A DNA stretch of 64,000 nucleotides. It comes from Verrucomicrobiales bacterium. GTDB lineage: Bacteria; Verrucomicrobiota; Verrucomicrobiia; Verrucomicrobiales; V1-33. The notes under the pieces are model-generated. The model worked only from the letters and a program-made list of their open reading frames with translations, made no database searches and was not told the DNA's origin. Of the stretch, positions 1 to 64,000 are shown one piece after another. Made by a program: the position numbers and the translations under genes. Position 1 is the first letter of the stretch, and the number at the start of each line of letters is the position of its first letter. Where the stretch lies: positions 200,357 to 264,356 of the forward strand of contig JBPCQC010000019.1 of the NCBI GenBank assembly GCA_050998515.1, given 5' to 3'.

Positions 1-1
1 G

Positions 2-898
2 AAGGATGGCGAGGTCGTTTCGCCCATCAGGTTGCGCGTGCCGCAGCTCCGGGGACTCGCCGAGCCTTTCACCGTGACGCTCGATTTCGGTCCATTGCCA
101 GCCGATCGCCCGCTGGCGCTGGCACTTACCGGCTGGCTGCGTTTCGGCGGCGGCATGACCAATGTCGCCGCTTCACACGATCCAACTCTGCCCTTCCCCT
201 TTCCCACACTCGAAGCTGAAATCGAAGGACGGTGGCAATCGGTCGATGTTATTTGTGGAGCGCCCGCCGGAAAAACGAAATCGATAGTCGTCGACCTAAC
301 CGGAAAACTGCCCACCAACACGTCACGGCTGCGTCTCACTACGGCGTTCGAGATCCACTGGGACCGCATTGCGCTGTTTGAACGGGCCGATGCGCCAGTG
401 CGCTCAGTCACACTTGCGTCCGCCACCGCCGACCTTCACTGGCATGGCACCAGCCAGTATGAAAGCAAACCGTGGACCGTCCCCCTGACTCCCATCTATG
501 AGCAAGTGCAGGCGGCCGCACCGTGGTTGATTACTCCGTCGGGCTGGTGCACGCGTTACGGTGACGTCAGGGAGTTGGTGGCAAAACGCGACGACGCGCT
601 TGTGATCCTCAATTGCGGCGATGAAGTCACCCTCACTTTCCCGGCCGCGCAGTTGCCACCCAAATCACCCGGCCATCAAAGAGAGTTCTTTCTATTTTCC
701 TCCGGGTGGGACAAGGATGGCGATTATCACGTGGAACGAGGCCTGACCGTCGAGCCGCTGCCTTTTCAAGGCATGGACGATCAACTTTACGGCCGCCACC
801 CGCGACCTGTCATCGAAGGCGATTGGTGGATTCCCAAATATAACCGGCGTTGGGTGGGCCCCCTCGCCCTGCGCAAAAATACCCCCGGCGATCATTGA
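2..898 (+). CDS. C-terminal part of a conserved hypothetical protein (5' end lies upstream of the window)
   Basis: The reading frame is open from base 2, with no stop before the listed TTG at 32. It ends at TGA 896-898 and has coding-like composition. It lies directly upstream of the cytochrome/TPR and CRTAC1-like genes. No family recognised by eye. Confidence 0.45.
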   Translation, partial: KDGEVVSPIRLRVPQLRGLAEPFTVTLDFGPLPADRPLALALTGWLRFGGGMTNVAASHDPTLPFPFPTLEAEIEGRWQSVDVICGAPAGKTKSIVVDLTGKLPTNTSRLRLTTAFEIHWDRIALFERADAPVRSVTLASATADLHWHGTSQYESKPWTVPLTPIYEQVQAAAPWLITPSGWCTRYGDVRELVAKRDDALVILNCGDEVTLTFPAAQLPPKSPGHQREFFLFSSGWDKDGDYHVERGLTVEPLPFQGMDDQLYGRHPRPVIEGDWWIPKYNRRWVGPLALRKNTPGDH

Positions 899-1136
899 CG
901 ACTCGGCGAAAAAATCCCTATGGACCAGCATCTCTCACAAGTCATTGACCTCACGGAGCCTGCCGCGAATTCGATCGAGAACATGTCGGTTGATCAGGCG
1001 CGGGCCTGCCTGCTGCGAGGAGGTACGGATGCCGTCGGCGCCATCATTGGGTCTTTCGCCCTTCTCGCAAGTCGGGGCCTTTGCTTCCTCACGATAGACT
1101 ATCCGCGGGTGATTCCACCCCAAGGTAGGTTTTCGC

Positions 1137-3953
1137 ATGGCTGTCCCTAATCCAGAATTGCCGCTTGCGGACAGGCGCCGTTACGTCCGCGCCGTTGGCC
1201 CGCGTCTGCACATTCTGCTCGGTATAGTGTTTGCGCTCGTGGCGCTGCTCGGCGCAAACTCGCTCTATCTCGTGAGCATTACGCTCCTCGAGTGGTTTCA
1301 AGGCCTTTCCTACCAGAACTATTTCTACCAGTTCATGTTCCTCGCGCATCTGGTGCTTGGGTTGCTGCTGGTGGTCCCATTCATCGTTTTTGGCGCGTGT
1401 CATATTCGCAACGCGCATGACCGGCCAAACCGCCGTGCCGTGCGGGTAGGCTATGCCCTTTTGTTGACCAGCCTGATTCTGTTATTCAGCGGTATCGCCT
1501 TGATGCGCGTGAGTGGATTCGAGATTAGAAACCCGCATACCCGGTCGGCAGCTTACTGGGCGCATGTTATCACGCCGCTACTTGCCGTGTGGCTATATGT
1601 GCTGCACCGCCTCGCCGGCCCCCGCATCAAATGGCGCGCCGGACTGCGCTGGGGAATTGCGGTGGTCGCGGTCGTCGCGGCTCTCGTCGTGTTGCACGCA
1701 CAGGATCCCCGCAAGTGGAACGCCGTTGGCCCCAAGGAAGGCGCCAGGTATTTCGAACCGTCGCTCGCGCGGACCGCAACCGGGAACTTCATCCCGGCAA
1801 AGACGCTTCAGATGAACGAATATTGCATGCAGTGTCACAAGGACACTTACGACAATTGGTTTCATAGCGTGCACCACTTCAGTTCCTTCAATAACAAGCC
1901 ATATCTTTTCAGTGTGAAGGAAACGCGAGAGGTTGCCTTGAAGCGCGACGGCAATGTCCAGGCCGCGCGCTGGTGCGCCGGATGTCATGACCCGGTGCCG
2001 TTTTTCAGCGGCGCCTTCGATGACCCGAACTTCGACCTCGAAAAACACCCGACCTCACAAGCAGGCATCACCTGCACGGTGTGCCATTCCATCACCCATG
2101 TGAACAGCACGCGCGGCAATGCTGACTTCACCATCGAAGAGCCCACTCATTACCCCTTCGCCACGAGCGAAAACCCCATCCTGCAATATATCAATCAGCA
2201 ACTGGTCAAGGCCAAGCCGGACTTCCATAAGGCTATGTTCCTCAAACCGCTGCACAAATCGGCAGAGTTCTGTTCGACCTGCCACAAGGTTTCGATTCCC
2301 TACGCGCTGAACCATTACAAGGAATTCCTGCGCGGGCAGAATCACTACGACGGTTTCCTTCTGAGCGGGGTTTCCGGGCACAACGCGCGCAGTTTTTATT
2401 ATCCCGAAAAGGCGAAAAACAATTGTGCTGAGTGTCATATGCCCCTGGTGGCCTCGAATGACTTCGGAGCGAAATTCAACGACCCGGCAAAGCCGGGTGA
2501 ATTAAACGTTCACAATCACCTCTTCCCCGCGGCGAATACTGGCATCGCCGATATCCGCGGCGCGCCCGAGGTCGTAAAAGCGCACCAGGCGGTGTTGAAA
2601 GACTCGGTTCGCGTGGACCTCTTCGCGCTCAAAGAGGGCGGCGCGATCGATGGCAAACTGATCGCGCCGTTGCGGCCACTGATACCGGCGCTCCAGCCGG
2701 GCAAAACGTATCTGCTCGAAGTCGTCCTCCGCACCCTGAAAGTGGGACATCCGTTTACCCAAGGCACGGCCGATTCCAACGAGGTATGGTTGGATGCGCG
2801 AATGGAGAGCGAAAACAAGGTGCTCGGACGCAGTGGCGGGCTCGGCCCGCATAATGCCGTCGATCCCTGGTCGCATTTTGTTAATGTCTATATGCTCGAC
2901 CGCCACGGCAAGCGAATCGACCGCCGCAACCCGCAGGACATTTTTACACCGCTTTACAATCATCAAATACCGCCCGGTGCGGCGCAAATCGTTCATTACT
3001 CTTTCAAGGTTCCCGACGCGCAGCGGGAACCGCTAACGATCGAGCTCAAGCTCCAGTACCGAAAGTTCGATACCACGTTTATGCAGTATGTTTTTGGAAA
3101 AGAGTATGTGAACAAGCTTCCCGTTACCACCATCTCATCCGATCGGATCGTCTTTCCCATCGAGTCCGCGCCACTCTCGACGGTCGGCCCACAACTCTCG
3201 GCTATCCCACCGTGGCAGCGGTGGAACGATTACGGCATCGGCCTATTGCTCGAGGGCGACAGAGGCGCCGAGAAGGGTGAACTCGCGCAGGCCGAGCAGG
3301 CATTTTTGCAGGTCGAACAGGCTGGGAAGGTCGATGGTCCGCTCAACCTGGCTCGGGTTTTCCTAAAGGAAGGCCGGTTGGAAGATGCCGTGGCGGCATT
3401 GCAGCGGACGGCAACGTTTGATCCGCCCGCTCCGCGCTGGACCGTGGCCTGGCTCACCGGCCTGGTTAACAAGCAAAACGGTTTTCTAGACAAGGCTATC
3501 GCTGAGTTCCGCAGCATCCTCGAAGATCGCTATCCCGAACTGGACCAGCGCGGGTTCGACTTCAGCAAGGATTACGAAGTGATCAACGAACTCGGCCAAA
3601 CCCTCGTCGAACGCGCAAAAATGGATCGGGGGTCGGAATCAGAACAGCGCACGTGGCTGCTGGCTGCAATGGAACGATTTGAAAGAACGCTGACCCTCGA
3701 TTCCGAGAACCTCACCGCGCACTACAACCTCGCGCTCATTCATGAACAGCTTGGTGATGCCCAGCGCGCTACCGAACATCGCAAATTGCATGAGCGCTAC
3801 CGGCCGGATGACAACGCGCGGGACCGCGCAATCGGTATTGCCCGGCGGGCCAATCCGGCGGCCGATCATGCCGCGCAGGCGATCGTGATTTACGACTTGC
3901 ACCGTTTGGGCGCGCCAGAATTGCCAGAGTCAACGACGGCGCTTGCCCGGTGA
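1137..3953 (+). CDS. Membrane-anchored multiheme c-type cytochrome with C-terminal TPR region
   Basis: 938-aa ORF with an ATG start. The N-terminal ~190 aa carries several hydrophobic helices. There are five CxxCH heme-binding motifs (CMQCH, CAGCH, CTVCH, CSTCH, CAECH). The C-terminal part has TPR-like repeats (e.g. AHYNLALIHEQLGDAQRA). Confidence 0.75.
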   Translation: MAVPNPELPLADRRRYVRAVGPRLHILLGIVFALVALLGANSLYLVSITLLEWFQGLSYQNYFYQFMFLAHLVLGLLLVVPFIVFGACHIRNAHDRPNRRAVRVGYALLLTSLILLFSGIALMRVSGFEIRNPHTRSAAYWAHVITPLLAVWLYVLHRLAGPRIKWRAGLRWGIAVVAVVAALVVLHAQDPRKWNAVGPKEGARYFEPSLARTATGNFIPAKTLQMNEYCMQCHKDTYDNWFHSVHHFSSFNNKPYLFSVKETREVALKRDGNVQAARWCAGCHDPVPFFSGAFDDPNFDLEKHPTSQAGITCTVCHSITHVNSTRGNADFTIEEPTHYPFATSENPILQYINQQLVKAKPDFHKAMFLKPLHKSAEFCSTCHKVSIPYALNHYKEFLRGQNHYDGFLLSGVSGHNARSFYYPEKAKNNCAECHMPLVASNDFGAKFNDPAKPGELNVHNHLFPAANTGIADIRGAPEVVKAHQAVLKDSVRVDLFALKEGGAIDGKLIAPLRPLIPALQPGKTYLLEVVLRTLKVGHPFTQGTADSNEVWLDARMESENKVLGRSGGLGPHNAVDPWSHFVNVYMLDRHGKRIDRRNPQDIFTPLYNHQIPPGAAQIVHYSFKVPDAQREPLTIELKLQYRKFDTTFMQYVFGKEYVNKLPVTTISSDRIVFPIESAPLSTVGPQLSAIPPWQRWNDYGIGLLLEGDRGAEKGELAQAEQAFLQVEQAGKVDGPLNLARVFLKEGRLEDAVAALQRTATFDPPAPRWTVAWLTGLVNKQNGFLDKAIAEFRSILEDRYPELDQRGFDFSKDYEVINELGQTLVERAKMDRGSESEQRTWLLAAMERFERTLTLDSENLTAHYNLALIHEQLGDAQRATEHRKLHERYRPDDNARDRAIGIARRANPAADHAAQAIVIYDLHRLGAPELPESTTALAR

Positions 3954-3954
3954 T

Positions 3955-5805
3955 ATGGCGGCCGAACCACCAGCGTCGGAACCAGAGGACCTTGTTCACC
4001 AGGACGACCGCATTATTGGGCGCGCGTTTCGGTGGTCGTTTGTCATGCTGATGCTTGGCGCCGCGACTATCGGAGCGGTGATGTTTGCACTGAGACGTCA
4101 GCCCGAGCAACCCGCGCCGAAAATCACCACGCTGGCACCACCGGTCCGCCGGGATCCCCCGCCGGCCGAGGTCCCGGTGGCTCACTTCAGGGATTTCACT
4201 CGCGAAGCAGGCGTCACCTTCGTCCACAATAACGGCGCCTACGGTGAAAAACTGCTCCCGGAGTCAATGGGCGGTGGCGTCGTGTTCTTCGACTACGATG
4301 ACGACAGCGCTCCCGATTTACTCTTCATCAATTCAACCTACTGGCCGGGTCATATGCCGGCCGGCAAGTTACCGACCACTCCCGCGCTTTACCACAACGA
4401 CGGCAGCGGACACTTCTCCGACATAACGGCCGGCTCCGGCCTCGACGTCGCCATTTATGGGATGGGGGCCGCGATCGGTGACTACGACAATGACGGGCGG
4501 GTGGACGTTTTCATCAGCGCTGTCGGCGGCGGACATCTTTTCCACAACGAAGGTGGCGGCAAATTCCGCGAAGTCACATCCGCGGCGGGGGTGTCGGGCG
4601 ATGCAGCAGATTGGTCGACCAGTTGCGCGTTCCTCGATTACGATAACGATGGCCACCTCGACCTCTTCGTGGCCAATTACGTCAGGTGGTCACGTGAGAT
4701 CGACTTCGAGGTCGGCTACAAACTCGTTGGCATTGGACGCGCCTACGGTCCGCCCATGAATTTCGAAGGTGCGGGTTCACGGCTCTACCACAACGATGCG
4801 AACGGTCGCTTCACCGACGTCTCCGAAAAGGCCGGCATTCTCGTCAAAAACAGCGCCACCGGTTTGCCAGCCGGCAAGGCGCTGGGTGTCGCGCCAGTCG
4901 ATCTCGATCGCGATGGCTGGCTCGACCTCGTGGTCGCGAACGACACCGTGCAGAACTTCGTTTTTCACAACCGGAGGGATGGCACGTTCGCCGAAATCGG
5001 CGCGCTCTCGGGGATCGCCTTTGACACCTATGGCAATAGCCGCGGCGCGATGGGAATCGACTCCGCCTACTTCCGCAATGACGAAGCGGTCGGAATTGCC
5101 ATTGGGAACTTCGCCAACGAAATGAGCGCGCTCTACATATCCCAGCGTTCGCCGCTAAATTTCAGCGATGAGGCAATCCCACAAGGTGTTGGCCCCGCGA
5201 GTCGTCTGTTCCTGAAGTTCGGCACGTTCTTTTTCGATTACGATCTTGATGGCTGGCAAGACCTGCTCTTCGCAAACGGCCATCTCGAAGAGGAAATAGG
5301 GAAGGTGCAGCCGAGTCAGCACTACGCGCAGCCGGCGCTCCTTTTCTGGAATCGTGGCGCCCATGGCCGCAGCGGGTTCGAAGTCGTGGCGGTGTCGCGG
5401 GTCGGCGCAGATTTGTTCAAGCCGATCGTCGGCCGCGGCTCGGCTTATGCGGATATCGATCGCGATGGCGACCTGGACGTTGTTCTAACCCAAGTCGGCG
5501 GTTCCCCTCTCCTGCTGCGCAACGAACAATCGCTCGGCCACCATTACCTGCGACTCAAGTTGATCGGGACAAAATCAAATCGCGATGCCATTGGCGCGAG
5601 GGTGCTTGCACGGGTTGGCCCGCGCACTCACATTCAGCAGGTCATGCCCGCGCGCGGTTACCTGTCGCAATCGGAATTGCCCCTCACGTTCGGCTTGGGA
5701 GCCAAAGAGACAGTGGAAAGCATCGAGATCACGTGGCCCGGCGGCGCGCGGCAAGAGGTCAAAGATTGGAAGATTGATGCCACCACATTCGTCCAACAAC
5801 CTTGA
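3955..5805 (+). CDS. CRTAC1-family / FG-GAP (VCBS) repeat protein with ASPIC-UnbV-like C-terminus
   Basis: ATG at 3955 lies 1 nt after the upstream TGA (the track's TTG at 3943 is also possible). It has an N-terminal TM segment. Repeated DYDNDG/DxDxDG calcium-binding FG-GAP motifs are present (DYDDDSAPD, DYDNDGRVD, DYDNDGHLD, DLDRDGWLD, DYDLDGWQD, DIDRDGDLD). The C-terminal 'NRDAIGARV...GYLSQSE' is typical of ASPIC/UnbV. Confidence 0.8.
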   Translation: MAAEPPASEPEDLVHQDDRIIGRAFRWSFVMLMLGAATIGAVMFALRRQPEQPAPKITTLAPPVRRDPPPAEVPVAHFRDFTREAGVTFVHNNGAYGEKLLPESMGGGVVFFDYDDDSAPDLLFINSTYWPGHMPAGKLPTTPALYHNDGSGHFSDITAGSGLDVAIYGMGAAIGDYDNDGRVDVFISAVGGGHLFHNEGGGKFREVTSAAGVSGDAADWSTSCAFLDYDNDGHLDLFVANYVRWSREIDFEVGYKLVGIGRAYGPPMNFEGAGSRLYHNDANGRFTDVSEKAGILVKNSATGLPAGKALGVAPVDLDRDGWLDLVVANDTVQNFVFHNRRDGTFAEIGALSGIAFDTYGNSRGAMGIDSAYFRNDEAVGIAIGNFANEMSALYISQRSPLNFSDEAIPQGVGPASRLFLKFGTFFFDYDLDGWQDLLFANGHLEEEIGKVQPSQHYAQPALLFWNRGAHGRSGFEVVAVSRVGADLFKPIVGRGSAYADIDRDGDLDVVLTQVGGSPLLLRNEQSLGHHYLRLKLIGTKSNRDAIGARVLARVGPRTHIQQVMPARGYLSQSELPLTFGLGAKETVESIEITWPGGARQEVKDWKIDATTFVQQP

Positions 5806-6084
5806 TAAAGCGGCTTTCGTCTGTTTACAACCGGCTCAGGCTGTGGATTCAGTGCGTAAGCACCAATACCGCCCAGAAACAGGCCAGACAGAGAAGAAGC
5901 GTGGGTTTCCTTGCAAGCCGGCACACTCAGTCGTGGTATTCTCCGACGCAAAAAAAGCATCGCGGTGTCCATAATCTCCCGGGTGCCTATGTTTGCGGGC
6001 TTGTGGCGCCCTGACCGCTAAGTATTTTGCGCCCCCACGATTTCTGGCACTCCGACATTGAAACAACAAACAACAAGACACATA

Positions 6085-6642
6085 ATGAAAAAAACGATGA
6101 TCGCCTGGTTCGCCGTGGCACTGCTCAGCGGCGCCACTCTTCTCGAAGCTCAAGAGCTACCGAAGATGCCCCCTCCGGTGAAGGAGCACGCATGGCTTCA
6201 GCAGTTTGCCGGAGAATGGGAATCTGACGTCGAGATCTTCATGGAGCCGGGCAAACCTCCCATGAAGGCACATGGAATCGAGAACGCGCGAATGATCGGC
6301 GGCTTCTGGGTCGTCGCCGACGGCAAGGGTGAAATGATGGGAATGCCATTCATTCATCAGCTCACGCTTGGGTACGATCCTGAGCAAAAGAAGTATGTGG
6401 GAACCTGGATCGACTCGATGTCGAGCTATCTCTGGAAATATCAGGGATCAGTCGATGCCAGTGGGAAGAAGCTGACCCTCGAGACAGAAGGTCCCTGTCC
6501 CATGGCTCCGGGGAAGCTCTCGAAGTTCAAGGAAATCACCGAGTTCAAGAGCAATGACCACAAAGTCTTTAAGTCCGAAATGTTAGGGGACGATGGCAAA
6601 TGGCGGACAGTTGTGACCGTCGACTCCCGGCGAAAGAAGTAG
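6085..6642 (+). CDS. DUF1579-like secreted protein
   Basis: ATG at 6085 gives the signal peptide MKKTMIAWFAVALLSGATLLEAQE. The body (GGFWVVADGKGEMMGMPF...LGYDPEQKKYVGTWIDSMSSYLW) matches my recollection of the DUF1579 family. Confidence 0.65.
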   Translation: MKKTMIAWFAVALLSGATLLEAQELPKMPPPVKEHAWLQQFAGEWESDVEIFMEPGKPPMKAHGIENARMIGGFWVVADGKGEMMGMPFIHQLTLGYDPEQKKYVGTWIDSMSSYLWKYQGSVDASGKKLTLETEGPCPMAPGKLSKFKEITEFKSNDHKVFKSEMLGDDGKWRTVVTVDSRRKK

Positions 6643-6718
6643 AACCTGGGAGCCGCCAAGACGGGTTGTTCTCTTGCAGGCTCGCCGACTAGCTCTCCAG
6701 AGCAAAGGCAGGACAACC

Positions 6719-7328
6719 ATGCGCTACAGAAAGATTGCTCCCATGCTCAAGAAGATCCTCATAACGGTCGCGGTGATCGTTGTTCTGTTTGTCATCATCG
6801 TTGTGCTGCAGCCATCCGAATTCCGCGTTACGCGGTCAATCACGGTCTCGGCTCCGCCGCCGGTGGTTTTCGCGCAGGTTAACGATCTTCACAAATGGCA
6901 GGCATGGTCCCCTTGGGAAAAGCTGGATCCTGCGTTGAAGCGAAATTACGAAGGACCTTCAACCGGGACCGGCACCACCTACTCGTGGGCAGGCAATAAC
7001 CAGGTGGGTGAAGGTCGCATGACGATTACTGAAAGCCGTCCGCATGATCTAATCCGAATCAAGCTCGATTTCATCAAGCCGTTCGCTTCCACCTGCGCGA
7101 CCGAATTCACGTTCAAACCCGTTGCAGGCAGCCTCGGCGAGGCCGCGCCGGGGTCAGCGACCCCGGGCGACAGGCGCCAATCAGACCGCGGTGACGTGGA
7201 GCATGGCCGGCAAGAACAACTTCATGGCCAAGGCAGTCCACCTTTTCATGAACATCGATAAAATTGTCGGCGGACAGTTCGAGCAGGGCCTCGCGCAACT
7301 GAAGTCGGTGGCGGAAGCGGGGAAGTAA
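6719..7328 (+). pseudogene. SRPBCC (polyketide cyclase/START-like) family gene, frameshifted by a ~50-nt GC-rich insertion
   Basis: The N-terminal part (MRYRKIAPM...CATEFTFKP) is in one frame and ends at 7261. The conserved C-terminal part (NQTAVTWSMAGKNNFMAKAVHLFMNIDKIVGGQFEQGLAQLKSVAEAGK) is in another frame and ends at 7328. The two parts are separated by extra sequence at 7121-7178 containing an 8-bp GC hairpin. Confidence 0.65.
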
Positions 7329-7362
7329 AAGGAGGTTGTCTCATGCCCCGACTACGAGAATC

Positions 7363-7440
7363 ATGAACTACGTTGATGGCTACGTGTTAAGTAACCTTTT
7401 TCACAACTGCGGAAAAACAGGTATGACGCCAATTTCGTGA
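7363..7440 (+). pseudogene. Possible 5' relic of a DUF1428 (YbaA-like) gene
   Basis: The ORF starts MNYVDGYVL, which resembles the conserved M-x-YVDGFV N-terminus of DUF1428 proteins. It then loses similarity and stops after 25 codons, directly next to the VapBC module. Confidence 0.3.
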
Positions 7441-7540
7441 TGCCTATTCGCATCCATTCGCATGCATTCGCGATTAAAATGAATGAGGCTGAGGCCCCGC
7501 CTCGTTGGATGATAACCGAACGCTTTGACGTGCCTCTGGA

Positions 7541-7990
7541 TCAGGCCGATTTTTCCGCGATCGGGTTCCAAACCTTTTCGAAGCCGAATTCTTCGAAGTG
7601 GCCAACGTTCGCAGTGGCAAAGTGTGTGACACCGTGATGGCGGAGTGTGAAGGCGAGGCGGGCGTCGATACTGTGACGAAAACCGGTCGCCGTTGTTGCG
7701 GCCCATTTCCATAGGGGCTGAGCGACATTGGCTTCGTAATCACCGAATTCCCAAGCGGGATTCGAGCGAAGCGTCTCACAGAACGCGGCGGATGCCGCGG
7801 CGGTGCGGGGCGTTGGGAAGACGGCGGGATTGCGTAGTTGCATGTAAATTTCCACGAGGACGAGGCCGCAGAGAAGAAATCGATCCTCACCGGAGCCGTC
7901 GGAGGCAAAAAACCTCTGCGCGTTTTTGTGGTGCGGTGAGTCGGGATTGGCCGCATAAAGGAACAGATTGGTGTCAGCGGAAAGAATCAT
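7541..7990 (-). CDS. vapC: PIN-domain ribonuclease toxin (VapC family)
   Basis: 149 aa. PIN acidic residues appear in the expected context (MILSADTN..., ...LVEIY..., ...SIDARLA...). It overlaps the upstream antitoxin gene by 4 nt. Confidence 0.8.
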   Translation of the reverse strand: MILSADTNLFLYAANPDSPHHKNAQRFFASDGSGEDRFLLCGLVLVEIYMQLRNPAVFPTPRTAAASAAFCETLRSNPAWEFGDYEANVAQPLWKWAATTATGFRHSIDARLAFTLRHHGVTHFATANVGHFEEFGFEKVWNPIAEKSA

Positions 7991-8238
7991 GAGGCGGAGC
8001 GCTGGAGCATCGCATCAGCCTCGGCACGAAGGTCTGCCGGATCGACAAGATAATCGCCGCCGCAGTCGAGGATGGGAAAATGCCAAGAGTTGCTAAGCTT
8101 CGCCGGCTCTGGGAACCGGCTGACGAAGTGCTCGGCAGCCTTGCGCATGACTTCGGCCAGTGACCAGTCATTTTGCTCCGCAATTTCCTTCAGGCGTCGG
8201 TAAAGCGGATCTGGAAATTGAATTTGTGTGCGAGTCAT
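7987..8238 (-). CDS. VapB-type antitoxin (RHH-like)
   Basis: Internal ATG at 8238 gives an 83-aa protein, MTRTQIQFPDPLYRRLKEIAEQNDWSLAEVMRKAAEHF.... It has a ribbon-helix-helix-like N-terminus and a 4-nt overlap with vapC. The longer 167-aa ORF in the track has an implausible N-terminus. Confidence 0.7.
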   Translation of the reverse strand: MTRTQIQFPDPLYRRLKEIAEQNDWSLAEVMRKAAEHFVSRFPEPAKLSNSWHFPILDCGGDYLVDPADLRAEADAMLQRSAS

Positions 8239-8509
8239 GATGTCGTATCTACATCGGTGACGAAATGATGTCAATCTGCTTCTTGAGTGGCACGCCTGTG
8301 TTAATGGCAAATGCCCCGCTGCCATCCACATCGCTCCACTGCCTGCATTATGGACACGCTCCCTTCGTCTGGAAAAGAGACTGGGGAATTCAGCATTGGT
8401 TGAAGTCGCGAAATGGAATCGACGTTTGTCCGCTCGAACTCTCGTTCGGCGAATTGAAAAGCAAGAATCGGAGTTTTTCTTTGCAGACAAGGGCTACGCT
8501 CACAGCAAA

Positions 8510-9607
8510 ATGAAAATAGCATCTTTTGGAACCCTCGAAAAAGTCGGTCGGGGAAACTATCTCAGCGACGAGGAGTGCTGGAATGCCGTTCTCCACCGCG
8601 ATGCGAAGGCCGACGGGAGATTGCGTTATGCCGTAACGACAACCGGAATCTATTGCCGTCCTTCGTGTGTGGCCCGCCGGGCGCGACGCCAGCACGTCCA
8701 GTTTTTCGCTTCATCCAAAGCGGCCGAAGGAGCCGGTTTTCGTGCGTGCAAACGCTGTCAGCCAAACGGCCCCGCATTGGATGAACTATACGCCGCGAAC
8801 GTGGCCAGGGCCTGTCGGATTATCAAAACGTCGGCAACCGCGCCTGATCTCGATACGCTGGCGAAGTCGGCAGGCATGAGTCGCTTTCATTTTCATCGGG
8901 TCTTCAAAAAATTTGTTGGTCTCACGCCGAAAGCCTACGCCACAGCTCATCGCGCGGAACGCATGCGCCGGGAACTTCCCAAACGCAACACGGTGACCGA
9001 GGCCATTTATGAGGCAGGCTTCAATTCCAATGGGCGCTTTTACGCTGAGTCTTCGCAGATGCTTGGGATGGCTCCGAAGGATTTCCGTCAAGGCGGAAAG
9101 GGAACCGCCATCCGCTTCGCCGTCGGAGAATGTTCGTTGGGATCGATTCTCGTGGCCGCTTCGGCCAAAGGTGTTTGTGCGATTTCATTGGGCGATGACC
9201 CCAGCAAACTCGTGCAAGAACTTCAGGACCGCTTCTCGAAATCGCAATTGATCGGTGGCGACAACGATTTTGAGCGCGTGGTCGCCGAAGTGATTGGCTT
9301 CGTAGAAGCGCCGAAGCTCGGCTTGAATCTGCCGCTCGATGTGCGGGGCACTGCATTCCAACGGAGAGTTTGGAAAGCCCTTCGCGAAATCCCCGCTGGT
9401 TCGACGGCAAGCTATACTGCCATCGCGAAACGCATCGGTTCGCCGAATGCGGTGCGTGCAGTAGCCGGCGCCTGCGCCGCGAATGCCATCGCCGTCGCCA
9501 TCCCCTGCCACCGCGTACTGCGCACCGACGGCAGCCTCTCCAGCTACCGCTGGGGCGTCGAACGCAAACGGGTTTTGCAGGAAAAGGAGTGTCCGTTGGA
9601 GGTGTAG
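8510..9607 (+). CDS. ada: Bifunctional Ada: methylphosphotriester-DNA methyltransferase / AraC-type regulator / O6-methylguanine-DNA methyltransferase
   Basis: ATG at 8510. The N-terminal Cys cluster is present (YCRPSCVARRA..., CKRCQP). An AraC HTH follows (MSRFHFHRVFKKFVGLTPKAY). The C-terminal MGMT active site IPCHRV is present. Confidence 0.85.
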   Translation: MKIASFGTLEKVGRGNYLSDEECWNAVLHRDAKADGRLRYAVTTTGIYCRPSCVARRARRQHVQFFASSKAAEGAGFRACKRCQPNGPALDELYAANVARACRIIKTSATAPDLDTLAKSAGMSRFHFHRVFKKFVGLTPKAYATAHRAERMRRELPKRNTVTEAIYEAGFNSNGRFYAESSQMLGMAPKDFRQGGKGTAIRFAVGECSLGSILVAASAKGVCAISLGDDPSKLVQELQDRFSKSQLIGGDNDFERVVAEVIGFVEAPKLGLNLPLDVRGTAFQRRVWKALREIPAGSTASYTAIAKRIGSPNAVRAVAGACAANAIAVAIPCHRVLRTDGSLSSYRWGVERKRVLQEKECPLEV

Positions 9608-9678
9608 GTGATAGGCGACCCCACCAGGCCTTCCGGCCATCTCGCACTCCAAAGGGTGAACATTCCAAAGCAAATGCG

Positions 9679-11919
9679 ATGAATGCACGCATCACCACAA
9701 CTCGCCGGAGATTCCTTCAAACTTCAGCGCTTGCGGTTGGTGGCGCGCATCTCGGAGGACTTGATACGCCGCAGGCTACGGCGGCAGAGTTATTAGTGGC
9801 GCCTGAGTGGGTGAACAAGCCGATGCGCTGGGCGCAGCTCACGCTGGTCGAGGACGACCCCGGAAAATTTGATCCCCAGTTCTGGCTCGATTTCTTCGAG
9901 CGCACGAAGTCGGACGCTGTGTGTCTGAGCGCCGGCGGTTGCGTCGCGTATTATCCGACGAACGTCCCGTTTCATCACCGCAGCGCCTGGCTCGGTGATC
10001 ACGACGTGTTTGGCGAACTCGCCGCCGGGTGCCGAAAGCTCGGCATGGTCGTCATCGCGCGCACTGACCCGCACGCCACCTACGATGACGTGCAGGCAGC
10101 GCATCCCGACTGGATCTCCGTTGAAGCCGACGGCAAACCGCGCCGTCACTGGGCTTCTCGAGAGATGTGGATGACGTGCGCCCTTGGGCCCTACAACTTT
10201 GAGTTCATCACCGAAGTGAAGCGCGAGATCATGTCGCGTTATCAGGTCGACGGAATATTTATCAACCGGTGGGATGGATCGGGGATGTGTTATTGCGAGC
10301 ACTGTCAGAAGAATTTCAAGGCCGCATCGGGTCATGAGCTTCCACGCACGGACGACACGCAACATCCGGCACGGCGCGCCTACATTCTTTGGCGACAGCA
10401 ACGGCTGTTCGATCTCTGGTAGTTCTGGGACCGCGAGGTCCGCAAGATCAATCCAGATTCATGCGTTATTCCGAACACAGGTGGCGGTGCGACGAGTTCG
10501 CTGGACATGAAGCGCATCGGCGAGCTTGCGCCGACGCTCATCGCGGATCGTCAGGCGCGCCGCGGACTGGCGGTGCCGTGGGCGAACGGGAAGAACGCGA
10601 AGGAATTTCGCGCGACGATGGGGCGTAAACCAATCGTCGGGATCTTTAGTGTTGGGTTCGAGGAGCCGTATCGCTGGAAGGATTCGGTGCAGAACGCCGC
10701 CGAGTTTCAGCTTTGGGCTGCGGATGGCGTGGCCAATGACCTGCGGCCATGGTTCACGAAGTTTTCCGGCACGCTCCACGACAGACGCTGGCTCAAGCCC
10801 GTCGAGCAGATGTATCAGCGCTACGCGAGTTGGGAGAAATATCTGCGGAACGAACGCCCTCTCGCGCGCGTGGCCGTGGTTTACTCACAACAGACCGGCT
10901 GGTTTTACGGCGGCAAAGTCGAGGACCACATTAATGGCTGGTATCAGGCGCTCATCGAAGCGCGCGTGCCATTCGAAATGGTGCACGATCAGTTGCTCGA
11001 TGCAGACCATCTTGCGCCGTTCAAGACACTGCTTCTTCCGAACATCGCCGCGCTTTCCAATGGGCAGTGCGACCAGCTCCGCGCCTTCGTGCAACGCGGT
11101 GGCAGCTTAATCGCGACGCATGAAACAAGCCTTTGCGATGAATGGGGTGCGAAACGAAAGAACTTTGGACTGGCGGATCTGTTTGGGGTGGACTTCGCCG
11201 GTCGTGTCGAAGCGCGAATGCAGAACGCGTATCTGCGCCTCGAACATGGAGCGGCGCAAAATCACCCGCTCTTGCGCGGGCTCGAAGATGCGCCGCGGAT
11301 TATCCATGGTGTCTCGCGGGTGGAAGTTACGCCGCGCGAGCCATTCTCCACTGTGCCTTTGACGCTGATCCCGAGTTACCCCGACTTGCCGATGGAAAAA
11401 GTCTTTCCGCGCGTGCCAAAGACCGAAATCGCGCAGGTCTTCCTGCGCGAGATTGAACTCGATGACCTTGGCAAGTCGCAAGGCGCGGTGAGATCACCGC
11501 GCCCTGTCACCCGCATTGCATATTTTCCCTGGGATATAGACCGCACGTTTTGGGAAGTCTTGTGCGTGGATCATTTCAAGTTGCTGCGCAATGCCGTCAA
11601 TTGGGCGACGAACGAACCGCCCGTCCTGGAAGTCTCCGGCCCCGGAGTGCTCGACGTGACACTGTGGCAGCAGAAAAACTCGATGACAGTTCACCTCGTG
11701 AATCTCACGAATCCGATGATGATGAAAGGACCCGTGCGAGAATTCGTGCCCATCGGCGAACAGCGCGTTCGCGTCCGTTTACCGGCGAATGCCAGGCCAA
11801 GCGAATTCATCTTCTCGCAGCCGAAAAAACCGTCCCTGCCGAACCCTACGGTGAATATCTCGTTGTCACGGTGCCTTCAATCCTCGATCACGAAGTCGTC
11901 GCCATCGATTTATGAATGA
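9679..11919 (+). pseudogene. Tat-secreted glycoside-hydrolase-like protein (TIM-barrel plus beta-galactosidase-trimerisation/GATase1-like domain) interrupted by one in-frame TAG
   Basis: A Tat signal starts at ATG 9679 (MNARITTTRRRFLQTSALAVGG). ORFs 9679-10422 and 10507-11919 are in the same frame. The only interruption is TAG at 10420-10422 (...RLFDLW*FWDREVRKINPDSCVIPNTGGGATSSLDMKRIGE...). Confidence 0.7.
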
Positions 11920-11977
11920 TTGCGTTATTCGTTATTGGTTCTTGGCTCTTCGGTAGACCTAACCCCCTCACCTGGCC

Positions 11978-13231
11978 ATGACAAACGCGGAATCTTTCCT
12001 GTTCGAGCATCGGCGGTTGACGCGGCGGTATTTCGTCGGCATAGGCGCCGCAGGCGCGGCAGCCCTGGGGCCTTCGCGGCTGAGCGCGGACGACGATCCA
12101 CGCGCGCCGGAGCTCGCGAGGGCCATTGAAGCTCTCGAACCCTACTTCACCACGCAGGAGAAGTTTCGCGACGTCTCGCGCGGCAAGCCGCTGCCGCACT
12201 CACTTTCAGCAGAAGAAAAACGGAGGGTTGGTCTGACTCGCGAGACCTGGAAGCTCGAAGTCATTTCCGATTCGGAGAACCCCGCGAAAATTCGGCGCCC
12301 GCTTTCGCAAAAAGACGGGACCGCGCTCGATTTTCCCGCACTCATGAAACTCGCCGAGACGCACGCCGTTAGGTTTGTTAAGACGATGACGTGTCTGAAC
12401 ATTGGCTGCCCGCTCGGCACGGGAATCTGGGAAGGCGTGCCGCTCCGCGAAGTGGTGTGGCTCACTCAGCCGCGCGAGAACTTGCGCCGCGTCTTCTACC
12501 ACGGCTACCACAACGACGACCCACAGCAGATGTTCCGCAGCTCGTTGCCGATTGACCGGGTGCTTGAAGACCCATTTGACCTGCCGCCCGTAATTCTGTG
12601 TTACAAACTGAACGGCCAGTGGATCGACAGCACGCGCGGCGGTCCGGTGCGTGTGGTCGTGCCCGAGGCTTACGGTTTCAAGTCGATCAAGTGGCTCACC
12701 CACGTCGTGCTCACAAATCTCTTCCACGCCAACGACACCTACGCCGAGGGAAACAATGATGTGGAGAGTGCGCTCAAAACTTTCGCCGCCACGCTTTCCG
12801 TCCCGCGCAGAGTCAAAGCCGGCGAGCCGATCCCGATCACCGGCTACGCCCAGGTCGGCATCGCCGGATTGTCGAGAGTCCAGTTCTGGCTCAGATCCAC
12901 CGAGCGCAACGGCGACGGCACGTCATTTTCCAACGCGCCGTGGACCGACACAGAGATCCTCCCGCCGCCTAAGCATTGGGGTGACCTGCCGGACGGAAAA
13001 ATCCCCGCAGATACGCTGGGTTTTGACCCTTCGACCGGCCAGCCTCGCACTTGGCCGATGCGCATGACGAAAATCCACTGGGCCGCGTTGCTGCCCGGCC
13101 TTGCCGCCGGCGAATACACCTTATCTAGCCGGGCGATCGACCAAAAAGGCATCGCCCAGCCCATGCCCCGCCCCTTCCAGAAATCCGGCCACGCCGCCAT
13201 CGAGTCGGTGCCAATCACCGTAACGGGGTAG
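11978..13231 (+). CDS. Molybdopterin-dependent (sulfite-oxidase-fold) oxidoreductase, Tat signal
   Basis: 417 aa. A twin-arginine motif is present (RRLTRRYFVGIGAAGAAALG). The central region (MTCLNIGCPLGTGIWEGVPLREVVWL...) is typical of the oxidoreductase molybdopterin-binding domain. Confidence 0.7.
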   Translation: MTNAESFLFEHRRLTRRYFVGIGAAGAAALGPSRLSADDDPRAPELARAIEALEPYFTTQEKFRDVSRGKPLPHSLSAEEKRRVGLTRETWKLEVISDSENPAKIRRPLSQKDGTALDFPALMKLAETHAVRFVKTMTCLNIGCPLGTGIWEGVPLREVVWLTQPRENLRRVFYHGYHNDDPQQMFRSSLPIDRVLEDPFDLPPVILCYKLNGQWIDSTRGGPVRVVVPEAYGFKSIKWLTHVVLTNLFHANDTYAEGNNDVESALKTFAATLSVPRRVKAGEPIPITGYAQVGIAGLSRVQFWLRSTERNGDGTSFSNAPWTDTEILPPPKHWGDLPDGKIPADTLGFDPSTGQPRTWPMRMTKIHWAALLPGLAAGEYTLSSRAIDQKGIAQPMPRPFQKSGHAAIESVPITVTG

Positions 13232-13249
13232 GCGCCCGATAGGCAAGCG

Positions 13250-14485
13250 ATGAGACCACTTCTTTTTATCTTCCTGCTCTGCCCGGTTTTGGCTCGGGCT
13301 GAATTTCGCGCGGCTCTTGCCGTGCGGGTTGTGACGCCTGAGCCGCTGTTGCCAGTTTCCGGCGGTGTGGGTCCATCTCATCCGGTGAGCAAAAAGGAAG
13401 GCGACTTGACCGTGCGCGCCCTCGTCCTTGCCGATGACCAAACCCGCGTCGCCATCGTGAGCGCGGACTTCCTCGGTTTCCCGTCTGTCCTCGGCAATAA
13501 AGTTCGCGCTCAAGTCAACGGCATCCCGGCGAAGAACATTTTGATCGGCGCGACGCACACCCACAGCGCACCGGATTGCTACGGCTTTCCCGATGGCAAA
13601 GGTGGCTTTGCCATCGATCTGAAATATCTCGACTCGGTCTGCAATCGGATGGCCGAGGCGATCAACGAAGCATCGAGCCAATTGCAGCCGGCCCGGCTGA
13701 AGATTGCGACCGGAGAAGCCAAAGGGAAAATCGCCTACAACTATTACGCGCCGCAGTTATACGACCCGCGTTGCAGTGTGGTTCAGACGATTGGCGCCGA
13801 CGGCAAACCGTTCGCGACGCTCGTCAATTACGCGATTCACCCCGAGGTGCTCGGTTCGGGAGGGGCAATTCTTAGTCCCGACCTGATCGGTCCGCTGTGT
13901 GATCACATCGCGGCCAAGGGCGGCGGTGTCGGGATCTTTATGAACGGCGCGCAGGGCGGGATGATTACCGCGGACAACCGTGGACCCGAGGGAAAAGACC
14001 TGCGCACCTGGGCGGAATGCGTGCGCATCGGTCAGCTGCTGGCGGACGAAGCGTTGCGGATCGCAGAACCAGCGCCGTTGCAGGAGAACCCAAAACTTTT
14101 CTGCGCCGCCAAAACGATTTCGTTTCCGGTCGATTCACCCGCTCTACAGGCACTAATGAAAAGTTCGCCGCTGGGATATCCGGGCGCCGACAGCAGCCGA
14201 GTAGAGACCCAGTTGAATCTGGTGAACGTCGGCAATGCCCAGATTCTGACCATCCCGGGCGAAGCGCTGCCGAACATTGGCTATTACCTCAAGCGAAAGA
14301 TGCGCGGCGAACACCAACTTCTTTTTGGCCTCACCAACGATGCGTTTGGCTACCTGCTGACCAAAGTCGATTGGGCCAGTTTCAAGCGATACGACTACGT
14401 TTCGCGCACCAGCCTCGGCGAAATGACCGGTGAGATTTACATCGACGAAGCACTCGAATTGGTAGCCGCCTGTCCGCCGCCATGA
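13250..14485 (+). CDS. Neutral/alkaline ceramidase-like hydrolase (N-terminal domain family)
   Basis: 411 aa with a signal peptide (MRPLLFIFLLCPVLARA). It carries the 'IGATHTHSAPD' motif that I associate with the neutral ceramidase N-terminal domain. This is a family assignment from memory only. Confidence 0.5.
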   Translation: MRPLLFIFLLCPVLARAEFRAALAVRVVTPEPLLPVSGGVGPSHPVSKKEGDLTVRALVLADDQTRVAIVSADFLGFPSVLGNKVRAQVNGIPAKNILIGATHTHSAPDCYGFPDGKGGFAIDLKYLDSVCNRMAEAINEASSQLQPARLKIATGEAKGKIAYNYYAPQLYDPRCSVVQTIGADGKPFATLVNYAIHPEVLGSGGAILSPDLIGPLCDHIAAKGGGVGIFMNGAQGGMITADNRGPEGKDLRTWAECVRIGQLLADEALRIAEPAPLQENPKLFCAAKTISFPVDSPALQALMKSSPLGYPGADSSRVETQLNLVNVGNAQILTIPGEALPNIGYYLKRKMRGEHQLLFGLTNDAFGYLLTKVDWASFKRYDYVSRTSLGEMTGEIYIDEALELVAACPPP

Positions 14486-14661
14486 ACGATGAGCGAACGC
14501 AGGGACGGTCTCTTGAGATCCGCTGCCGCAGGTGCCCCGCTCGGTGGGGCGAGGCTGCGTCCGAGCCGCGCTTTCAACCTTGCCTGGCATTCCATGTTGT
14601 TGGTCCTGTCTTTTCCTGGAAGACTCGACGCCATGGCTTCACGACGGTAGAATCGCCTTCT

Positions 14662-14973
14662 ATGATTCGCCTACTTGTTCTCTACGGACAGCCGAAGGAT
14701 CCGGCCGCTTTCGACAAGTATTATCAGGAAACCCACATCCCCATCGCCAGACGCATGAAGGGGCTGAAGAAGTGGACCATTGGGAAAGTGCAAGGCACGC
14801 CGGATGGCAAATCGCCGCCGTTCTATTACCTCGCCGACCTCTACATGGAGACCCGTGCGGACTTCGAGCAACTCCTGGCCTCGCCTGAGGCCCAGGCTGC
14901 CGTGGCAGATCTCTCCAATTTCGCCACGGGAGGCGCGACGTTCCTGTACACCGAAATCGAGGATGTCATCTGA
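14662..14973 (+). CDS. EthD-family protein
   Basis: ATG at 14662 gives 103 aa, MIRLLVLYGQPKDPAAFDKYYQETHIPIARRMKGLKKWTIGKV.... This is the typical EthD-domain size and N-terminal pattern. The longer upstream extension in the track looks non-coding. Confidence 0.7.
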   Translation: MIRLLVLYGQPKDPAAFDKYYQETHIPIARRMKGLKKWTIGKVQGTPDGKSPPFYYLADLYMETRADFEQLLASPEAQAAVADLSNFATGGATFLYTEIEDVI

Positions 14974-15313
14974 CTGACGCGTATTGGGCGCGTTGAAGCG
15001 CCTGCAAACCGAGACCGCCGCCGAACTCGAGTGCCGCCGTCGATGGTGTCGAAGTCACAAAATACCAGCACCCCGATCCTTCCGTCCTGATGCGCGGCCC
15101 CATCGGCATGCAAATCCACGCCGCCGTCGGAATCTTCGATCACAAGGACATCAGGATCGAGGCGGATCCCACGGACGATCGGCTCATTACAGTGAAGTGA
15201 CATGAATTCATCCGCATACCCGACTGTTAATTCAACCACGAGCGCACGCTAGCCGCATTCTTCCGCCATCGCCCCCGAGTGCGATTCGGTGATGGCTGTG
15301 TTGCGTGGCCATC

Positions 15314-16624
15314 TCAGCGTGCTGGCTGATCATCCCACAGCCACTGCAGAAGTGTCCAGCCCGGCAGGGATCGGGCCCGGACGGTGGTGATCTCGTCGAC
15401 TCGCGCGCGGTTCACGGCGCGGAAGTCCGGGGGGCGGACCAGTCGTTCTTCGAATATCCGCACGCGGCTCTGAACGGAATGAATGCCCGGTCCACTGTGG
15501 CATTGAAAGCAGTTCAAAGTAGTCTGTTTGCGGTGGTCTCCCCCAGGGAAGGAAGCATAGGCCTGGTCCAGCGGAGTGGTGAGGTGAAAGCCGGTTTTTC
15601 CGAGCAGCAGGGCGCGCCGGGTTTCCCACTCGAAAAACGTCTGCGCCTGTTCTGAATGGATATCGAAGTTGCGGTAAACGCGGATTTGCACGCTCTCGAC
15701 CAGAGGTGAGACGACGGGAGCTCCCTTCGCACCAGCCACCACCGCCCGCCGCACGAGGGCCCACATGGTGCCGGGCGGAAACTGCGGCGTTTCCGGATTC
15801 ACCCACGGGCCGAGCGGTGGATCGCTGTTGGGCATGAAGCGGCCGACATTCGCGGGCTTTTCACTCACGAACGGATGGCGCATTTCGGCGAGTTGCTTCA
15901 AATACGCTTCGCCTGCGGCGCGGCCATCAGGATGACGCATGCGAACCTCGAAAGCCGAGCGGCCATTGAAGAACGTGAAATGAAACGTGGCGGCCAGGCC
16001 GTCGTCGCCGTTCGGTTCGAGGGCGATCCACGGGCCGTCATCCGCCAGCAGGTCATTGGGCAGAAATGGCGTGGGATGCGCGGCATCGAAGGTGGTGACT
16101 GCGTCCGGTGCGGCGACGGCAGCGGCGTAGTTGTCCGGCAGCTTTCGGATTTCCTCATCTGAGAGGGCCACATGGTGAATGGCACGGGCGAGAGCGCCGA
16201 ATAGTCCGCGCATCGGCGCGGTCCATTCCAGCCGGCCCCATGGCTTGCGGTGATGGTCGGCAATCCAATGAAAGATGGCGAGGAGATCGCGCTGCATCAC
16301 CGCCCGCTGCAGGGCACTCATGCTGTCAGGACGCGGGGGGCCATGGACGAACTCGCCGAGGAGGGCGACGGCGGTGCGGTTCGTTGCGCCGTCGAGAAGG
16401 TGATCCGTGTCAGACCAGAACGGAGGATCGAGGAGATCCTTCACGGCCGCCTCCGCTTCCGGCGCGCGAGCCATCAGCGCGGAATAGAGGCGGTTCCAGA
16501 CGTGACTCGGGTCCTTGTCATATAGTAAAATGGCCACAGGCTCCGCCGCGCGCACCTCGAGGCCTGCCAGCAATCCTGTCAGGGCAACCAGCCTACGAAG
16601 ACGATGAACCAGAGGACACCTCAT
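15314..16624 (-). CDS. Secreted hypothetical protein with a C-terminal CxxCH motif
   Basis: ATG at 16624 gives a signal-like N-terminus (MRCPLVHRLRRLVALTGLLAGLEVRAAEP). A single CFQCH motif lies near the C-terminus. No family recognised. Confidence 0.5.
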   Translation of the reverse strand: MRCPLVHRLRRLVALTGLLAGLEVRAAEPVAILLYDKDPSHVWNRLYSALMARAPEAEAAVKDLLDPPFWSDTDHLLDGATNRTAVALLGEFVHGPPRPDSMSALQRAVMQRDLLAIFHWIADHHRKPWGRLEWTAPMRGLFGALARAIHHVALSDEEIRKLPDNYAAAVAAPDAVTTFDAAHPTPFLPNDLLADDGPWIALEPNGDDGLAATFHFTFFNGRSAFEVRMRHPDGRAAGEAYLKQLAEMRHPFVSEKPANVGRFMPNSDPPLGPWVNPETPQFPPGTMWALVRRAVVAGAKGAPVVSPLVESVQIRVYRNFDIHSEQAQTFFEWETRRALLLGKTGFHLTTPLDQAYASFPGGDHRKQTTLNCFQCHSGPGIHSVQSRVRIFEERLVRPPDFRAVNRARVDEITTVRARSLPGWTLLQWLWDDQPAR

Positions 16625-16912
16625 TCTGCAACTTCTCGCGAAGCGGTGACCATCGCAAGCACGACGGCGCCCAAACTTGCCTGTTCGCAGGCGGGCCGCC
16701 GATCGAAAGCACACCTCGTCGAGGAAGCAGGCATCGACTTTAGTCGGAGAATCGTGACGAACAGGACACCCACGCCCTTTCACGAGCAGCGACTTCTTGG
16801 AAGCTCGCACGGCTTCTGCGGGCTGGAGCTTCGCCGACTAAAGTCGGGGACTACTTTCGGGGATTTTGGGTTCAAGTGGCGAGGGAGGAATTCGCCTTTT
16901 CCAGGTCGAAGC

Positions 16913-17269
16913 TCATGCGGGTTTGGTGCGCTTGACACGATAGGGTACGGGCTCTTCGGCGAGGGTGCCAGCTTTGTCCGCCGAGTCGGGTTCGAGGACG
17001 ACACGCACGCGGGCGCGGAGTGCCTTGGCCACGCGGCGGAGCATGCTGAGCGAGTGTCCTTCGTAGCCGGGCGATTCGAGCCGGCTGATTTGCTGCTGTG
17101 TGGTTTTTAGTTTGCGTGCCAGTTCGGATTGCGAGAGGCCGGCCTGCTCGCGCAGCGCGGCCAGTTGCAAGGCCACGTCCCATGCTTCGCCGGCCTGCTT
17201 GAAGCGGACGGCAAAGGCCGGGTCTTCCATCTGTTCGGACAGATAGCGGTCAAAGTTCGTCTTTTTCAT
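16913..17269 (-). CDS. XRE-family HTH antitoxin (HigA-like)
   Basis: MKKTNFDRYLSEQMEDPAFA...AGLSQSELARKLKTTQQQISRLESP, a Cro/C1-type HTH. Its ATG overlaps the stop of the upstream toxin gene (ATGA). Confidence 0.75.
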   Translation of the reverse strand: MKKTNFDRYLSEQMEDPAFAVRFKQAGEAWDVALQLAALREQAGLSQSELARKLKTTQQQISRLESPGYEGHSLSMLRRVAKALRARVRVVLEPDSADKAGTLAEEPVPYRVKRTKPA

Positions 17270-17619
17270 GTCGTGTGTCTTTTCTGCCAATCGCGCATCC
17301 GTTCTCGCGCCGTGTCGAGGTCGCGGGCCGGGATGGCCTGGCCTTTGTTGCGGATGCCATGAACCATCACAATGCGATGGCCTTTCATGAAGAACCAGAG
17401 CACGCGCGTGTTCAACTTGCCAACGTGGCGCAGTTCAAACAGGCCGCCGCCCAACGCCTTGGTCAGCGGCTCGCGGTGATACTGGCGGTTGCGCATCTTC
17501 GCGAAGCCGGCCAACACCACCGCAAAGTCGTCCGAGTCGCTGGCCTTGAGCGCGTCGAGGAATTCCTGCATGGGGCATCTTCCGGCATTCGTCTCGTAAA
17601 ATTCTACGGTGAACTCCAT
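17266..17619 (-). CDS. RelE/HigB-type toxin (phage Gp49-like)
   Basis: 117 aa, MEFTVEFYETNAGRCPMQEFLDAL...LFELRHVGKLNTRVLWFFMKGHRIVMVHGIRNKGQAIPARDLDTA. This is the typical Gp49/HigB pattern in toxin-first operon order. Confidence 0.8.
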   Translation of the reverse strand: MEFTVEFYETNAGRCPMQEFLDALKASDSDDFAVVLAGFAKMRNRQYHREPLTKALGGGLFELRHVGKLNTRVLWFFMKGHRIVMVHGIRNKGQAIPARDLDTARERMRDWQKRHTT

Positions 17620-17679
17620 GCCGGTGCTACACCAATATTGGTGTTCGAGCGTTCGCGCAAATGGAATTCGGTCGTGACT

Positions 17680-17898
17680 TCAGATGGCTTGCGGTGCGGG
17701 GTGGAATCGCTTCAATGGTGGTATGAACAAGCCATGGCGATTGCGCTCCAGTGTGGCCATGGCTGCTCGAGCGAGCCGGTGAAGATCAGCGGGCAGCCAG
17801 TCGCCAACCTGGTTGCCTCGACCGGGATTCGGTTCACATGCTCCGTCTGTATGAATTTCGACGTGCTGACTCGCGCCCGGTCTTGGCTCGTCATTCAT
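17680..17898 (-). pseudogene. Possible truncated RNase HI relic
   Basis: The ORF fragment contains 'VEIHTDGACEPNPGRG', which matches the conserved N-terminal RNase H motif (xIYTDGACxGNPGPGG). The ORF stops after ~70 codons, without the rest of the ~150-aa fold. Confidence 0.3.
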
Positions 17899-17996
17899 CG
17901 TAACCTGAGCGTATTCATTTCGGCGGCCAAAAGCTGTTCGATTCTCAATCGGGTTTTCTTCGGTTTGCTTTTCGAGGATCCTTTCCAGGTCGAAGC

Positions 17997-18524
17997 TCAT
18001 GGTCCGAGCGGACGTTTCAGGCGTTCGAGGCAAAGGTGGCGAAGCGTGTCATTCATCGGGGTGGCGGCGAGGCGCTCACGAACGGTTTCGAGGCTGGCCA
18101 ACTTGTGGCGGAAGATCCCGCAGATGAAGTCGAGATCTTTCTTACGGCCGGCGACAAGTTTGGACACTGCGAGATCATGAATTTCGAGGCAGAGTCCAGT
18201 GCCGCCGCCGGTGTTGGCGTTGTGCACGCGGACGAGGCGTTCCTGCCAGCCCGCAGGCAACACGCCGGTTTCTGATGCCACTCCGTGGGCGTAGTAGCCG
18301 AACGTCTGGTGAAAGGGGGATCCTTCGCCAATCGAGCCGTCGATCAGGTCGGCGTCGGCCGGGTCGCGCAACGTGAAGACGTCGGCCTCGATGGAGACAA
18401 GCAATTCAGCGGGCGCATCTGGAAACTGGCCGAGCACAGCCTGACTGCCGATGATGATGAACTCCTGAGCGCCGGTGATTCCAGCGGCGGCGCGGATAAT
18501 GTGCTCAAGCTGCGGTCTTTGCAT
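17997..18524 (-). CDS. Nucleotidyltransferase-fold protein (DUF6036-like), probable TA/defence component
   Basis: ATG at 18524 gives 175 aa, MQRPQLEHIIRAAAGITGAQEFIIIGSQAVLGQFPDAP.... This resembles the DUF6036-type NTase family as I recall it. It overlaps the upstream small gene by 20 nt. Confidence 0.5.
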   Translation of the reverse strand: MQRPQLEHIIRAAAGITGAQEFIIIGSQAVLGQFPDAPAELLVSIEADVFTLRDPADADLIDGSIGEGSPFHQTFGYYAHGVASETGVLPAGWQERLVRVHNANTGGGTGLCLEIHDLAVSKLVAGRKKDLDFICGIFRHKLASLETVRERLAATPMNDTLRHLCLERLKRPLGP

Positions 18525-18840
18525 GGCGCTGGCGGATGACGGCCTTGATGGACCAGACTTCGGAGGGCGGGAGTACACCGGCAAACGGTGAATTCTGACG
18601 CAGGCGGCGTCCTTCCTCGTTATCGGCGCATAGGATCTGGCAGGTGTCGCTGAGCGGGCGTTCGAGAATCTCCAGCCATTCGCGGTAGCAGCGGACGAGG
18701 CCGGGGGCGTCCGCGTTCTGTCGCAACCAACGAACAAGATTGTCGCGGGCAATTTGCAGGACAGCGGGGTGCTTTTGGATCCGGGCAGCGACACGCCGTC
18801 CCATCTCCAGACTGACTTCGTCGTGCACCACGTGTTTCAT
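18505..18840 (-). CDS. Small hypothetical protein, partner of the NTase-fold gene
   Basis: 111-aa ORF, co-oriented with and overlapping the downstream gene. Coding-like composition. No family recognised. Confidence 0.45.
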   Translation of the reverse strand: MKHVVHDEVSLEMGRRVAARIQKHPAVLQIARDNLVRWLRQNADAPGLVRCYREWLEILERPLSDTCQILCADNEEGRRLRQNSPFAGVLPPSEVWSIKAVIRQRHAKTAA

Positions 18841-19160
18841 AGTTGGAGACTAGCAGGCCATTCAATTTGATCCAAGAACAGACGCCGAAAAGAAGAACGC
18901 GGAAAGCCCCTCATGGGCAGACCGTTAGGAGAGATGCCATGAATTGGCGCCCGGTTGCAAAGGCCGAAATGCTCATTAGCCATCGAGTTGCACGCTCAAG
19001 CCGCCCGCGAGTCCAACCGAATATCAGGGCTAACGGTGACCGACGACACGGAGCGCGAAATTTTTGCACAAGACCAAAATGCGAAATAACTGTCCTGAGA
19101 GCGGCAGCTTGTTCGTCGTATCATTGCACTCCCAATCAACATCACATCCAAAGAATCAAT

Positions 19161-19568
19161 ATGAACACACCAACCAATACATCCGAATACCTGTTGTTGT
19201 TCCGCGGCACGCACTGGGACAAAAATCTTTCGCCGGAGGAAATTCAGAAAGCGATGGGACAATTCATGGCCTGGTTCGAACGCCTGACGCAGCAGGGCAA
19301 GCTTAAAACTGGCCAGCCGCTCGCGAACGAGGGCAAAATCGTTTCCGGAAGAAGCGGGCGGACAGTGGCCGACGGGCCGTTCGTCGAGTCAAAGGAGGCA
19401 ATCGGCGGCTATTTCCTGCTGCAGGTGGCTGACCTCGACGAAGCGGTGGCCATCGCGCAGGGATGTCCGATTCTGGAATATGGTTCGAGCGTGGAAGTGC
19501 GGCCGGTGGCCCAGCAGTGTCCGACCATGCAGCGCGTGAACCAAGAGCTGGCCCACGCGGTGGCGTGA
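19161..19568 (+). CDS. YciI-like (DGPF-domain) protein
   Basis: ATG at 19161 gives 135 aa, MNTPTNTSEYLLLFRGTHWD...DGPFVESKEAIGGYFLLQVADLDEAVAIAQGCP. This is a YciI/DGPF signature. It has the classic pairing with the downstream ECF sigma factor. Confidence 0.8.
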   Translation: MNTPTNTSEYLLLFRGTHWDKNLSPEEIQKAMGQFMAWFERLTQQGKLKTGQPLANEGKIVSGRSGRTVADGPFVESKEAIGGYFLLQVADLDEAVAIAQGCPILEYGSSVEVRPVAQQCPTMQRVNQELAHAVA

Positions 19569-19746
19569 GGAAAGCAAGCTTTCGTCTTGGGGAGCACGCG
19601 CGCCTCGCGTGTTGCGACCGGCGCCTTCGCCGGTCGTCGCTGACTCTCGCGACTTCCCGGTCCAGTGCGTTGCCAAATCTCCTGGAGAGCTCCCGGAGAC
19701 GCGGAACAGGGCACGCTAGAGCGCATGCGCTCCCCTCTGAATACAA

Positions 19747-21102
19747 ATGAGCCAGCCTCGAGACAACATCGCGTCTCCGCCGATTGGGGAAGTTTCCCAG
19801 TTGGCGGAGCATTTCTTTCGCCATGAAACTGGAATGCTAATTTCCGTGCTGACGAGGATTTTCGGCATTGACCGCCTCCAACTGGCCGAGGACGTGGTGC
19901 AGGAGGCCCTGTTGCGGGCGCTGCAGACGTGGCCGTTCTATGGCATTCCGAAAAACCCTGCCGCCTGGATCACGCAGACGGCGAAACATCTCGCCTTGGA
20001 TTTGATTCGGCGGGAAAAGCGGTTCCGCGGCAAGCAGCCGGAAGTTGCCGCGTTGATCGAGCAGCGGTCCGCGACTTCCGCCGCTGAGCAGGCGCCGCAA
20101 TTCGAAACAGAACTCAAGGACGACAGTCTGCGCCTGATGTTTGCGTGCTGTCATCCCCTGCTTCCTCAAGAGGCGCAAACGGCGCTTGCACTGAAGACGC
20201 TCTGCGGATTCAACATCGCGGAAATTGCGCGAGCGTTCCTTACGACTGAAGCAGCCATCGCCAAGCGACTCACGCGAGCTAAAGAGAAAATCCGCGAATT
20301 GCAGATTGAGTTCGAAATTCCATGCGGCGAGGATCTCGCGCCTCGCCTCGACGGCGTGCTGCAAACTCTCTATTTATTGTTTAACGAAGGGTATAAGGCA
20401 TCAAGCGGGGACAGTCTGGTGAGATCGGAGTTGTGTCATGAAGCCATCCGCCTTGGCCTCTTGCTCGCGGAGCATCCGGCTACCAACCAATCGCGCAGTC
20501 AGGCTTTGCTCGCGCTGATGTTGCTGAACGCGGCGCGATTGCCCGCGCGCATGGATACAGACGGGAATATCCTTCGCCTCAAAGACCAGGACCGTTCGTG
20601 TTGGAACCGGGCGATGATCGAGCGCGGGCTCTTGCACCTCGCGAAATCGGCAACCGGTGACGACTTAAGTGAATATCACCTGCAGGCCGCCATCGCCGCC
20701 TGCCACTCGGCGGCCACCGATTACCAATCGACCGATTGGCCACGGATACTCGCCTTTTATGACCAATTGGCGTGTTTGGACGGCTCGCCGGTGGTCGCTC
20801 TCAATCGAGCCGTGGCGGTCGCGAATGTGCATGGTGCCAGAGCGGGCATTGCCACGATCGAGGCAATTCAATATCCGAAACAGTTGGATTCATATTACCT
20901 CCTCTATGCGGTGCTGGCCGAATTCGAGACCCAACTCAAGAATTTCCCCGCCGCCGCGAGACATCTTCGAAAGGCGCTTCAACTCATCGACCTTAAGTCA
21001 GAGCAATCATTCTTGTCGAAAAAACTCCTGGCCTGTGAAGCACAGGAGTCCGCCGTAGTGCACGCGAATGGGAATCCAGGCAAGGAGCCGAGTTTGTTAT
21101 GA
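19747..21102 (+). CDS. ECF-type RNA polymerase sigma-70 factor with long C-terminal extension
   Basis: 451 aa. Sigma region 2 (DVVQEALLRALQTWPFYG) and region 4 (LKTLCGFNIAEIARAFLTTEAAIAKRLTRAKEKI) are present. A ~250-aa C-terminal domain follows, as in the YciI-associated ECF group. Confidence 0.8.
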   Translation: MSQPRDNIASPPIGEVSQLAEHFFRHETGMLISVLTRIFGIDRLQLAEDVVQEALLRALQTWPFYGIPKNPAAWITQTAKHLALDLIRREKRFRGKQPEVAALIEQRSATSAAEQAPQFETELKDDSLRLMFACCHPLLPQEAQTALALKTLCGFNIAEIARAFLTTEAAIAKRLTRAKEKIRELQIEFEIPCGEDLAPRLDGVLQTLYLLFNEGYKASSGDSLVRSELCHEAIRLGLLLAEHPATNQSRSQALLALMLLNAARLPARMDTDGNILRLKDQDRSCWNRAMIERGLLHLAKSATGDDLSEYHLQAAIAACHSAATDYQSTDWPRILAFYDQLACLDGSPVVALNRAVAVANVHGARAGIATIEAIQYPKQLDSYYLLYAVLAEFETQLKNFPAAARHLRKALQLIDLKSEQSFLSKKLLACEAQESAVVHANGNPGKEPSLL

Positions 21103-21571
21103 GCCGGCATCGCACGAAACACAAGTGGCCGCCTTGATTGTTCCTGTGAACTCATGCGGTAATCCCCCTTCCGGATGGAACCCTAATCGATTTCGTGTCA
21201 CCATAGGGGAATGCGATTTTTCGAGATTATTAGTGGCAAACGTCCTCTGCTCGAGTGCAAGGGAGAATTGTTTGTCAAAGCCACTTACGGGGTGATTTCG
21301 CGACCTGGCGAACCCGGGCCCATCTCGCTTGCGACATTTTCACAGCAGGGGGAGATCCATTCAAACATGACCCCTCTTCCGACCTCCTGTGCGCGCCACC
21401 GGGTGGTTCCTGTCATTTGATCCGGTTGCGCGAAAAATCCTGGACGGGCTCGGATTTTGTGAGACTGCAGAACACTGTGACAGGATTTCGGTTTTGCACC
21501 GAACGTGTAGTTGAAGTTGCGCGTCGTGAACGGTGGACGAATTTTTGTGTTCGTGCGGTTAAGCTCTCGGC

Positions 21572-21808
21572 ATGAGCGCGCTTTTTGAAGAACTCGTTAT
21601 CAAAGCCCGGTAACTCAATTCGCACGAGATTCGTGCCTTGATCGACAAAATGATTGATTGCCTTCCTGAAGACGAGGAGGTCACCGACGAACCCATTCTC
21701 GGTCTGGCCAGGCGACGAATCCGGGAGATGGACCACGGCATGGTCAGCTCGGGCAGTCACGAAGAAATGATGGCTTGGCTGCGGGCGAAGCTGGAATGCT
21801 CCCAGTAA
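21572..21808 (+). pseudogene. Addiction-module antitoxin gene with an in-frame TAA at codon 14
   Basis: Reads MSALFEELVIKAR*LNSHEIRALIDKMIDCLPEDEEVTDEPILGLARRRIREMDHGMVSSGSHEEMMAWLRAKLECSQ. It is a single frame of 78 codons, with TAA at 21611-21613. Confidence 0.5.
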
Positions 21809-21927
21809 TTCGCCACTTGCAAGTCGAGTGCGATCTCGAAGAAGGCCACAACTTCTGAAGCGGAGCGCAGGAAGGCCTGGGATTCAGGGGCCCGGGTTTC
21901 TACTTGTCCGAAGGAGTCCAGACCGCG
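21796..21927 (+). pseudogene. RelE/ParE-like toxin relic (in-frame TGA, 3' part replaced)
   Basis: ATG at 21796 overlaps the antitoxin 3' end. Reads MLPVIRHLQVECDLEEGHNF*SGAQEGLGFRG..., resembling the ParE/RelE N-terminal pattern (HPxAxxDLxEAxxWYExxxxGLGxxF). There is a TGA at 21856-21858. The frame runs on into the DUF1592 ORF. Confidence 0.4.
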
Positions 21928-24336
21928 ATGGTGCTGGTTGTTGTGAAACGGCCGACTCCAAGTCAGCGTTGTGTCGATGCGGCAAAGGTTTGCTGGGGAA
22001 TTCGTTTCCTCTTTTGCTCGCTCCTGATGGGCGTGGCTTTGAACTCTGCGATTGCGCAACAATCATCCTCTTCGCTGGATGCGCCGATTCATTCGTTCGT
22101 GGGCAAGTATTGCGCCGATTGCCACGACAATGAATCGAAGAAGGGCGGCCTTGATCTCGTTAGCATCAGCCACAGCGGAATTTCCGGGCATTCGGATGAG
22201 TGGGAGCGTGTTATCCGCAAACTGCGGACGCGGCAGATGCCGCCCATTGGAAAGGATCGGCCGCCGGATCAGACCTACGATGAAGTCGTGGATAATCTCT
22301 CATCGTCACTCGATCGCGCGGCGGCGCAGAATCCAAACCCGGGGCGGACCGAAACTTTTCGTCGCCTCAATCCGACCGAATACCAAAACGCCATTCGCGA
22401 TCTTCTGGCGCTCGACATTGATGCCACCGCGCTGTTGCCAAAGGACGATCCGAGTCACGGCTTCGACAATGTGGCCGTCGCAAATCTTTCACCGACACTT
22501 TTGAATCGTTATATCTCAGCGGCCGGGAAAATCAGTCGACTGGCAGTCGGCGCGCCGGTGCGGGCGCCCGGTGGTGATACGTTCCGCATGCGTGCGGACC
22601 TCACGCAGGAAGAGCATGTCGAGGGGCTGCCGTTGGGCACGCGCGGCGGTGCGCTGCTTCCCTACACGTTTCCGCGCGGTGGGGAATATGAAATCCAGAT
22701 TCGCCTGACCCGCGACCGCAACGAGCACGTTGAAGGCTTGCACGAGCCGCACGAGCTGGAAGTGCTGCTGGATCGCGAGCGCGTGCAACTCTTTACCGTG
22801 GCACCTCCGGGGGCTGGCAAAGATTTCGAAAAGGTGGATGCGCATCTGAAAGTACGCGTGCCTGTGACCGCGGGGCCGCATGAGCTCGGTGTGACGTTCC
22901 TGAAGAATCCTTCGTCACTCCTCGAGACCAGGCGCCAGCCCTATCTGGCTCGTTACAACATGCACCGGCATCCGCGCCTCGGGCCGGCCATCTACCAGAT
23001 TTCGATCAACGGTCCTTACGGCTCGGAAAATGCGGGAGACTCGCCGAGCCGCCGACGGATTTTTGTGAGTCAGCCGACGGCTCCAAACGACGAGAATGAA
23101 TGCGCCGAACGGATTCTCTCGACACTGATGCGGCGAGCCTATCGCCGGCCGGTGACCGGCGTGAATCTCGAAAGGCCGATGGAGTTCTATCGCAAGACAA
23201 GAGCGGACGATGGTTTCGAGGCGGGGATCGAGGCAGCGTTGAGTGCGGTGCTGGTCAGTCCTGAATTTCTTTTCCGCATCGAGCAAGACCCGACCGGCGT
23301 CCCGCCGAACGCCGCATATAAGATCGGCGATTTGGCGCTGGCGTCACGCCTCTCGTTTTTCCTTTGGAGCAGTATCCCGGACGATGAGCTGCTCGGAAGC
23401 GCGGAGGAGGGCAGGCTTCACGAGGCGAGCGTGCTCGAAAAACAAGTGCGCCGGATGCTCGCCGATTCCCGCTCCCAGAATCTGGTCCGCAATTTTGCCG
23501 GACAATGGCTGCACTTGCGCAACCTGGATTCAATCACCCCCGACCTGAGGCTCTTTCCCGAGTTTGACGACAACCTTCGACAGGCGTTCCGCCGCGAAAC
23601 AGAACTGCATCTCGAGGCTGTGCTGCGCGAAGACCGCAGTGTGCTCGATCTCCTGAAGGCGGACTACACGTTTCTGAACGAGCGGCTCGCGAAGCATTAC
23701 GGGATTCCAAACGTGCAGGGCAGCCGCTTCCGGCGTGTCAACCTGGACCAAAACGGCGAACGAGGCGGCTTGCTTCGGCAAGGCAGCATTCTCACCGTCA
23801 CGTCGTATGCAACTCGAACGTCGCCAGTGATTCGTGGCAAGTGGGTGCTCGATAACCTCCTCGGAGCACCGCCACCGCCGCCGTTGCCTGACGTTCCCGC
23901 GCTCAAAGATAACACCGTCTCCGCCACTTTGTCCGTGCGCGAGCGACTGGCCGAGCATCGCGCCAATGCCGCCTGTGCGAGTTGCCATAATATGATGGAT
24001 CCAATTGGCTTTTCGCTGGAAAACTTCGACGCAGTCGGGCGTTGGCGAACTCTCGAAGAAGGCAAACCGGTGGATGCTTCGGGCGGACTTCCCGATGGCA
24101 GCGAGTTTGCGGGCGTTGCCGGCTTGGAGGCGGGCTTGCTCAAGCGTCCTGAGGTTTTCGTCGGCACCTTGACTGAAAAATTGCTTACCTTTGCCCTGGG
24201 CCGCGGCGTCGAACACTACGATGGTCCGGCCATCCGAAAAATCGTGCGTGACGCACAGGCGCAAGACTATCGCCTCTCAGCAATTATCGTTGGAGTAACC
24301 CAGAGCACACCATTTACCATGAGGAAATCATTATGA
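21928..24336 (+). CDS. DUF1592/DUF1588/DUF1595-type protein with planctomycete-cytochrome-c-like CxxCH motifs (PSD1-like)
   Basis: ~800 aa. The start is uncertain (ATG at 21928 chosen; the h-region IRFLFCSLLMGVALNSAIA follows). The N-terminal motif is YCADCHDNESKKGGLDL and the C-terminal motif is CASCHNMMDPIGF. It shows the classic translational overlap (ATGA) with a DUF1552 gene. Confidence 0.8.
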   Translation: MVLVVVKRPTPSQRCVDAAKVCWGIRFLFCSLLMGVALNSAIAQQSSSSLDAPIHSFVGKYCADCHDNESKKGGLDLVSISHSGISGHSDEWERVIRKLRTRQMPPIGKDRPPDQTYDEVVDNLSSSLDRAAAQNPNPGRTETFRRLNPTEYQNAIRDLLALDIDATALLPKDDPSHGFDNVAVANLSPTLLNRYISAAGKISRLAVGAPVRAPGGDTFRMRADLTQEEHVEGLPLGTRGGALLPYTFPRGGEYEIQIRLTRDRNEHVEGLHEPHELEVLLDRERVQLFTVAPPGAGKDFEKVDAHLKVRVPVTAGPHELGVTFLKNPSSLLETRRQPYLARYNMHRHPRLGPAIYQISINGPYGSENAGDSPSRRRIFVSQPTAPNDENECAERILSTLMRRAYRRPVTGVNLERPMEFYRKTRADDGFEAGIEAALSAVLVSPEFLFRIEQDPTGVPPNAAYKIGDLALASRLSFFLWSSIPDDELLGSAEEGRLHEASVLEKQVRRMLADSRSQNLVRNFAGQWLHLRNLDSITPDLRLFPEFDDNLRQAFRRETELHLEAVLREDRSVLDLLKADYTFLNERLAKHYGIPNVQGSRFRRVNLDQNGERGGLLRQGSILTVTSYATRTSPVIRGKWVLDNLLGAPPPPPLPDVPALKDNTVSATLSVRERLAEHRANAACASCHNMMDPIGFSLENFDAVGRWRTLEEGKPVDASGGLPDGSEFAGVAGLEAGLLKRPEVFVGTLTEKLLTFALGRGVEHYDGPAIRKIVRDAQAQDYRLSAIIVGVTQSTPFTMRKSL

Positions 24337-25673
24337 TCATCACCAAAAGAGCTCTTCCGCGACGCACTTTTCTGCGCGGCATGGGCGCCACACTCGCGCT
24401 GCCGCTGCTGGATGCCATGATTCCCGCCGCCACCGCTTGGGCGAAGACACCGGCCAAACCTGTACGCCGGCTTGGTTTTGTCTTCATGCCCATGGGCTGC
24501 GACATCACGCGGTGGACTCCGCCCGGCGACACGCTCGATGAGCTCTCACCCATCCTCAGTTCGCTCGCCCCGGTGCGGGAGCACGTCACGTGCATCACGA
24601 ATCTCGAGTTACAAAACGCCTACCCCGGCAGCCATGCCACCTCGAACTCCGCCTTCCTCAGCGCTGCCAAGGCGAAATTGACGGAAAGCACGGACTACTA
24701 CCTGGGAACCACCGTCGATCAGATCGCCGCTCAGAGAATCGGTCAGGGGACGCAATTGCCGTCACTCGAGCTCGCGATGGATCTGCTCCAGGTTGTGGGC
24801 CAGTGCGACAACGGGTACGCCTGCGTTTACCAAAACAATCTGTCGTGGTCGTCGCCGACGACGCCGCTGCCGGCGGAGGCGCATCCGCGAATCGTTTTTG
24901 AAAGCTTGTTCGGCGAAGGCGGCAGCATCGACGAGCGCCGCGCCGCACTTCGAAAAAGGGCGAGCCTGCTCGATTCGTTCAATGACGATATCAGCCGGCT
25001 TCAACACAACCTCGGTCCCAGTGATCGGGCCAAGGTCAGCCATTACCTCGAGACCGTCCGCGAAGTCGAACGCCGCATTCAGAAGGCCGAGGGCGATACG
25101 GCGGACAATCCGCTGCCGGATCTGGATCGGCCGGTGGGCGTGCCGGCCGCTTACGCCGATCATGCGCGATTGATGTTCGACCTGCAGGTCCTGGCGCTGC
25201 AAGGCGATGTCACCCGCGTCATCACTTTCCAACTCGCGCGCGAAACGAGCAATCGCACGTATCCCGAGATCGGCGTCCCCGATCCGCACCACCCGCTCTC
25301 GCATCACGGCAACGACCCGGAAAAGATCGCGCGCATGGCGAAGATCAACCAGTTCCATGTGTCGCTGTTCGCCGAGTTCCTCGGGAAATTAAAGGCCACG
25401 CCGGAAGGGAACGGAACCTTGCTCGACCATTCGCTCTATCTTTACGGTAGTGGCATCGGCAATCCCAACATTCATGACCATACGAACCTGCCGATCCTTG
25501 TCGCGGGCGGCGCCGCAACCGGAATAAAAGGCGGTCGTCACATCAAATACGACAAGCCAACGCCGCTAGCCAATCTCCATCTCACCCTCCTCGACAAAGT
25601 CGGCGTTCACCTCGATTCGTTTGCCGATAGCAACGGCAAAATGGATAAGTTGTTTGAGCCGCTGGGGATTTGA
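24333..25673 (+). CDS. DUF1552-domain protein (Tat signal)
   Basis: 446 aa, MIITKRALPRRTFLRGMGATLALPLLDAM. This is the typical DUF1552 N-terminus. It is the partner of the DUF1592 protein. Confidence 0.85.
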   Translation: MIITKRALPRRTFLRGMGATLALPLLDAMIPAATAWAKTPAKPVRRLGFVFMPMGCDITRWTPPGDTLDELSPILSSLAPVREHVTCITNLELQNAYPGSHATSNSAFLSAAKAKLTESTDYYLGTTVDQIAAQRIGQGTQLPSLELAMDLLQVVGQCDNGYACVYQNNLSWSSPTTPLPAEAHPRIVFESLFGEGGSIDERRAALRKRASLLDSFNDDISRLQHNLGPSDRAKVSHYLETVREVERRIQKAEGDTADNPLPDLDRPVGVPAAYADHARLMFDLQVLALQGDVTRVITFQLARETSNRTYPEIGVPDPHHPLSHHGNDPEKIARMAKINQFHVSLFAEFLGKLKATPEGNGTLLDHSLYLYGSGIGNPNIHDHTNLPILVAGGAATGIKGGRHIKYDKPTPLANLHLTLLDKVGVHLDSFADSNGKMDKLFEPLGI

Positions 25674-25734
25674 TAGCTGTCAGGGCATGGAGTTCGCGCT
25701 GAATTTCATCAAAAGCAACGCCTGCAATCACCCC

Positions 25735-26001
25735 ATGAGCGAACTCGAACGAGTCACCATCAATCCCAACCAGTGCGGCGGGCGCCCATGCATCCGTGGC
25801 ATGCGCATTCGCGTCAAAGACGTGCTCGACATGCTGGCCGGTGGCGCGACGCAGGAGGAGATCCTTGCCGACTTTCCCGACCTTGAAGCCGGTGACATTC
25901 GCGCGTGTATTGGCTATGCCGCGCGCTATCTCGACCATGCAGTTCTCGTTACCGAAACCACAGATGAAACTGAGTTGGATTGTTCGTTCGCGAACGTGTG
26001 A
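25735..26001 (+). CDS. DUF433-domain protein (antitoxin-like)
   Basis: MSELERVTINPNQCGGRPCIRGMRIRVKDVLDMLAGGATQEEILADFPDLEAGDIRACIGYAA, a DUF433 signature. An alternative start at 25687 is possible. No intact DUF5615/PIN-like partner follows. Confidence 0.7.
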   Translation: MSELERVTINPNQCGGRPCIRGMRIRVKDVLDMLAGGATQEEILADFPDLEAGDIRACIGYAARYLDHAVLVTETTDETELDCSFANV

Positions 26002-27547
26002 ACTACCAGGAAGCCGGAAGTATGTCGGTGCGCGTAGGAAACGAATTGGCGCACTCGGGCTGGCACTGTTGCTGGCGGTTTCCAGTCTCGCGGCCAGCAA
26101 GTCACCGCTCGCCGACGCCGCCGAGAAATCAGATCGCGCAATCATCCGCGCGCTTCTCAAACAACAGGCTGATGTGAACGCGCCGCAGGCCGATGGCATG
26201 ACCGCGCTGCACTGGGCGGCATACCTCGATGATCTCGAAACCGCGAATCTCCTCGCCGAAGCTAACGCGGACGTCAAGGCGACGAACCGTTATGGCGTAA
26301 CGCCGCTTTCTCTTGCCTGCCAAAACGGGAACGCGGCGATGGCCGAACTTCTTCTCGAACGCGGCGCTGACCCAAACACCACTCTGCGCGGCGGCGAAAC
26401 CGTACTAATGACCGCGGCGCGCACGGGCAAGGTCGGCCCGGTAAAGGCACTGCTATCGCGCGGCGCAACCGTTGACGCCAAAGAACGACGCGGACAGACT
26501 GCGTTGATGTGGGCGGCAGCGGACGGGCATGCCGCCGTGGTTGAATTGTTGCTTAACGCCGGTGCGGAGTATCTCGCACCGTTAACCGACTCGGGCTTTA
26601 CGCCGTTGTTCTTTGCCGCGCGCGACGGCCGGACTGATGTTGTTCGCGCCTTGTTGAATGCGGGAGTGGACGTGAACGAGGCCATGCAGCCCCGCAAGTC
26701 TTCGGGCAAAGGCCCGAGGAAGGGAACCAGCGCGTTGATTCTCGCGGTCGAGAACGGTCATTTCGATCTTGCACTGGAACTGATCGAAGCGGGGGCTGAT
26801 CTGAATGACCAGCGTCCGGAATTCACCGCGCTTCACGTGATGACCTGGGTTCGCAAACCGCAGCGCGGCGAAGACGACGGTGATCCAGCTCCATTGGGGT
26901 CAGGCAATTTGAGCAGCGTCGAATTCATCAGGAAGCTGGTCCAGCGCGGCGCGGATGTGAATGCGCAGTTGAAGAATGGCAAGGGTGGGCCGGGTCTATA
27001 CAACAAGCTCGGCGCAACACCTTTCCTGATGGCCGCCGCAACTGCGGACACCGTTTACATGCGCTTGCTGGTCGAGTTGGGTGCCAAACCGTTGCTGGGG
27101 AATGTCGATAACTGCACGCCGCTCATGGTCGCGTGCGGAATCGGGGTCGGGTCTGCCGCCGCGAATGAAACAGCCGGAGAGGAGCCTGAAGTGCTCGAAG
27201 CAGCGCAATTGGCCCTGGATCTCGGCGTTGATGTGAATGCGGTCGATGCCAACGGCGAAACCGCCATGCACGGCGCAGCCTACAAGAATCTCCCGAAGGT
27301 GGTGCAGTTCCTGGCCGATAAGGGAGCGAAGGTCGAGATTTGGAACCGAAAGAACAAGTATGGCTGGACACCATTATTGATCGCGGAGGGCCACCGACCT
27401 GGAAACTTCAAGCCATCGTTCGAAACGATCGCCGCGCTCCACCGTGTCATGCAAGCCGCGGGCGTGACACCGCCATCCGCCACACCACCCGCATCCGCCA
27501 AACGCGACGGGTATCCGGCCGACGGAGGAAAAAAATCCGCGCCTTGA
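25964..27547 (+). CDS. Secreted ankyrin-repeat protein
   Basis: The hydrophobic signal is RKRIGALGLALLLAVSSLAA. At least 9 ankyrin repeats follow (GMTALHWAAY..., GVTPLSLACQNGN..., GQTALMWAAADGH..., and others). The start codon is uncertain (ATG at 25964, overlapping the DUF433 3' end). Confidence 0.8.
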   Translation: MKLSWIVRSRTCELPGSRKYVGARRKRIGALGLALLLAVSSLAASKSPLADAAEKSDRAIIRALLKQQADVNAPQADGMTALHWAAYLDDLETANLLAEANADVKATNRYGVTPLSLACQNGNAAMAELLLERGADPNTTLRGGETVLMTAARTGKVGPVKALLSRGATVDAKERRGQTALMWAAADGHAAVVELLLNAGAEYLAPLTDSGFTPLFFAARDGRTDVVRALLNAGVDVNEAMQPRKSSGKGPRKGTSALILAVENGHFDLALELIEAGADLNDQRPEFTALHVMTWVRKPQRGEDDGDPAPLGSGNLSSVEFIRKLVQRGADVNAQLKNGKGGPGLYNKLGATPFLMAAATADTVYMRLLVELGAKPLLGNVDNCTPLMVACGIGVGSAAANETAGEEPEVLEAAQLALDLGVDVNAVDANGETAMHGAAYKNLPKVVQFLADKGAKVEIWNRKNKYGWTPLLIAEGHRPGNFKPSFETIAALHRVMQAAGVTPPSATPPASAKRDGYPADGGKKSAP

Positions 27548-27647
27548 AGTTCAAAGATCGCGTTATCTCGACCACTGGTCAGCGCTGACCAATGCTAATG
27601 TCGTTCTAAGATCGAGTGCAATTTTAGTGATGCGAGTGATTCGTCCC

Positions 27648-27719
27648 GTCGCTGAAATGACGTGGCAGCGACACTCCTGTCGCTGAGCCGTATTCAGTCA
27701 GCGACAAGAGTGTCGCTGC
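27648..27719. promoter_or_regulatory. Array of five alternating GTCGCTG / CAGCGAC heptamers, forming two CAGCGAC-N6-GTCGCTG palindromes and a 21/22-bp hairpin
   Basis: GTCGCTG occurs at 27648, 27679 and 27712. CAGCGAC occurs at 27666 and 27699. Arms 27665-27686 and 27698-27719 are reverse complements with one mismatch. The array lies ~70 nt upstream of the DUF1080 start. A related 14-bp perfect palindrome, GGTCAGCGCTGACC, sits at 27577-27590. Confidence 0.45.
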
Positions 27720-27789
27720 TACACAACGCCGTGCGTACTGATAAACATTGGGATTTGACGCGGGGCAGTGGTCGATTCAACCTCAACGC

Positions 27790-28632
27790 ATGAAGCCCGT
27801 TTCGAATCACATTTTCTCTTCCCGTGGAGCATCAAGACGCGCTGCTGTTTCAATGACCGTGCTTATCGCGATGGCGGTGGGGACTTTCTCGGTTCTGCGT
27901 GCCGCAGAACCAAAATTCCAAGCGGCGTGGCGACCGCTGCCGTTGATCGCTGAGGGAAAAATAGACCCGGGTTGGATGCCTATCGGCTGGGGTGGTTTCG
28001 TTGTTGATGATGGTGCGCTGCGAACGGAGTGCGATCCCAAGGGACTTGGATTGCTGGTTTATAAAAAGGAGCGCTTGGGGAACTGTCAGCTCCGCGTCGT
28101 TTTTAAGACAAAAGACGCCAGGTCAAACTCCGGGTTTTATGTGCGGATTGCAGACGGGATTCTGGATCAAGCCAAAACCCCGGGCGCGGCGTTTGATCGC
28201 GACACGGCTGGAAAGACTTCACCAGAGTCCATGCAGAAGATGAAGGAATCGGGCGAACGCGAAGAGGGACCGTGGTTCGCCGTGCACCGCGGGTACGAAG
28301 TTCAGATCGCCGGTGACTCGCCTCATGGCACCGGCGCCATTTATTCGCTCGCCACCGCATCCGGTGTGCCAAAAAAAGCGCCTGGCGAATGGAGAACGAT
28401 GATTGTTACGCTCGCCGGCAATCGCATCTTCGTGGACCTCGATGGGCAACGGATCACCAGTTTTGATCCGGCAAGTCCCGAGCTGCCGCCGCGAAAGCAA
28501 TGGCACGAGCCGAAACGCGAGCCGAAGCGGCCCGAATCCGGCTACATCGGCTTGCAAACCCACGACCCGGGTGACGTCGTCTGGTTCAAGGAAGTCAGCG
28601 TCCGGCCATTGACGCCTGCCAGCGCGAAGTGA
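27790..28632 (+). CDS. DUF1080 (3-keto-disaccharide hydrolase-like) domain protein
   Basis: ATG at 27790. It has a signal/TM segment (AAVSMTVLIAMAVGTFSVLRA). The motifs NSGFYVRI, YEVQI, GAIYSLA and GYIGLQTHDPGDVVWFKEV are typical of DUF1080. Confidence 0.75.
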   Translation: MKPVSNHIFSSRGASRRAAVSMTVLIAMAVGTFSVLRAAEPKFQAAWRPLPLIAEGKIDPGWMPIGWGGFVVDDGALRTECDPKGLGLLVYKKERLGNCQLRVVFKTKDARSNSGFYVRIADGILDQAKTPGAAFDRDTAGKTSPESMQKMKESGEREEGPWFAVHRGYEVQIAGDSPHGTGAIYSLATASGVPKKAPGEWRTMIVTLAGNRIFVDLDGQRITSFDPASPELPPRKQWHEPKREPKRPESGYIGLQTHDPGDVVWFKEVSVRPLTPASAK

Positions 28633-28670
28633 TTGCCTGATACCGCCTGGAGCAAATTGTGGCCGCGCGC

Positions 28671-30515
28671 TCAGCAGAGCCGTTTCACTTCCGTGCCGAT
28701 CAGGCAGACGTCGTCTGCGAACTCTTTGTCGACCGAAAACTCCCGGATTTCAGCGAGCACTTGGGAAAGCAGATCGGCGGGAGGGACGTCGAGGCGTTGC
28801 TGCACGGCGCTGATCAGGCGATCATGGCTGTAGGGCCGACCGCCCACTCCCTCGACCTCGAACAGGCCATCAGTGAAAAGAATGATAAGGTCGCCAGCGG
28901 AAATCGGCTGCTGGAAGGTGACGAACTCGGCATCCTCGAACAGCCCGAGTGCCGGTCCAGTTCTGCCATCGTTGCGCAGCGGCACCACTTCACGGCTTCG
29001 TAATTTCACGTGCAAAGGATGCGGATGACTCGCATTCGCGAAAAGAACCTGCGCCCGTGCCACGTCGACGACGAGATAAAAGGCGGTGGCGTACATCGTC
29101 GTTCCCGTCTGTTGAAGGATGCTCGCCAGCCCGCGGTTGATTCGGCCGAGCAACTGACCGGGGTCAGTGGCCCGGCTGCTTTCCTCCTCGACGAGCGCGC
29201 GCATCATCGCTGTCACGAGGGCCGCTCGGACACCATGCCCCATCACGTCGCAAATGAAGACGCCCACCGCAGAATCCGAAAGCGGCAAGACGTCGAAGAA
29301 GTCGCCACTGACACTGCCGGTTGGGTAATAGAAGCTGAAAAATTTCAGGGCGCTTTCGCTGGCATCGTGCGGTATGCGTGGGAACTGCTGCGGAAGCATA
29401 GCCATTTGCAACTCGCGGGCCATGGTGAGGTCCTCTTCCATTTGTTCGTTCTTTTCCTGCAACTGGCGGGTGCGTTCGATGACGCGTTGTTCCAGTTGCT
29501 CATTGAGGGCGCGCAGTTCAGCCTGGGCGTCATTGCGCTCGGCCTCGGCGCGGTCGAGCCGTCCGCCCACCCGCGCCGCCACGCGTGAGATGATAAATCC
29601 AATCGCCACCGCAAAGACGATCGCGGCCAACGCCGACAACAGGACGGGGTTGATGTGGAATCGCGCAAGGACCCGTGCTCGCACGGCACCGTCAACGAGG
29701 ACCGCTGCCACTGTGATCGGCAGAAACCAACGCAGCAGCAGCGCGCGCGTCGTTTGCCCGATCAAAGTTCGCAGTGGCCAGCTCTCCGGCCCCGCCGCAG
29801 CGATCATGCCCAAACCGAGGCATAGAAATGCCAAAGCGGTTGGAAGCGCCACCGGAATAATGGTTCCGCCATAGAGAAGCGGCGTGCCATAGAGATAGCC
29901 GAGCAAAACCACCACGCTCGCCCCCATCACGATCGCGGCAAGCAGCGCGCCCCAGCGCCACCACCGCCGCAGGATCAGAAATATCATCCCCATTCCCGCG
30001 AGAAGAAAAATGCCCGCCGTGAATGGTGACATTCGCCCGGTGGGCACCGCGCCAAACAGTTCCGGCGAACGCACGAGAAGTTCCTCGAGTCCGAAACTGG
30101 TGCGGGTGGCAAATTCGATGAGCTTGCTGGTCGCCAGTCCGACCACGAGGGCACTCGCACCAATGGCGATGAGTCGGGCACGGCGGCCTGCGTTGAGCCA
30201 GGTTCGGAGAAGCAGCGCCGTCCCAAGGAATCCGAAGCCGAGCGCCGTGCTGGGGGCCATTGGAATGTAGTGGGCATGCGCACTGGCCAGCACATGCAGT
30301 CCCGTGATCCACGCGATCAGCGTCAGAAAACCCAGCGCCACCACGACCAAGCTGCACCAGCGCGACAGGCGGCAAAACGACGCTGGAAGAAATTCCTCCC
30401 GCGACTCGCCAGCGATCAGATGCGGCGCGAGATAACTCAAAGTCTCATCCCGACGTATTGCCTGCCCATCCTCGGCAGCGCAATTTTCACTTGGTTCTCG
30501 AATAGCACCGGGCAT
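28671..30515 (-). CDS. Membrane-integrated PP2C/SpoIIE-family serine phosphatase (RsbU-like)
   Basis: 614 aa. The N-terminal ~330 aa has about 8-10 TM helices, followed by a coiled-coil linker. The C-terminal PP2C motifs are GDFFDV, ICDVMGHG and LFTDGLFE. Confidence 0.8.
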   Translation of the reverse strand: MPGAIREPSENCAAEDGQAIRRDETLSYLAPHLIAGESREEFLPASFCRLSRWCSLVVVALGFLTLIAWITGLHVLASAHAHYIPMAPSTALGFGFLGTALLLRTWLNAGRRARLIAIGASALVVGLATSKLIEFATRTSFGLEELLVRSPELFGAVPTGRMSPFTAGIFLLAGMGMIFLILRRWWRWGALLAAIVMGASVVVLLGYLYGTPLLYGGTIIPVALPTALAFLCLGLGMIAAAGPESWPLRTLIGQTTRALLLRWFLPITVAAVLVDGAVRARVLARFHINPVLLSALAAIVFAVAIGFIISRVAARVGGRLDRAEAERNDAQAELRALNEQLEQRVIERTRQLQEKNEQMEEDLTMARELQMAMLPQQFPRIPHDASESALKFFSFYYPTGSVSGDFFDVLPLSDSAVGVFICDVMGHGVRAALVTAMMRALVEEESSRATDPGQLLGRINRGLASILQQTGTTMYATAFYLVVDVARAQVLFANASHPHPLHVKLRSREVVPLRNDGRTGPALGLFEDAEFVTFQQPISAGDLIILFTDGLFEVEGVGGRPYSHDRLISAVQQRLDVPPADLLSQVLAEIREFSVDKEFADDVCLIGTEVKRLC

Positions 30516-30577
30516 ACTGGAAACAGAAGTTGTTTGGTTGGAACGGCGGGCGGTTGTATGGTCGAGAACCAGAATCG

Positions 30578-31153
30578 ATGAACAGTCCCTCGGTCATCTA
30601 TGTGGCTTCGAGCGACGCGGGAGTTTTTGTGCGTGTCGTGGGCAAGGGCTGTTATCAAAACAGTCCGCCGTTGCGCCGGTTCATGCAACAACTGCTGCAG
30701 GAGGGCGCGGGCGATCTCTACGTCGATCTTGGCGCCTGCCGTGCCATGGACAGCACATTTCTGGGTGTCCTGGCCGGATTCGGTCTCGGTCTGCGGCGAT
30801 CCGCGCAACCGCATGGCACGCTCTGCCTCTTCAACGTCAATGACGCTCAATCTGCCTCGTTGCAAACGCTCGGACTGGATCGGCTCGCACAAATTGCGTG
30901 TGGCCGCCCACCGCTGGAGGCAGACCACGTACCCGCCGAGGCGCAGTATCACGTCCTGCCCGGCACAGAACTCACTGCCCAGGGCAGGCCGCAAAACAAA
31001 ATCGAATCGACCGAGTGCATGCTCGAAGCGCACGAAAATCTTTGCGCCGCCGATGAACGCAACCAGTCGAAGTTTGCCGACGTCACCCGCTTCCTGCGCC
31101 AGGAAATCACCGAGCAGCAGAAAAAAGCCGAAGAAAAACCAAGCTTGCCGTAA
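30578..31153 (+). CDS. STAS-domain protein (anti-sigma-factor-antagonist-like) with C-terminal extension
   Basis: ATG at 30578. The motif YVDLGACRAMDSTFLGVLAG resembles the phosphorylatable DSSG/DSTxLG motif of SpoIIAA/RsbV. It is transcribed divergently from the PP2C gene. The extra ~85 aa at the C-terminus are unassigned. Confidence 0.55.
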   Translation: MNSPSVIYVASSDAGVFVRVVGKGCYQNSPPLRRFMQQLLQEGAGDLYVDLGACRAMDSTFLGVLAGFGLGLRRSAQPHGTLCLFNVNDAQSASLQTLGLDRLAQIACGRPPLEADHVPAEAQYHVLPGTELTAQGRPQNKIESTECMLEAHENLCAADERNQSKFADVTRFLRQEITEQQKKAEEKPSLP

Positions 31154-31482
31154 CCGGCATCTATGTGCCTCATGGACTGGAGGTTGTCCATTCTCATGAA
31201 AACATCGGCTGTTACCCAACGACGAAACGAGCATCCGCCCCCCCGCAGATGCCTGCGCCTGCAGAATAACGCATCTTAACAACCTCTCTACTGGCATCGG
31301 CTGGCGTGCGGTAGCGAAGCTTGAACGTGCGGAACGACGCCTAGAAAGGACACTGACGCATTTTTCGTGTCCTTTACAAACGGCGGCAGATTGCCGGCCC
31401 ACAATTTGCCCTACAAACATGGTATGTAGGGGTTCGCCAGAGGCGAAGGAGGATTTCGCGGCTCAACGACGCGCTACTGGCT

Positions 31483-31638
31483 CCCGCACGTGTTCGGGCT
31501 TAGCGCCCGACTTCGCGCTTTTTCCTCCGGCTACCGGGTGTCTGCCATGACTAACCGTCAGTTGCGACCACCAAAAAGCGCGAAGTCGGCCGCTCAGACA
31601 CGGGGTAGCCGATGTCTTTCGCCCTTCACACGTGCGGG
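31483..31638. repeat. Nested and interleaved inverted repeats (possible structured RNA or element relic)
   Basis: A 10-bp inverted repeat pairs 31483-31492 with 31629-31638. A 17-bp perfect inverted repeat (CCGACTTCGCGCTTTTT) pairs 31507-31523 with 31573-31589. A 15/17 inverted repeat pairs 31528-31544 with 31595-31611 and is interleaved with the 17-bp pair. The region lies in a 750-nt gap with no convincing coding sequence. Confidence 0.5.
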
Positions 31639-31906
31639 GTCACGACTGCCTTCACATCACAACCAGTTCTATCACACCCAACTCCACCACGACGGCTTCG
31701 CCAATGCGAAGCCCGCACGTCCTCGTCCAAAAGGGCGAAGGCTGCGCAGCAGCCGGCGGACGACTTGCTTTGTAATAGCGCAGCTCACACCAAAATCGTG
31801 TGATCACGATACAAAAATGAGAGTTGGCACGAGTTCCTCTTGGCCCGTTAATCCGGCTACTTGAAAAACATCCAAGGAGCTGACCGGAGGCCGCGTCGGC
31901 AGCCCC

Positions 31907-32910
31907 ATGAATACGCGCGGTATCATCACGTCAATGACAACCTCAGAGAAATGTCTGGGACAGTTGAAAGTAACGAGCAATTCTCGACTAAGTTTCTGGG
32001 CTAAGACCGATTCGGATGGAAATCCCGGCACCACGGTTCGCGATCATTGCATTAATGTCGGATGCGTGGCAGAAGCGCTGCTCGGAGCACTTCCGGACAC
32101 CGTCCGCCCTCTGCTCCCGCCCGGTGCCGCCACGCTCGCAGCGCTCCATGATGCCGGGAAGATATCGCTCGGCTTTCAGGTGAAGTGCGCGGCGTGGATC
32201 GCGCGGAATGGACTCACGGAAACGGCGGTGCGGGAGCGATGGGCCTCGCCTCAGCAAGCTGAGAGCGATCATGCGAAAATCACGCAAGCGTTTTTGCAAG
32301 CTGCCATGAAGCCGCTGGGCGGCGCATCGGCTGATCGCCGCGGGCGTGAATGACGGCATCTATTTCGCGCTGCCCACGCAGGTTACGAGCAACCGCATCC
32401 ATGAGCGCGTCGCGCCCTTCCTGCGCGCGGCGCTCGAGGACTCGGCCACGCTGCGGCTCGCGCACGGCGCTTCGTGGCTTGAGGATTGTCAGACGCTGCG
32501 CCTGCATCCTGCGGCGCCGGGCGATCCGGATGCCAGCGAGCACGTCCGCGAAGGCCGCTCATGGTTTGCCTCGGCGAAGCATGCTCTGCTCGCGCGCTTC
32601 GGCGTCGGCACCGTCGATCAGGCGCTCCAGGGCGTCGTGGCGGTAAAGCACTTCTTCGTGCGCCGCTTCGGCCTCGCGGGGAAGGTCGTCATCCTCGATG
32701 AAGTCCACAGCTACGATGTCTATACCGGCACGCTCATCACGCGTCTCATTCGCGAGCTGCTCGCGTTGCGCTGCTCGGTCGTCGTCCTCTCCGCCACGCT
32801 GACGCGGGCGCGCCGCGCCGAGCTCATCGCCGCGGCAGACGCCGATCCCGGGAGCGCGCGCTCCGAGGCGTATCCGTTGCTCACCGTGGCGAGAGCGTGC
32901 GGAGTCCGCC
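31907..32910 (+). pseudogene. cas3: cas3 relic (type I-E): HD-domain start, frameshift, ~170-codon internal deletion, 3' truncation
   Basis: 31907-32353 encodes an HD-domain N-terminus (SFWAKTD...LAALHDAGKISLGFQ) that aligns with the intact Cas3. A second frame from ~32306 encodes helicase motifs (IYFALPTQVTSN..., VVILDEVHSYD, VVVLSATLT, YPLLTVA). The HHG residues and the Walker A (GEGKT) segment are missing, and similarity ends near 32904. Confidence 0.75.
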
Positions 32911-33039
32911 ATCGGCTTTCGGTCCCACGAGTTCGACGTCGTTTTGGAAGCGCGCGACGCGCGGCTGGTGAAAGATGGGGAGATCGACTCGCGGGGCGGA
33001 GGCCTTACCGACCCCGGCCCGCGCCGGCAGCGCCGGTTC

Positions 33040-33294
33040 TCACAAGGTTCGGCGGCGGCGCGAAGGATTGGCGCAGCCGCGCAGCACTTCCTCGAGCGGA
33101 ACTGTCAACCCGGCCGCGTGCTCTGCCACCGGCTCTTGGAAGAGTTTATCCAACGGGCCGCCGGGCCGGGCGTCCTCCTCCATCTCTGCGTCCCAAACGA
33201 ACTCCTGGCGCTCATCGAGCCACTTTGCCAGGCTCCAAAACTCTTTTCGCGGAAGCTCCTCGATGGCTTTCTGGATTGCGGCCAATGTGTTCAT
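33040..33294 (-). CDS. Small antitoxin-like protein (orphan)
   Basis: ATG at 33294 gives 84 aa, MNTLAAIQKAIEELPRKEFWSLAKWLDERQEFVWDAEMEEDARPGGPLDKLFQEPVAEHAAGLTVPLEEVL.... This is the pattern of a widespread small antitoxin-like family. It lies between the cas3 relic and the intact cas3, on the opposite strand. It corresponds to the 3' end of the artefactual 440-aa antisense ORF in the track. Confidence 0.5.
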   Translation of the reverse strand: MNTLAAIQKAIEELPRKEFWSLAKWLDERQEFVWDAEMEEDARPGGPLDKLFQEPVAEHAAGLTVPLEEVLRGCANPSRRRRTL

Positions 33295-33342
33295 GATCGC
33301 GACCCTATGTTCGCAGTCGCGGGCGCTCAAATCTGATCTGAA

Positions 33343-36093
33343 ATGGAATTGAACACTCCTCCATCCGCCGCTGACGATCCCGCTCCGTTCACGGACTACT
33401 TCTGGGCGAAGACGGATCCCATCACCGGTGCTCCGGCACGGACGGTCACGGAGCACTCTTTCCAGGCTGGAGCTGTGGCGGAGTGTCTTTGGGCGGTGCT
33501 TGGGGAGCCGGTGATCGCGCTGTTGCCGCGGGGCAGCGTGACGCTCGCGGCCTTGCACGATGTCGGGAAGCTGACGATCGGATTTCAGCTGCAGTGCGGA
33601 GTCTGGAAGCCGCCGGAAGCGATCCGCACGGCGATGGCCGGTGCGGCGGCGCGTGACTCGATTTCGCGGCACGCGACGCTTTCGCAACGCGATCTCGAAC
33701 TGCGGCTCGGCAAGGCGCGAGCGTGGGCGCGGGCTATCGGTGCGCATCATGGCGCGTTCACCGAAGGCGGGAAGCGGGAGGATTTGCGTGCGTTGTTCGA
33801 CCCGATCCGGGGTGCGCTGGTCGAGCGGATTGTGCAGAGATTCGGTGCGTTGCCGGTCGTCCCGCCGGCCACGGGGCGGGATGCGAAGGTGGCGCAACTT
33901 TGCTGCCTCGCGGGCTTCATCGTGCTCGTCGATTGGATCGCGTCCGATGAACGCAACTTTCCGCTCGCGGCCCCATCGCTTTTTAGCAGGCCATTTACGG
34001 GTCACGATCTGGAGCTCGCGGAGGAGAAAGCTCGTGAAGCGGTCGCGGCGCTGCGTCTCGCCGCACCTCGGTTGAAGGCTGGGTGTGCGTTCCAGGAGTA
34101 TGTCGGGAAGCCTCCCTATCCCTTGCAGGAAAAGGCTCTCGAACACATCGCCGGGCCAGGACTCTACATCGTCGAAGCGGCGATGGGTGAGGGGAAGACC
34201 GAGGCGGCGCTGGCGGCGGCGTATCGCAATATCGAGCGCGGTCTGGCCCGCGGATTTTACTTCGCGCTGCCCACGCAGCTCACCTCGAATGAAATCCACC
34301 GGCGCACGCGGGAGATTTTCTCGCGCCTGGTCGAAAGCGACGCGCCGATGCCGCTCGCGCATTCGGCTTCATGGCTCACCCAACCCGATCGCCTCATCCT
34401 GCATCCCGCAGTGCCTCAAGATGCCGATCAAGACGAGATCGAACAGGCGGTGCAGCATCTGCGCGCCGCTCGTGCCTGGCTCACGTCGCGCAAGGCGTTG
34501 CTGGCGCCATTCGGCGTGGGCACCATCGATCAGGCGCTGATGGCGACCCTTCCGGTGAAGTTTGCGCACCTGCGGCTCTTCGGCCTCGCGGGAAAGGTGA
34601 TCATCTTCGACGAAGTCCACAGCTACGACACCTACACGAGCGCGATTCTCGAGGCGCTGATTCGGCTGCTGCTGGAGTTGCACTGCACAGTCGTCGTCCT
34701 CTCGGCCACGCTCACCCGCCGGCAGCGCGATTGCCTGCTGCGAGCGGCGACCGACGTCGAGCCCGAATCGAAAGACGAGCGCTGGGAAAAATATCCGCTG
34801 CTCTCGATCGCGAGGAAGGGCGCTCCTCCCGAGCCGGTCACAATTGAGGAATCGAACGCGCGCAATCGGACCGTTCTTCTGACGCATGTCACGATGGCTG
34901 ATCCCTCGTTAAGCACCGACGTGCTCGCGACCATCGAGCAGCGGGTGAAAGAGAACTTTTGCGTGCTCATCATCCGCAACACCGTGGCTCTGGCGCAGGA
35001 GACATATCGTGAGGTGAAAGGACTGCTCAACGAAGCCGACGATGCAGAGCGCGTGGGCCTGCTGCACAGCCGCTATCCTTACTTCCAACGCTTCGGCCAT
35101 CCCGATCGCGCCGCCGATCGGGGACGCGAAGCGCGCTGGGTCGAGCGGCTCGGGAAAGAGCGCCAGCATCGGCCATCCGGGGGCTGTGTGCTGGTGGCGA
35201 CGCAAGTCGTCGAGCAGTCGGTGGACGTGGATGCCGACCTGCTCATCACCGATCTTTGTCCTACCGATCAGCTTCTCCAGCGCATCGGCCGGCTGCATCG
35301 CCACCCGGAACCGCGAACGCTGCTCGCGACGCGAGCGGAGGCGATCCTCTTGCATCCCGTGCTGCCGCAGCCGAGCGAAGCAGACCCCGCGGAATGGAAA
35401 CGAGCGCTCAAGCCGCACGGCAATCTGTATGCGCCGTATGTCTTGCTGCGGACAGAAGTGCTCTGGAGGAAAAACATCGCGATCAACTTGCCGCAAGACA
35501 TTCGCCCGCTGCTGGAGGCCACCTATGCGGCTCCAGCGGATGATGAACCCGCTGATTGGAGCACGCTTGCCGACGAGCTCCAAAAGCGCCGCGACACGCT
35601 GACGGCCAAGGCGCAAGCCTTCGCCAGCAGCCTTGGCAAACCGCCTGAGTCCGACGACGAAAACACGGCTCCGACGCGCTGGATCGACTGCCCGACTCTC
35701 GATCTCGTGCTCTTGCGGTCCCGCCCAGAGGTGCAGCCTGGTGGAAAGATCGAGCTGCACTTCCTCGACGGCGCGATCCTCCACTGGCACCCGCGGGCGG
35801 GTTGGGATCACGAGGTTGCACGCGCCGTTTTCATCAACAGCGTGCGCATCCCGGCCTATCTCTTTGCCAAGACCGAGGCCCCCGATTGGCTCCACACCCA
35901 CACGCACGGCCTGGCTGGCGCGGCTTGGAAAGCTGACCGCGGCACGCTCATGAACTGCGCCGACGGATCGACCCTGCCCTTGCGCTACTGCGACGCGGAA
36001 GGCGTGGTCGCGATCGGAAAAGCTGCCAAGACATCGTCTTTCCCGGGCGAGGCCGCCGAATTTCCCGAGGACGAGGAAGACGGTTTCAACTGA
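33343..36093 (+). CDS. cas3: Cas3 HD nuclease / DExH helicase, type I-E
   Basis: 916 aa. HD motifs are present (LAALHDVGK, IGAHHG). Helicase motifs are present (AAMGEGKT, IIFDEVHSY, VLSATL, QVVEQSVDVD, IGRLHR). It heads the cas operon. Confidence 0.92.
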   Translation: MELNTPPSAADDPAPFTDYFWAKTDPITGAPARTVTEHSFQAGAVAECLWAVLGEPVIALLPRGSVTLAALHDVGKLTIGFQLQCGVWKPPEAIRTAMAGAAARDSISRHATLSQRDLELRLGKARAWARAIGAHHGAFTEGGKREDLRALFDPIRGALVERIVQRFGALPVVPPATGRDAKVAQLCCLAGFIVLVDWIASDERNFPLAAPSLFSRPFTGHDLELAEEKAREAVAALRLAAPRLKAGCAFQEYVGKPPYPLQEKALEHIAGPGLYIVEAAMGEGKTEAALAAAYRNIERGLARGFYFALPTQLTSNEIHRRTREIFSRLVESDAPMPLAHSASWLTQPDRLILHPAVPQDADQDEIEQAVQHLRAARAWLTSRKALLAPFGVGTIDQALMATLPVKFAHLRLFGLAGKVIIFDEVHSYDTYTSAILEALIRLLLELHCTVVVLSATLTRRQRDCLLRAATDVEPESKDERWEKYPLLSIARKGAPPEPVTIEESNARNRTVLLTHVTMADPSLSTDVLATIEQRVKENFCVLIIRNTVALAQETYREVKGLLNEADDAERVGLLHSRYPYFQRFGHPDRAADRGREARWVERLGKERQHRPSGGCVLVATQVVEQSVDVDADLLITDLCPTDQLLQRIGRLHRHPEPRTLLATRAEAILLHPVLPQPSEADPAEWKRALKPHGNLYAPYVLLRTEVLWRKNIAINLPQDIRPLLEATYAAPADDEPADWSTLADELQKRRDTLTAKAQAFASSLGKPPESDDENTAPTRWIDCPTLDLVLLRSRPEVQPGGKIELHFLDGAILHWHPRAGWDHEVARAVFINSVRIPAYLFAKTEAPDWLHTHTHGLAGAAWKADRGTLMNCADGSTLPLRYCDAEGVVAIGKAAKTSSFPGEAAEFPEDEEDGFN

Positions 36094-36296
36094 GCAATCC
36101 CCCAGCGTTGGAGGAAAAACGTCATCTTCACACACAAACATGGACCATCCCTCCAACGTGAAGGGAACGCGCGATTGTGGTGCTCCCAGATCGAATCACA
36201 AGGGGATTTCGTAGCAATAGGTTCAGAAACTCATCTTTTTAATCTTTTCACAGAAACACTTTGACATAAATCCGCTACCCGCCAGTATCCAACCCG

Positions 36297-37889
36297 TTGC
36301 CGCCAACACCCGACCTCTTGAACGCCCCAGCCTCCTTCAATCTCGCCCAAGACCCTTGGATTCCCGTCCGGTTCCTCGATGGGACTTCCGACCTCGTCAG
36401 TCTGCGCGAGGCGTTCGCTCGGGGCCGCGCGATCCACGATCTCGCCGCTCGTCCGCACGAGCGGATCGCGCTCCTGCGGTTGCTCATCTGCATCGCTCAA
36501 GCGGCGCTGAATGGCCCCGATACGGACGACGCCGGCGAGTGGCGCGAGGCGGAGGAAGGGCTGCCGGATGCAGCGTCCAAGTATCTCGAAAAGTGGGCTG
36601 GCGCGTTCGCGCTCTTCGGCGAGGGCCCGCGGTTCTTGCAATTGCGCACGGCCAAAGCCGAGGAGACGGCAGCGAGCAAGCTCTTTCCTCCGCTGGCCTC
36701 CGGAAATAATCCCACGCTCTTCGATCATGCGGGCGGCGAGGAACGCGCGTTCGCTCCCGCGGCGCTCGCCCTTGGCTTGGTCAGCTTCCAGAATTTCTCC
36801 CCGCTCATTGGTCGCGGCTACACGGGCCGCGGCCCGTGCGTGGATCGTAATGCGCTCCATGTCTTCCGCATCGGCGCCAATCTCCTCGAGACGGTGCTGC
36901 TCAATGGCGTCAGCATCGAGCGGATCGAGGGCGACGGGCGCGGAAGTTTTGGGCGGCCGATTTGGGAGATGCCTCTTACCGATCCCGCCGGCGTGGACTC
37001 GGCCGCGGTGCGCAATGCCACCCGCACGTATCTCGGCCGGCTCGCCCCGCTCGCGCGTAGTGTGTGGCTGGCGGAGGATGGCCGCTCATTGGTGCTCGCG
37101 AATGGTCCGGATTACCCCGCCTTCAAAGTCGGCTGGAAAGAGCCGAGCGCGACCGAGGGCATTCGGCAGGAAAAGGAGCGCTACCTTCTCGGCGCATCGC
37201 TGGGGAGGGCGGTTTGGCGAGAGCTTCACGCGATCACCGTCGCGAACTCGGATGGCTTGGGGCGGGCGGCGACGCTCGCGCGCCAAGGGGAAGAGGAGGC
37301 GTGCTCGCTGTGGGCCGGCGGAATGGTGACCGATTTCAAAGCGAAGATAGAAGACGCTGTCGCCTCCCGGTTCCAAGGCGATCTCGCCGTGCCGGGAAAG
37401 CTGTTTTCGTCGGACACGTCGGCTCATCTCCACTATCACGGCGGCGTGCAGGCGGCGAACGCTTGGGAGAATGCTGCACGTTTCGCCGTCAAGCAATATG
37501 CTGACATCCTAAGCTCCCGAAACAGCGATAAGCCAACGACCGACCAGCGCACCACCGGTCTGCGCGATGCGGCCTCGGCATTTTTCTGGAACGAAGCGGA
37601 GCAACACCTCCGCGAGCTTTTTGCGCTCGTGAACGATCTCACGCTGCTCGGCGGCAAGGCCGCGCGCGATCCGTATGCGCCCACCGCCTGGCACCGGGCG
37701 TTGCGCCGCGCGGCGGCAGCAGCATTCGAGGCGGTCTGCCCGCAGGACAATGCCCGCCAGCACGAGGCTGCCGGGAAGGCGCGCGCTTTCTTGCGCGCGA
37801 AAAGTCTCGAATCGAAACCTGCGAGGCGCGGCGGCAGGTCGCGCGCTGCGAAAACCACTCCTGACCCAACTCCGTTGCCCCATGCCTGA
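36297..37889 (+). CDS. cas8e: Cse1/CasA (Cas8e), Cascade large subunit
   Basis: 530 aa. The N-terminal 'NLAQDPWIPVR' matches the CasA N-terminus (E. coli MNLLIDNWIPVR). Its position after cas3 fits. There is no in-frame ATG, so the start is TTG at 36297 or TTG at 36318. Confidence 0.85.
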   Translation: MPPTPDLLNAPASFNLAQDPWIPVRFLDGTSDLVSLREAFARGRAIHDLAARPHERIALLRLLICIAQAALNGPDTDDAGEWREAEEGLPDAASKYLEKWAGAFALFGEGPRFLQLRTAKAEETAASKLFPPLASGNNPTLFDHAGGEERAFAPAALALGLVSFQNFSPLIGRGYTGRGPCVDRNALHVFRIGANLLETVLLNGVSIERIEGDGRGSFGRPIWEMPLTDPAGVDSAAVRNATRTYLGRLAPLARSVWLAEDGRSLVLANGPDYPAFKVGWKEPSATEGIRQEKERYLLGASLGRAVWRELHAITVANSDGLGRAATLARQGEEEACSLWAGGMVTDFKAKIEDAVASRFQGDLAVPGKLFSSDTSAHLHYHGGVQAANAWENAARFAVKQYADILSSRNSDKPTTDQRTTGLRDAASAFFWNEAEQHLRELFALVNDLTLLGGKAARDPYAPTAWHRALRRAAAAAFEAVCPQDNARQHEAAGKARAFLRAKSLESKPARRGGRSRAAKTTPDPTPLPHA

Positions 37890-38442
37890 ACATCCGTTCC
37901 CTTTCCACGCCCTCTACCAGCTCACCGAGCGCAAAGGCCGCGACGGCCAGCCTCGTGATGACAAGGGCACCCGAGCCGCGCTGCGGCGCCTGCTTTCCGA
38001 CACGCGCCGGTCCAAGGCGGTGGGCTGGATGGCGCTTGGCGCGCTCGGCGCGGGAAGCTTTGCCGACGACCCCGTGGCGGAGACGGTCGCCGGCATTTAC
38101 GGGCTGCACCCGAAGCCGAGCCATGACAAGGAGTTCAACTTCGGCGCCACCTGCCGCAAGCTGCGCGAGAAGAAGAGCAAAGACTTCAGCGAGCCACATC
38201 CGTTCGACAATCACTTCCGCCGCCTCCTCGGCGCGCGCACGCAGGGCGACGCGTGCAAGGTGGTGCAGCGCATCGCGCGGATGGCGGAAGCCGAAGGCAT
38301 CGAGATCAATTTCGAGCGGCTTTTTTACGACCTGTGCAGATGGGAGGATGACTGGCCGCGCCGGAACTGGACGCGCGCCTATTTCCGAACCCCGCAGCCT
38401 GAGGACGACTCCGAAATCACCGCCCCCGCTGTCCATGAATGA
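37882..38442 (+). CDS. cas11: Cse2/CasB (Cas11), Cascade small subunit
   Basis: ATG at 37882 overlaps the cse1 3' end by 8 nt. It encodes a 186-aa helical Arg-rich protein (TRAALRRLLSD..., ...WTRAYF). Size and position are typical for Cse2. Confidence 0.8.
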   Translation: MPEHPFPFHALYQLTERKGRDGQPRDDKGTRAALRRLLSDTRRSKAVGWMALGALGAGSFADDPVAETVAGIYGLHPKPSHDKEFNFGATCRKLREKKSKDFSEPHPFDNHFRRLLGARTQGDACKVVQRIARMAEAEGIEINFERLFYDLCRWEDDWPRRNWTRAYFRTPQPEDDSEITAPAVHE

Positions 38443-39142
38443 GCGCCTCCATCTCGCTCGCGCGCTCGTCCCTTACGAAGTCGCCGTGAAGCGCGGCATG
38501 ACCGATCCTTACGCCTGGCATCAGCGCGCCTGGGATGCGTTCCCGAGCCGCGACCGGCAGCCGCGGGACTTCCTCACCCGGCTCGAAGAAAAGGACGACG
38601 TCCTCCAGCTCATGATCCTCTCGCCGACCCCGCCCGAGCGCCCCGGCTGGTGCCCTACCGACGGCTGGCAGGTAAAGCCGATCCCCGAGGATTTCCTCGG
38701 CCACGAGGAGTATGACTTCTCGCTGCTGGCGAACCCCACGCGCAAACTCGTGGTGCGCGACGAGGCCGGACAGCGCCGCAAGAATGGGCGGCGGATCGCC
38801 ATCACGCACCGCGAAGATCGGCCCGACACGAACGCGCCGGACCGCATGGCGCCGGGACTCCTCTCGTGGCTTCAGCGACACGGCATGGAAAATGGCTTCG
38901 CGATCGTGCCGGACCAGACGCGCACCATCCCGCAGCCCTTTCGTCGTTTTCATAAAGAGAAGCACACCGTCTCGCTTCACGCGGTGGACTTCCGCGGCCG
39001 ACTGCAGGTCACCGATCGCGCGCGCTTCCGCAGCATCTTCCACGGACGCCCCGATCCGGTGGACCCGGCGCGGCTCATCTACGGCTTGGGCCGCGCGAAG
39101 GGCTTCGGCTTTGGTCTGCTCGCCGTCGTCCCTGTTTCCTGA
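38435..39142 (+). CDS. cas6e: Cas6e (CasE/Cse3) crRNA endoribonuclease
   Basis: ATG at 38435 overlaps the cse2 3' end by 8 nt. 235 aa. The C-terminal glycine-rich loop 'GLGRAKGFGFGLL' is diagnostic of Cas6e. Confidence 0.85.
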   Translation: MNERLHLARALVPYEVAVKRGMTDPYAWHQRAWDAFPSRDRQPRDFLTRLEEKDDVLQLMILSPTPPERPGWCPTDGWQVKPIPEDFLGHEEYDFSLLANPTRKLVVRDEAGQRRKNGRRIAITHREDRPDTNAPDRMAPGLLSWLQRHGMENGFAIVPDQTRTIPQPFRRFHKEKHTVSLHAVDFRGRLQVTDRARFRSIFHGRPDPVDPARLIYGLGRAKGFGFGLLAVVPVS

Positions 39143-39195
39143 ATTTCCGAACGAACCTCCTCCAAACCAACTCACCCTAAGACCCACATCCACCC

Positions 39196-40248
39196 ATGAA
39201 ACTGCTGGAACTCCACATCCTCCAATCCTACCCCGTCACCTGCCTGAACCGGGACGACATCGGCTCGCCCAAATCGGCGGTCTTCGGCGGCTCCACCCGC
39301 GCCCGCATCAGCAGCCAGAGCCTGAAGCGCGCGATTCGCGAATACGCGCAGACCGTTTTCCCCTCGGCTGCCTTTGCGGGCCAGCGCTCGCGCTACCTCC
39401 TCGAACGATTCTCGAAAGCCATCGTCGCCGCCGGGCTCGCGGAGCCGGAAGCGACGAAGAAAGCCGAGGAACTCGCCGCCATCTTCAGCAGCCTGCAGGA
39501 TCCAAAGGAGCGGCAAAAATCCGGCGATGTGACCACCGCCGTCTTCCTCTCGCCGGCCGAGATCGAGCAGCTCGCGCGCGTTGCCGCCGATGGAGGCGAC
39601 CTCGCCAAAGCCGCGCGCAAGGTCACCCGGCTCGATGCCGCCGACATCGCGCTTTTCGGACGGATGGTCGCGAACGACTCATCGCTCAATGTCGAAGGCG
39701 CGAGTCTGTTTTCCCACGCCATCTCCACCCACCGGTGCGACAACGACACCGACTTCTTCTCCGCCATCGACGACGTGAAACGCGCCGCCGTTGGCACCAC
39801 CGATGCCGGCGCCGGAATGATTGGCAACATCGACTTCAACTCCGCCTGCTACTACCGCTACTGCGCGCTCAACCTCGACGAACTCGCCCGCCCCACGCAT
39901 CTCGGCGGCCTCTCGCAGGAGCAGCGCCGCGCAGTCGTCGATGCCTTTCTCCGTGCCACGCTCCAGGCGATTCCCGCCGCCCGCAAGCACTCGATGAACG
40001 GGCACACCCTGCCCGGCTACGCGCTCGGCATTTACAAGGCGGCCGGCCAGCCGCTGCAGCTCGTAAATGCTTTCGAGAAGCCGGTAACAACTCGGGGGGA
40101 GGGCTACCTCGAGGGTTCGCGTGAGCGGCTGACCGAGCACCACCGCGAGCTCAAGGACACTTGGGGATTGAAGAACGATCTCGAACTCGAACTGCCGGGC
40201 CTGACCCTCGACGGTTTCATCACGCAACTCGTCACCCACGTCCCATGA
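39196..40248 (+). CDS. cas7: Cas7e (CasC/Cse4), Cascade backbone subunit
   Basis: 350 aa. The N-terminus MKLLELHILQSYPVTCLNRDDIGSPKSAVFGGSTRARISSQSLKRAIR closely parallels E. coli CasC. Confidence 0.9.
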   Translation: MKLLELHILQSYPVTCLNRDDIGSPKSAVFGGSTRARISSQSLKRAIREYAQTVFPSAAFAGQRSRYLLERFSKAIVAAGLAEPEATKKAEELAAIFSSLQDPKERQKSGDVTTAVFLSPAEIEQLARVAADGGDLAKAARKVTRLDAADIALFGRMVANDSSLNVEGASLFSHAISTHRCDNDTDFFSAIDDVKRAAVGTTDAGAGMIGNIDFNSACYYRYCALNLDELARPTHLGGLSQEQRRAVVDAFLRATLQAIPAARKHSMNGHTLPGYALGIYKAAGQPLQLVNAFEKPVTTRGEGYLEGSRERLTEHHRELKDTWGLKNDLELELPGLTLDGFITQLVTHVP

Positions 40249-40997
40249 ACAGCGCCACACTCGCAGTGGTCCTCGACGCTCCGCTGCAAAGCTGGGGCCA
40301 CGCCTCCCAATTCCAGCACCGCACGACTGCCGCGCACCCGACCAAGAGCGGCGTGCTCGGCCTCGTCGCCGCCGCGCTCGGCATCGACCGCAACGCATCC
40401 GATGAAGCCGACCTTCTCGTGCCTTTCGCCGCGCTGCATTTTACCAGCCTGCGCGTGCCGCGGCCCCACCCCCGGCGCAACGAGCGGCTGCTTCCCGTCC
40501 TGCGGCTCGAGGATTACCACACCGTCGGCGGCGGCTACGATGAAGACGACCCTCGCGAGCGACTCTGCATCCCGCGCAAGGCGGAGCGTGGCGGCGTCTT
40601 TGGCACCGTCGTCACCCGTCGCACCTATCTTCAGCAAGCGCGGTTCATCATTTTCATGGAAGGCTACCGCGCCAGCATTGATCGCATCGCGACGGCTCTT
40701 CAGAACCCCGTATGGGGTGTCTGGCTGGGCCGCAAGAGCTGTGTCCCTGCCGTGCCCGTCCAGCCCGTCATTGCCGAGAGCCGCGCGTCGGCCCTCGTAA
40801 TTTTGCTGCGCCGCATCCGCTATCCGCAGCCGGACGCGCCGGAGACGGACTTTGATCGCGAGGAGACCGCGACCGACGCTTCGCAAGCTCACCATTTCCT
40901 GGCAGACCAGCCGCTCGGTTACGGCAGTCGGCAATTCTCGCACCGTGGCATCACAGTCCATCGCGCGCCCAGACCAGCCCCGGGAAGTGGGGAATGA
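40245..40997 (+). CDS. cas5: Cas5e (CasD)
   Basis: ATG at 40245 overlaps the cas7 stop (ATGA). The N-terminus MNSATLAVVLDAPLQSWGHASQFQHRTTAAHPTKSGVLGLVAAALGIDR parallels E. coli CasD. Confidence 0.85.
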   Translation: MNSATLAVVLDAPLQSWGHASQFQHRTTAAHPTKSGVLGLVAAALGIDRNASDEADLLVPFAALHFTSLRVPRPHPRRNERLLPVLRLEDYHTVGGGYDEDDPRERLCIPRKAERGGVFGTVVTRRTYLQQARFIIFMEGYRASIDRIATALQNPVWGVWLGRKSCVPAVPVQPVIAESRASALVILLRRIRYPQPDAPETDFDREETATDASQAHHFLADQPLGYGSRQFSHRGITVHRAPRPAPGSGE

Positions 40998-41332
40998 CCG
41001 GTTGCACGGATGATGCCCGTTTTCTATCCTCTGCCGCCATGATTCCTTCCCGCCACGTCCTGCTCGAACGCCTGCGCGCGGCGATGCCGGCGCTGGCCGG
41101 GGAGTTCCCGCTGCGACGCATGGCGCTGTTCGGCTCCGTGGCGCGCGGGGATGCCACCGAGGCGAGCGACATCGACATCCTCGTGGATGTGGACCCGCGG
41201 ATCGGGCTCGGGTTTGTGACGCTCGCGGAGCGTCTGGAGCAGTTGCTGGGGCACAAGGTGGACCTGGTGTCGCGCCGCGCCGTGAAGCCTTCGCTCTGGA
41301 AGCAGATCGAACCGGAGCTGCTGGATGTCTAA
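40994..41332 (+). CDS. mntA: MntA-type minimal nucleotidyltransferase antitoxin (HEPN/MNT module)
   Basis: Carries the NTase motif LFGSVARGDATEASDIDILVD. ATG at 40994 overlaps the cas5e TGA (ATGA); an alternative ATG at 41039 would give a 97-aa product. It overlaps hepT by 8 nt. Confidence 0.8.
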   Translation: MTGCTDDARFLSSAAMIPSRHVLLERLRAAMPALAGEFPLRRMALFGSVARGDATEASDIDILVDVDPRIGLGFVTLAERLEQLLGHKVDLVSRRAVKPSLWKQIEPELLDV

Positions 41333-41657
41333 ACGCGATCCCGCCCTTCTCCTCGAGGACATGCGCGCGGCGCTGGAGAAGATCGCCCGCTACACGGCGG
41401 GGATGCAACGCGCGGCCTTCCTCGCGGATGAGAAGACGGTGGACGCCGTGGTCCGCAATCTGGAGATCATCGGCGAGGCCTCGAAACAGGTGCCGGAGGA
41501 ATTCAAGGCGCTGCATCCCGCCCTGCCGTGGTCGCAGATGGCCGGGCTCCGCAACCGGATCGTGCATGATTACGCCGGGATCGATCTGGAATTGATCTGG
41601 GACATCGTCGGGAACTCGCTGCCCGCCCTGCGCGGGCAGTTGGACGGTCTGGCGTAA
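41325..41657 (+). CDS. hepT: HepT-type HEPN (DUF86) toxin
   Basis: 110 aa. The HEPN Rx4H motif is in the typical context (MAGLRNRIVHDYAGIDLELIWDIV). The gene is downstream of and overlapping the MNT gene. Confidence 0.85.
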   Translation: MSKRDPALLLEDMRAALEKIARYTAGMQRAAFLADEKTVDAVVRNLEIIGEASKQVPEEFKALHPALPWSQMAGLRNRIVHDYAGIDLELIWDIVGNSLPALRGQLDGLA

Positions 41658-41680
41658 AACCGACGGTCTTATTCCTCCGC

Positions 41681-41715
41681 TCAATCCTAAATCCTAAATC
41701 TGAAATCCTAAATCC
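41681..41715 (+). repeat. Five tandem G-poor heptanucleotide repeats (TCAATCC TAAATCC TAAATCT GAAATCC TAAATCC) ending 2 nt before the cas1 ATG
   Basis: Read directly from the sequence. The period is exactly 7 nt, and the repeats occupy most of the 60-nt hepT-cas1 spacer. Confidence 0.8.
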
Positions 41716-41717
41716 AG

Positions 41718-42605
41718 ATGCCCCTCTTCGAACGCCCGCCGCTGGAAACCCTCGCCTCGGCGAAGGATCGCTGGACGCCGCTTTACCTCGAGCACGGGCG
41801 GCTCGAGGTGGATGACTCGAGCGTCAAATGGATCGGCGCCGATGGCCTGCTCTGCCGCATCCCGGTCGCCACCGTCTCCGCGCTCATCCTCGGGCCGGGC
41901 ACCACCATCACGCACGCGGCGGTGCGGGCCTGCGCGGAATCGAACACGCCGCTGTGCTGGACTGGCGCGGATTGCCTGCGCTTCTACGCCTTTGGCCTCA
42001 CCCCGAATCACACCAATGACATGCCCCGGCTCCACGCCGAGGCCTGGGCCGACAAACGCCGCCGCACGCAGATTGCCCGGCGCATGTTCGCGATGCGCTT
42101 TCCCGATGTGGACGTGGAGGGCCGGTCCGTGAAGGAGCTCCGCGGCATGGAAGGGCTCCGCGTGCGCGCACTCTACAGCCAGCTCGGCCTCGAGCACGGC
42201 GTCACCTGGAAAGGGCGCAACTACGACCGCACGAACTGGGATATTTCCGATTCGATCAACCGCGCCCTCTCTGCTGCCAACGCGAGTCTTTACTCCCTCG
42301 TCGCCGCCGTCGTCTGCTCGCTCGGCTACGTGCCGAGTCTCGGCTTTGTGCATGACGCGGGCACGCTCCCGTTCATCTACGACGTGGCCGATCTGTATAA
42401 GCATCTCACGAGCATCCCCGCCGCCTTCCTCGCCGCGCGGCAGGATCCCGCCGACGAAGGCGAACTCGTGCGCACTTTGCTCAAAGAGCGCGTCGAGGAG
42501 CACCGCATCCTCCAGCGCATTCCCAAGGACCTCGCCGCGCTCTTCGATACCGCCGAAGCCGCGCCTGCCTCCGCGACCAGCCGCCCGCCTTCGGCGACTG
42601 CGTAA
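41718..42605 (+). CDS. cas1: Cas1e integrase
   Basis: 295 aa. It can be aligned by eye along its length with E. coli Cas1 (LYLEHGRLEVDD..., GPGTTITHAAVRA..., ELRGMEGLRVRALY..., GFVHDAGTLPFIYDVADLYK). Confidence 0.9.
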   Translation: MPLFERPPLETLASAKDRWTPLYLEHGRLEVDDSSVKWIGADGLLCRIPVATVSALILGPGTTITHAAVRACAESNTPLCWTGADCLRFYAFGLTPNHTNDMPRLHAEAWADKRRRTQIARRMFAMRFPDVDVEGRSVKELRGMEGLRVRALYSQLGLEHGVTWKGRNYDRTNWDISDSINRALSAANASLYSLVAAVVCSLGYVPSLGFVHDAGTLPFIYDVADLYKHLTSIPAAFLAARQDPADEGELVRTLLKERVEEHRILQRIPKDLAALFDTAEAAPASATSRPPSATA

Positions 42606-42617
42606 TCTCTCCGTCAC

Positions 42618-42645
42618 TCAACACTCAACTTTCAACTCTCAACCC
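42618..42645 (+). repeat. Four tandem G-free heptanucleotide repeats (TCAACAC TCAACTT TCAACTC TCAACCC) in the cas1-cas2 spacer
   Basis: Read directly from the sequence. The period is exactly 7 nt. A 7-nt CTTCCCT follows, then the cas2 GTG at 42653. Confidence 0.8.
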
Positions 42646-42652
42646 CTTCCCT

Positions 42653-42952
42653 GTGACCGTCATCGTCGCCCACGACACGCCGCCCGCCATCCGCGGGATG
42701 CTCAAGCGCTGGTTCATCGAGCCGCAGCCCAACGTCTTCGTCGGCACGCTGACCCGGCGCACGCGTGACAAGACGCTCGACTACATCAAGCGCAACGCCG
42801 CCGGCATCGCGCTGCTGATGATCTCGTCCGAACCCAACTGCCAGGGCTTCAAAATCGAGATTCACGGCGAAGTGCGCCGGCGCGACGCGCAGCTCTCCGG
42901 CCTGTGGCTGGTGGCGGAGAAGTGGGTGGAAGCCGAAAACCTGCCTTTCTGA
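42653..42952 (+). CDS. cas2: Cas2e
   Basis: 99 aa with a GTG start. MTVIVAHDTPPAIRGMLKRWFIEPQPNVFVGTLTRRTRDK parallels E. coli Cas2 ([32 protein letters not shown]...). Confidence 0.85.
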   Translation: MTVIVAHDTPPAIRGMLKRWFIEPQPNVFVGTLTRRTRDKTLDYIKRNAAGIALLMISSEPNCQGFKIEIHGEVRRRDAQLSGLWLVAEKWVEAENLPF

Positions 42953-43001
42953 TTTGCGGCAGAACGCAAGAATCGCGAACGTAAGCCGTTGGCAATCCAG
43001 A
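42953..43001 (+). promoter_or_regulatory. CRISPR leader (only 49 nt between the cas2 stop and the first repeat)
   Basis: It is on the cas-proximal side of the array, while the degenerate and SNP-bearing repeats lie at the opposite end. Its leader role is inferred. No promoter boxes were identified confidently. Confidence 0.5.
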
Positions 43002-46000
43002 GTTCTCCCCACCCGCGTGGGGATGGTCCGACCGTCTCTCATGACACCATAGCCGTCAAGCTGTTCTCCCCACCCGCGTGGGGATGGTCCGCTCATCAGC
43101 AAACCGCGTCGAATAATCATACAGTTCTCCCCACCCGCGTGGGGATGGTCCGGCGGAGCGCACCGGGTAAGCCAGCTCTTCTTTGTTCTCCCCACCCGCG
43201 TGGGGATGGTCCGCCACTGACGTTGTTGAGCGCGCCACGCAGGCCGTTCTCCCCACCCGCGTGGGGATGGTCCGCGCATCCCAGGCGTCCGGATCGCGCG
43301 TGCGGGGTTCTCCCCACCCGCGTGGGGATGGTCCGGTTTCGAGCTGGGGCAATCTGCAGCCGGTCTCGTTCTCCCCACCCGCGTGGGGATGGTCCGTGGA
43401 TCGTCGCACCGTTTGCAATCGCATGGCTGTTCTCCCCACCCGCGTGGGGATGGTCCGGATTCCCGATCCGGCGCGCTGGGGTAATTTCAGTTCTCCCCAC
43501 CCGCGTGGGGATGGTCCGCTGGTCGAGCTTCTGAATAACGAACTGCGCATGTTCTCCCCACCCGCGTGGGGATGGTCCGTATGTCGCACTCTATGCGAGA
43601 TTTATTTTGCGGTTCTCCCCACCCGCGTGGGGATGGTCCGCGCTGTTCCGTCGGCGGCTTTGGCTTTCAGTTGTTCTCCCCACCCGCGTGGGGATGGTCC
43701 GGGTGGATGGACCGGCGATTTCATCGCGACACCGTTCTCCCCACCCGCGTGGGGATGGTCCGCCGGGTGTGGGCGCTCGACTGGATGATGATGTGTTCTC
43801 CCCACCCGCGTGGGGATGGTCCGCGGCGCCGGCCGCGGTCTCCGGGCAGCGGAAAGTTCTCCCCACCCGCGTGGGGATGGTCCGCAATGTTAATCGAAGG
43901 CGTTGATGAGAACGAGGTTCTCCCCACCCGCGTGGGGATGGTCCGCGGCTCTCGCTTAAGGCTGGTGCTTGGGCAGCGTTCTCCCCACCCGCGTGGGGAT
44001 GGTCCGGGTAGGGGCTGAGCTGCCCCCGGCCCCTTCCTGTTCTCCCCACCCGCGTGGGGATGGTCCGGACATCGGAGAGCGCGTCATCGATGAGAAGGGG
44101 TTCTCCCCACCCGCGTGGGGATGGTCCGATCCTCGAGCAGGAAGGCCTCACGCTGCCGAAGTTCTCCCCACCCGCGTGGGGATGGTCCGCGCTTTTGGAT
44201 GTTGCCGTGGATATCGAGGATGTTCTCCCCACCCGCGTGGGGATGGTCCGACATGGTGGCTCACCACGGTTACCTTCCGCTAGTTCTCCCCACCCGCGTG
44301 GGGATGGTCCGTTATTCGACGATGGAGCGTCTTGGTAGATTTTGTTCTCCCCACCCGCGTGGGGATGGTCCGGGCAACCGCATCCTCGTGCGCAAACAGG
44401 CAACGTTCTCCCCACCCGCGTGGGGATGGTCCGAAATGACTCAGGCTCCTAACTTCGCACGCACCGTTCTCCCCACCCGCGTGGGGATGGTCCGGGGCCG
44501 GTGGAGGTGAATGAGAAGACGGTGGAGTTCTCCCCACCCGCGTGGGGATGGTCCGGTAAAATCCAGAGCGACTGCCATGTAGTTGTTGTTCTCCCCACCC
44601 GCGTGGGGATGGTCCGCGCAGCATCAGCCACAACGAGATTGTGACGGTGTTCTCCCCACCCGCGTGGGGATGGTCCGCATATTTTCTGGCAGTGGGTGTG
44701 CTCATGGGCGTTCTCCCCACCCGCGTGGGGATGGTCCGTGACAGTGGAAACAGAGGATGAGGACGTGCTGGTTCTCCCCACCCGCGTGGGGATGGTCCGT
44801 CCTCGTCGCTGTCGGCCATCTTTACCAGGTAGTTCTCCCCACCCGCGTGGGGATGGTCCGCCCTTCTTGCGCACGCGCTTCATTTCGCGCGAGTTCTCCC
44901 CACCCGCGTGGGGATGGTCCGGGCAGCAACTGGTCGGAGTTACCACCGGAAAGGTTCTCCCCACCCGCGTGGGGATGGTCCGATCGAGATCGCCGCGGCC
45001 AAGGTCCGTAATGGGTTCTCCCCACCCGCGTGGGGATGGTCCGGCGCGCGGCACCAAGGTGGCAGATGGCTCCACGTTCTCCCCACCCGCGTGGGGATGG
45101 TCCGTCGGCGGCGGCGATGGCTTCATTGAGCAGGAGGTTCTCCCCACCCGCGTGGGGATGGTCCGGAATCGAGGAATTGATGCGCCAGGTTGCGGACGTT
45201 CTCCCCACCCGCGTGGGGATGGTCCGAATGGTGAGGACCTGGCTGAGCGTTTGGCGCAGTTCTCCCCACCCGCGTGGGGATGGTCCGGGATTCGGGAAGC
45301 CATCGTCATGCACCACGAGGTTCTCCCCACCCGCGTGGGGATGGTCCGCAAACGTTCGCGGCGCAGGAGCGCGTCTTTTAGTTCTCCCCACCCGCGTGGG
45401 GATGGTCCGACCTCGCGCGGGGCCATCAGGCGCGGGCGGCAGTTCTCCCCACCCGCGTGGGGATGGTCCGGTGGTGGATGTGCCTGCCGCTCCGGGCGCT
45501 CCGTTCTCCCCACCCGCGTGGGGATGGTCCGCAATCCCGCGGCGGAGAGGCACAACAGCAGTTGTTCTCCCCACCCGCGTGGGGATGGTCCGATGGCGCG
45601 CTCCCCGGGGCGGTCGATATCATCGTTCTCCCCACCCGCGTGGGGATGGTCCGTCTTCCTCGCTGTCCGCCATCTTCACCAGGTAGTTCTCCCCACCCGC
45701 GTGGGGATGGTCCGTGGGCGAGTTCAAGCCGCCGTTTCCACTGCGGGTTCTCCCCACCCGCGTGGGGATGGTCCGAAATGGAGGCGAGCATGAGTAAAAA
45801 CAACGGCGTTCTCCCCACCCGCGTGGGGATGGTCCGGACGTCATGAAGGAGCAGTGACCCGGCGTTCTGTTCTCCCCACCCGCGTGGGGATGGTCCGCAA
45901 ACCAACTCAGCAAAGACCAATCAAACGCCGTTCTCCCCACCCGCGTGGGGATGGTCCGACTCGAGGCGCCCTTCTGGCCATCGCCCCTGAGTTCTCCCCA

Positions 46001-47848
46001 CCCGCGTGGGGATGGTCCGACACCCCGAGCGCCCGAGCTTTCCGCAGCCGCGTTCTCCCCACCCGCGTGGGGATGGTCCGAAAAGTTCCATGCCCCACCG
46101 CTCGCGGCAATCGTTCTCCCCACCCGCGTGGGGATGGTCCGAAGAACGAGCACCTTGGCGGCGGGCGATGACTGTTCTCCCCACCCGCGTGGGGATGGTC
46201 CGCTGGAACCATCGCGATCACTCCCGCGGCTGCTGTTCTCCCCACCCGCGTGGGGATGGTCCGCACATGAAGATCCACTGGCTCCTATCGAGACTGTTCT
46301 CCCCACCCGCGTGGGGATGGTCCGCGAGAGCCGCTTGATCCACCCGGTCTTGTCGAGTTCTCCCCACCCGCGTGGGGATGGTCCGTCAATACACTATATT
46401 GGGTCGTTATGATGGTCGTTCTCCCCACCCGCGTGGGGATGGTCCGCGGGGCGAGCAGCTCGTATGAGTGGTGCGAATGTTCTCCCCACCCGCGTGGGGA
46501 TGGTCCGTCTGGCGGCAAGGCCACCGGAGCGCTGCGCCGGTTCTCCCCACCCGCGTGGGGATGGTCCGCGCCATCTGCTCGTAATCCCCTGTTCCAGCCA
46601 GTTCTCCCCACCCGCGTGGGGATGGTCCGCAGAAGCACCCGCGCTATTCCTGGGTGGCGCTGTTCTCCCCACCCGCGTGGGGATGGTCCGTTGCCGGGCG
46701 GGCAGGTGCCCATCACTAGCACGTTCTCCCCACCCGCGTGGGGATGGTCCGGCCCGCGGCGGCGGGTGATGCGGCGGCGGGTGGTTCTCCCCACCCGCGT
46801 GGGGATGGTCCGCATCTTGAAACGCTTGTCGAAACACGGGTGTCGTTCTCCCCACCCGCGTGGGGATGGTCCGGCGGGCGATTCCTTGAGGAGGTCCTGG
46901 TCGACGTTCTCCCCACCCGCGTGGGGATGGTCCGAGTCCTTGCCTCCGGTAAAGCTGAGCCGCGGTGTTCTCCCCACCCGCGTGGGGATGGTCCGGATAA
47001 TTATACTGGCGCCTGGCAACTCTGCTGGTTCTCCCCACCCGCGTGGGGATGGTCCGAAGCTCGGACAGATCATCGACGTTTATGTCGGGTTCTCCCCACC
47101 CGCGTGGGGATGGTCCGGCTGGCGGCTTTCTGCCGAGTCAGAAACCTTCGTTCTCCCCACCCGCGTGGGGATGGTCCGAGATCGAGCGCCTCGAGCGGGG
47201 TGAGTCGCCGTTCTCCCCACCCGCGTGGGGATGGTCCGTGGCCATAGTCATCGACTACCGACATCAGCCGGTTCTCCCCACCCGCGTGGGGATGGTCCGC
47301 TCAGCGTTTCGCTGTGCGCTCCCTCTGAAATGTTCTCCCCACCCGCGTGGGGATGGTCCGGAACTCCTGTGTTGGACATCCAGTAGTAGCCGGTTCTCCC
47401 CACCCGCGTGGGGATGGTCCGCAACCTGACCAGTCTTAACGCGTCCAACCTTTGTTCTCCCCACCCGCGTGGGGATGGTCCGGTGGTCTCATTCATGGGA
47501 TTCACGTTGATCCGGTTCTCCCCACCCGCGTGGGGGTGGTCCGGGCCTCGCCAAGATGTTTGCCGGCACGCCGGCGTTCTCCCCACCCGCGTGGGGATGG
47601 TCCGGCGGATCACAATACGACTGCGACGGGGACGGAGTTCTCCCCACCCGCGTGGGGATGGTCCGTTCATCGAAAACCGCTCGCGTCACCGCAGGCTGTT
47701 CTCCCCACCCGCGTGGGGATGGTCCGCCGTTTAAGTGAGCGATTAGTGAGTCGAAGGTGTTCTCCCCACCCGCGTGGGGATGGTCCGTTGTAGGCGGCGA
47801 GGGCTTTCTTTTGAGCGGGGTTCTCCCCACCCGCGTTCCGTCTACCTT
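43002..47848 (+). CRISPR. Type I-E CRISPR array: 80 repeats of 29 nt (GTTCTCCCCACCCGCGTGGGGATGGTCCG), 79 spacers
   Basis: Every repeat was enumerated by hand. The period is 61 nt from 43002 to 47150, one 60-nt unit follows (31-nt spacer at 47179-47209), then the period is 61 nt to 47820. The repeat has the palindromic core CCCCAC-CCGC-GTGGGG and ends ...CCG, like the E. coli I-E repeat in the transcribed orientation. Repeat 75 carries A>G at 47536. The terminal repeat (47820-47848) keeps only the first 17 nt. Confidence 0.97.
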
Positions 47849-47850
47849 CG

Positions 47851-49329
47851 TTACCCCAGCACGCGATTAAGCAAGTTTCGCGTGATAGTTTGGACCCGCG
47901 TGTCGGGTCCATTTGGACATGGCGTCGTGTAGGCCGTCGGTCTCATAAAACCGGGTGGTTCACTTAGCCCGAGGCTCCACCAGATCGTCGAGGCGTTGAA
48001 GACGAAGTTTTTCTTCGGGGCTGGATAGATCGTCGCGACGAACTGGCCGCCATTCAGTTTTCCGGGAGCTGATTGTGTAGGGCCGGCGGCGACGATTTCC
48101 AGTCCGGGAATGTCGGTGGCGGGATCGCCGTGCCATTCCCATCCGACGAGGCCTGGGATGGCGTCGCCCTTTTTCATGCCGGTGCTTTCGAAGAGCCAGT
48201 GTTCCGGTTTAACGCACGTCCAGTCGGCACCGCCGGTAACCGGCCAGACGCTGTGCGCACCGATCAGGTTTTTCGCCCAGGGACTGGTGTGCGGAAGCGT
48301 GTTCATGGCCACGAATCGCATTTCGGTGTCAGCAGGTCCGAAGACATCGATGCGTTCGAACGCTCGGTGTCGTCGGCCGTAGGCGATGCGCCCGCAACAA
48401 GTGTTGCCAGAAAGAAACAGCACGCTCACACCGGCATCAATGGTCGCGCGCACATTGTCATACATTTCAAGTGTCCAATATTCGTCGTGGCCAACCGAAA
48501 GCAGCCCGCGCGCGCGCGTGAGACCACCGCGGTCGCGATGTGTATCGACATTCGAAATGTAGGTGACGTCGTATCCATGCTCCTCGAGCCAAAAGGCCAG
48601 CGGGAACTCCCAGAGTAGAAATTCCCCGCTGCCGGTGCTGACTGGCACGTCGAAAATCTGACAGTATTTACCGTACGGCCGGTTGAAGCTGACTTTGACG
48701 CCGCCTCCCCAATACCAATCGCTCTTACCATCATCGTAGAGCGAGAAGTGGTCCGGCCATCGGTTGTAGGACTGCCACGTATGATCGGAGCACTGAAACA
48801 GAAAATCCGCCTGGCGGTCGTCGCGTACGATGAATATGACGTAGCTCTGTATCCCTTCGCGGCACTCGGTCAATTTGCCAAGATAGACCCCGCTCAACCA
48901 GTCAGCGGGAATTTTAATTTCTGCCGACACTTCCCAGGCGCAATCGCGCAGGCGCTTTTCGCCAACCGGCGGGTCCGCTTGTATGCGGCCGGCAAACGGC
49001 CCCATCGAGCCAACTTGCCGCCCGCCCGCTCCCCCGTAGTATCCGAGCCGAAAAATATCGAGTGTGAATGCTGACGCGGGATTCGTGCTTACGAAAAATT
49101 TGAGCGTTTCCCCGGCCTTCACGCTGGCATGGGAGCAATAGCCTTCGATCCAGGGACAACGCCATTTCGCCGCTCCATCGACTCGCGTCTTCGTCAGCAA
49201 CCAATCGCGGGCTCCTGGTTTCGAATTTTCGAGTCTGACGAGATCGCCGCCCTGCACCGAAGGCAGGACCAGCCCTGCTGTCGACCCTGCTGCCGTCGCC
49301 TTTAAAAACCCGCGTCTGGTCGCACGCAT
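47851..49329 (-). CDS. Tat-secreted protein, N,N-dimethylformamidase beta-subunit-like family
   Basis: 492 aa. A Tat signal is present (MRATRRGFLKATAAGSTAGLVLP). The body (IEGYCSHASVKAGETLKFFVSTNP...YVIFIVRDDRQADFLFQCSDHTWQSYNRW...) matches my recollection of this family. Its stop lies 2 nt from the last CRISPR repeat. Confidence 0.5.
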   Translation of the reverse strand: MRATRRGFLKATAAGSTAGLVLPSVQGGDLVRLENSKPGARDWLLTKTRVDGAAKWRCPWIEGYCSHASVKAGETLKFFVSTNPASAFTLDIFRLGYYGGAGGRQVGSMGPFAGRIQADPPVGEKRLRDCAWEVSAEIKIPADWLSGVYLGKLTECREGIQSYVIFIVRDDRQADFLFQCSDHTWQSYNRWPDHFSLYDDGKSDWYWGGGVKVSFNRPYGKYCQIFDVPVSTGSGEFLLWEFPLAFWLEEHGYDVTYISNVDTHRDRGGLTRARGLLSVGHDEYWTLEMYDNVRATIDAGVSVLFLSGNTCCGRIAYGRRHRAFERIDVFGPADTEMRFVAMNTLPHTSPWAKNLIGAHSVWPVTGGADWTCVKPEHWLFESTGMKKGDAIPGLVGWEWHGDPATDIPGLEIVAAGPTQSAPGKLNGGQFVATIYPAPKKNFVFNASTIWWSLGLSEPPGFMRPTAYTTPCPNGPDTRVQTITRNLLNRVLG

Positions 49330-49721
49330 AGAGGAAGATTAAGCAATTGAACCATGGAAGGCAACGATGCTTCAAATTCGGAGTTAAGACACCTCCACTG
49401 CAAAGTGAGCGCGTCGTTCGTTCGTGCGCGAACTCGAAAACGGTTTCCATCCGTGCAATGTTCCATTGAATTCAGCGCGGGCAGAATTCAATGCGGCTCG
49501 CGATACGCTCGCCCTCCCGTGATAAATGGAGCGCCACGCAGGGAGGGCGAGTCCTACCGGCGAGCCGCGCTGAATCTCGTCCAATCGCCCTTCGGAATGG
49601 TGTCAGGTGCTTGAGCGACTCGTCTCCGCCCTCTTCAAAGCCGAGCAGCACGAACAACAAAAACGAATCAGCTCCGGCCTCGCCTGGTTCCTCAAGGCCC
49701 GCAAAATCTCCCCCAAGGGCT

Positions 49722-51176
49722 TTACTCGAACCAGCCCTGGCGCCGAAGCAGCTCCTGGAACTTCGGGTCGTTGAGGGAGACGGGTTCGAAATAATTGCCG
49801 GCGACCGTTCGGTGCCACCACTTGGGTTCGCCGAAGGCGGTGAAGCGGTAGCGATACCTCCGCGCGCGAATGTATTTCGGAGGCGCATCGGGAAACGGGT
49901 TGTGGGCGAGCAGTTTGAGCACACGGCGATCACCGCGGAGAAGTTTGGCCACGAAATTGACGAACCACGCGTGTTCCCAATAAGGCGACATGGCCGCGAA
50001 CCACATCTGCCAATCCAGTTTGTAATGATACGGAGAGACGACACATGGCCGGCGCCTCGGGTTTCCAGGTTTCCCTTTAAATTCATATTCGCGCCAGTCG
50101 GCGGTCTCGTCCGGCAGGGCGGCGTCGGTGCCCTCGACGGCTACCTCGAAACGCTCGCGAGTGACGCCACCGAACGCGCCATAGGAATTCACCAGGTGCA
50201 ACGGTTCGAAGCTGGCGTTCATCAGTTGGCGGCGGGAAAAGAGGTTTCGCGTCGGGCGCCAGCTAAGGGCCAGCACCACCACCGCCAGCGCGGAGACCGC
50301 GACTTGATGAAACAGCGGTGAGCTTTCCGGCACCGAGTAGTCAATCGGGATCAGGCGTGATAGCAGGGCGTCATCAAAGCACGGGATGCAAAGCACGATG
50401 GTGATCCAGTTGAGCCAAGAAAGATTTCCGCTCAGCATAAGGCCTAACTGAAAGAAAATCGTCAGCGCCCCAGCGATGTAGCCAAGCGGAGGCGGAGCGA
50501 AATAGAACACCGGAACGATCAGCTCGACAAAATGCGTGAGCAGCACCTCGGCCTTGTGAACCGGCTTGGGCAGGTGATGGAAGAACCAGCTCAGTGGGTT
50601 GGGCAACGGTTGGGTTTCGTAGTGGTAAAACATGCAGGTGAGGTCCCGCCAGCAGGGGTCGGCGCGGATTTTGATCATACCGGCGCCGAACATGACCCTG
50701 AAGAGCACCCACAGCAGCAGCCACATCACAATGACCGGCGGCCGAGTGTCCGAAGAACCCAGAAAAATCGCCAGAAATCCGCTTTCGAGAAGGAGGGTTT
50801 CCCAGCCGTACCCGTAAAAGATCTGACCGACATTGACCAGCGACAGATAGAGCAGCCAAAGAAGCGCCCAGACTATCATCGAGACCGCCAGACCCCAGGA
50901 ATCGGAGGCTCCAGTGACAGCCAGCGCCGAGAGCGCCACCCCAAAGGAGATCAACACCATGGCGAAGCGATCCGACCCATTGAGCCAAAAGAGGCTTGGC
51001 GCCCGACGAAACTGTACGCGCTTTAGAAACAGGCGCACTGGAATGATCCCCTTTTCCCCGAGAAGCGGAAGCCATTGATTGAGGGCAATCAGAAACGCGA
51101 TCAAATAAATAAACCCGAGCGCGCGTTGGAAGCAAAAGCGCGTAAGCCAATAATCGGCTGAATCGGGAAAATCCAC
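49722..51176 (-). CDS. Lipase maturation factor (LMF1-like) family membrane protein
   Basis: 484 aa with a GTG start. It is polytopic (FCFQRALGFIYLIAFLIALNQWLPLLG..., WETLLLESGFLAIFL...), as in the LMF family. Confidence 0.65.
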   Translation of the reverse strand: MDFPDSADYWLTRFCFQRALGFIYLIAFLIALNQWLPLLGEKGIIPVRLFLKRVQFRRAPSLFWLNGSDRFAMVLISFGVALSALAVTGASDSWGLAVSMIVWALLWLLYLSLVNVGQIFYGYGWETLLLESGFLAIFLGSSDTRPPVIVMWLLLWVLFRVMFGAGMIKIRADPCWRDLTCMFYHYETQPLPNPLSWFFHHLPKPVHKAEVLLTHFVELIVPVFYFAPPPLGYIAGALTIFFQLGLMLSGNLSWLNWITIVLCIPCFDDALLSRLIPIDYSVPESSPLFHQVAVSALAVVVLALSWRPTRNLFSRRQLMNASFEPLHLVNSYGAFGGVTRERFEVAVEGTDAALPDETADWREYEFKGKPGNPRRRPCVVSPYHYKLDWQMWFAAMSPYWEHAWFVNFVAKLLRGDRRVLKLLAHNPFPDAPPKYIRARRYRYRFTAFGEPKWWHRTVAGNYFEPVSLNDPKFQELLRRQGWFE

Positions 51177-51184
51177 CTGGGAAG

Positions 51185-51212
51185 GCAGAATGCAGATTGC
51201 AGAATACAGAAG
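51185..51212 (-). repeat. Four tandem heptanucleotide repeats (plus strand GCAGAAT GCAGATT GCAGAAT ACAGAAG) in the 5' leader of the LMF-like gene
   Basis: Read directly from the sequence. On the mRNA strand this is ...CTTCTGT ATTCTGC AATCTGC ATTCTGC, followed by 8 nt and then GTG (51176). Confidence 0.7.
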
Positions 51213-51307
51213 TCAAATTCTGCGTTAGACCGCCTCACTTATTCACTCTGCGACGTTCATTTTGCGCTTTTGCACTCGCAATCTGCGCTCTGCGTTCTGC
51301 CTTGCCT

Positions 51308-51919
51308 TCAGCGTGTGATAATCACGGGTGTGCCCACGGATGCATTTTCAAAAAAGCGTCGGGCAATTTTGTCGGGAAGCCGGATGCACCCGTGAGAGGC
51401 TGGATAGCCTGGGAGATAGCCGGAGTGCATGCCGGTTGCGGGATAGAATTGCAGGTACCAGTGCATCTTGGCGGGATCGAAGGCACAGCCCCGCGGTATG
51501 CCTTGTCGGACATCAATGTTTTTCTCGACCACCTCGCCCGTCTCGCGGTCGACGAAATCGCCGTAAAGACTCGAAGTGTGGTCGGCATCCTTGTAGGTGA
51601 CGCTGAAGCGCCCGGCTGGCGTCGGGTGGCTTTCATCGCCGCTCGAAATCCTGGCCCGTCCCACCATGTGATCCCCGCGAAAAAAGTAGGCGGCCTGCTC
51701 GCCCAGGTCGATCTCGAGGCGTGGCGAGCCTCCACTGCCATCATCCTCCCAATAGGAAAAAGTATCTTCGACCGGGGTGTAGGCCGGTCTTCCGGGTGCC
51801 GGGATGGTCAGGCCTTCGAGATAATCGGTGTGACGGCGTGGAGAAGGCAGGTTGCTGGCACAGCCCGCCACGAGGGCAGCCGCCATCACGGGAACCAGGC
51901 GAAAATTGAAGAACTTCAT
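51308..51919 (-). CDS. L,D-transpeptidase (YkuD) lipoprotein
   Basis: ATG at 51919 gives the lipobox signal MKFFNFRLVPVMAAALVAGCAS. The catalytic motif is HSGYLPGYPASHGCIRLP. Confidence 0.8.
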   Translation of the reverse strand: MKFFNFRLVPVMAAALVAGCASNLPSPRRHTDYLEGLTIPAPGRPAYTPVEDTFSYWEDDGSGGSPRLEIDLGEQAAYFFRGDHMVGRARISSGDESHPTPAGRFSVTYKDADHTSSLYGDFVDRETGEVVEKNIDVRQGIPRGCAFDPAKMHWYLQFYPATGMHSGYLPGYPASHGCIRLPDKIARRFFENASVGTPVIITR

Positions 51920-52071
51920 TTTGGGGCGTGCGACGAGATTGATGGCGCGCAGGGTCATCGCGATCGGCACATTTTTGAGAGGCGGATAGTGCGAAGAATG
52001 GAGCCGGCTGCAACTGATTTTTGCCATTGCAGCCGCTGCGTTCCCGGGAGAATCTGCCCGTTCCCTATCCG

Positions 52072-52446
52072 ATGCCGACCTACGAATACGTTTGCCAGAA
52101 ATGTGACCACGAGTTTGAAGTCTCTCAGTCAATGAGGGACAAACCGCTCAGCCGGTGCCCTTCGAAAGGCTGCGGCGGAAAAATTCAGCGCAAGCTTGGG
52201 GTCGGCGCGGGCCTCATCTTCAAAGGAGCCGGCTTTTACACCACGGACTACCGCAGCGATTCCTACAAAAAGGCGGCCAAAGCAGAATCCGGCGGAGGTG
52301 CCGAGACAACAGCGGCCAAGAGCGAGGGCAAGGGCGATACCGCCCCAGCGAAAACCGAGAAAGGTGCTCCCTCGCCCGCGCCCACGAAAACCGAGACACA
52401 CAACAAATCCGGCAGCGAACGCAAAAGCACCGGTGGAGACGCCTGA
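52072..52446 (+). CDS. FmdB-family zinc-ribbon regulatory protein
   Basis: MPTYEYVCQKCDHEFEVSQSMRDKPLSRCPSKGCGGKIQRK is the canonical CxxC...CxxC FmdB N-terminus. A low-complexity tail follows. Confidence 0.8.
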   Translation: MPTYEYVCQKCDHEFEVSQSMRDKPLSRCPSKGCGGKIQRKLGVGAGLIFKGAGFYTTDYRSDSYKKAAKAESGGGAETTAAKSEGKGDTAPAKTEKGAPSPAPTKTETHNKSGSERKSTGGDA

Positions 52447-52696
52447 TCCGGTGGCATCGACGGCTCGTCGATGGGTCTCAGTGGCAGCTCACGGCTGGAT
52501 CCGCCAGGGGCGCCTGAGACAGGCTATTGGCCGAAGCCACAAAATTCTTCGTTTTCTCAAGCAAGGGCCGATTTTAGTGACGCCTTGTTGTGCCCGGAAA
52601 ATTTCTCTGGCCAAGGCTATCACTGACACTGAATATAGGGAATCCAGCCGCACGAGCCGGCGGCGTTCCCAGTTCCAGCCCCTACCCTATCCCCTT

Positions 52697-55600
52697 ATGC
52701 AACGCTCACTTCTGTGTGCCCTCACCTGCTGTCTTTTTTTCTCGGTTGCTTTGCCAGCGGCCGCCCGGGTCTACATCTCCGAATTCATGGCGAGCAACAG
52801 CCAGACAATCGCCGATGACCAGGGGAAGAACTCAGACTGGATAGAAATCCTGAACGACAGCACAACGGCGGTCAATCTCGCGGGCTGGCACCTAACCGAC
52901 GACCCGCTGGATAAAACGAAATGGCGTTTTCCGGCGATCACACTGGGCGCCAATCAACGGCTCCTGGTTTGGGCGTCGAACGAGGACGAACGGGACCCGG
53001 CGCGTCCCCTGCATACAAATTTTCGCCTCGATGCTGCTGGGGAATACCTGGCGCTGGTGCGTCCAGATGGAACCACGGTCGAGCATGAATACGCAGAGCC
53101 CGTCCCTGCTCAATTTACCGATGTTTCCTATGGAATATCGGAAACCATCGGCCAGCAGGTGCTCGTTGCCTACGGCTCGGAAGCGAAGGTGAAGGTCCCG
53201 CCTGATGCCAGCGAAGACGCCACGTGGTTCGATCCCCTTTTTCAAGATGCCAGCTGGACGCCGAAAAAGGCGGGCATCGGTTTCGGCTCGGGATTTCTCG
53301 CGAATGACCCGGTCACCGGTCAGCCATACATCCACGCCGATGGGGACGTGCAGAGCCTGATGACCGGATTCCCGTCCATTTTCATGCGTTACTCATTCAA
53401 TATTCCGGATCCCACGATAATTCAGTCGCTGACTTTGCGCATGCGTTACGACGATGGATATCTGTTCTATATTAATGGTGCGTTCAAGGGGCACAAATTC
53501 GCGTGGTCTTCCACTCTAACGCCGGACCCGCCGCGGCCGTATAACGCTACGGCGATAGCTTCCCGCTCGAACACCGCGGCTGTGGTGTATGAGAATTTCG
53601 CGGTGCCGGGTGGAAACCTGGCGCTCAATGCGGGTCAGAATGTTCTTGCGATTCACGGCCTCAACGTGTTGCCAACGAACACCGACGCGCTCTTTTCACC
53701 CGAATTGATCGCCACGCTCCTGCCGGTGATAAACGGCAATGTCGTTTATTTCACGACCGCCACGCCAGGCAATGGCAACAATAGCGGTTCGAGCAACATT
53801 GGTCCGGCGATCACTGAGGTTCCGGAAACTGCGCCACCGCCTGCGGCGAGCACAGGCGGCGCTGGCAGCGTGGAAGGCTTGCCCCTGGTCACCTCCGCTG
53901 CCACTGGCTATTCCGGAACGCAGGGACAAAACGGCTGGAATTGGGGCTACATGACCGGCAGCGGGACCTACAATTATCTAACCAGCTATGTCGATTTCCC
54001 CGGCGGCGCCGGAGCGGGTGCCTGGAACGGCACCACCCAGTGGTGGACCGGCAGCTCATGGGACCATAACACAGCCGGTGCGGCGCCGTGGACTGAAATC
54101 AGCAACAGCTACATGCATCCGAATGATTCCGCGCCCGGCCCGCGCGAGGCCACGATCTCCCGCTGGACAAGCACCGTAGGCGGAGCGCACACCATATACG
54201 GAAGTTTCAACCGCGCCAGCACTGCAGGCGACGGCACCACCGGACGGGTCTATCGCAACGGAACGCAGCTCTTTTCCGGGTTGACCCGGGGCGATACCCA
54301 GACCTTCACACTTCCGGTAACGCTCGCGGTGGGAGACAAAATCGACTTCATGGTGGACGTCGGGCCGGCTGACGACGACGGGTCGGATACAACCACGTAC
54401 GTCGCGGAAATTCGCCAGGGACATCCGCCAGTAGTTCCACCAATCACGATCAACGTGCCGGTGACCGCACGCGTCGATAGGACGCTCAACGATATCGCGA
54501 GCGTGACGCTGAAATATCGCGTGATGTATGCGAACGAGGTGTCAGTGCCGATGCTCGATGATGGCCTCAACGGCGACGTTTTGGCGGGCGACGGCATTTA
54601 CTCCGGCGTCATCAGCACCAATCAAATCACGGCCGGCCAGATGTTGAGGTGGCGTGTCGAAGCGGCGGACACCCTCGCTAACGTCAGCAAAATGCCGCCG
54701 TATCTGAACCCTGCGGACGATCAACAATACTTCGGAACCATTGCCAACGATCCCTCGACCGCCACGTCACTGCTGCCCGTTCTGCACTGGTTCATGGCAG
54801 CGGGGACGAATCCTGACTCCGCCACGCCAGCTCCGGTTTCCATCTACTACCTCGGCGAGTTTTACGACAACTGTCATTCGACGATCCATGGCCAAAGCAG
54901 CAGCGGGTTCCCGAAAAAGAGCAACGACGTCGATGGGCCCGCAGATCACCGCATCCGCTGGACGACCGACCCGAACGCGCGCCGGGTCAAGGACATCAAC
55001 TTGCTTTCGAGTTACGCCGACAAAGCGAAGTTCCGCAATGCCGTGGGCTACGAGGCTTACGCTGATGCCGGAGTGAAGGGGCACTTCGCATTTCCTGTCC
55101 GCTTGCACCGCAACGGCGTCTTCTACGCGGTGGCTGATTTCGTCGAGGACGGCGACGATCGATACCTCGAACGTGTGGGGCTCGATCCCGACGGTGCGCT
55201 GTACAAGTGCTATAACTCTCTCAATAACGCCACCATAACCACGAATAATTCCGGCGGCGTGGAAAAGAAAACGCGCCGATTCGAGAACACGGCGGATTTT
55301 CAAGCCATGATCGATGGCCTCCTCGAAAGCCGGGGCCTTCCTCTGAGGCGCCAGTATGCCTACGATAACATCAACATTCCGGCGCTGGTGAATTATATGG
55401 CTGCCACTATCGCGATACTGAACAACGATCAGGGGCACAAGAACTACTACATGTATCGCGACACCAACTACACGGGCGAATGGTCGATTCTCCCGTGGGA
55501 TGTTGATCTGTCGTTGGGGCACACCTGGACCAGCGCGCAGAGTTATTGGGACGATGACATTGACAGCAGGGCAGGATTGGTGCTGGGCGTTTCGAATCGC

Positions 55601-57370
55601 TTGAAGTCGCTGACGACGAGCGGCAGCCCGGCTCCTGAAATGGCCCGGATGTTTATGCGCCGCCTTCGCACGCTCATGGATCGATGGATCGGCCCGACCG
55701 CAGCCCCGCCAAAATTCCTTGAAGACCGGTTCCGCTATTGGCTCGACATCATTGACCCGCCCGCGCTCGGCAACGCCAGCGATGCCTATCTCGATTTCAA
55801 GCGCTGGGGCTTCTGGCTCGATGGCGGCGGCGGCACCCCGATCAACTACCTCGATTCGCGCGGTCCAGACCATCAAATGCGGCCTTACACGAACCGGCTG
55901 ATCAATAGCAATCCCAACCCTCCGTATCCGGCATCCATTTCAAGTCCCTCACTCGGCCGCAACAGTTTGGATCCGTTTCTGGTAGGTATGCGGACCACGC
56001 TTTACAATCCTTCGTTGAGTCTGGCTGGACAAACGATTCCGACCCCGCAACCGGCCGTGCCGCCGCTTACTTTCGGCACGGTGGAAGTCAATCCCGGTTC
56101 AACTACGCAGGAATATTTCACGTTGCGCAACGCCAACGCCTACGCCGTTGATGTTTCCGGCTGGACGATCAGCGGCGGGGTGGATTTCGCTCTCCCGGGC
56201 GGTTGCGTCATCCCCCCGGGCGGCGGAACTGCGGAGAATATCGGCCTCCTTTTCGTCACTAAAGATCCACCTGGCTTCCGCGCACGCACCAGCGGTCCTC
56301 GAGCCGGACAGTATTGTTTCTGTGTCGGGCCCTATGATGGACAACTTTCAGCGCGGGGCGAGTCGCTCGAACTGCGCGACACCACGGGAGCCCTGATTGC
56401 GAGCACGTCATGGGCCCCGGCGCCCACCCCGCATCAAACGTCATTGCGAGTGACTCAAATCCTCTTCGAGCCAAATGATCCGACAGCAGCGGAATTGTCA
56501 GGCCACCCTGAATGGACCGCGCAGGATTTCGAGTGGCTGGAATTAACGAATATCGGCGCTGCCTCCCTCGACCTCGGTGGGGTGAAATTCACCGAGGGTA
56601 TCGAATACTCTTTTCCTGCGGGCACCCTTCTGCCGGCTGGCGCGAAGATCATTCTTGCAGCCAACCCGACCGCGTTCGCCTTGCGCTGGCCGGGAGCCAC
56701 GGTCCCGGTCGTTGGGCCCTACTCAGGAGTGCTCAGTAACCAGGGCGAAACCCTCCACGTTGTTGATTCCGTGGGTGAATCCGTGCTCGAATTCTCGTAC
56801 AATGACAAATGGTATCCGCCTGCAGATAGTCTGGGACACTCGCTCGTGATGCTCGACCCAGTGAACACACCATTCAACGAGTGGGGCGGGCGTCCGCGGT
56901 GGGGCGTGAGCCTCAATCCTGGTGGTCAGCCCGGTGCGGCCAATGTTCCGCTGGGGATGGTATTCGAATTTTGGCAGAACGCTCCCTTTGACTCGACGGA
57001 ACGTGGGATTGAGGCCATCAGCGGTTTGGAAGCAGACCCGGACAGCGACGGCATTCTCAACATTTTGGAGTACGCGCTCGACACCGATCCGAAGGCATCA
57101 TCACAGCACCAGTTGCCGACAGTTGGATCGAGCGTCGTCGGTGCCCAATCGCATCTCACGCTGACGTTTCGTCGTCAAAAGAATGTGCTCGACCTCAGCT
57201 ATTTGGTGGAAGCATCCGGCGAGTTGGGTGGCTGGTCGCTTCAAGGCACTCTGGTCGCACCGCCCATCGACAACGGAGATGGCACGGAAACAGTGACCGT
57301 TCGCGATTCCGCGCCCATATCCTCGAACAGCCGGCGCTTTATACGGCTGAGAGTAATTGTGAATCAGTGA
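52697..57370 (+). CDS. Giant secreted lamin-tail-domain (LTD) / CotH-kinase-like protein
   Basis: ATG at 52697 gives the signal peptide MQRSLLCALTCCLFFSVALPAAA. An N-terminal LTD is present (YISEFMASN...DWIEILN...LAGWHLTDD). The central CotH-like region contains HKNYYMYRD...WSILPWDVDLSLGH. Two further LTD-like modules follow (EYFTLRN..., FEWLELTN...), then a DSDGILNILEYALDTDP motif. The track's start at 52196 overlaps the FmdB gene and is rejected. Confidence 0.8.
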   Translation: MQRSLLCALTCCLFFSVALPAAARVYISEFMASNSQTIADDQGKNSDWIEILNDSTTAVNLAGWHLTDDPLDKTKWRFPAITLGANQRLLVWASNEDERDPARPLHTNFRLDAAGEYLALVRPDGTTVEHEYAEPVPAQFTDVSYGISETIGQQVLVAYGSEAKVKVPPDASEDATWFDPLFQDASWTPKKAGIGFGSGFLANDPVTGQPYIHADGDVQSLMTGFPSIFMRYSFNIPDPTIIQSLTLRMRYDDGYLFYINGAFKGHKFAWSSTLTPDPPRPYNATAIASRSNTAAVVYENFAVPGGNLALNAGQNVLAIHGLNVLPTNTDALFSPELIATLLPVINGNVVYFTTATPGNGNNSGSSNIGPAITEVPETAPPPAASTGGAGSVEGLPLVTSAATGYSGTQGQNGWNWGYMTGSGTYNYLTSYVDFPGGAGAGAWNGTTQWWTGSSWDHNTAGAAPWTEISNSYMHPNDSAPGPREATISRWTSTVGGAHTIYGSFNRASTAGDGTTGRVYRNGTQLFSGLTRGDTQTFTLPVTLAVGDKIDFMVDVGPADDDGSDTTTYVAEIRQGHPPVVPPITINVPVTARVDRTLNDIASVTLKYRVMYANEVSVPMLDDGLNGDVLAGDGIYSGVISTNQITAGQMLRWRVEAADTLANVSKMPPYLNPADDQQYFGTIANDPSTATSLLPVLHWFMAAGTNPDSATPAPVSIYYLGEFYDNCHSTIHGQSSSGFPKKSNDVDGPADHRIRWTTDPNARRVKDINLLSSYADKAKFRNAVGYEAYADAGVKGHFAFPVRLHRNGVFYAVADFVEDGDDRYLERVGLDPDGALYKCYNSLNNATITTNNSGGVEKKTRRFENTADFQAMIDGLLESRGLPLRRQYAYDNINIPALVNYMAATIAILNNDQGHKNYYMYRDTNYTGEWSILPWDVDLSLGHTWTSAQSYWDDDIDSRAGLVLGVSNRLKSLTTSGSPAPEMARMFMRRLRTLMDRWIGPTAAPPKFLEDRFRYWLDIIDPPALGNASDAYLDFKRWGFWLDGGGGTPINYLDSRGPDHQMRPYTNRLINSNPNPPYPASISSPSLGRNSLDPFLVGMRTTLYNPSLSLAGQTIPTPQPAVPPLTFGTVEVNPGSTTQEYFTLRNANAYAVDVSGWTISGGVDFALPGGCVIPPGGGTAENIGLLFVTKDPPGFRARTSGPRAGQYCFCVGPYDGQLSARGESLELRDTTGALIASTSWAPAPTPHQTSLRVTQILFEPNDPTAAELSGHPEWTAQDFEWLELTNIGAASLDLGGVKFTEGIEYSFPAGTLLPAGAKIILAANPTAFALRWPGATVPVVGPYSGVLSNQGETLHVVDSVGESVLEFSYNDKWYPPADSLGHSLVMLDPVNTPFNEWGGRPRWGVSLNPGGQPGAANVPLGMVFEFWQNAPFDSTERGIEAISGLEADPDSDGILNILEYALDTDPKASSQHQLPTVGSSVVGAQSHLTLTFRRQKNVLDLSYLVEASGELGGWSLQGTLVAPPIDNGDGTETVTVRDSAPISSNSRRFIRLRVIVNQ

Positions 57371-57533
57371 GCTGGCTAAGAGGGTTGTGAATCAGTGAGT
57401 TGCGATTCAGAATGTGGGGCTTCGCGAATTTCCGAGTCTCGTGGTTTCCTCACTTTCTGAATCTCTGATCTACTGATTCTCTGACTTTGATTGATCATTG
57501 CGCTGTAATCAGTGATGGTGGCGTTCGCTGGTC

Positions 57534-59285
57534 ATGCCCGCCAAACGCCAAAAACGCCCTGTTTCAAAGAAATCCGCAGCGGACTCCGTGGCGGGTGAGG
57601 AGACGAGCGCCGATGGCGTCGTTGCGACCGTGACTCACTCCATTGAAGATCAGCCAGCAGCCGCCGGCGAGCCCGTTTCCTGGAATCAGCTTGCGCCTCC
57701 CGCTGACGTCCCACTGCCGTTCACGGAGTCTGATCCGGGTTCCGATAGCGAGGGGTTGGGCCTCGAAGCTCATCACAACCAGGATGGCGGCGTCGGCCAT
57801 TCAGCTGCCACTTTTGAAGACCTCGCCGCCGGCGTTGCTCAAAGCACAGATGAGCGGGAACTGGAACCGCCGAGTATCGGCTTGGGCGATAGCGCGGAAG
57901 CTCAGTCTTTCGAGATCGAGCCGCCAGAATGGGCAAATCCTGCTGAGGCCGCCATCGATCCGGCAACTTTGGTTGGAGAAGCCACTCCCATTGAAGAACC
58001 TGCTGCAAGCGTTTCCGGGGAAGACGATGCGCTGGATCCCCGGAGCTTGCCGGCTGAGCCGCGAATCAATCGCACAGGCGAAGAATTCGAACTCAACCCG
58101 CTCACCAGTTATCAGGAGGAAGAACAACCAAAATATCGCACCGCGGGTGAGGCGGAACGCGTGCGCGAAGCGGTGCGCCAGGTAGTGCAGGAAGGGCGCT
58201 TCGTCGGCGATGTGGCGCGTGATATGGGCTTGGCGCCTTCATCAATTTATCGCTGGGAGAAACGGTATCTCGATTTCATCTCCAACCAGGAAGAAATCAA
58301 CCGCAAGGAAGATTGGGAGGACGTATATACGTGGACGGGGGCGCCGGAAATTCCAGACTTGTGGCGCCTCAAATTTGCGGAAAATTGGGACCGATTACTC
58401 GAGGCGACCCACGCCGAGGAGGCGGATTTTCGACAGGATCCGCTCGAAATCTTCCTCAACAACTCGATGCTCACGGGCTGGCTGTTTCGCGACGGCCGAC
58501 TGGATCGCAATGTCGCGCTGGGGGCTGCCGTTGGCCTTGTGCTAGTTCTTGTGCTGGCATCATTTTTGCGCACGAAAATGAAACAGCATCAAACCGCTGG
58601 CGCCAAGGGCCCCGGCGTCGACACCGCAGAGCTCGACAAACGCGAGATCTCCCTCGCCTCGCCAGTGGGACTGGACTATTTGCGCGCGGACGGCTGGGAG
58701 AAGAAGGCGATGTTTGTGCGGGACCTCAAGCGTGTCGCTCCGCTGATGCAGGAATGGTATCAGAAGCATTCTGATGCCGGTCAGGAGGATGCCGAACTTT
58801 TTTATGCCATGCGCAGCGGAGATGTGGTCAATGTCATGGTCACGTTCGAAAAATCCGGCGCCGAACCGGCATTTCTTTCCCTGGTCAAGGAGCGCGGCGC
58901 TTACAAAGTCGATTGGGAAACATCCTCAGGTTATCATCAACAGTCCTGGCTGGATCTGGTCGAGAAGCGGCCCACGACACCGTTCCTTCTTCGGTGCATC
59001 ATCGAAAGGGGTGATTACTACAACTTCGATTTTATGGATTCCACGAAGTGGAGGTGTTTTGTCATGCGTTATCCTCGCGGTCCGCTGACGCTTTATGGCT
59101 ATGCTGAACGCGATTCGGCGTTGGGTCCGCGACTCGACAATCTCTTGGAATTCAAGCCGTATGCTGGAGTAGTGATCGAAGCGGTTTATCCACCAGGTGG
59201 ACGGGGAAAAAATCAACTGCGCATTGTGAAACTGGTGCACGAAGCCTGGCTGCCGGAGTCGGTCCTGCAAAACAGCGCCCAATAA
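57534..59285 (+). CDS. Membrane-anchored protein: acidic N-terminus, HTH, TM segment, conserved C-terminal domain of unknown function
   Basis: 583 aa. An HTH-like segment is present (RFVGDVARDMGLAPSSIYRWEKRY). The single TM segment is VALGAAVGLVLVLVLASFL. The C-terminal ~230 aa is clearly homologous to that of the next gene. Confidence 0.6.
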   Translation: MPAKRQKRPVSKKSAADSVAGEETSADGVVATVTHSIEDQPAAAGEPVSWNQLAPPADVPLPFTESDPGSDSEGLGLEAHHNQDGGVGHSAATFEDLAAGVAQSTDERELEPPSIGLGDSAEAQSFEIEPPEWANPAEAAIDPATLVGEATPIEEPAASVSGEDDALDPRSLPAEPRINRTGEEFELNPLTSYQEEEQPKYRTAGEAERVREAVRQVVQEGRFVGDVARDMGLAPSSIYRWEKRYLDFISNQEEINRKEDWEDVYTWTGAPEIPDLWRLKFAENWDRLLEATHAEEADFRQDPLEIFLNNSMLTGWLFRDGRLDRNVALGAAVGLVLVLVLASFLRTKMKQHQTAGAKGPGVDTAELDKREISLASPVGLDYLRADGWEKKAMFVRDLKRVAPLMQEWYQKHSDAGQEDAELFYAMRSGDVVNVMVTFEKSGAEPAFLSLVKERGAYKVDWETSSGYHQQSWLDLVEKRPTTPFLLRCIIERGDYYNFDFMDSTKWRCFVMRYPRGPLTLYGYAERDSALGPRLDNLLEFKPYAGVVIEAVYPPGGRGKNQLRIVKLVHEAWLPESVLQNSAQ

Positions 59286-59292
59286 CCGCCAC

Positions 59293-60852
59293 ATGGAAAC
59301 TCTCCCTGGCTCCGCGGCCGCGCCAAATGATTGGTTCCTTTTCTCGTGTCCTTCATGCGCGAGGCCTGTAAAACTGCGCGCTTCTCAGGCAGGTGCTCGG
59401 CTCAAATGTCCGTTTTGCCAGGAGCCCATTGTCATTCCGACCGCGGCCGCCGTCGACGATGCGGGGCCGCCAAAACGTGAAACTGAAGCCCGGCTTTTTC
59501 CAGCGGACGGTGCGGAAGCGCCAGCGGTGATGAAGCCTTCGGCGGTCTCGCCAGCGCCAAGGGAACAGCGGACTCCGAAAGCAACTTCAGCACCGCCGCA
59601 ACCATCGCTCCGGCCAAATGCATCGCCAGCTCCGCTGATGAGCGAGGCCAACCCCGACATCAAGGCAGCCCTAGCGCTGAACCCCCAATCTGAAATCGCC
59701 GTCGACAAGCTGTCCGCAGCGCAGTTTCGTCACATCGAAGATCCCGTCTTCGCCATTCCTGAGAAAGGTTTGCGAGTGCGGAAACGAAAACGGCGGAGCC
59801 ATCAGACGCACAAGGAAGTTAAGTCCCCTCAATGGGATGCCGCTGCCGAATCGGGGGCTGGAGAGCAAGAGAGTGGAGACGAAAAGCAGGAAGGCTGGCG
59901 CGAGTTAACCACCGCGACGACCGCTGTTGAGGTTCGGCGGGACGGAGCTGTTATTCAAACCAGGAAGCGCTTTAAGAAAAAGCGGCTGCCAACGGTCGTC
60001 GAAAAGGCATTCGTACGCCTCGGTCATGCCGCCCGCATGGTCCTGATCGCATTCGGCGGCATCGTTTTTCTCGGCGCCGTCGCGGGCGGCATTTACCTTT
60101 CGCGAAGCCGCGACACGGCGCCGGCTCCGCCGACCTGGCCGCAGGAAATCGAGGACCGCGCTTTTGCGCGGATCGATGAAACTCTCGAAGCTGAAAGCGT
60201 GGTCCGGCAATTTCTAGCCGCAGATGGCCTCGAAGCAAAACTCCCCTTCGTCCGTTTTCCTGATAAAGTTCGGCCCATCATGGAGGAGTGGTACAAAATC
60301 CATGACGCCGGTCCCACGCGAGGCGAGCGGACCATCGAGCTTGAACCCCTGACCAAAATTATCAGGGCCGGCGACATGACGTTCACGGTAATCGCTCTTC
60401 AGTTGCAATCGACGCAGGAAATCCGTTTCTATGCCGTCGAACAAACTGCCGGCGGTGGCAAGCTCGATTGGGAGACCGCGGTGAGTTATCAGCCGATGTT
60501 GCTCGATCAATTCAAACAGTTGCGGCCCACCGATCCGGTTCCCTTCCGGGTCGTCGCTTCCTCTGGCGACTATTACAATGGGATTTTTGCCGATGAGCAA
60601 CGCTGGCTCTGCTGCGACCTCTCCTATCCCGGCGACCCGGAGTTCCATTTGTTCGGATACGTGGACCTGAGCACCGTCCCAGGACGGCGATTGGCGGAGA
60701 AAATTGTCGAAGACTCCGCGAGCGTGAGCGTAATCCTCTCATTGACCTATCTGCCCAAAGTCACCGATCCAAACCAGGTTATTATCACAAGCATCGTGAA
60801 TGAGGAGTGGTTTTTGACCGACGGTCCGCTGCTGAAAAATATGGCCCGGTGA
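59293..60852 (+). CDS. Membrane-anchored protein: zinc-ribbon N-terminus, Pro/Ala- and Lys/Arg-rich linker, TM segment, conserved C-terminal domain (paralog of the upstream gene)
   Basis: 519 aa. The zinc ribbon is CPSC...x15...CPFC. The TM segment is MVLIAFGGIVFLGAVAGGIYL. C-terminal motifs are shared with the upstream gene (EEWYKIHD, LDWETAVSYQ, SGDYYN, W.C...YPG, LFGY). Confidence 0.6.
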   Translation: METLPGSAAAPNDWFLFSCPSCARPVKLRASQAGARLKCPFCQEPIVIPTAAAVDDAGPPKRETEARLFPADGAEAPAVMKPSAVSPAPREQRTPKATSAPPQPSLRPNASPAPLMSEANPDIKAALALNPQSEIAVDKLSAAQFRHIEDPVFAIPEKGLRVRKRKRRSHQTHKEVKSPQWDAAAESGAGEQESGDEKQEGWRELTTATTAVEVRRDGAVIQTRKRFKKKRLPTVVEKAFVRLGHAARMVLIAFGGIVFLGAVAGGIYLSRSRDTAPAPPTWPQEIEDRAFARIDETLEAESVVRQFLAADGLEAKLPFVRFPDKVRPIMEEWYKIHDAGPTRGERTIELEPLTKIIRAGDMTFTVIALQLQSTQEIRFYAVEQTAGGGKLDWETAVSYQPMLLDQFKQLRPTDPVPFRVVASSGDYYNGIFADEQRWLCCDLSYPGDPEFHLFGYVDLSTVPGRRLAEKIVEDSASVSVILSLTYLPKVTDPNQVIITSIVNEEWFLTDGPLLKNMAR

Positions 60853-61054
60853 TGCAATCGGACCGACAGTTTCGTGGCCGTGGAACGTCTTCCAAGCCTC
60901 CCGTCTCGCAGGTTTGCGAACCTGCACACTTCGATGGAGGTTGTAGGAAAGCGCCGCGGAATTCGACTGTTCAAGCCTTAAGCCCCGCGCGCATGTTTTC
61001 TTGGGCGTGTCAATTTTCGCCGATTTGTCTGTTCGTTCGATGGTGCAGCCGAGA

Positions 61055-61468
61055 TCATCGCGCAGGCCAAACATGGAAGCCTGCGAATGCAAAATGGCGG
61101 TCGAAGGTGAATGCCTCCGCGATTTTTTCGCGCCGCATTAAGACGAACGAAAGGGCATCGGTGAAGTTGACGTTCTGATCCGATAGCTTCTCCAGCCAGT
61201 GGGTCGCCTCGGCGAGTTCATCCAACCCAGGTTGAATCCAGCGGATGAAGTCTCCCGTCAGTTGCAAGCGCACCCACCGGGCCGCACGCGCCGGGTCCTG
61301 GGTGCGGCAGATAGCCGTCGCTACTTCATCGAGCACATGGTCAGAGGAAATAAGCGGCCTCGACGTCACTGCGATCTCCGCCCAGATCGCCTCAGCTTCC
61401 GGTTGAAATTGGTCTCCACGATTCGCGATAGCCACGAACGGACCGGAGTCGATGAAGAGCGGCTTCAT
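61055..61468 (-). CDS. vapC: PIN-domain toxin (VapC family)
   Basis: 137 aa. The PIN acidic residues are present (LFIDSGPF, VLDEVAT, FTDALSF, FDRHF). It overlaps the upstream antitoxin by 4 nt. Confidence 0.8.
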   Translation of the reverse strand: MKPLFIDSGPFVAIANRGDQFQPEAEAIWAEIAVTSRPLISSDHVLDEVATAICRTQDPARAARWVRLQLTGDFIRWIQPGLDELAEATHWLEKLSDQNVNFTDALSFVLMRREKIAEAFTFDRHFAFAGFHVWPAR

Positions 61469-61740
61469 GGTGTCGACTCGCTGACCGGGATTCCGTAGAT
61501 GTAATCATCCAGATTTTTCGCAAGATCGGCAGGCCCGGCAGAATGGGCCTCTTCGCGGAAAGTTCGCATCGCTTCCCATGCGGCCAAGCGCTTGCGCTGT
61601 GACGCATGGCTTGGAGGCTCGGTGATCGCAACTTCGACCGCCCTCCGGACGAACTCGGCAAAGGACACTCCCTCGGCCCGAGCCTTTTCAATGCTCCGCC
61701 GCTTCAGTGGCTCAGGCAGAACGATCGTGGTCCGTTTCAT
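61465..61740 (-). CDS. RHH/CopG-like antitoxin (VapB)
   Basis: 91 aa, MKRTTIVLPEPLKRRSIEKARAEGVSFAEFVRRAVEVAI. It has a ribbon-helix-helix N-terminus. Confidence 0.75.
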   Translation of the reverse strand: MKRTTIVLPEPLKRRSIEKARAEGVSFAEFVRRAVEVAITEPPSHASQRKRLAAWEAMRTFREEAHSAGPADLAKNLDDYIYGIPVSESTP

Positions 61741-61886
61741 GACATCATTATGTCACCTGATTATGGTATGTCAACGAGCGCGAGCACGGTAGGAATCTGC
61801 GGGTAGGCCCAACGTTGCTAGGGAGCGAACGTTCAATCAATTACCGCCGCCGTGGGTCATCTGGCTAAAGGCGTGCGGCTCGCAGG

Positions 61887-63605
61887 TCACAAAGCCAAAT
61901 CCGCGTCGGTGACGGCACCTTCAGTCGCTGATTTGACGGTGGCGGCAAATTTTGCGAGCACTCCGCGGGTGTAGCGTGGTTTGGGCTGTTTCCAATCGCG
62001 CAGCCGGGTGGCCAGATCCTCGTCGGAGATTTGCAGATCGATTCGCCGCTTCCGGGCATCGATCACGATGATGTCCCCGTTTTTCACCACGGCAATCGGT
62101 CCACCGACATAAGCCTCCGGGGTTATATGGCCGGCTACAAAGCCGTGGCTGCCGCCGGAAAATCGTCCGTCGGTAATGAGCGCAACGTCCTGGCCAAGTC
62201 CGCGGCCCATGATAGCGCTGGTGGGGCCAAGCATTTCACGCATGCCCGGCCCACCCTTCGGACCTTCGAGGCGGATGACAATGACATCGCCTTTGATGAT
62301 TTTGTCACCAAGAATCGCCTCCATGGCAGCTTCCTCGGACTCAAACACCCGGGCTTTGCCGGTGAACTTTTCGCCCTCTTTGCCGGAAATCTTTGCCACG
62401 GCACCGAGCGGAGCAAGGTTTCCGTAAAGAATCACCAAATGCCCCGTCCTTTTTACCGGGTTTTTGAAACCGCGGATCACCGTCTGGCCCTTTGGGTAGT
62501 GCGGTTTCACGCGCGCAAGGTTCTCTTTCAGCGTCCTGCCGGTAACCGTCATGGTTCCGCCTTCGAGCAGGCCTTCATCAAGCAGCATGCGCATGAGCGG
62601 AAGAGTGCCTCCGATTTTCACCAGGTCTGCCATGACGTGCCGCCCCGAAGGCTTCAAGTCGGCCAGGACAGGCACTTTTTTTCCCACGCGTGTGAAATCT
62701 TCAAGGCCCAGCTTGATGCCCGCAGAGTGGGCCATTGCAAGCAGGTGAAGCACCGCGTTGGTCGAGCCTCCGAGCGCCGTCACCATCGCGATGGCATTCA
62801 GAAAAGCGGCGCGAGTTAGTATATCGAGCGGGCGAATCCCTTTCTTCAGCAGGTGAAGCACGGCGGCACCCGCGTCGAAGCAGTCCCGCAATTTGTCATC
62901 ACTGGTGGCGGCCTGCGCAGAGCTGTTAGGCAATGACAACCCCAGCGCCTCGATCGCTGAGGCCATGGTGTTTGCGGTATACATCCCGCCGCACGACCCG
63001 GGACCAGGGATCGCTGTTTCCTCGATGGAACGCAACTCGGCGTCATCGATCTGGCCGCCGGCATGCTTCCCCACCGCTTCGAAAACGGACACAATATCGA
63101 CATCCCGCCCATCGTGACACCCGGGAAAAATGGTCCCGCCGTAAACGAAAACACTCGGACGGTTTAGCCGGGCCATCGCCATCACGCATCCCGGCATATT
63201 TTTGTCGCAGCCGCCAATCGCAACAAACCCATCGAAATTTTCGCACCCCACCACCGTCTCAATCGAATCCGCGATGACTTCACGGCTGACCAGCGAATAC
63301 TTCATGCCTTCGGTACCCATCGAAATCCCATCCGAAATGGTGATGGTATTGAAAATGACCGCCTTTCCGCCACCGGCGTCCGCGCCCTTGGCTGCTTCCT
63401 TTGCCAGGCGGTCGATGTGCATGTTGCACGGAGTCACCATCGACCACGTGCTCGCAATCCCGACCTGCGGCTTCGCGAAATCCTCACGCTTGAAACCCAC
63501 GGCATGCAACATGGCGCGGCTCGCAGCACGCTCCGGGCCGTCCACAAGCTGGCTCGAATGCGGACGGGGAATTTTCGAAGCAGATCGTCTGGTCTTGGAG
63601 CTCAT
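61887..63605 (-). CDS. ilvD: Dihydroxy-acid dehydratase
   Basis: ATG at 63605 gives 572 aa. Conserved IlvD blocks are present ([59 protein letters not shown]). Confidence 0.92.
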
Positions 63606-64000
63606 TACTGCGCTTTCTTTCGCGCAAGGCGCATGACGCGTCAAGATTAGGCGGTGTTTGTATTCTCGCATAAATCTTTCGGCGCCGAGAGAGGACAGGC
63701 GGAACCGCTGGCATAAAACCCCGCCATCGATACTTTGCCCGCCCCGTGACTACTGGTCTCAAGGTTTCTCAAATTTCGGCATGGCTCAGGTGGCTGGCGG
63801 GATCGTTTCTGCCGGTCGGATTCGCACTGGGATGGGCCACGGCAGTTTGGAGCAGGATGAGCAGCGTCCAACCGATCGCCATCGCTCAAACCCGCGTCGC
63901 CGAACGCCCGGATGGCCGGCCAATCGAGCAGGTGATTAACTTGGTCCGCCAGGCAGTAGTCTTTCCCAAGCCACAGGAATGATTCGCCGTAGTGCTAAAA

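Follow-up and report, generated by a model that had tools for sequence, protein, structure and literature searches.

A putative origin-of-transfer module of Verrucomicrobial mobile elements beside a type I-E CRISPR-Cas locus

Large inverted repeats accompanied by short direct repeats are found in pAM373 of Enterococcus faecalis, a plasmid typed MOBC. In this plasmid, two perfect inverted repeats, an outer one of 18 nt and an inner one of 25 nt, span 142 bp and are directly followed by five 12-nt direct repeats, the whole set lying between coupling-protein-like and replication-relaxation genes. We take these repeats, located between the coupling-protein and relaxase genes, to agree with the published description of the pAD1/pAM373 oriT. 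In the case of pAD1, Francia and Clewell are said to have placed the nick (oriT2) within the large repeat in 2002, with the short repeats determining specificity. Additionally, a preprint covering six proteobacterial species, and not Verrucomicrobia, describes many genomic islands that carry only an oriT ('iOriT') and have defence genes nearby (Ares-Arroyo et al. 2026; bioRxiv 10.64898/2026.01.13.699239). For Verrucomicrobiota, no described oriT was found in the literature searched.

The locus considered here belongs to a window, i.e. the whole 64-kb stretch of Verrucomicrobiales DNA that was analysed, in which a highly structured non-coding element precedes a type I-E CRISPR-Cas locus. There is very good support for regarding this element as one copy of a cis-acting module that is conserved in transfer elements of Verrucomicrobia. 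The likeness to pAM373 lies in a large two-tier inverted repeat that has short direct repeats alongside and is found beside coupling-protein and Replic_Relax genes. In the window copy, the two-tier inverted repeat spans 156 bp, with outer arms of 11-20 nt, inner arms of 25 nt and a central spacer of 49 nt that bears conserved motifs, whereas the spacer of pAM373 has 27 nt. The two arrangements also differ in that the module lies upstream of both genes rather than between them, and in that pAM373 is AT-rich and the module GC-rich, with no sequence similarity between the two regions. The relaxases of pAM373 and of the Verrucomicrobial elements, likewise, share no pairwise BLASTP similarity and are linked through the Pfam profile only.

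The first-pass annotation had described an element of ~155 nt built on a 17-bp perfect inverted repeat, with a second, interleaved pair and a third one enclosing both. All these pairs were found in the window, where the helices follow the 5′ to 3′ order C A B A′ B′ C′. In pair A, the core arms 31507-31523 and 31573-31589 are perfect reverse complements over 17 positions, and the repeat extends to a full length of 25 nt at 92% (31499-31523 / 31573-31597). Pair B matches at 15/17 positions (31528-31544 versus 31595-31611), while pair C is complete (11/11; 31483-31493 / 31628-31638) and extended by a GGGC/GCCC step at 31496-31499 / 31621-31624. The three hairpins flanking the element were confirmed as well, at 31345-31375, 31409-31431 (formerly given as 31410-31432) and 31433-31447. 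Folding exceeded that of dinucleotide shuffles on each strand, with z of -7.0 and -5.5 for the two strands as RNA and of -7.2 and -8.9 as DNA. The chance of a 17-mer repeat was recomputed as ~4e-4 (~6.4e6 position pairs x 4^-17), which makes the order of 1e-4 first proposed a reasonable one; since the element is conserved, the estimate is irrelevant to its interpretation. The ORF at 31490-31864, already considered unconvincing, had no match in the Pfam search, and the 'homologous ORFs' found in other copies only reflect the conservation of the DNA. The features of the window copy are the following.

31409..31786, + strand: the whole conserved non-coding module, delimited by the family HMM, the subfamily HMM and BLASTN to the L008 copy; + is the orientation in which the coupling-protein gene comes next in parent elements.
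31409..31431, no strand: H1, the sequence-conserved palindrome CCCTACAWAC-ATG-GTWTGTAGGG, kept in 46/46 full copies.
31433..31447, no strand: H2 hairpin, TTCGCC/GGCGAA here, conserved in position and variable in sequence.
31457..31473, no strand: H3, a small hairpin around the conserved GGCTCAAC motif, from the alignment.
31483..31499, no strand: 5′ half of outer arm C, CCCGCACGTGT plus GGGC, pairing with 31621-31638.
31499..31523, no strand: 5′ half of inner arm A, containing the invariant motif CCGACTTCGCGCTTTTT, from the inverted-repeat and covariation analysis.
31524..31572, no strand: apical region, with the conserved GGCTAYCGGG (= B, 31528-31544) and the CTAACCG loop hairpin (31548-31560).
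31573..31597, no strand: 3′ half of the inner arm, A′, pairing with arm A.
31595..31617, no strand: variable hairpin slot H6, which holds B′ (31595-31611) in the window.
31621..31638, no strand: 3′ half of the outer arm, C′, pairing with arm C.
31758..31768, + strand: degenerate third, forward copy of the inner-arm motif, GGACGACTTGC (family: ACGACTTCGCGC), from the motif census and the subfamily HMM.

The most upstream hairpin, 31345-31375, consists of AAAGGACAC/GTGTCCTTT, with AAAGGACAC at 31345-31353, and this 9-mer or its complement recurs at variable distance upstream of the module in L022, L030, L079, L003, L035, L043, L065 and L010. Its candidacy as a conserved upstream motif, raised by the subfamily alignment, was dropped because a sequence this short had no statistical support.

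Relatives of the element were sought with two scans. In genomes, with one genome per species, an exact pattern of 12+12 nt of the inner arms retrieved 17 loci, namely 16 loci of Verrucomicrobiota MAGs and 1 chance match, while in metagenomes, where only the innermost 11+11 nt of the arms were fixed, 77 stretches were obtained. A family HMM built from the genome-scan set gathered 63 copies with the window counted in (52 distinct sequences), from Verrucomicrobiota MAGs and metagenomes. The window matched this model with 163.7 bits (E 1.5e-48) over 31409-31645, and it was 82% identical to the L008 copy by BLASTN over 31409-31647. Additionally, a subfamily HMM built without the window matched it at 31667-31766 (envelope 31652-31786; E 1.1e-6). 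Thus, by HMM homology, the conserved unit is ~370 nt long (31409 to ~31786) and takes in H1 and H2, the homology up to ~31786 being seen in the window's subfamily. The structured element of ~155 nt is real, and it was drawn too small. A hint from MAFFT that 31800-31900 might be homologous to the promoter or leader of the coupling-protein gene was rejected, as the HMM searches gave no support past ~31786.

Within the 64-kb window, no second copy was found by BLASTN-short, pattern search or nhmmer, and the genome scan yielded one or two copies per MAG, mostly one. The module had no BLASTN match among 72,556 plasmid and 50,697 phage records, and no match in viral contigs. The module family thus appears undescribed in the collections and literature searched. 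As a side observation, L001, a Logan contig of SRR33880242, is identical to the window, covers 27096-31636 and ends in the outer arm; other assemblies that break inside the module are L010/L018, L012, L052 and L057. Such breaks could result from the palindrome, or from the presence of the module in more than one context within the community.

The conservation of the helices was evaluated in an alignment of 46 full-length copies and 267 columns. Taken together, H1, C and A were paired in 90% of cells, versus 37-58% in slid controls, and they contained 71 doubly compensated cells versus 26 in shuffles, with 0/500 shuffles reaching the observed covariation, so that covariation in relatives was found for all three helices. 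Stem C was paired in 99.6% of cells across the 46 copies, with 23 doubly changed cells versus 1 singly changed; two of its positions are doubly compensated (G-C to C-G, 8/38; C-G to A-T, 14/32) and none is one-sided. In H1, compensated T-A/A-T and A-T/G-C swaps were observed among the 46 full copies, and this conserved palindrome is probably a protein-binding site. In the inner arm, a compensated C-G/G-C swap at 31507/31589 (38/8) is the only departure from an invariant sequence, whereas the encoded proteins are just 59-90% identical. Part of this invariance follows from the scans themselves, which demanded exact matches (12+12 nt and 11+11 nt); even so, the 6-7 outer nt of the arms, which the metagenome pattern left unconstrained, vary at that one swap only. 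Positions 31506/31590, within the otherwise perfect inner stem, are unpaired in 34/46 copies, window included; in the window, as in the copies that were inspected, the mismatch is C.C, and it might mark a recognition or cleavage feature.

A different pattern was observed in H2 and in H6, the hairpin between A′ and C′, where a hairpin is kept while its sequence changes completely. The H2 position holds different palindromes in other copies, e.g. GCGCGGATCGCGC and GTGCGAACCGCAC, and the H6 slot holds unrelated hairpins, mostly with a TATC loop. The stem of H3, in turn, is CGCG/CGCG in the window copy and GGCTC/GAGCC in most copies. Regarding pair B, which had been interpreted as one half of a pseudoknot or of two competing helices, B:B′ pairs in 52% of cells versus 51% in shuffles in the 46-sequence alignment, and an alignment-free scan recovered 15/17 in the window only, with at most 12/17 in the 45 other full-length copies. 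The reverse complement of B′ is a near copy of B (CGGCTACCCCGTGTCTG versus CGGCTACCGGGTGTCTG), and B′, which is thus an inverted near-copy of B, also has a local fold of its own (AGACA/TGTCT). The variable hairpin usual at that position has here been supplanted by this duplication, which is inverted and lineage-specific. Since B:B′ is confined to the window copy, there is no conserved pseudoknot or switch; moreover, we infer that an H-type pseudoknot cannot be built from 17-25 bp stems joined by loops of 4 and 0 nt.

The genes beside the module establish the kind of element to which it belongs. The right flank extends for 900 nt or more in 42 copies, and in 30 of these a coupling-protein gene comes next on the same strand; this gene of ~430 aa lies 480-680 nt from the start of H1, and its product matches TrwB_AAD_bind (E 8e-11), TraG-D_C and TraD-like models. 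A Replic_Relax (PF13814) gene comes after it, with E of 1e-17 to 2e-20, and CONJscan assigns proteins with this profile to the MobC relaxase superfamily (PMC5357655). In L030, the module and the coupling-protein gene are followed by a directly adjacent Replic_Relax gene and then a DnaG-like primase gene, and ArdC and RadC genes were also found in parent elements. Upstream of the module, an HTH_36 (Rep-like) gene is present in 18/31 copies and absent in the window-like subfamily (L008, L030); because of this gene, a replication or regulatory role of the module has to be kept in view. The gap before the relaxase gene, considered as a better oriT candidate, was ruled out, being occupied by coding sequence (a small gene and an XRE-type HTH gene), so that, apart from the module, no large non-coding region is left among the transfer genes. 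In addition, parent elements carry a conserved extended -10 promoter (TGnTAnAAT) after the module and ahead of the coupling-protein gene, showing that the module is not the 5′ UTR of this gene. Each parent element was visible over at most 15 kb, so another oriT could lie elsewhere in it.

Two further arrangements were noticed in these elements. In L004, L009, L011, L024, L056 and others, the leader of the coupling-protein gene is conserved 3′ of TGnTAnAAT, from ~170 to 1 nt before the start codon, and carries CAGCCGCC, which is complementary to GGCGGCTG, a sequence overlapping the GGAG ribosome-binding site. This leader may be a cis-regulatory 5′ UTR, and it is not retained in the window. In L009, L024, L056, L070 and others, two small divergent genes, one of unknown type and one of XRE-type HTH, lie between a 150-aa gene and the relaxase gene, separated from each other by a conserved palindrome, a TAACTATAGTTAGGT-like operator, and a TGGTAAAAT promoter directly precedes the relaxase start.

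It could be argued that the module is a structured non-coding RNA of the mobile element, for instance a regulatory sRNA or an antisense RNA for transfer or replication genes, of which the window copy would be a stranded gene. Strong RNA folding (z -7.0 and -5.5), the compensatory changes in C, A and H1, a + strand of H2 on which G-T slightly outnumbers A-C, and the preservation of the H2 and H6 hairpins under free sequence change, which implies selection on intramolecular pairing, are in agreement with this possibility. However, over all predicted pairs, 39 G-T and 25 A-C cells were counted among ~2,900, with no overall strand bias; the long stems are essentially pure Watson-Crick, one-sided G-T changes being almost absent and double changes occurring with essentially no G-U intermediates, and both strands of the module fold equally well. 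Watson-Crick pairing without strand bias is better accounted for by a DNA hairpin or cruciform than by RNA. Furthermore, Rfam 15 returned no match at either gathering or permissive thresholds (best sub-threshold scores of 10-16 bits versus cut-offs of 47-106), ARAGORN found no tRNA or tmRNA in the window, neither a conserved promoter upstream nor a terminator downstream of the module was found, and the conserved promoter of the next gene lies downstream of the module. Perfect helices of 17-25 bp and a motif repeated threefold also resemble protein-recognition DNA: in most copies, the motif census detected a third, forward inner-arm motif, ACGACTTCGCGC, 85-185 nt beyond A′, and CTATCG occurs 3-5 times in one orientation in main-subfamily copies. 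The invariant arm, the repeated motifs and the pairing pattern therefore point to recognition of DNA by proteins, in combination with a hairpin or cruciform, and an RNA gene seems unlikely. The sRNA or RNA regulator of the cas promoter proposed in the first-pass annotation loses its footing with the same evidence, and the idea of a 3′-UTR element of the STAS gene fails because no other copy lies near STAS or SpoIIE homologues.

An improbable explanation, to much the same degree, is another cis-acting replication site, either an sso/ssi/Frpo-like single-stranded DNA promoter or a vegetative origin served by the HTH_36 protein. Indeed, ssoA, Frpo and the module are all structured non-coding sites of mobile DNA, of 150-300 nt, acting as folded single strands, and the size and heavy secondary structure of the module are typical of sso/Frpo sites. 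The HTH_36 gene in 18/31 copies, a DnaG-like primase belonging to one parent element and short direct repeats that could be iterons can be read in the same sense. Nevertheless, the association with coupling-protein and relaxase genes (30/42) is tighter than that with HTH_36 and persists in L008 and L030, which lack it; the ssoA and Frpo sites are strand-specific and bear promoter-like or RSB/CS-6 motifs, whereas the module is strand-symmetric, both of its strands folding equally, and has neither these motifs nor -35/-10-like sequences in its stems. The region is also G+C-rich, without an AT-rich unwinding region or DnaA boxes. Least probable of all, and indeed very unlikely, is that the module represents a recombination or attachment site, a MITE-like repeat, or a fortuitous or rearrangement-derived palindrome at the island boundary. 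Its location at the G+C boundary of the CRISPR-Cas island, the existence of truncated copies (L003; L016 and L044, which abut kdp genes) and the assemblies that break inside the module, including the Logan contig ending at 31636, would be expected from such sites. On the other hand, chromosomal full modules are flanked on both sides by element genes and were thus not split by integration, neither integrase nor direct repeat occurs at the far end of the island, and chance is excluded by conservation in 52 distinct copies. Like REP/MITE repeats, the module is intergenic, palindromic and present in many genomes; unlike them, it is single-copy per region, tied to one operon, ~370 nt long and composed of several sub-elements, without terminal duplications. 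Consequently, the relic of a small mobile or palindromic element suggested earlier for this boundary holds insofar as the element is a copy of a mobile-element module, and probably not as a MITE-like repeat, given one copy in the 64 kb and one or two, mostly one, in the MAGs scanned, the unit of ~370 nt and the lack of terminal duplications or att-like repeats.

On balance, we favour by a modest degree the reading of the module as the putative oriT of an undescribed family of Verrucomicrobial integrated conjugative or mobilizable elements. In the family, the relaxase and coupling-protein genes are adjacent and the module is non-coding, as expected of an oriT, while the window copy has no such neighbours. 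As the module shows no similarity to described oriT sequences, no known oriT family can be named for it, and such similarity is not needed for function. Under this oriT reading, relaxosome proteins would recognise short repeats, namely CGACTTCGCGC (three copies, the middle one reversed), CTAYCG repeated directly 3-5 times and the H1 palindrome, while the two-tier inverted repeat of ~156 bp would extrude as a hairpin or cruciform. The relaxase (MOBC-class, Replic_Relax) would then nick one strand in or beside the inverted repeat, and a VirD4/TrwB-type coupling ATPase would pass the nicked strand to the type IV secretion system. Finally, the hairpin may form again to serve termination and recircularisation.

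The window copy is an orphan in which all conserved helices are intact. On its left lie a SpoIIE-type phosphatase gene on the - strand and the STAS gene, which ends at 31153. On its right, adjacent ORFs at 31907-33296 encode a Cas3 HD fragment and a helicase fragment. An intact cas3 lies at 33343-36093, and the fragments share only 52-54% identity with it, which indicates that they are the relic of another cas3 and not a recent duplicate. The intact gene is followed by cse1, the remaining type I-E genes and, at 43122-47789, a CRISPR array. The presence of a decayed second cas3 directly upstream of the type I-E operon suggests that CRISPR-Cas loci were replaced or stacked here. The CRISPR-Cas island is higher in G+C than its flanks, with the module at the G+C boundary, and the decayed cas3 and the type I-E locus occupy the usual place of the coupling-protein gene. 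In the whole 64 kb, neither transfer genes nor proteins of the parent element are encoded. Past the array, no integrase was found, the genes there belonging to the DMFA2_C and LMF1 families, and no significant att-like or terminal direct repeats were detected between the two island edges. The closest genomes (Roseimicrobium, with 62% identity for the SpoIIE protein) had no conservation of gene order from which the island limits could be drawn by synteny. The last full CRISPR repeat is followed at 47790-47840 by a terminal, degenerate one (GTTCTCCCCACCCGCGTTCCGTC...), a common feature of the trailer end of arrays. A Cas-regulating mini-CRISPR of the CreR/CreA kind was searched for and discarded, since nothing outside the array came within 8 mismatches of the 29-nt repeat, and nothing of the sort was present in 31154-33400.

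Orphan copies were also found elsewhere. L018, L035 and L043 adjoin HNH_2 genes, and the three share a common downstream HNH gene with 86-89% identity in different samples. The cargo lies at 1169-3376 from H1 in L018, at 1520-2235 in L035/L043 and at -3786 to 2115 in L079, an orphan accompanied by a DUF3800 and a TIR-domain protein; two HNH_2 endonuclease genes and a DUF772 transposase are also among the cargo of orphan copies. L052 presumably adjoins an IS66-family transposase, as judged by eye. L003 is a truncated copy, and the truncated copy of L016/L044 abuts kdpA and a response-regulator gene; the two end at different internal points, one after AAAAAGCGCGAAG and the other inside the variable hairpin (L003 ~1593; L016/L044 ~4514), and the MAG of L016 also has a full copy, L011, on a different contig. 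The orphans beside shared HNH cargo suggest a recurrent island made of module plus cargo. In comparison with iOriT islands, the window copy likewise resembles an oriT-like region of the helper type (82% to L008, in which the coupling-protein gene comes next) without relaxase or secretion genes nearby, and adjoins cargo that includes defence systems; unlike them, the window has no delimiting att repeats and no integrase. The window copy is either the inert remnant of an eroded element or a handle acting in cis that would let a resident member of the family mobilise the DNA beside it.

Taken together, the stretch upstream of the cas genes is most likely a mobile-element footprint beside CRISPR-Cas and not a new RNA gene, which avoids its annotation as an sRNA, riboswitch or pseudoknot. 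The oriT is a kind of site already known, and it is this module family that appears undescribed; it provides Verrucomicrobiota with an easily recognised candidate oriT, together with its cognate coupling protein and MOBC relaxase. To our knowledge, genetic tools for Verrucomicrobiota are scarce, and the pair of oriT and relaxase, if validated, would be usable for conjugative DNA delivery. The orphan at the CRISPR-Cas edge and the orphans beside defence-like genes fit the travel of islands that carry only an oriT, for which they offer a concrete test case, and we know of no such oriT-only hitchhiker islands in Verrucomicrobia. A bolder proposal, to which we give little credence, is that the orphan copy is a working oriT from which resident MOBC elements of this family would act in trans to mobilise the chromosome next to it, with the complete type I-E locus as the first or the last part. 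If true, L018/L035/L043 (HNH) and L079 (DUF3800, TIR) would constitute a family of oriT-only hitchhiker islands, and mobilisation from orphan oriT copies would represent a conjugative route for CRISPR-Cas and defence cargo in Verrucomicrobia.

Follow-up and report, generated by a model that had tools for sequence, protein, structure and literature searches.

A cas3 relic and an orphan antitoxin gene at a mosaic type I-E CRISPR-Cas locus of a Verrucomicrobiales bacterium point to replacement of an effector module

The window, by which we mean the whole 64-kb stretch of Verrucomicrobiales DNA that was analysed, carries a complete type I-E CRISPR-Cas locus at 33343–47787, with cas3, cse1, cse2, cas6e, cas7, cas5, cas1, cas2 and an array of 29-nt repeats. 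All I-E cas genes of the window were matched by tblastn, and Cas3, Cse1 and Cas6e were also matched by Pfam, with the effector genes matching Pfam Cse1 and CRISPR_assoc. Upstream of the intact cas3 lie the remains of another cas3 gene and a small gene on the reverse strand. The array ends at 47.85 kb, where a GC shift is also seen, and the chromosomal flanks hold SpoIIE/STAS, with the STAS gene at 30530–31153, and a DMFA2-like gene at 47851–49329. The features are as follows.

31907–32308, forward strand: cas3 relic, HD-domain N-terminal part, within an ORF of 148 aa (31907–32353)
32308–32316, forward strand: joint inside the relic, with a frame change and about 171 codons lost
32316–32912, forward strand: cas3 relic, helicase part with motifs Ia, DEVH and SAT, cut at codon ~486
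32913–33039: unassigned spacer of 127 bp, from the relic end to the antitoxin stop codon
33040–33294, reverse strand: orphan antitoxin gene, intact ORF of 84 aa, helical core and basic C-terminal tail
33295–33414: 48-bp divergent spacer and the first ~24 cas3 codons (leader MELNTPPSAADDPAPFTDY-FWAKT)
33343–36093, forward strand: intact type I-E cas3, 916 aa, with Pfam Cas3_HD, DEAD and Cas3-like_C_2
36297–40997, forward strand: cse1, cse2, cas6e (38447–39139), cas7 and cas5, the putative incoming effector module
40994–41657, forward strand: MNT antitoxin (40994–41332) and HepT toxin (41325–41657), at the right-hand junction of the putative swapped segment
41718–42952, forward strand: cas1 and cas2, the adaptation module, probably kept from an older locus
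43002–47787, forward strand: CRISPR array, 79 repeats of 29 nt with 31–32-nt spacers

The sequence at 31907–32912 is a cas3 pseudogene. ORF 31907–32353 matched Pfam Cas3_HD with an E value of 1e-10, over profile positions 1–112 of 207 only; this HD part is 52% identical to residues 20–88 of the intact Cas3 (E = 3e-20) and 59% identical to aa 12–112 of L006 Cas3 (tblastn). Its Cas3-like sequence begins with FWAKT at 31994 and contains LAALHDAGK; the H-D motif is kept, and HHG and the later HD motifs are absent. L006 Cas3 matched the relic in two tblastn segments lying in different frames, and because these matches jump from residue 112 to residue 284, about 171 codons are missing. The joint skips aa 113–283 of L006 Cas3, HHG and Walker A included, and the homologous interval in L028 measures 472 nt. 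In the helicase part, which retains IYFALPTQ, motif II DEVH and motif III SAT, we found a match to the NCBIfam Cas3 model PRK09694 (4.5e-36) and 54% identity to residues 304–491 of the intact Cas3 (E = 2e-54). Similarity to Cas3 runs to residue 486 of L006 Cas3 and stops at ~32912, codon ~486 of ~900, and a Pfam profile search of 31907–32912 returned neither Cas3-like_C_2 nor Helicase_C. The first-pass annotation, made from the letters of the sequence, had recognised the HD N-terminus in 31907–32353, a frameshift near 32306 with loss of about 170 codons and Walker A, the kept DEVH and SAT motifs and a loss of similarity near 32904, all of which agree with these data to within a few nucleotides or codons. 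It had also placed AAG at the position of HHG; these residues belong to the helicase sequence RLIAAGVNDG, equivalent to KLIASGANHG of L006, and HHG itself is deleted.

Compared with a functional I-E Cas3, the relic lacks a complete HD nuclease domain (the alignment stops before HHG), a Walker A helicase core in a single ORF, the second RecA-like domain and the Cas3 C-terminal domain. Without HHG, Walker A and the C-terminal half, the relic is non-functional. The HD part has a GC3 of 0.65, versus 0.84 in the helicase part, and it aligns with L028 at 72–73% nucleotide identity in ~100-nt patches, below the helicase part; from these two differences, the relic may itself be composite. The 127-bp spacer that follows (query 32905–33045) matched none of the fetched loci by blastn or tblastx and showed no toxin or Cas3 similarity. 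No conserved sequence was found upstream of relics or in relic leaders.

The reverse-strand ORF at 33040–33294 is intact. Its product is 46–58% identical to antitoxins of 16 toxin-bearing loci (L006–9, L014–20, L022 and L024–27), in which these more distant homologues directly precede a gene for a ParE-like toxin of ~85 aa; it is thus homologous to proteins encoded directly upstream of ParE-family toxins. The partner toxin of these relatives matched ParE_like PF24732 (2.6e-11 and 3.4e-9), above cutoff in L024 and L027. From this gene neighbourhood in relatives, we assign the 84-aa protein to a putative, uncharacterised antitoxin family. A tblastn search for a ParE-like toxin downstream of the antitoxin or anywhere in the 64-kb window gave no similarity, and the gene is therefore an orphan, in line with the first-pass annotation of an antitoxin-like ORF whose partner is absent. 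The faint ParE/RelE-like trace that had been suggested in 32880–33039 found no such support: with the L022 toxin as query, word size 2 and E up to 10, tblastn detected no toxin remnant on the minus strand of this interval (E > 1). The simplest account is that the gene was once the antitoxin half of a two-gene ParE-like toxin-antitoxin (TA) cassette and has lost its toxin.

The toxin-less antitoxin sequences form one clade, with dN/dS of 0.09–0.26 and saturated dS, showing that the orphan antitoxin is kept under purifying selection. A DARPGGPLD core does not vary in either clade, orphan or toxin-linked. AlphaFold2 predicted four helices for the protein (pLDDT 76), and no DNA-binding domain can be recognised in this fold. 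Searches of the 84-aa protein against Pfam and NCBIfam gave nothing at E up to 10; 45 family members had no match in Pfam, and a profile search against PDB and a Foldseek search against PDB had none either.

One conserved block comprises the antitoxin gene, the 48-bp spacer and cas3 up to codon ~24. The nucleotide sequence of 33295–33414 is 67–81% identical to L010, L011, L005, L001 and L012, and this identity stops at FWAKT, while relatives of the window cas3 body have other leaders. The intact cas3 is therefore a chimera, in which a block-type leader is joined at the FWAKT codons to an L030-type body, and this chimerism shows that recombination took place at least twice. The TA cassette that the first-pass annotation had envisaged at the junction is borne out in part: the ORF appears antitoxin-derived, but it is no accidental junction gene, since it belongs to the block conserved with the cas3 start and recurs in 10 other contigs.

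Beyond FWAKT, the genes of the locus fall into two lineages. cse1, cse2, cas6e, cas7 and cas5 are each closest to L030 (48–68% aa identity) and farther from L006 (33–51%). For the cas3 body, cse1, cse2, cas6e, cas7 and cas5, in this order, the identities are 55, 60, 48, 65, 68 and 53% to L030, versus 37, 38, 33, 43, 51 and 42% to L006; the intact Cas3 is also 55–56% identical to P0255–57 and 37% identical to L006. The relic and the adaptation module have other relatives. The helicase part of the relic is 66–72% identical to L006, L028 and L029, versus 51% to L030, and cas1 is 88% identical to L006 at the amino acid level, versus 66% to L030. At the nucleotide level, the relic helicase part is 83.8% identical to L028 cas3 over 591 nt, and cas1 is 86.8% identical to L028 over 858 nt, with homology beginning exactly at 41718; of the genes between relic and cas1, only patches of 67–74% align with L028. 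The dS values to L006 are the same for the relic helicase part and cas1 (0.95 each) and 0.79 for cas2, and the window CRISPR repeat is identical to that of L006 at 29 of 29 positions. In an NJ tree, the relic was placed in a clade with L028, L006 and L029 (bootstrap 98/100) and the intact cas3 in a clade with L030 and P0255–57 (100/100), matching the earlier expectation of different donors. The comparison loci are nearly all metagenomic contigs, and only aligned blocks were used of L028 and L029, whose assemblies have many split ORFs or frame errors.

By these similarities, the relic, cas1-cas2 and the CRISPR repeat are of one lineage (L006/L028-like) and cas3 to cas5 of another (L030-like), so that only the effector module (~32913–41717) would have been replaced. 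The first-pass annotation had proposed that an older I-E locus was replaced at this site; the relic does look like the remnant of such a locus, but cas1-cas2 and the repeats seem to have been retained and the effector module only to have been exchanged. The right breakpoint, suggested there at 47.85 kb, instead lies at ~41.7 kb between HepT and cas1. The MNT and HepT genes at this junction have overlapping ORFs and contain the R-x4-H motif of adjacent HEPN-MNT pairs as RNRIVH; they matched Pfam NTP_transf_2 (6.8e-12) and HepT-like (1.2e-31), respectively, and neither was matched in L006, L013, L022, L028, L029, L030 or L005.

Our main reading, to which we give a probability of roughly three in four, is that ~8.8 kb of an older I-E locus was replaced by a foreign effector module and a relic was left behind. 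A locus of the L028/L006/L029 lineage would once have occupied the site, with 31907–32912 as the 5’ half of its cas3. Recombination would have swapped ~8.8 kb (~32913–41717), with loss of the old genes from mid-cas3 through cas5, and brought in cas3, cse1, cse2, cas6e, cas7 and cas5 of an L030/P0255-like lineage. The ends of the new segment would be marked by the small reverse gene at the left and the MNT-HepT pair at the right, while the old promoter-proximal half of cas3, cas1-cas2 and the CRISPR array would have remained. The relic would afterwards have lost ~0.5 kb internally, and the TA cassette may originally have stabilised the incoming module. Which part was resident, and hence the direction of the event, we infer by parsimony, as the relic and cas1-cas2 share a lineage; no syntenic genome that carries the unswapped ancestral locus at this site was found.

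The same architecture recurs in relatives. An outer cas3 5’ relic, a convergent antitoxin gene and a divergent cas3 or its remnant were found in 11 contigs: the window, L001, L004, L005, L010, L011, L012, L013, L031, L032 and L033. These are the contigs of the toxin-less antitoxin clade with usable flanks, and in 11/11 of them the antitoxin gene converges on the 5’ relic of an earlier cas3. Differences at the three codon positions are 0.10/0.13/0.44 among the relics versus 0.13/0.08/0.37 among functional copies; because the relics differ mainly at third positions, each was a working gene until recently. The relics have separate origins, and at least nine or ten lineages besides that of the window have acquired the relic-antitoxin-cas3 arrangement independently. 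L030 itself carries a 33-aa relic of an old-type cas3 directly upstream of its own L030-type cas3. Gene conversion between the outer relic and its own inner cas3 was ruled out by different indel types (L001, L004 and L013), and the copies are also not each other’s best matches. In L006 and L022, where the cassette sits between cas6e and cas7, duplication of the neighbouring gene’s 5’ end is absent.

These data also bear on other explanations. The intact operon could have been the resident, into which a small cassette of a 3’-truncated cas3 5’ fragment, the antitoxin gene and a cas3 leader arrived by a single Campbell (ends-in) crossover in the conserved 5’ region of cas3, duplicating this region, swapping the leader and leaving cas3 alive. 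Such an insertion would account for the direct-orientation cas3 5’ sequence on both sides of the antitoxin block in 11 contigs and for the leader exchange exactly at FWAKT in the window, a break shared by L012 and probably L010; the cas3 5’ region is 83–93% identical across lineages at the nucleotide level, enough for homologous pairing. We nevertheless regard it as improbable, since the window relic extends to codon ~486 and matches cas1-cas2 and the repeats in lineage, in nucleotide identity to L028 (84% versus 87%) and in dS to L006 (0.95 versus 0.95), a correspondence with the resident adaptation module that is not expected of a cassette-borne fragment. Past FWAKT, the relic and the intact gene are just 52–54% identical, and no free or circular form of the cassette was seen.

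The relic-antitoxin unit might instead be kept because it is functional, with the antitoxin co-opted to regulate cas3. The new operon could be driven or tuned by the promoter and 5’ end of the old cas3, or an antitoxin transcript running antisense into the cas3-like fragment could pair with cas3 mRNA. Consistent with a function, all orphan loci keep the 5’ end from FWAKT to DHCL, in the shortest case as 22 codons; the antitoxin gene always lies 48–150 bp from the cas3 start, is under purifying selection and encodes a basic tail; a 46-codon relic ORF in L030 overlaps the new cas3 start; and the outer fragments of L013 and L005 are 85–90% identical to their own inner cas3 over 52–141 nt. However, the divergence of the relics follows a coding pattern at third positions, with no nucleotide-level constraint, and the outer and inner copies of the window, 78% identical over 58 nt, would be poor partners for antisense pairing. 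In L001 and L004 the inner cas3 of the same locus is not the best match of the outer fragment, a search of 31300–33500 gave no sigma-70-like promoter, and the predicted antitoxin fold lacks a recognisable DNA-binding domain. We accordingly give this explanation a low probability.

It is very improbable that the contig is a chimera joining the I-E loci of two strains, even though the source is a 284-kb MAG contig and the assembly of CRISPR loci is difficult. The relic carries an internal deletion of its own, and both the 127-bp spacer after it and the sequence before it are unique; the three-part architecture is shared by 10 further contigs, which come from different samples and assemblers, and the junctions do not lie in repeated sequence. 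Nor is the relic an assembly duplicate, a possibility that had been set for checking at the nucleotide level, because it matches the intact gene at no more than 75% of positions over 226 nt and 78% over 58 nt. A local tandem duplication, after which the upstream cas3 copy diverged and decayed, is suggested by two cas3-like sequences in the same orientation 0.4 kb apart but is the least probable, as the copies are 52–54% identical in protein sequence (about half, as first noted, and too little for a recent duplicate) and at most 78% identical in short nucleotide patches, fall into different well-supported Cas3 clades, and the relic has much nearer relatives among the cas3 genes of other genomes (84% nt identity to L028) than in the adjacent copy.

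With replacement of the effector module as the preferred reading, the role of the surviving antitoxin can be considered. As a tentative best guess, it may now neutralise related incoming ParE-like toxins; control of the divergent cas3 promoter is our second guess and an unlikely one. In a broader proposal, which we hold to be doubtful, the orphan antitoxin and the cas3-leader block would be the front of an effector-module cassette that propagates itself and repeatedly overwrites resident type I-E modules in Verrucomicrobiota. Recombination would then take place inside cas3, preferably in the conserved coding stretch from FWAKT to VAEAL; a ParE-like TA pair would first guard the module, and each take-over would leave its mark as a fresh 5’ relic of the victim’s cas3. 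The antitoxin that survives would then protect the winning module from the next cassette that brings a toxin, or would come to control cas3 expression.

We further searched the locus for other elements. The 78 spacers gave only chance matches of 12–18 nt to the relic, the antitoxin gene and cas3, where self-targeting was considered as the cause of the deletion. No 29-mer with up to 8 mismatches to the CRISPR repeat was found on either strand outside 42900–48000, and Rfam had no match in the 64-kb window; neither search gave a sign of a CreTA/CreR-type module. No promoter-like sites were found in 31300–33500, where terminator-like sites were at chance level, and inverted or direct repeats of transposon or att type around the antitoxin gene were limited to short chance-level matches.

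Shuffling of CRISPR-Cas modules is mostly inferred from incongruent trees, and its mechanism is rarely visible. The window resembles other cases in that cas3 to cas5 versus cas1-cas2 and the repeats have different nearest relatives, as described for adaptation and effector modules with independent histories (Koonin & Makarova 2019, PMC6452270). In contrast to the usual cases, it keeps a physical scar, half a cas3 of the displaced module, with both breakpoints located to within ~100 bp and TA genes at both ends. We consider the locus a recombination scar left by a known process, well supported and with a recurrent architecture that is unreported. It displays directly both breakpoints, the remains of the displaced gene and the adaptation module that was kept. 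The TA genes at both ends, together with the recurrence, suggest that replacement is regular and possibly addiction-assisted, with a preferred crossover region in cas3, and that the family of toxin-less antitoxins performs a long-term function next to cas3.

The window antitoxin resembles ParE_like PF24732 TA cassettes in its homology to antitoxins directly preceding ParE-like toxins, and it resembles the proposed anti-addiction orphans among chromosomal antitoxins (reviewed in PMC7354431) in surviving alone under purifying selection. Unlike type II ParE cassettes, its family has no Pfam, NCBIfam or PDB representative, and the orphan clade has gained a basic tail and a fixed position back-to-back with the cas3 start. 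CreTA, a CRISPR-regulated RNA toxin-antitoxin that guards cascade genes (PMC9458426; review PMC12737573), is likewise an addiction-type module in or beside a type I cas operon, and both likely make the cas module hard to lose; CreTA is RNA-based and needs an ectopic CRISPR-like repeat and Cascade, whereas the window element encodes a protein antitoxin and has lost its toxin. Within and near CRISPR-cas loci and defence islands, protein TA genes have been described (Makarova et al. 2012, PMC3506569), and the MNT-HepT pair between cas5 and cas1 is of this kind. The fixed order of old cas3 5’ relic, orphan antitoxin and new cas3, recurring across genomes, goes beyond these cases. Among the comparison loci, a ParE-like cassette lies between cas6e and cas7 in L006 and L022, and Phd/PIN genes occur in the I-E operons of L001 and L029.

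The window derives from a Verrucomicrobiales metagenome-assembled genome, from a contig of 284 kb, and contains a complete type I-E CRISPR-Cas locus with a cas3 relic immediately upstream of it:

31907-32912, forward strand: cas3 relic
33040-33294, reverse strand: 84-aa ORF, the orphan antitoxin
33343-36093: intact cas3
36297-40997: effector genes cse1, cse2, cas6e, cas7 and cas5
40994-41657, operon strand: MNT (NTP_transf_2) and HepT toxin-antitoxin pair, between cas5 and cas1
41718-42952: adaptation genes cas1 and cas2
43002-47787: CRISPR array of 79 repeats, 29 nt each

Searches of seven comparison loci, with L006 and L030 among them, gave no counterpart of the MNT-HepT pair.

The ORF at 31907-32353 matches Cas3_HD (1e-10) and shows 52% identity with residues 20-88 of the intact Cas3. 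The relic reading frame switches at 32308-32316, and 32316-32912, in which motifs Ia, DEVH and SAT are present, matches NCBIfam Cas3 at 4.5e-36 with 54% identity to intact Cas3 residues 304-491. Aligned with full-length L006 Cas3, the first part corresponds to residues 12-112 and the second to 284-486; some 171 codons, with HHG and Walker A among them, are absent, as are the final ~415 codons, and the relic is without function. These results agree with the first-pass annotation, which had described a Cas3_HD N-terminus, a frame change, the helicase motifs and loss of Walker A. The AAG that it placed at the HHG position was not located there, and the ParE/RelE trace that it reported in 32880-33039 was undetectable. 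As it had argued, the relic and the adjoining intact cas3 are not recent duplicates: they share 52-54% amino acid identity and at most 75-78% nucleotide identity, in short patches only, and fall into separate tree clades. The relic halves differ in GC3 (0.65 for 31994-32308 versus 0.84 for 32316-32912) and in nucleotide identity to comparison locus L028 (72-73% in short patches versus 83.8%), so the two may have been brought together by recombination instead of by deletion alone. In the ~750 bp of non-coding DNA that separate a STAS gene from the relic lies a 25-nt inverted repeat (31499-31523 and 31573-31597; arms 92% complementary, 49 nt apart), one arm of which scores as terminator-like.

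Each window gene was compared with other I-E loci, including L030, the locus around P0257, which is the protein most closely related to the intact Cas3. The cas3 body, cse1, cse2, cas6e, cas7 and cas5 display 55, 60, 48, 65, 68 and 53% identity to L030, and 37, 38, 33, 43, 51 and 42% to L006, respectively. For cas1 the values are 66% to L030 and 88% to L006; cas2 has 75% identity to L006, and the L030 locus ends within cas1. The relic helicase part is 51% identical to L030, 66% to L006, 72% to L028 and 71% to L029. An NJ tree built on the helicase fragment placed the relic with L028, L006 and L029 (98/100), and the intact cas3 with L030 and the related sequences P0255-57 (100/100). Synonymous distances to L006 are 0.95 for the relic helicase part, 0.95 for cas1 and 0.79 for cas2, and the CRISPR repeat matches that of L006 at 29/29 positions. 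Nucleotide identity to L028 reaches 83.8% over 591 nt in the relic and 86.8% over 858 nt in cas1, where homology begins exactly at the start codon, 41718; the genes between them match L028 only in patches of 67-74%. These results show two lineages in one locus, the breakpoints between them and retention of the adaptation module. The MNT-HepT pair lies right at the point, 41718, from which the window is again homologous to the old-lineage loci L006 and L028.

The simplest history suggested by these sequences is that an L028/L006-type I-E locus first occupied the site, and that a foreign effector module then replaced everything from the middle of cas3 through cas5. The exchanged segment (about 32913-41717) has the orphan antitoxin at its start and the MNT-HepT pair at its end. 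The replacement of an older locus proposed in the first pass thus stands for the effector module and fails as a wholesale event, the first cas3 half, cas1-cas2 and the array apparently having been kept. GC content goes up inside the relic and down past the array; these shifts delimit the whole CRISPR region, not the swapped segment.

Neither Pfam nor NCBIfam gives a match to the 84-aa protein at thresholds up to E = 10. A word-indexed search returned only nine close homologues and a profile search 1372 cluster representatives, typically of 66-75 aa, with no Pfam, PDB or Foldseek assignment for any member; an AlphaFold2 model predicts four helices (pLDDT 76). With the family alignment as query, a scan of contigs from genomes and metagenomes yielded 23 loci in two groups, the named genomes all being Verrucomicrobiota. 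In the distant group (46-58% identity), an ~85-aa gene that scores as ParE_like toxin PF24732 (2.6e-11 and 3.4e-9, above cutoff; weaker in two others) directly follows the antitoxin gene, so this is an antitoxin family by gene neighbourhood. Complete cassettes of antitoxin and ParE-like toxin lie on the opposite strand between cas6e and cas7 in L006 (4251-4705) and L022 (3350-3813), in I-E operons that are otherwise intact and without duplicated ends of the adjoining genes; in L023 the cassette adjoins cas2. The close group (59-80% identity), which includes the window, lacks the toxin and forms a single clade with dN/dS of 0.09-0.26, synonymous sites at or near saturation and a C-terminal tail that is variable, yet always basic. 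Together these data show that the window antitoxin is a long-lived orphan under selection.

Nucleotide homology of 67-81% between the window and L010, L011, L005, L001 and L012 spans the antitoxin, a 48-bp spacer and the first ~24 cas3 codons (the leader), ending at the codons for the conserved residues FWAKT; the antitoxin belongs to this conserved block. Since the leader peptide MELNTPPSAADDPAPFTDY is common to the window, L005, L001, L010 and L012, and the nearest relatives of the window Cas3 body have unrelated leaders, the intact cas3 is a chimera in which leader and body meet at FWAKT. L012 is also broken there, its FWAK running into a stretch of spacer length and a degenerate CRISPR repeat, which indicates that the whole locus was deleted; L010 is probably broken at the same point. 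The L012 'ghost' locus (2750-3400) comprises a cas3 5' relic, the orphan antitoxin and a cas3 leader up to FWAK, without cas genes, and has a second, inverted repeat besides the degenerate one.

All orphan-clade contigs with enough flank (the window, L001 with L002 and L003, L004, L005, L010, L011, L012, L013, L031, L032 and L033) carry, after the antitoxin, a cas3 5' end convergent with it. These outer fragments begin at FWAKT, and their cut points differ per locus (about codon 49, 58, 81, 89-91 and about 140-170; 486 in the window). On the other side, cas3 is full in the window, L005, L013, L032 and L033, decayed in L001, L004 and L031, and reduced to a leader remnant in L010, L011 and L012. 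Outer and inner copies have different indel types within a locus and are therefore not local duplicates. Across loci, relics differ mostly at third codon positions (0.10/0.13/0.44 versus 0.13/0.08/0.37 for functional copies), which, given the old antitoxin clade, indicates that they are young and independent, each derived from a working cas3. Nested scars in L004, where the inner cas3 is cut at about residue 134 by a ParE-like toxin C-terminus, suggest two successive take-overs, and L030 has a 33-residue old-type cas3 relic, without antitoxin, directly upstream of its L030-type cas3. Sparing of the old cas3 5' end in effector swaps is thus a repeated outcome, and the antitoxin block is a frequent companion of I-E effector-module replacement. 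The L004 toxin fragment (16-126) abuts, convergently, the truncated cas3 that diverges from the orphan antitoxin. In L030 (245-880), a 46-codon ORF formed by an old-type cas3 N-terminus ends with a stop that overlaps the intact cas3 start codon; before it come an XRE-type HTH gene and a divergent gene of 66 aa.

The foreign module may have arrived with a toxin-antitoxin cassette at its edge, which could have favoured keeping of the newcomer, the toxin being lost later. Tentatively, the antitoxin might persist by neutralising related incoming toxins or, somewhat less probably, by controlling a divergent promoter region that it has in common with cas3. The old cas3 5' end possibly survives as a landing or crossover region, as lineages are 83-93% identical over this part, or possibly because the old promoter was kept to drive the new operon. 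Import of relic and antitoxin together by single-crossover insertion would account for the leader swap and for the cas3 sequence repeated in direct orientation, but it leaves the match of the relic to the local cas1-2 and repeats unexplained and is improbable. Equally improbable is a maintained regulatory device formed by relic and antitoxin, a reading weakened by the coding-type divergence of relics and by poor outer/inner complementarity in the window. Mis-assembly is contradicted by the same architecture in independent assemblies and tandem duplication of cas3 by the NJ tree, making both highly implausible, the latter the more so.

The effector-module swap is of the same kind as CRISPR-Cas module shuffling, a known process (PMC6452270); toxin-antitoxin genes within cas loci (PMC3506569, PMC9458426, PMC12737573) and orphan antitoxins (PMC7354431) are also known. 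In the literature we found no report of a preserved module-swap scar with both breakpoints, of an antitoxin family absent from Pfam that holds a fixed back-to-back position with cas3, or of an independently recurring relic-antitoxin-cas3 arrangement.

L001 contains a collapsed I-E locus (8000-10400) with a cas3 HD fragment in which HD is mutated to RH, cas5 and cas1 as short fragments only, and an inserted Phd/PIN pair, adjoined by PLD-SNF2, KilA-N and MmeI-type methyltransferase genes. Phd/PIN is also present in L029, after cas5.

What the first reader, a model, noticed from the sequence alone, without database searches (positions are those of the whole stretch)
44800..45685. Two spacers (no. 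30 and no. 44) target the same protospacer in two variants that differ only at every-third positions
Seen in sequence:
- Spacer 30 (44800-44831) is TCCTCGTCGCTGTCGGCCATCTTTACCAGGTA.
- Spacer 44 (45654-45685) is TCTTCCTCGCTGTCCGCCATCTTCACCAGGTA.
- They are 28/32 identical, with mismatches at spacer positions 3, 6, 15 and 24, all multiples of 3.
- The reverse complements read YLVKMADSDE and YLVKMADSEE. Three of the four changes are synonymous third-codon changes and one is Asp/Glu.

Inference: both spacers derive from the 5' end of the same conserved protein-coding gene (possibly spanning its ATG) in two related mobile elements or phages. The leader-proximal and therefore younger spacer 30 carries a change at seed position 3 relative to spacer 44.

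This fits an escape variant being re-sampled at the identical PAM-defined site, for example by primed adaptation, which is well established for type I-E.
Basis: partly seen in the sequence, partly recalled or inferred. Interest (0 to 1): 0.62.

Follow-up and report, generated by a model that had tools for sequence, protein, structure and literature searches.

The report
Two CRISPR spacers, one target site
Two of the 78 memory units in a bacterial CRISPR immune array were copied from the same spot of a protein-coding gene in two diverged relatives of an unidentified virus or plasmid, which is a real but already documented kind of event.

Summary
Spacers 30 (44800-44831) and 44 (45654-45685) of a 78-spacer type I-E array match at 28/32 bases in the same register. 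The next best pair matches at 20/32.

The four differences (positions 3, 6, 15, 24) all lie in the one codon phase that is GC-rich in both spacers, the wobble phase. The best reading is two independent acquisitions from the homologous site of a coding gene in two diverged relatives, not a duplication within the array.

New here:
- The neighbouring spacer 31 matches uncultured virus contigs at 29-31/32, mostly behind a 5'-AAG PAM. This fixes the PAM, the array orientation and the seed end.
- The host is a Verrucomicrobiales MAG.

- The forward frame (SSSLSAIFTR) shares the same wobble positions and makes all four changes silent, so the coding strand is undecided.
- Nothing supports a gene start at the ATG.
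- Four scattered silent changes look like ordinary lineage divergence, not a selected escape mutant.

The target of spacers 30 and 44 was found in no collection. Priming, strand bias and their PAM therefore remain untested. The phenomenon is already described, for example in Legionella type I-C arrays. Interest is low.

The parts
44800..44831 (+). Spacer 30 (younger copy): TCCTCGTCGCTGTCGGCCATCTTTACCAGGTA
45654..45685 (+). Spacer 44 (older copy): TCTTCCTCGCTGTCCGCCATCTTCACCAGGTA. It differs from spacer 30 at positions 3, 6, 15 and 24.
44861..44892 (+). Spacer 31, the immediate older neighbour of spacer 30 and the only spacer with real protospacers found. It matches at 29-31/32 in uncultured virus or MAG contigs, preceded by AAG (most), ATG or AAA. 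It is antisense to a small Zn-ribbon gene (..QRSREMKRVRKKGL..).
43002..47787 (+). CRISPR array: 79 repeats of 29 nt (78 identical, one A>G variant at 47515-47543) and 78 spacers. The repeat folds into a 7-bp stem with a 4-nt loop and a 3' tail, as in type I-E repeats.
47820..47848 (+). Degenerate terminal repeat (GTTCTCCCCACCCGCGTTCCGTCTACCTT) after a 32-nt pseudo-spacer. It marks the old, trailer end of the array.
42953..43001 (+). Leader: 49 nt between the cas2 stop codon and the first repeat. New spacers are inferred to enter here, so spacer 1 is the newest.
   Evidence: The orientation is also supported by the AAG PAM lying 5' of the spacer-31 protospacers when read in the + direction.
41718..42952 (+). 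cas1e (41718-42605) and cas2e (42653-42952), the adaptation genes.
33343..40997 (+). Interference genes: cas3 33343-36093, cse1 36297-37889, cse2 37882-38442, cas6e 38435-39142, cas7 39196-40248, cas5e 40245-40997.
43458..43489 (+). Spacer 8. It has partial homology (21/22 nt, blastn-short E 9e-5) to an intergenic stretch of contig L038, which also carries the spacer-31 protospacer.
46020..46051 (+). Spacer 50. It has a 19/19-nt match (E 2e-5) inside the large terminase gene of virus contig L006, which belongs to the same group of uncultured viruses.

Best explanation
Spacers 30 and 44 are two separate acquisitions by the Cas1-Cas2 complex of this type I-E system. Both were taken from the homologous PAM-flanked 32-bp site of one conserved protein-coding gene, carried by two diverged relatives of the same unidentified phage or other mobile element.

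Spacer 44 was taken first and spacer 30 fourteen integrations later. The two source sequences differ only at synonymous-type (third-codon) positions: 4 of 10 wobble sites and 0 of 22 other sites. That is ordinary neutral divergence between co-circulating lineages.

By the E. coli Cascade rules (inferred, not tested here), positions 6 and 24 are not base-paired. Each crRNA therefore meets the other variant with two effective mismatches, one in the seed (position 3) and one outside it (position 15). Such a target is poorly cleaved but can still stimulate primed adaptation.

Holding both spacers thus gives full cover against both variants. Whether spacer 30 was acquired through priming by spacer 44, or by an unrelated naive event at a favoured AAG site, is open.
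For: Shown:
- The pair is 28/32 identical in the same register, far outside the background.
- The mismatches are confined to the GC-rich wobble phase.
- The flanking spacers are unrelated, and 78 of 79 repeats are identical (1 change in 2291 nt, against 4 in 32 nt for the pair), so drift after an in-array duplication is not credible.
- The I-E gene set is complete and the array lies next to cas2.
- An AAG PAM lies 5' of real protospacers of spacer 31 in several independent contigs.
- Natural variants of the spacer-31 protospacer differ from the spacer mostly at wobble positions (12, 27, 30; one contig differs at 27-29). This is the same kind of variation as between spacers 30 and 44.
- Spacers 8, 31 and 50, at very different array depths, all show homology to one group of uncultured viruses linked to Verrucomicrobiota. 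The lineage has therefore met related elements repeatedly.
- 40 of 78 spacers have their wobble phase at positions 3, 6, 9..., as expected (46%) for AAG-flanked sites in coding DNA.

Precedent: pairs of spacers in one array that hit the same or overlapping protospacers, with the older one mismatched in seed or PAM, are described for Legionella type I-C (PMC5071653).
Against: - The target itself was never found, so 'same gene, two relatives' rests on the pattern within the spacers alone.
- The PAM of this particular protospacer is unknown.
- Two paralogous copies inside one element would give the same picture.
- The coding strand is unresolved.
Confidence: 0.75

Rival explanations
1. Primed adaptation. 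crRNA-44 bound the variant element imperfectly, recruited Cas3, and the resulting fragments fed Cas1-Cas2. This re-sampled the very same AAG site as spacer 30, and possibly also gave neighbours such as spacers 29 and 31.
For: - A seed mismatch (position 3) plus one further effective mismatch is the classic priming-competent configuration in E. coli type I-E (established knowledge).
- In E. coli type I-E, acquisition is most efficient close to the priming site and keeps the same orientation (PMC5389539).
- Spacers 30 and 44 have the same orientation.
- A pre-existing, partly matching spacer is present.
Against: - None of the diagnostic signatures could be examined, because the target replicon is unknown. 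These are clustering of neighbouring spacers on one replicon, a strand bias and a distance gradient.
- No fetched contig carrying the spacer-31 protospacer carries a protospacer for spacer 30, nor a full-length match of at least 21-22/32 for any other spacer; only spacer 8 has a partial, gapped match on one of them (L038).
- Priming normally spreads acquisitions over many sites and does not specifically favour the priming protospacer.
- Repeated exposure plus hot AAG sites is sufficient to explain the pair.
Confidence: 0.35
2. Two paralogous copies of the gene, or a repeated module, lie within one mobile element. Both spacers would then come from the same genome.
For: The pattern within the spacers (wobble-only divergence) is equally compatible with old paralogues.
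Against: - Thirteen unrelated spacers separate the two, which suggests separate events.
- About 40% divergence at wobble sites with no amino-acid-changing difference outside them is more typical of orthologues under the same constraint.
Confidence: 0.07
3. Array recombination or horizontal transfer. The two spacers were acquired in different cells or lineages and brought into one array by recombination between arrays.
For: The CRISPR-cas island has 64-66% GC against 55-61% in the flanks, so it was acquired horizontally. Arrays with identical repeats can recombine (established knowledge).
Against: The closest related loci found (Cas1 in the same 90% cluster; repeat identical or differing by 1 nt) share no spacer with this array. 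There is therefore no sign of block exchange.
Confidence: 0.1
4. Duplication of one spacer within the array followed by point mutation, or chance or low-complexity similarity.
For: None beyond the similarity itself.
Against: - Only the spacer is similar, not the neighbouring units.
- There are four changes in 32 nt, while 2291 nt of repeats carry one change.
- All four changes lie in the wobble phase (p about 0.006).
- The sequence is not low-complexity, and the score lies far outside the shuffled maxima.
- There is no copy elsewhere in the window.
Confidence: 0.02

Closest known systems
Spacer pairs against overlapping or identical protospacers of LME-1 in Legionella pneumophila type I-C arrays (Rao et al. 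2016, PMC5071653)
   Same: Two spacers sit in one array against the same site of a recurrent mobile element. The older one is mismatched in seed or PAM relative to the sequence matched by the newer one. The authors interpret this as repeated invasion by related elements, possibly with priming.
   Different: The subtype (I-C against I-E) and the host differ. In Legionella the target element is known, so the mismatches could be assigned to the element. Here the target is unknown and the two spacers are exactly in register.
Primed adaptation in the E. coli type I-E system (e.g. Strotskaya et al. 2017, PMC5389539; Datsenko et al. 2012, cited from memory)
   Same: Both are type I-E systems with an AAG PAM, a PAM-proximal seed and a G at the repeat end. 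A seed-mismatched older spacer is the configuration that triggers priming.
   Different: The hallmarks of priming (many new spacers from one replicon, a gradient, about 90% strand bias) are experimental population data. A single in-register pair in a natural array does not show them.
E. coli K-12 CRISPR-I / type I-E locus architecture
   Same: Shared features are 29-nt repeats with a stem-loop and an ..CCG 3' end, 32-nt spacers, the array directly downstream of cas1-cas2, and the Cas3 plus Cascade gene set.
   Different: The gene order is cse2-cas6e-cas7-cas5 rather than cse2-cas7-cas5-cas6e. An MntA/HepT toxin-antitoxin pair is inserted between cas5e and cas1. The leader is only 49 nt, and the host is a Verrucomicrobiales MAG.

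Membership tests
[quoted passage not shown] | Signature gene set: cas3, cse1/cas8e, cse2, cas7, cas5e, cas6e, cas1e, cas2e | tested here: met
   NCBIfam hits above the curated cut-offs: cas3_core and cas3_HD domain models for Cas3, and casA_cse1, casB_cse2, casC_Cse4, casD_Cas5e, casE_Cse3, cas1_ECOLI and cas_CT1978 for the others. Pfam calls on the identical Logan contig agree.
[quoted passage not shown] | 29-nt partly palindromic repeat ending in ..CCG, 32-nt spacers, array next to cas2 | tested here: met
   79 repeats with 61-nt spacing. The repeat has a 7-bp stem and a 4-nt loop, with a folding energy of -12.4 kcal/mol.
[quoted passage not shown] | 5'-AAG (AWG-type) PAM immediately upstream of the protospacer on the spacer-identical strand | tested here: met
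   Among distinct spacer-31 protospacer contexts the PAM is AAG in five, ATG in one widespread lineage seen in six contigs, and AAA in two. This was not shown for spacers 30 and 44 themselves.
Pair of spacers from one protospacer in two sequence variants | Same register and orientation, with similarity far above background | tested here: met
   The pair is 28/32 identical and the next best pair 20/32. The gapped score is 24 against shuffled maxima of at most 15.
Pair of spacers from one protospacer in two sequence variants | Differences follow the pattern of coding-sequence divergence (third-codon positions) | tested here: met
   All 4 differences lie at positions 0 mod 3, which is the GC-rich phase (0.9) in both spacers. 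The coding strand is unresolved.
Pair of spacers from one protospacer in two sequence variants | Both map to homologous positions of real, related target genomes | tested here: inconclusive
   The wobble-degenerate pattern gave no match in viral, genome or metagenome contigs, and there was none in annotated phages or plasmids. A relaxed pattern hit only a tail-spike gene of 40%-GC viruses, with 23/32 identity and PAM AGT/AGC. About one such hit is expected by chance.
Product of primed adaptation | A pre-existing spacer with an imperfect match (seed or PAM defect) to the invader | tested here: met
   Spacer 44 compared with the sequence recorded by spacer 30 has mismatches at positions 3 (seed) and 15, plus the unpaired positions 6 and 24. 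The consequences are inferred from E. coli rules.
Product of primed adaptation | Co-acquired neighbouring spacers map to the same replicon, clustered around the priming site with a strand bias | not testable with these tools
   The target replicon was not found. No contig carrying the spacer-31 protospacer carries a protospacer for spacer 30, and only spacer 8 shows any other (partial, gapped) match on one of them.

The most novel reading that the evidence does not exclude
In natural type I-E arrays, priming may preferentially re-sample the priming protospacer itself when its PAM is intact. This would be 'in-place updating' of an outdated spacer, and in-register variant pairs like 30/44 would be its footprint. 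A smaller point: the codon-phase imprint seen here (51% of spacers with wobble at positions 3, 6, 9...) could allow a PAM class to be inferred from spacers alone when no target is known.
Probability: 0.1. Interest if true: 0.45.

Novelty: new member of a known kind. Interest (0 to 1): 0.2.

Why it matters
The pair is a clean natural record of one CRISPR lineage meeting two diverged relatives of the same invader. It shows how an array keeps cover when silent drift in the invader erodes an older spacer.

It does not change what is known. The same situation has been described in other arrays, and the key mechanistic question (primed or naive) cannot be answered without the target genome.

The practical gains:
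- A confirmed AAG PAM and array orientation for a type I-E system of an uncultured Verrucomicrobiales bacterium.
- A first host link for a group of uncultured viruses, through spacer 31.
- A caution: a wobble-only pattern in a 32-nt spacer fits two reading frames, one on each strand.

Tried and rejected
1. Direct target search. The pattern TCNTCNTCNCTNTCNGCCATNTTNACNAGNTA covers both variants and every synonymous relative in either frame. It gave no match in viral contigs, genome contigs or metagenome contigs. All 79 spacers concatenated gave nothing against annotated phages and only chance-level 25-30-nt hits against plasmids. There is no copy elsewhere in the window.

2. Terminase lead. Spacer 30 has a 16/17-nt match at the 3' end of the large terminase gene of L005 (..ALADSVEEV.. 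against ..KMADSDE..). I tested it in three ways:
- a chimeric C-terminal query against 5.8 billion proteins gave 3 hits, none with the peptide;
- a profile search of 1.84 billion representatives gave 138 hits, none with the peptide;
- a position-specific score of the peptide behind the conserved NHLGDxEK motif was -2.3 to -2.5 bits, rank 63-70 of 1083 control peptides, against a family median of +12.9.
The lead is rejected as unsupported.

3. A relaxed pattern hit a tail-spike-like gene (..FYLVNMADSDLE..) in two 40%-GC virus contigs. The match is 23/32 and the PAM is AGT/AGC. About one chance hit was expected, and no homologue carries the motif. I treat it as chance.

5. Wobble-degenerate scans for spacers 29 and 60 found nothing. 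The scan for spacer 50 gave one spurious hit, antisense to an endolysin gene with PAM TCC.

6. Peptide-level similarity of spacers 22, 54 and 60 to terminase motifs is not above shuffled controls.

7. The similarity between spacer 35 and pseudo-spacer 79 (20/32) lies within the null range.

8. Related arrays (L032-L035) share no spacers with this one, so they say nothing about the order of events.

9. I tried to settle the coding strand by codon usage. The calibrated ratio is about 5.6:1 for the reverse frame. It is offset by the 4/4-synonymous forward reading and by the published type I-E preference for sense-oriented spacers (57%, PMC8482600). The strand is left undecided.
Full report
**1. 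What is there**

The stretch 43002-47787 is a CRISPR array of 79 copies of the 29-nt repeat GTTCTCCCCACCCGCGTGGGGATGGTCCG. Of these, 78 are identical and one, near the far end, has an A>G change. The array holds 78 spacers of 32 nt (one of 31 nt). It is followed by a 32-nt pseudo-spacer and a half-degenerate repeat at 47820-47848.

The repeat folds into a 7-bp stem with a 4-nt loop and a short 3' tail.

Directly upstream on the same strand lies a full type I-E gene set: cas3, cse1, cse2, cas6e, cas7, cas5e, cas1e and cas2e. Only 49 nt separate the cas2 stop codon from the first repeat.

The cas2-side leader, the decayed repeat at the other end, and the position of the PAM (section 3) all say that spacer 1 is the newest. 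Spacer 30 is therefore younger than spacer 44.

The exact Cas1, Cas7 and a flanking protein are on record from a 284-kb contig of a MAG named Verrucomicrobiales bacterium.

**2.

Spacer 30 (44800-44831) and spacer 44 (45654-45685) have the quoted sequences. They match at 28/32 bases in register, with mismatches at positions 3, 6, 15 and 24.

| Comparison | Spacers 30/44 | Next best pair | Shuffled sets |
|---|---|---|---|
| In-register identity | 28/32 | 20/32 | not applicable |
| Gapped score, both strands | 24 | 15 | maxima 11-15 |

Further points:
- The sequence is not low-complexity and has no other copy in the window.
- The neighbouring spacers are unrelated, so this is not a duplicated block.
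- The repeats carry 1 change in 2291 nt, while the pair carries 4 in 32 nt. Drift after an in-array duplication is therefore not credible.

**3. PAM, orientation and seed shown through the neighbouring spacer**

No spacer matched annotated phages or plasmids. I then replaced the presumed third-codon positions by N, which makes a search robust to silent divergence.

For spacer 31, the unit next to spacer 30, this found real protospacers. Follow-up searches with the encoded protein found more.
- The matches are 29-31/32.
- Several contigs come from different metagenomes, and one is a Spartobacteria MAG.
- Differences from the spacer are mostly at positions 12, 27 and 30 (one contig differs at 27-29).
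- The three bases 5' of the protospacer are AAG in most contexts, ATG in one widespread lineage and AAA in two.

Spacer 31 is antisense to a small Zn-ribbon gene (..QRSREMKRVRKKGL..). In one contig this gene lies just upstream of a gpA-type large terminase gene.

This gives three results:
- The system uses an AAG-type PAM on the spacer-identical strand, 5' of spacer position 1.
- The seed assignment borrowed from E. coli (positions 1-5, 7, 8; every sixth base unpaired) is applied to the correct end.
- Related viruses in nature differ at such a site in just the wobble-only way seen between spacers 30 and 44.

**4. Coding origin is supported, but strand and frame are not decided**

In both spacers, positions 3, 6... 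30 are 90% G+C, against 18% and 64% in the other two phases. This is the signature of third-codon positions in GC-rich coding DNA.

All four differences sit in that phase. The probability is 0.006 for a prespecified phase (my arithmetic).

Because 32 + 1 is a multiple of 3, the forward frame 0 and the reverse frame 0 share these wobble positions.

| Frame | Reading | Effect of the four changes |
|---|---|---|
| Forward | SSSLSAIFTR in both spacers | all four silent |

The evidence on the strand pulls both ways:
- Host codon usage favours the reverse frame. Calibrated on 220 long ORFs of the fetched GC-rich virus contigs, the observed score difference gives about 5.6:1 for the reverse frame.
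- The extra amino-acid change costs the reverse reading roughly 2-7-fold (my estimate).
- Type I-E spacers are slightly more often sense-oriented (57%, PMC8482600).

The net result is close to even, so I leave the strand open.

Nothing indicates that the ATG is a start codon. The codon periodicity continues on both sides of it. In the reverse frame shifted by one base, the A/G difference at position 24 would turn TAA into TGA, so a stop-then-start junction cannot be excluded either.

**5. The target was not found**

The degenerate pattern covers both variants and all synonymous relatives in either frame. It has no match in the viral, genome or metagenome collections.

Two leads were followed and dropped:
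- *Terminase lead.* A 16/17-nt match lies at the 3' end of a terminase gene. It failed a profile test. The peptide scores -2.3 to -2.5 bits behind the conserved NHLGDxEK motif, against a family median of +12.9, and ranks 63-70 of 1083 controls. No homologue contains the peptide.
- *Tail-spike lead.* A relaxed pattern hit a tail-spike gene of 40%-GC viruses (..FYLVNMADSDLE..). The match is 23/32 with the wrong PAM, about one chance hit was expected, and there is no motif-bearing homologue.

**6. What the array says about history**

Spacers 8, 31 and 50 lie at very different depths of the array. Each shows significant homology to one loose group of uncultured viruses:
- spacer 31 matches at up to 31/32;
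- spacer 8 matches at 21/22 on a contig that also carries the spacer-31 site;
- spacer 50 matches at 19/19 in a terminase gene.

One terminase relative is annotated as coming from Chthoniobacterales, and one protospacer lies in a Spartobacteria MAG. Both belong to the same phylum as the host.

The lineage has thus met related elements again and again. That is the setting in which the same favoured AAG site can be sampled twice.

Other observations:
- The closest related cas loci (Cas1 in the same 90% cluster; repeat identical or one base different) share no spacers. They give no information on the order of events.
- 40 of 78 spacers have their wobble phase at positions 3, 6, 9... One third is expected without constraint, and 46% is expected for AAG-flanked sites in coding DNA of this composition. 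This is a small independent imprint of the PAM.

**7. Mechanism**

*Shown:*
- There were two independent integrations in the same orientation and register.
- The differences between them lie only at wobble positions.

*Inferred from type I-E knowledge:*
- Both sources carried a usable PAM at the homologous place.
- Positions 6 and 24 do not pair, so each crRNA sees the other variant with mismatches at position 3 (seed) and position 15. Cleavage would be weak, but priming would remain possible.

*Open:* whether spacer 30 came from priming by spacer 44.

In E. coli, priming gives many spacers from the same replicon, with a distance gradient and a strand bias (PMC5389539). None of this can be examined without the target.

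The word 'escape' is not apt:
- A mutant selected to escape would carry one seed or PAM change.
- Here 4 of 10 wobble sites differ, two of them invisible to Cascade, and 0 of 22 other sites differ.
- Position 3 is the only wobble site in the seed. It is among the changed four with probability 0.4.

**8. Comparison with what is known, and verdict**

The locus is a member of type I-E by gene content, repeat, spacer length and PAM.

The spacer pair is an instance of a described phenomenon. In Legionella type I-C arrays, pairs of spacers hit the same or overlapping sites of a recurrent element. The older one is mismatched in seed or PAM, and the authors read this as repeated invasion, with priming as one possible interpretation (PMC5071653).

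The finding is real and tidy but ordinary. Interest is about 0.2.

The most novel reading still open is that priming specifically refreshes the priming protospacer in place. I give that about 10%.

Noticed in passing
41039-41657 (+): A type VII toxin-antitoxin pair sits inside the cas operon between cas5e and cas1: an MntA-like nucleotidyltransferase at 41039-41332 and a HepT RNase at 41325-41657. The four closest related loci (L032-L035; Cas1 in the same 90% cluster) have cas5e directly followed by cas1, so this is a recent insertion.
   Followed up: partly
32346-33296 (+): An ORF just upstream of cas3 contains a roughly 190-aa fragment of a Cas3 helicase core. It is only 54% identical to the resident Cas3 (residues 304-491). 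It looks like the remnant of a second, different type I-E cas3, perhaps from a replaced or decayed older locus.
   Followed up: partly
about 32000-48000: The whole CRISPR-cas island has 64-66% G+C against 55-61% in the flanking DNA, which suggests horizontal acquisition.
   Followed up: no
43031-47758 (all spacers): There is a codon-phase imprint. 40 of 78 spacers have their GC-rich (wobble) phase at positions 3, 6, 9..., against one third expected. In coding DNA of this composition, AAG-flanked sites are predicted to give 46%. The PAM leaves a detectable frame bias in the spacers themselves.
   Followed up: partly
38435-40997 (+): The gene order is cse2-cas6e-cas7-cas5e. cas6e comes before cas7 rather than after cas5e as in E. 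coli, and the same order is seen in the related loci.
   Followed up: no
44861-44892; loci L022/L013, L023-L026, L031, L037-L046: The spacer-31 protospacer lies in a small Zn-ribbon gene of about 54 aa that is conserved at nucleotide level. The gene sits in quite different virus contexts: next to a gpA-type terminase, next to DNA methyltransferases and a PAPS reductase, and upstream of a 246-aa partial ORF that I did not annotate. It looks like a mobile or very conserved module. One lineage carries ATG and two contigs carry AAA in place of the AAG PAM.
   Followed up: partly
46752-46783 and 47179-47209: Spacer 62 is a GGC-rich, near-repetitive sequence that gives many spurious matches to (GGC)n tracts. 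Spacer 69 is 31 nt instead of 32.
   Followed up: no
52196-57370 (+) and 57534-59285 (+): A 1724-aa ORF carries a 'choice-of-anchor X' domain. It is followed by a 583-aa ORF with a transposase-type HTH domain.
   Followed up: no
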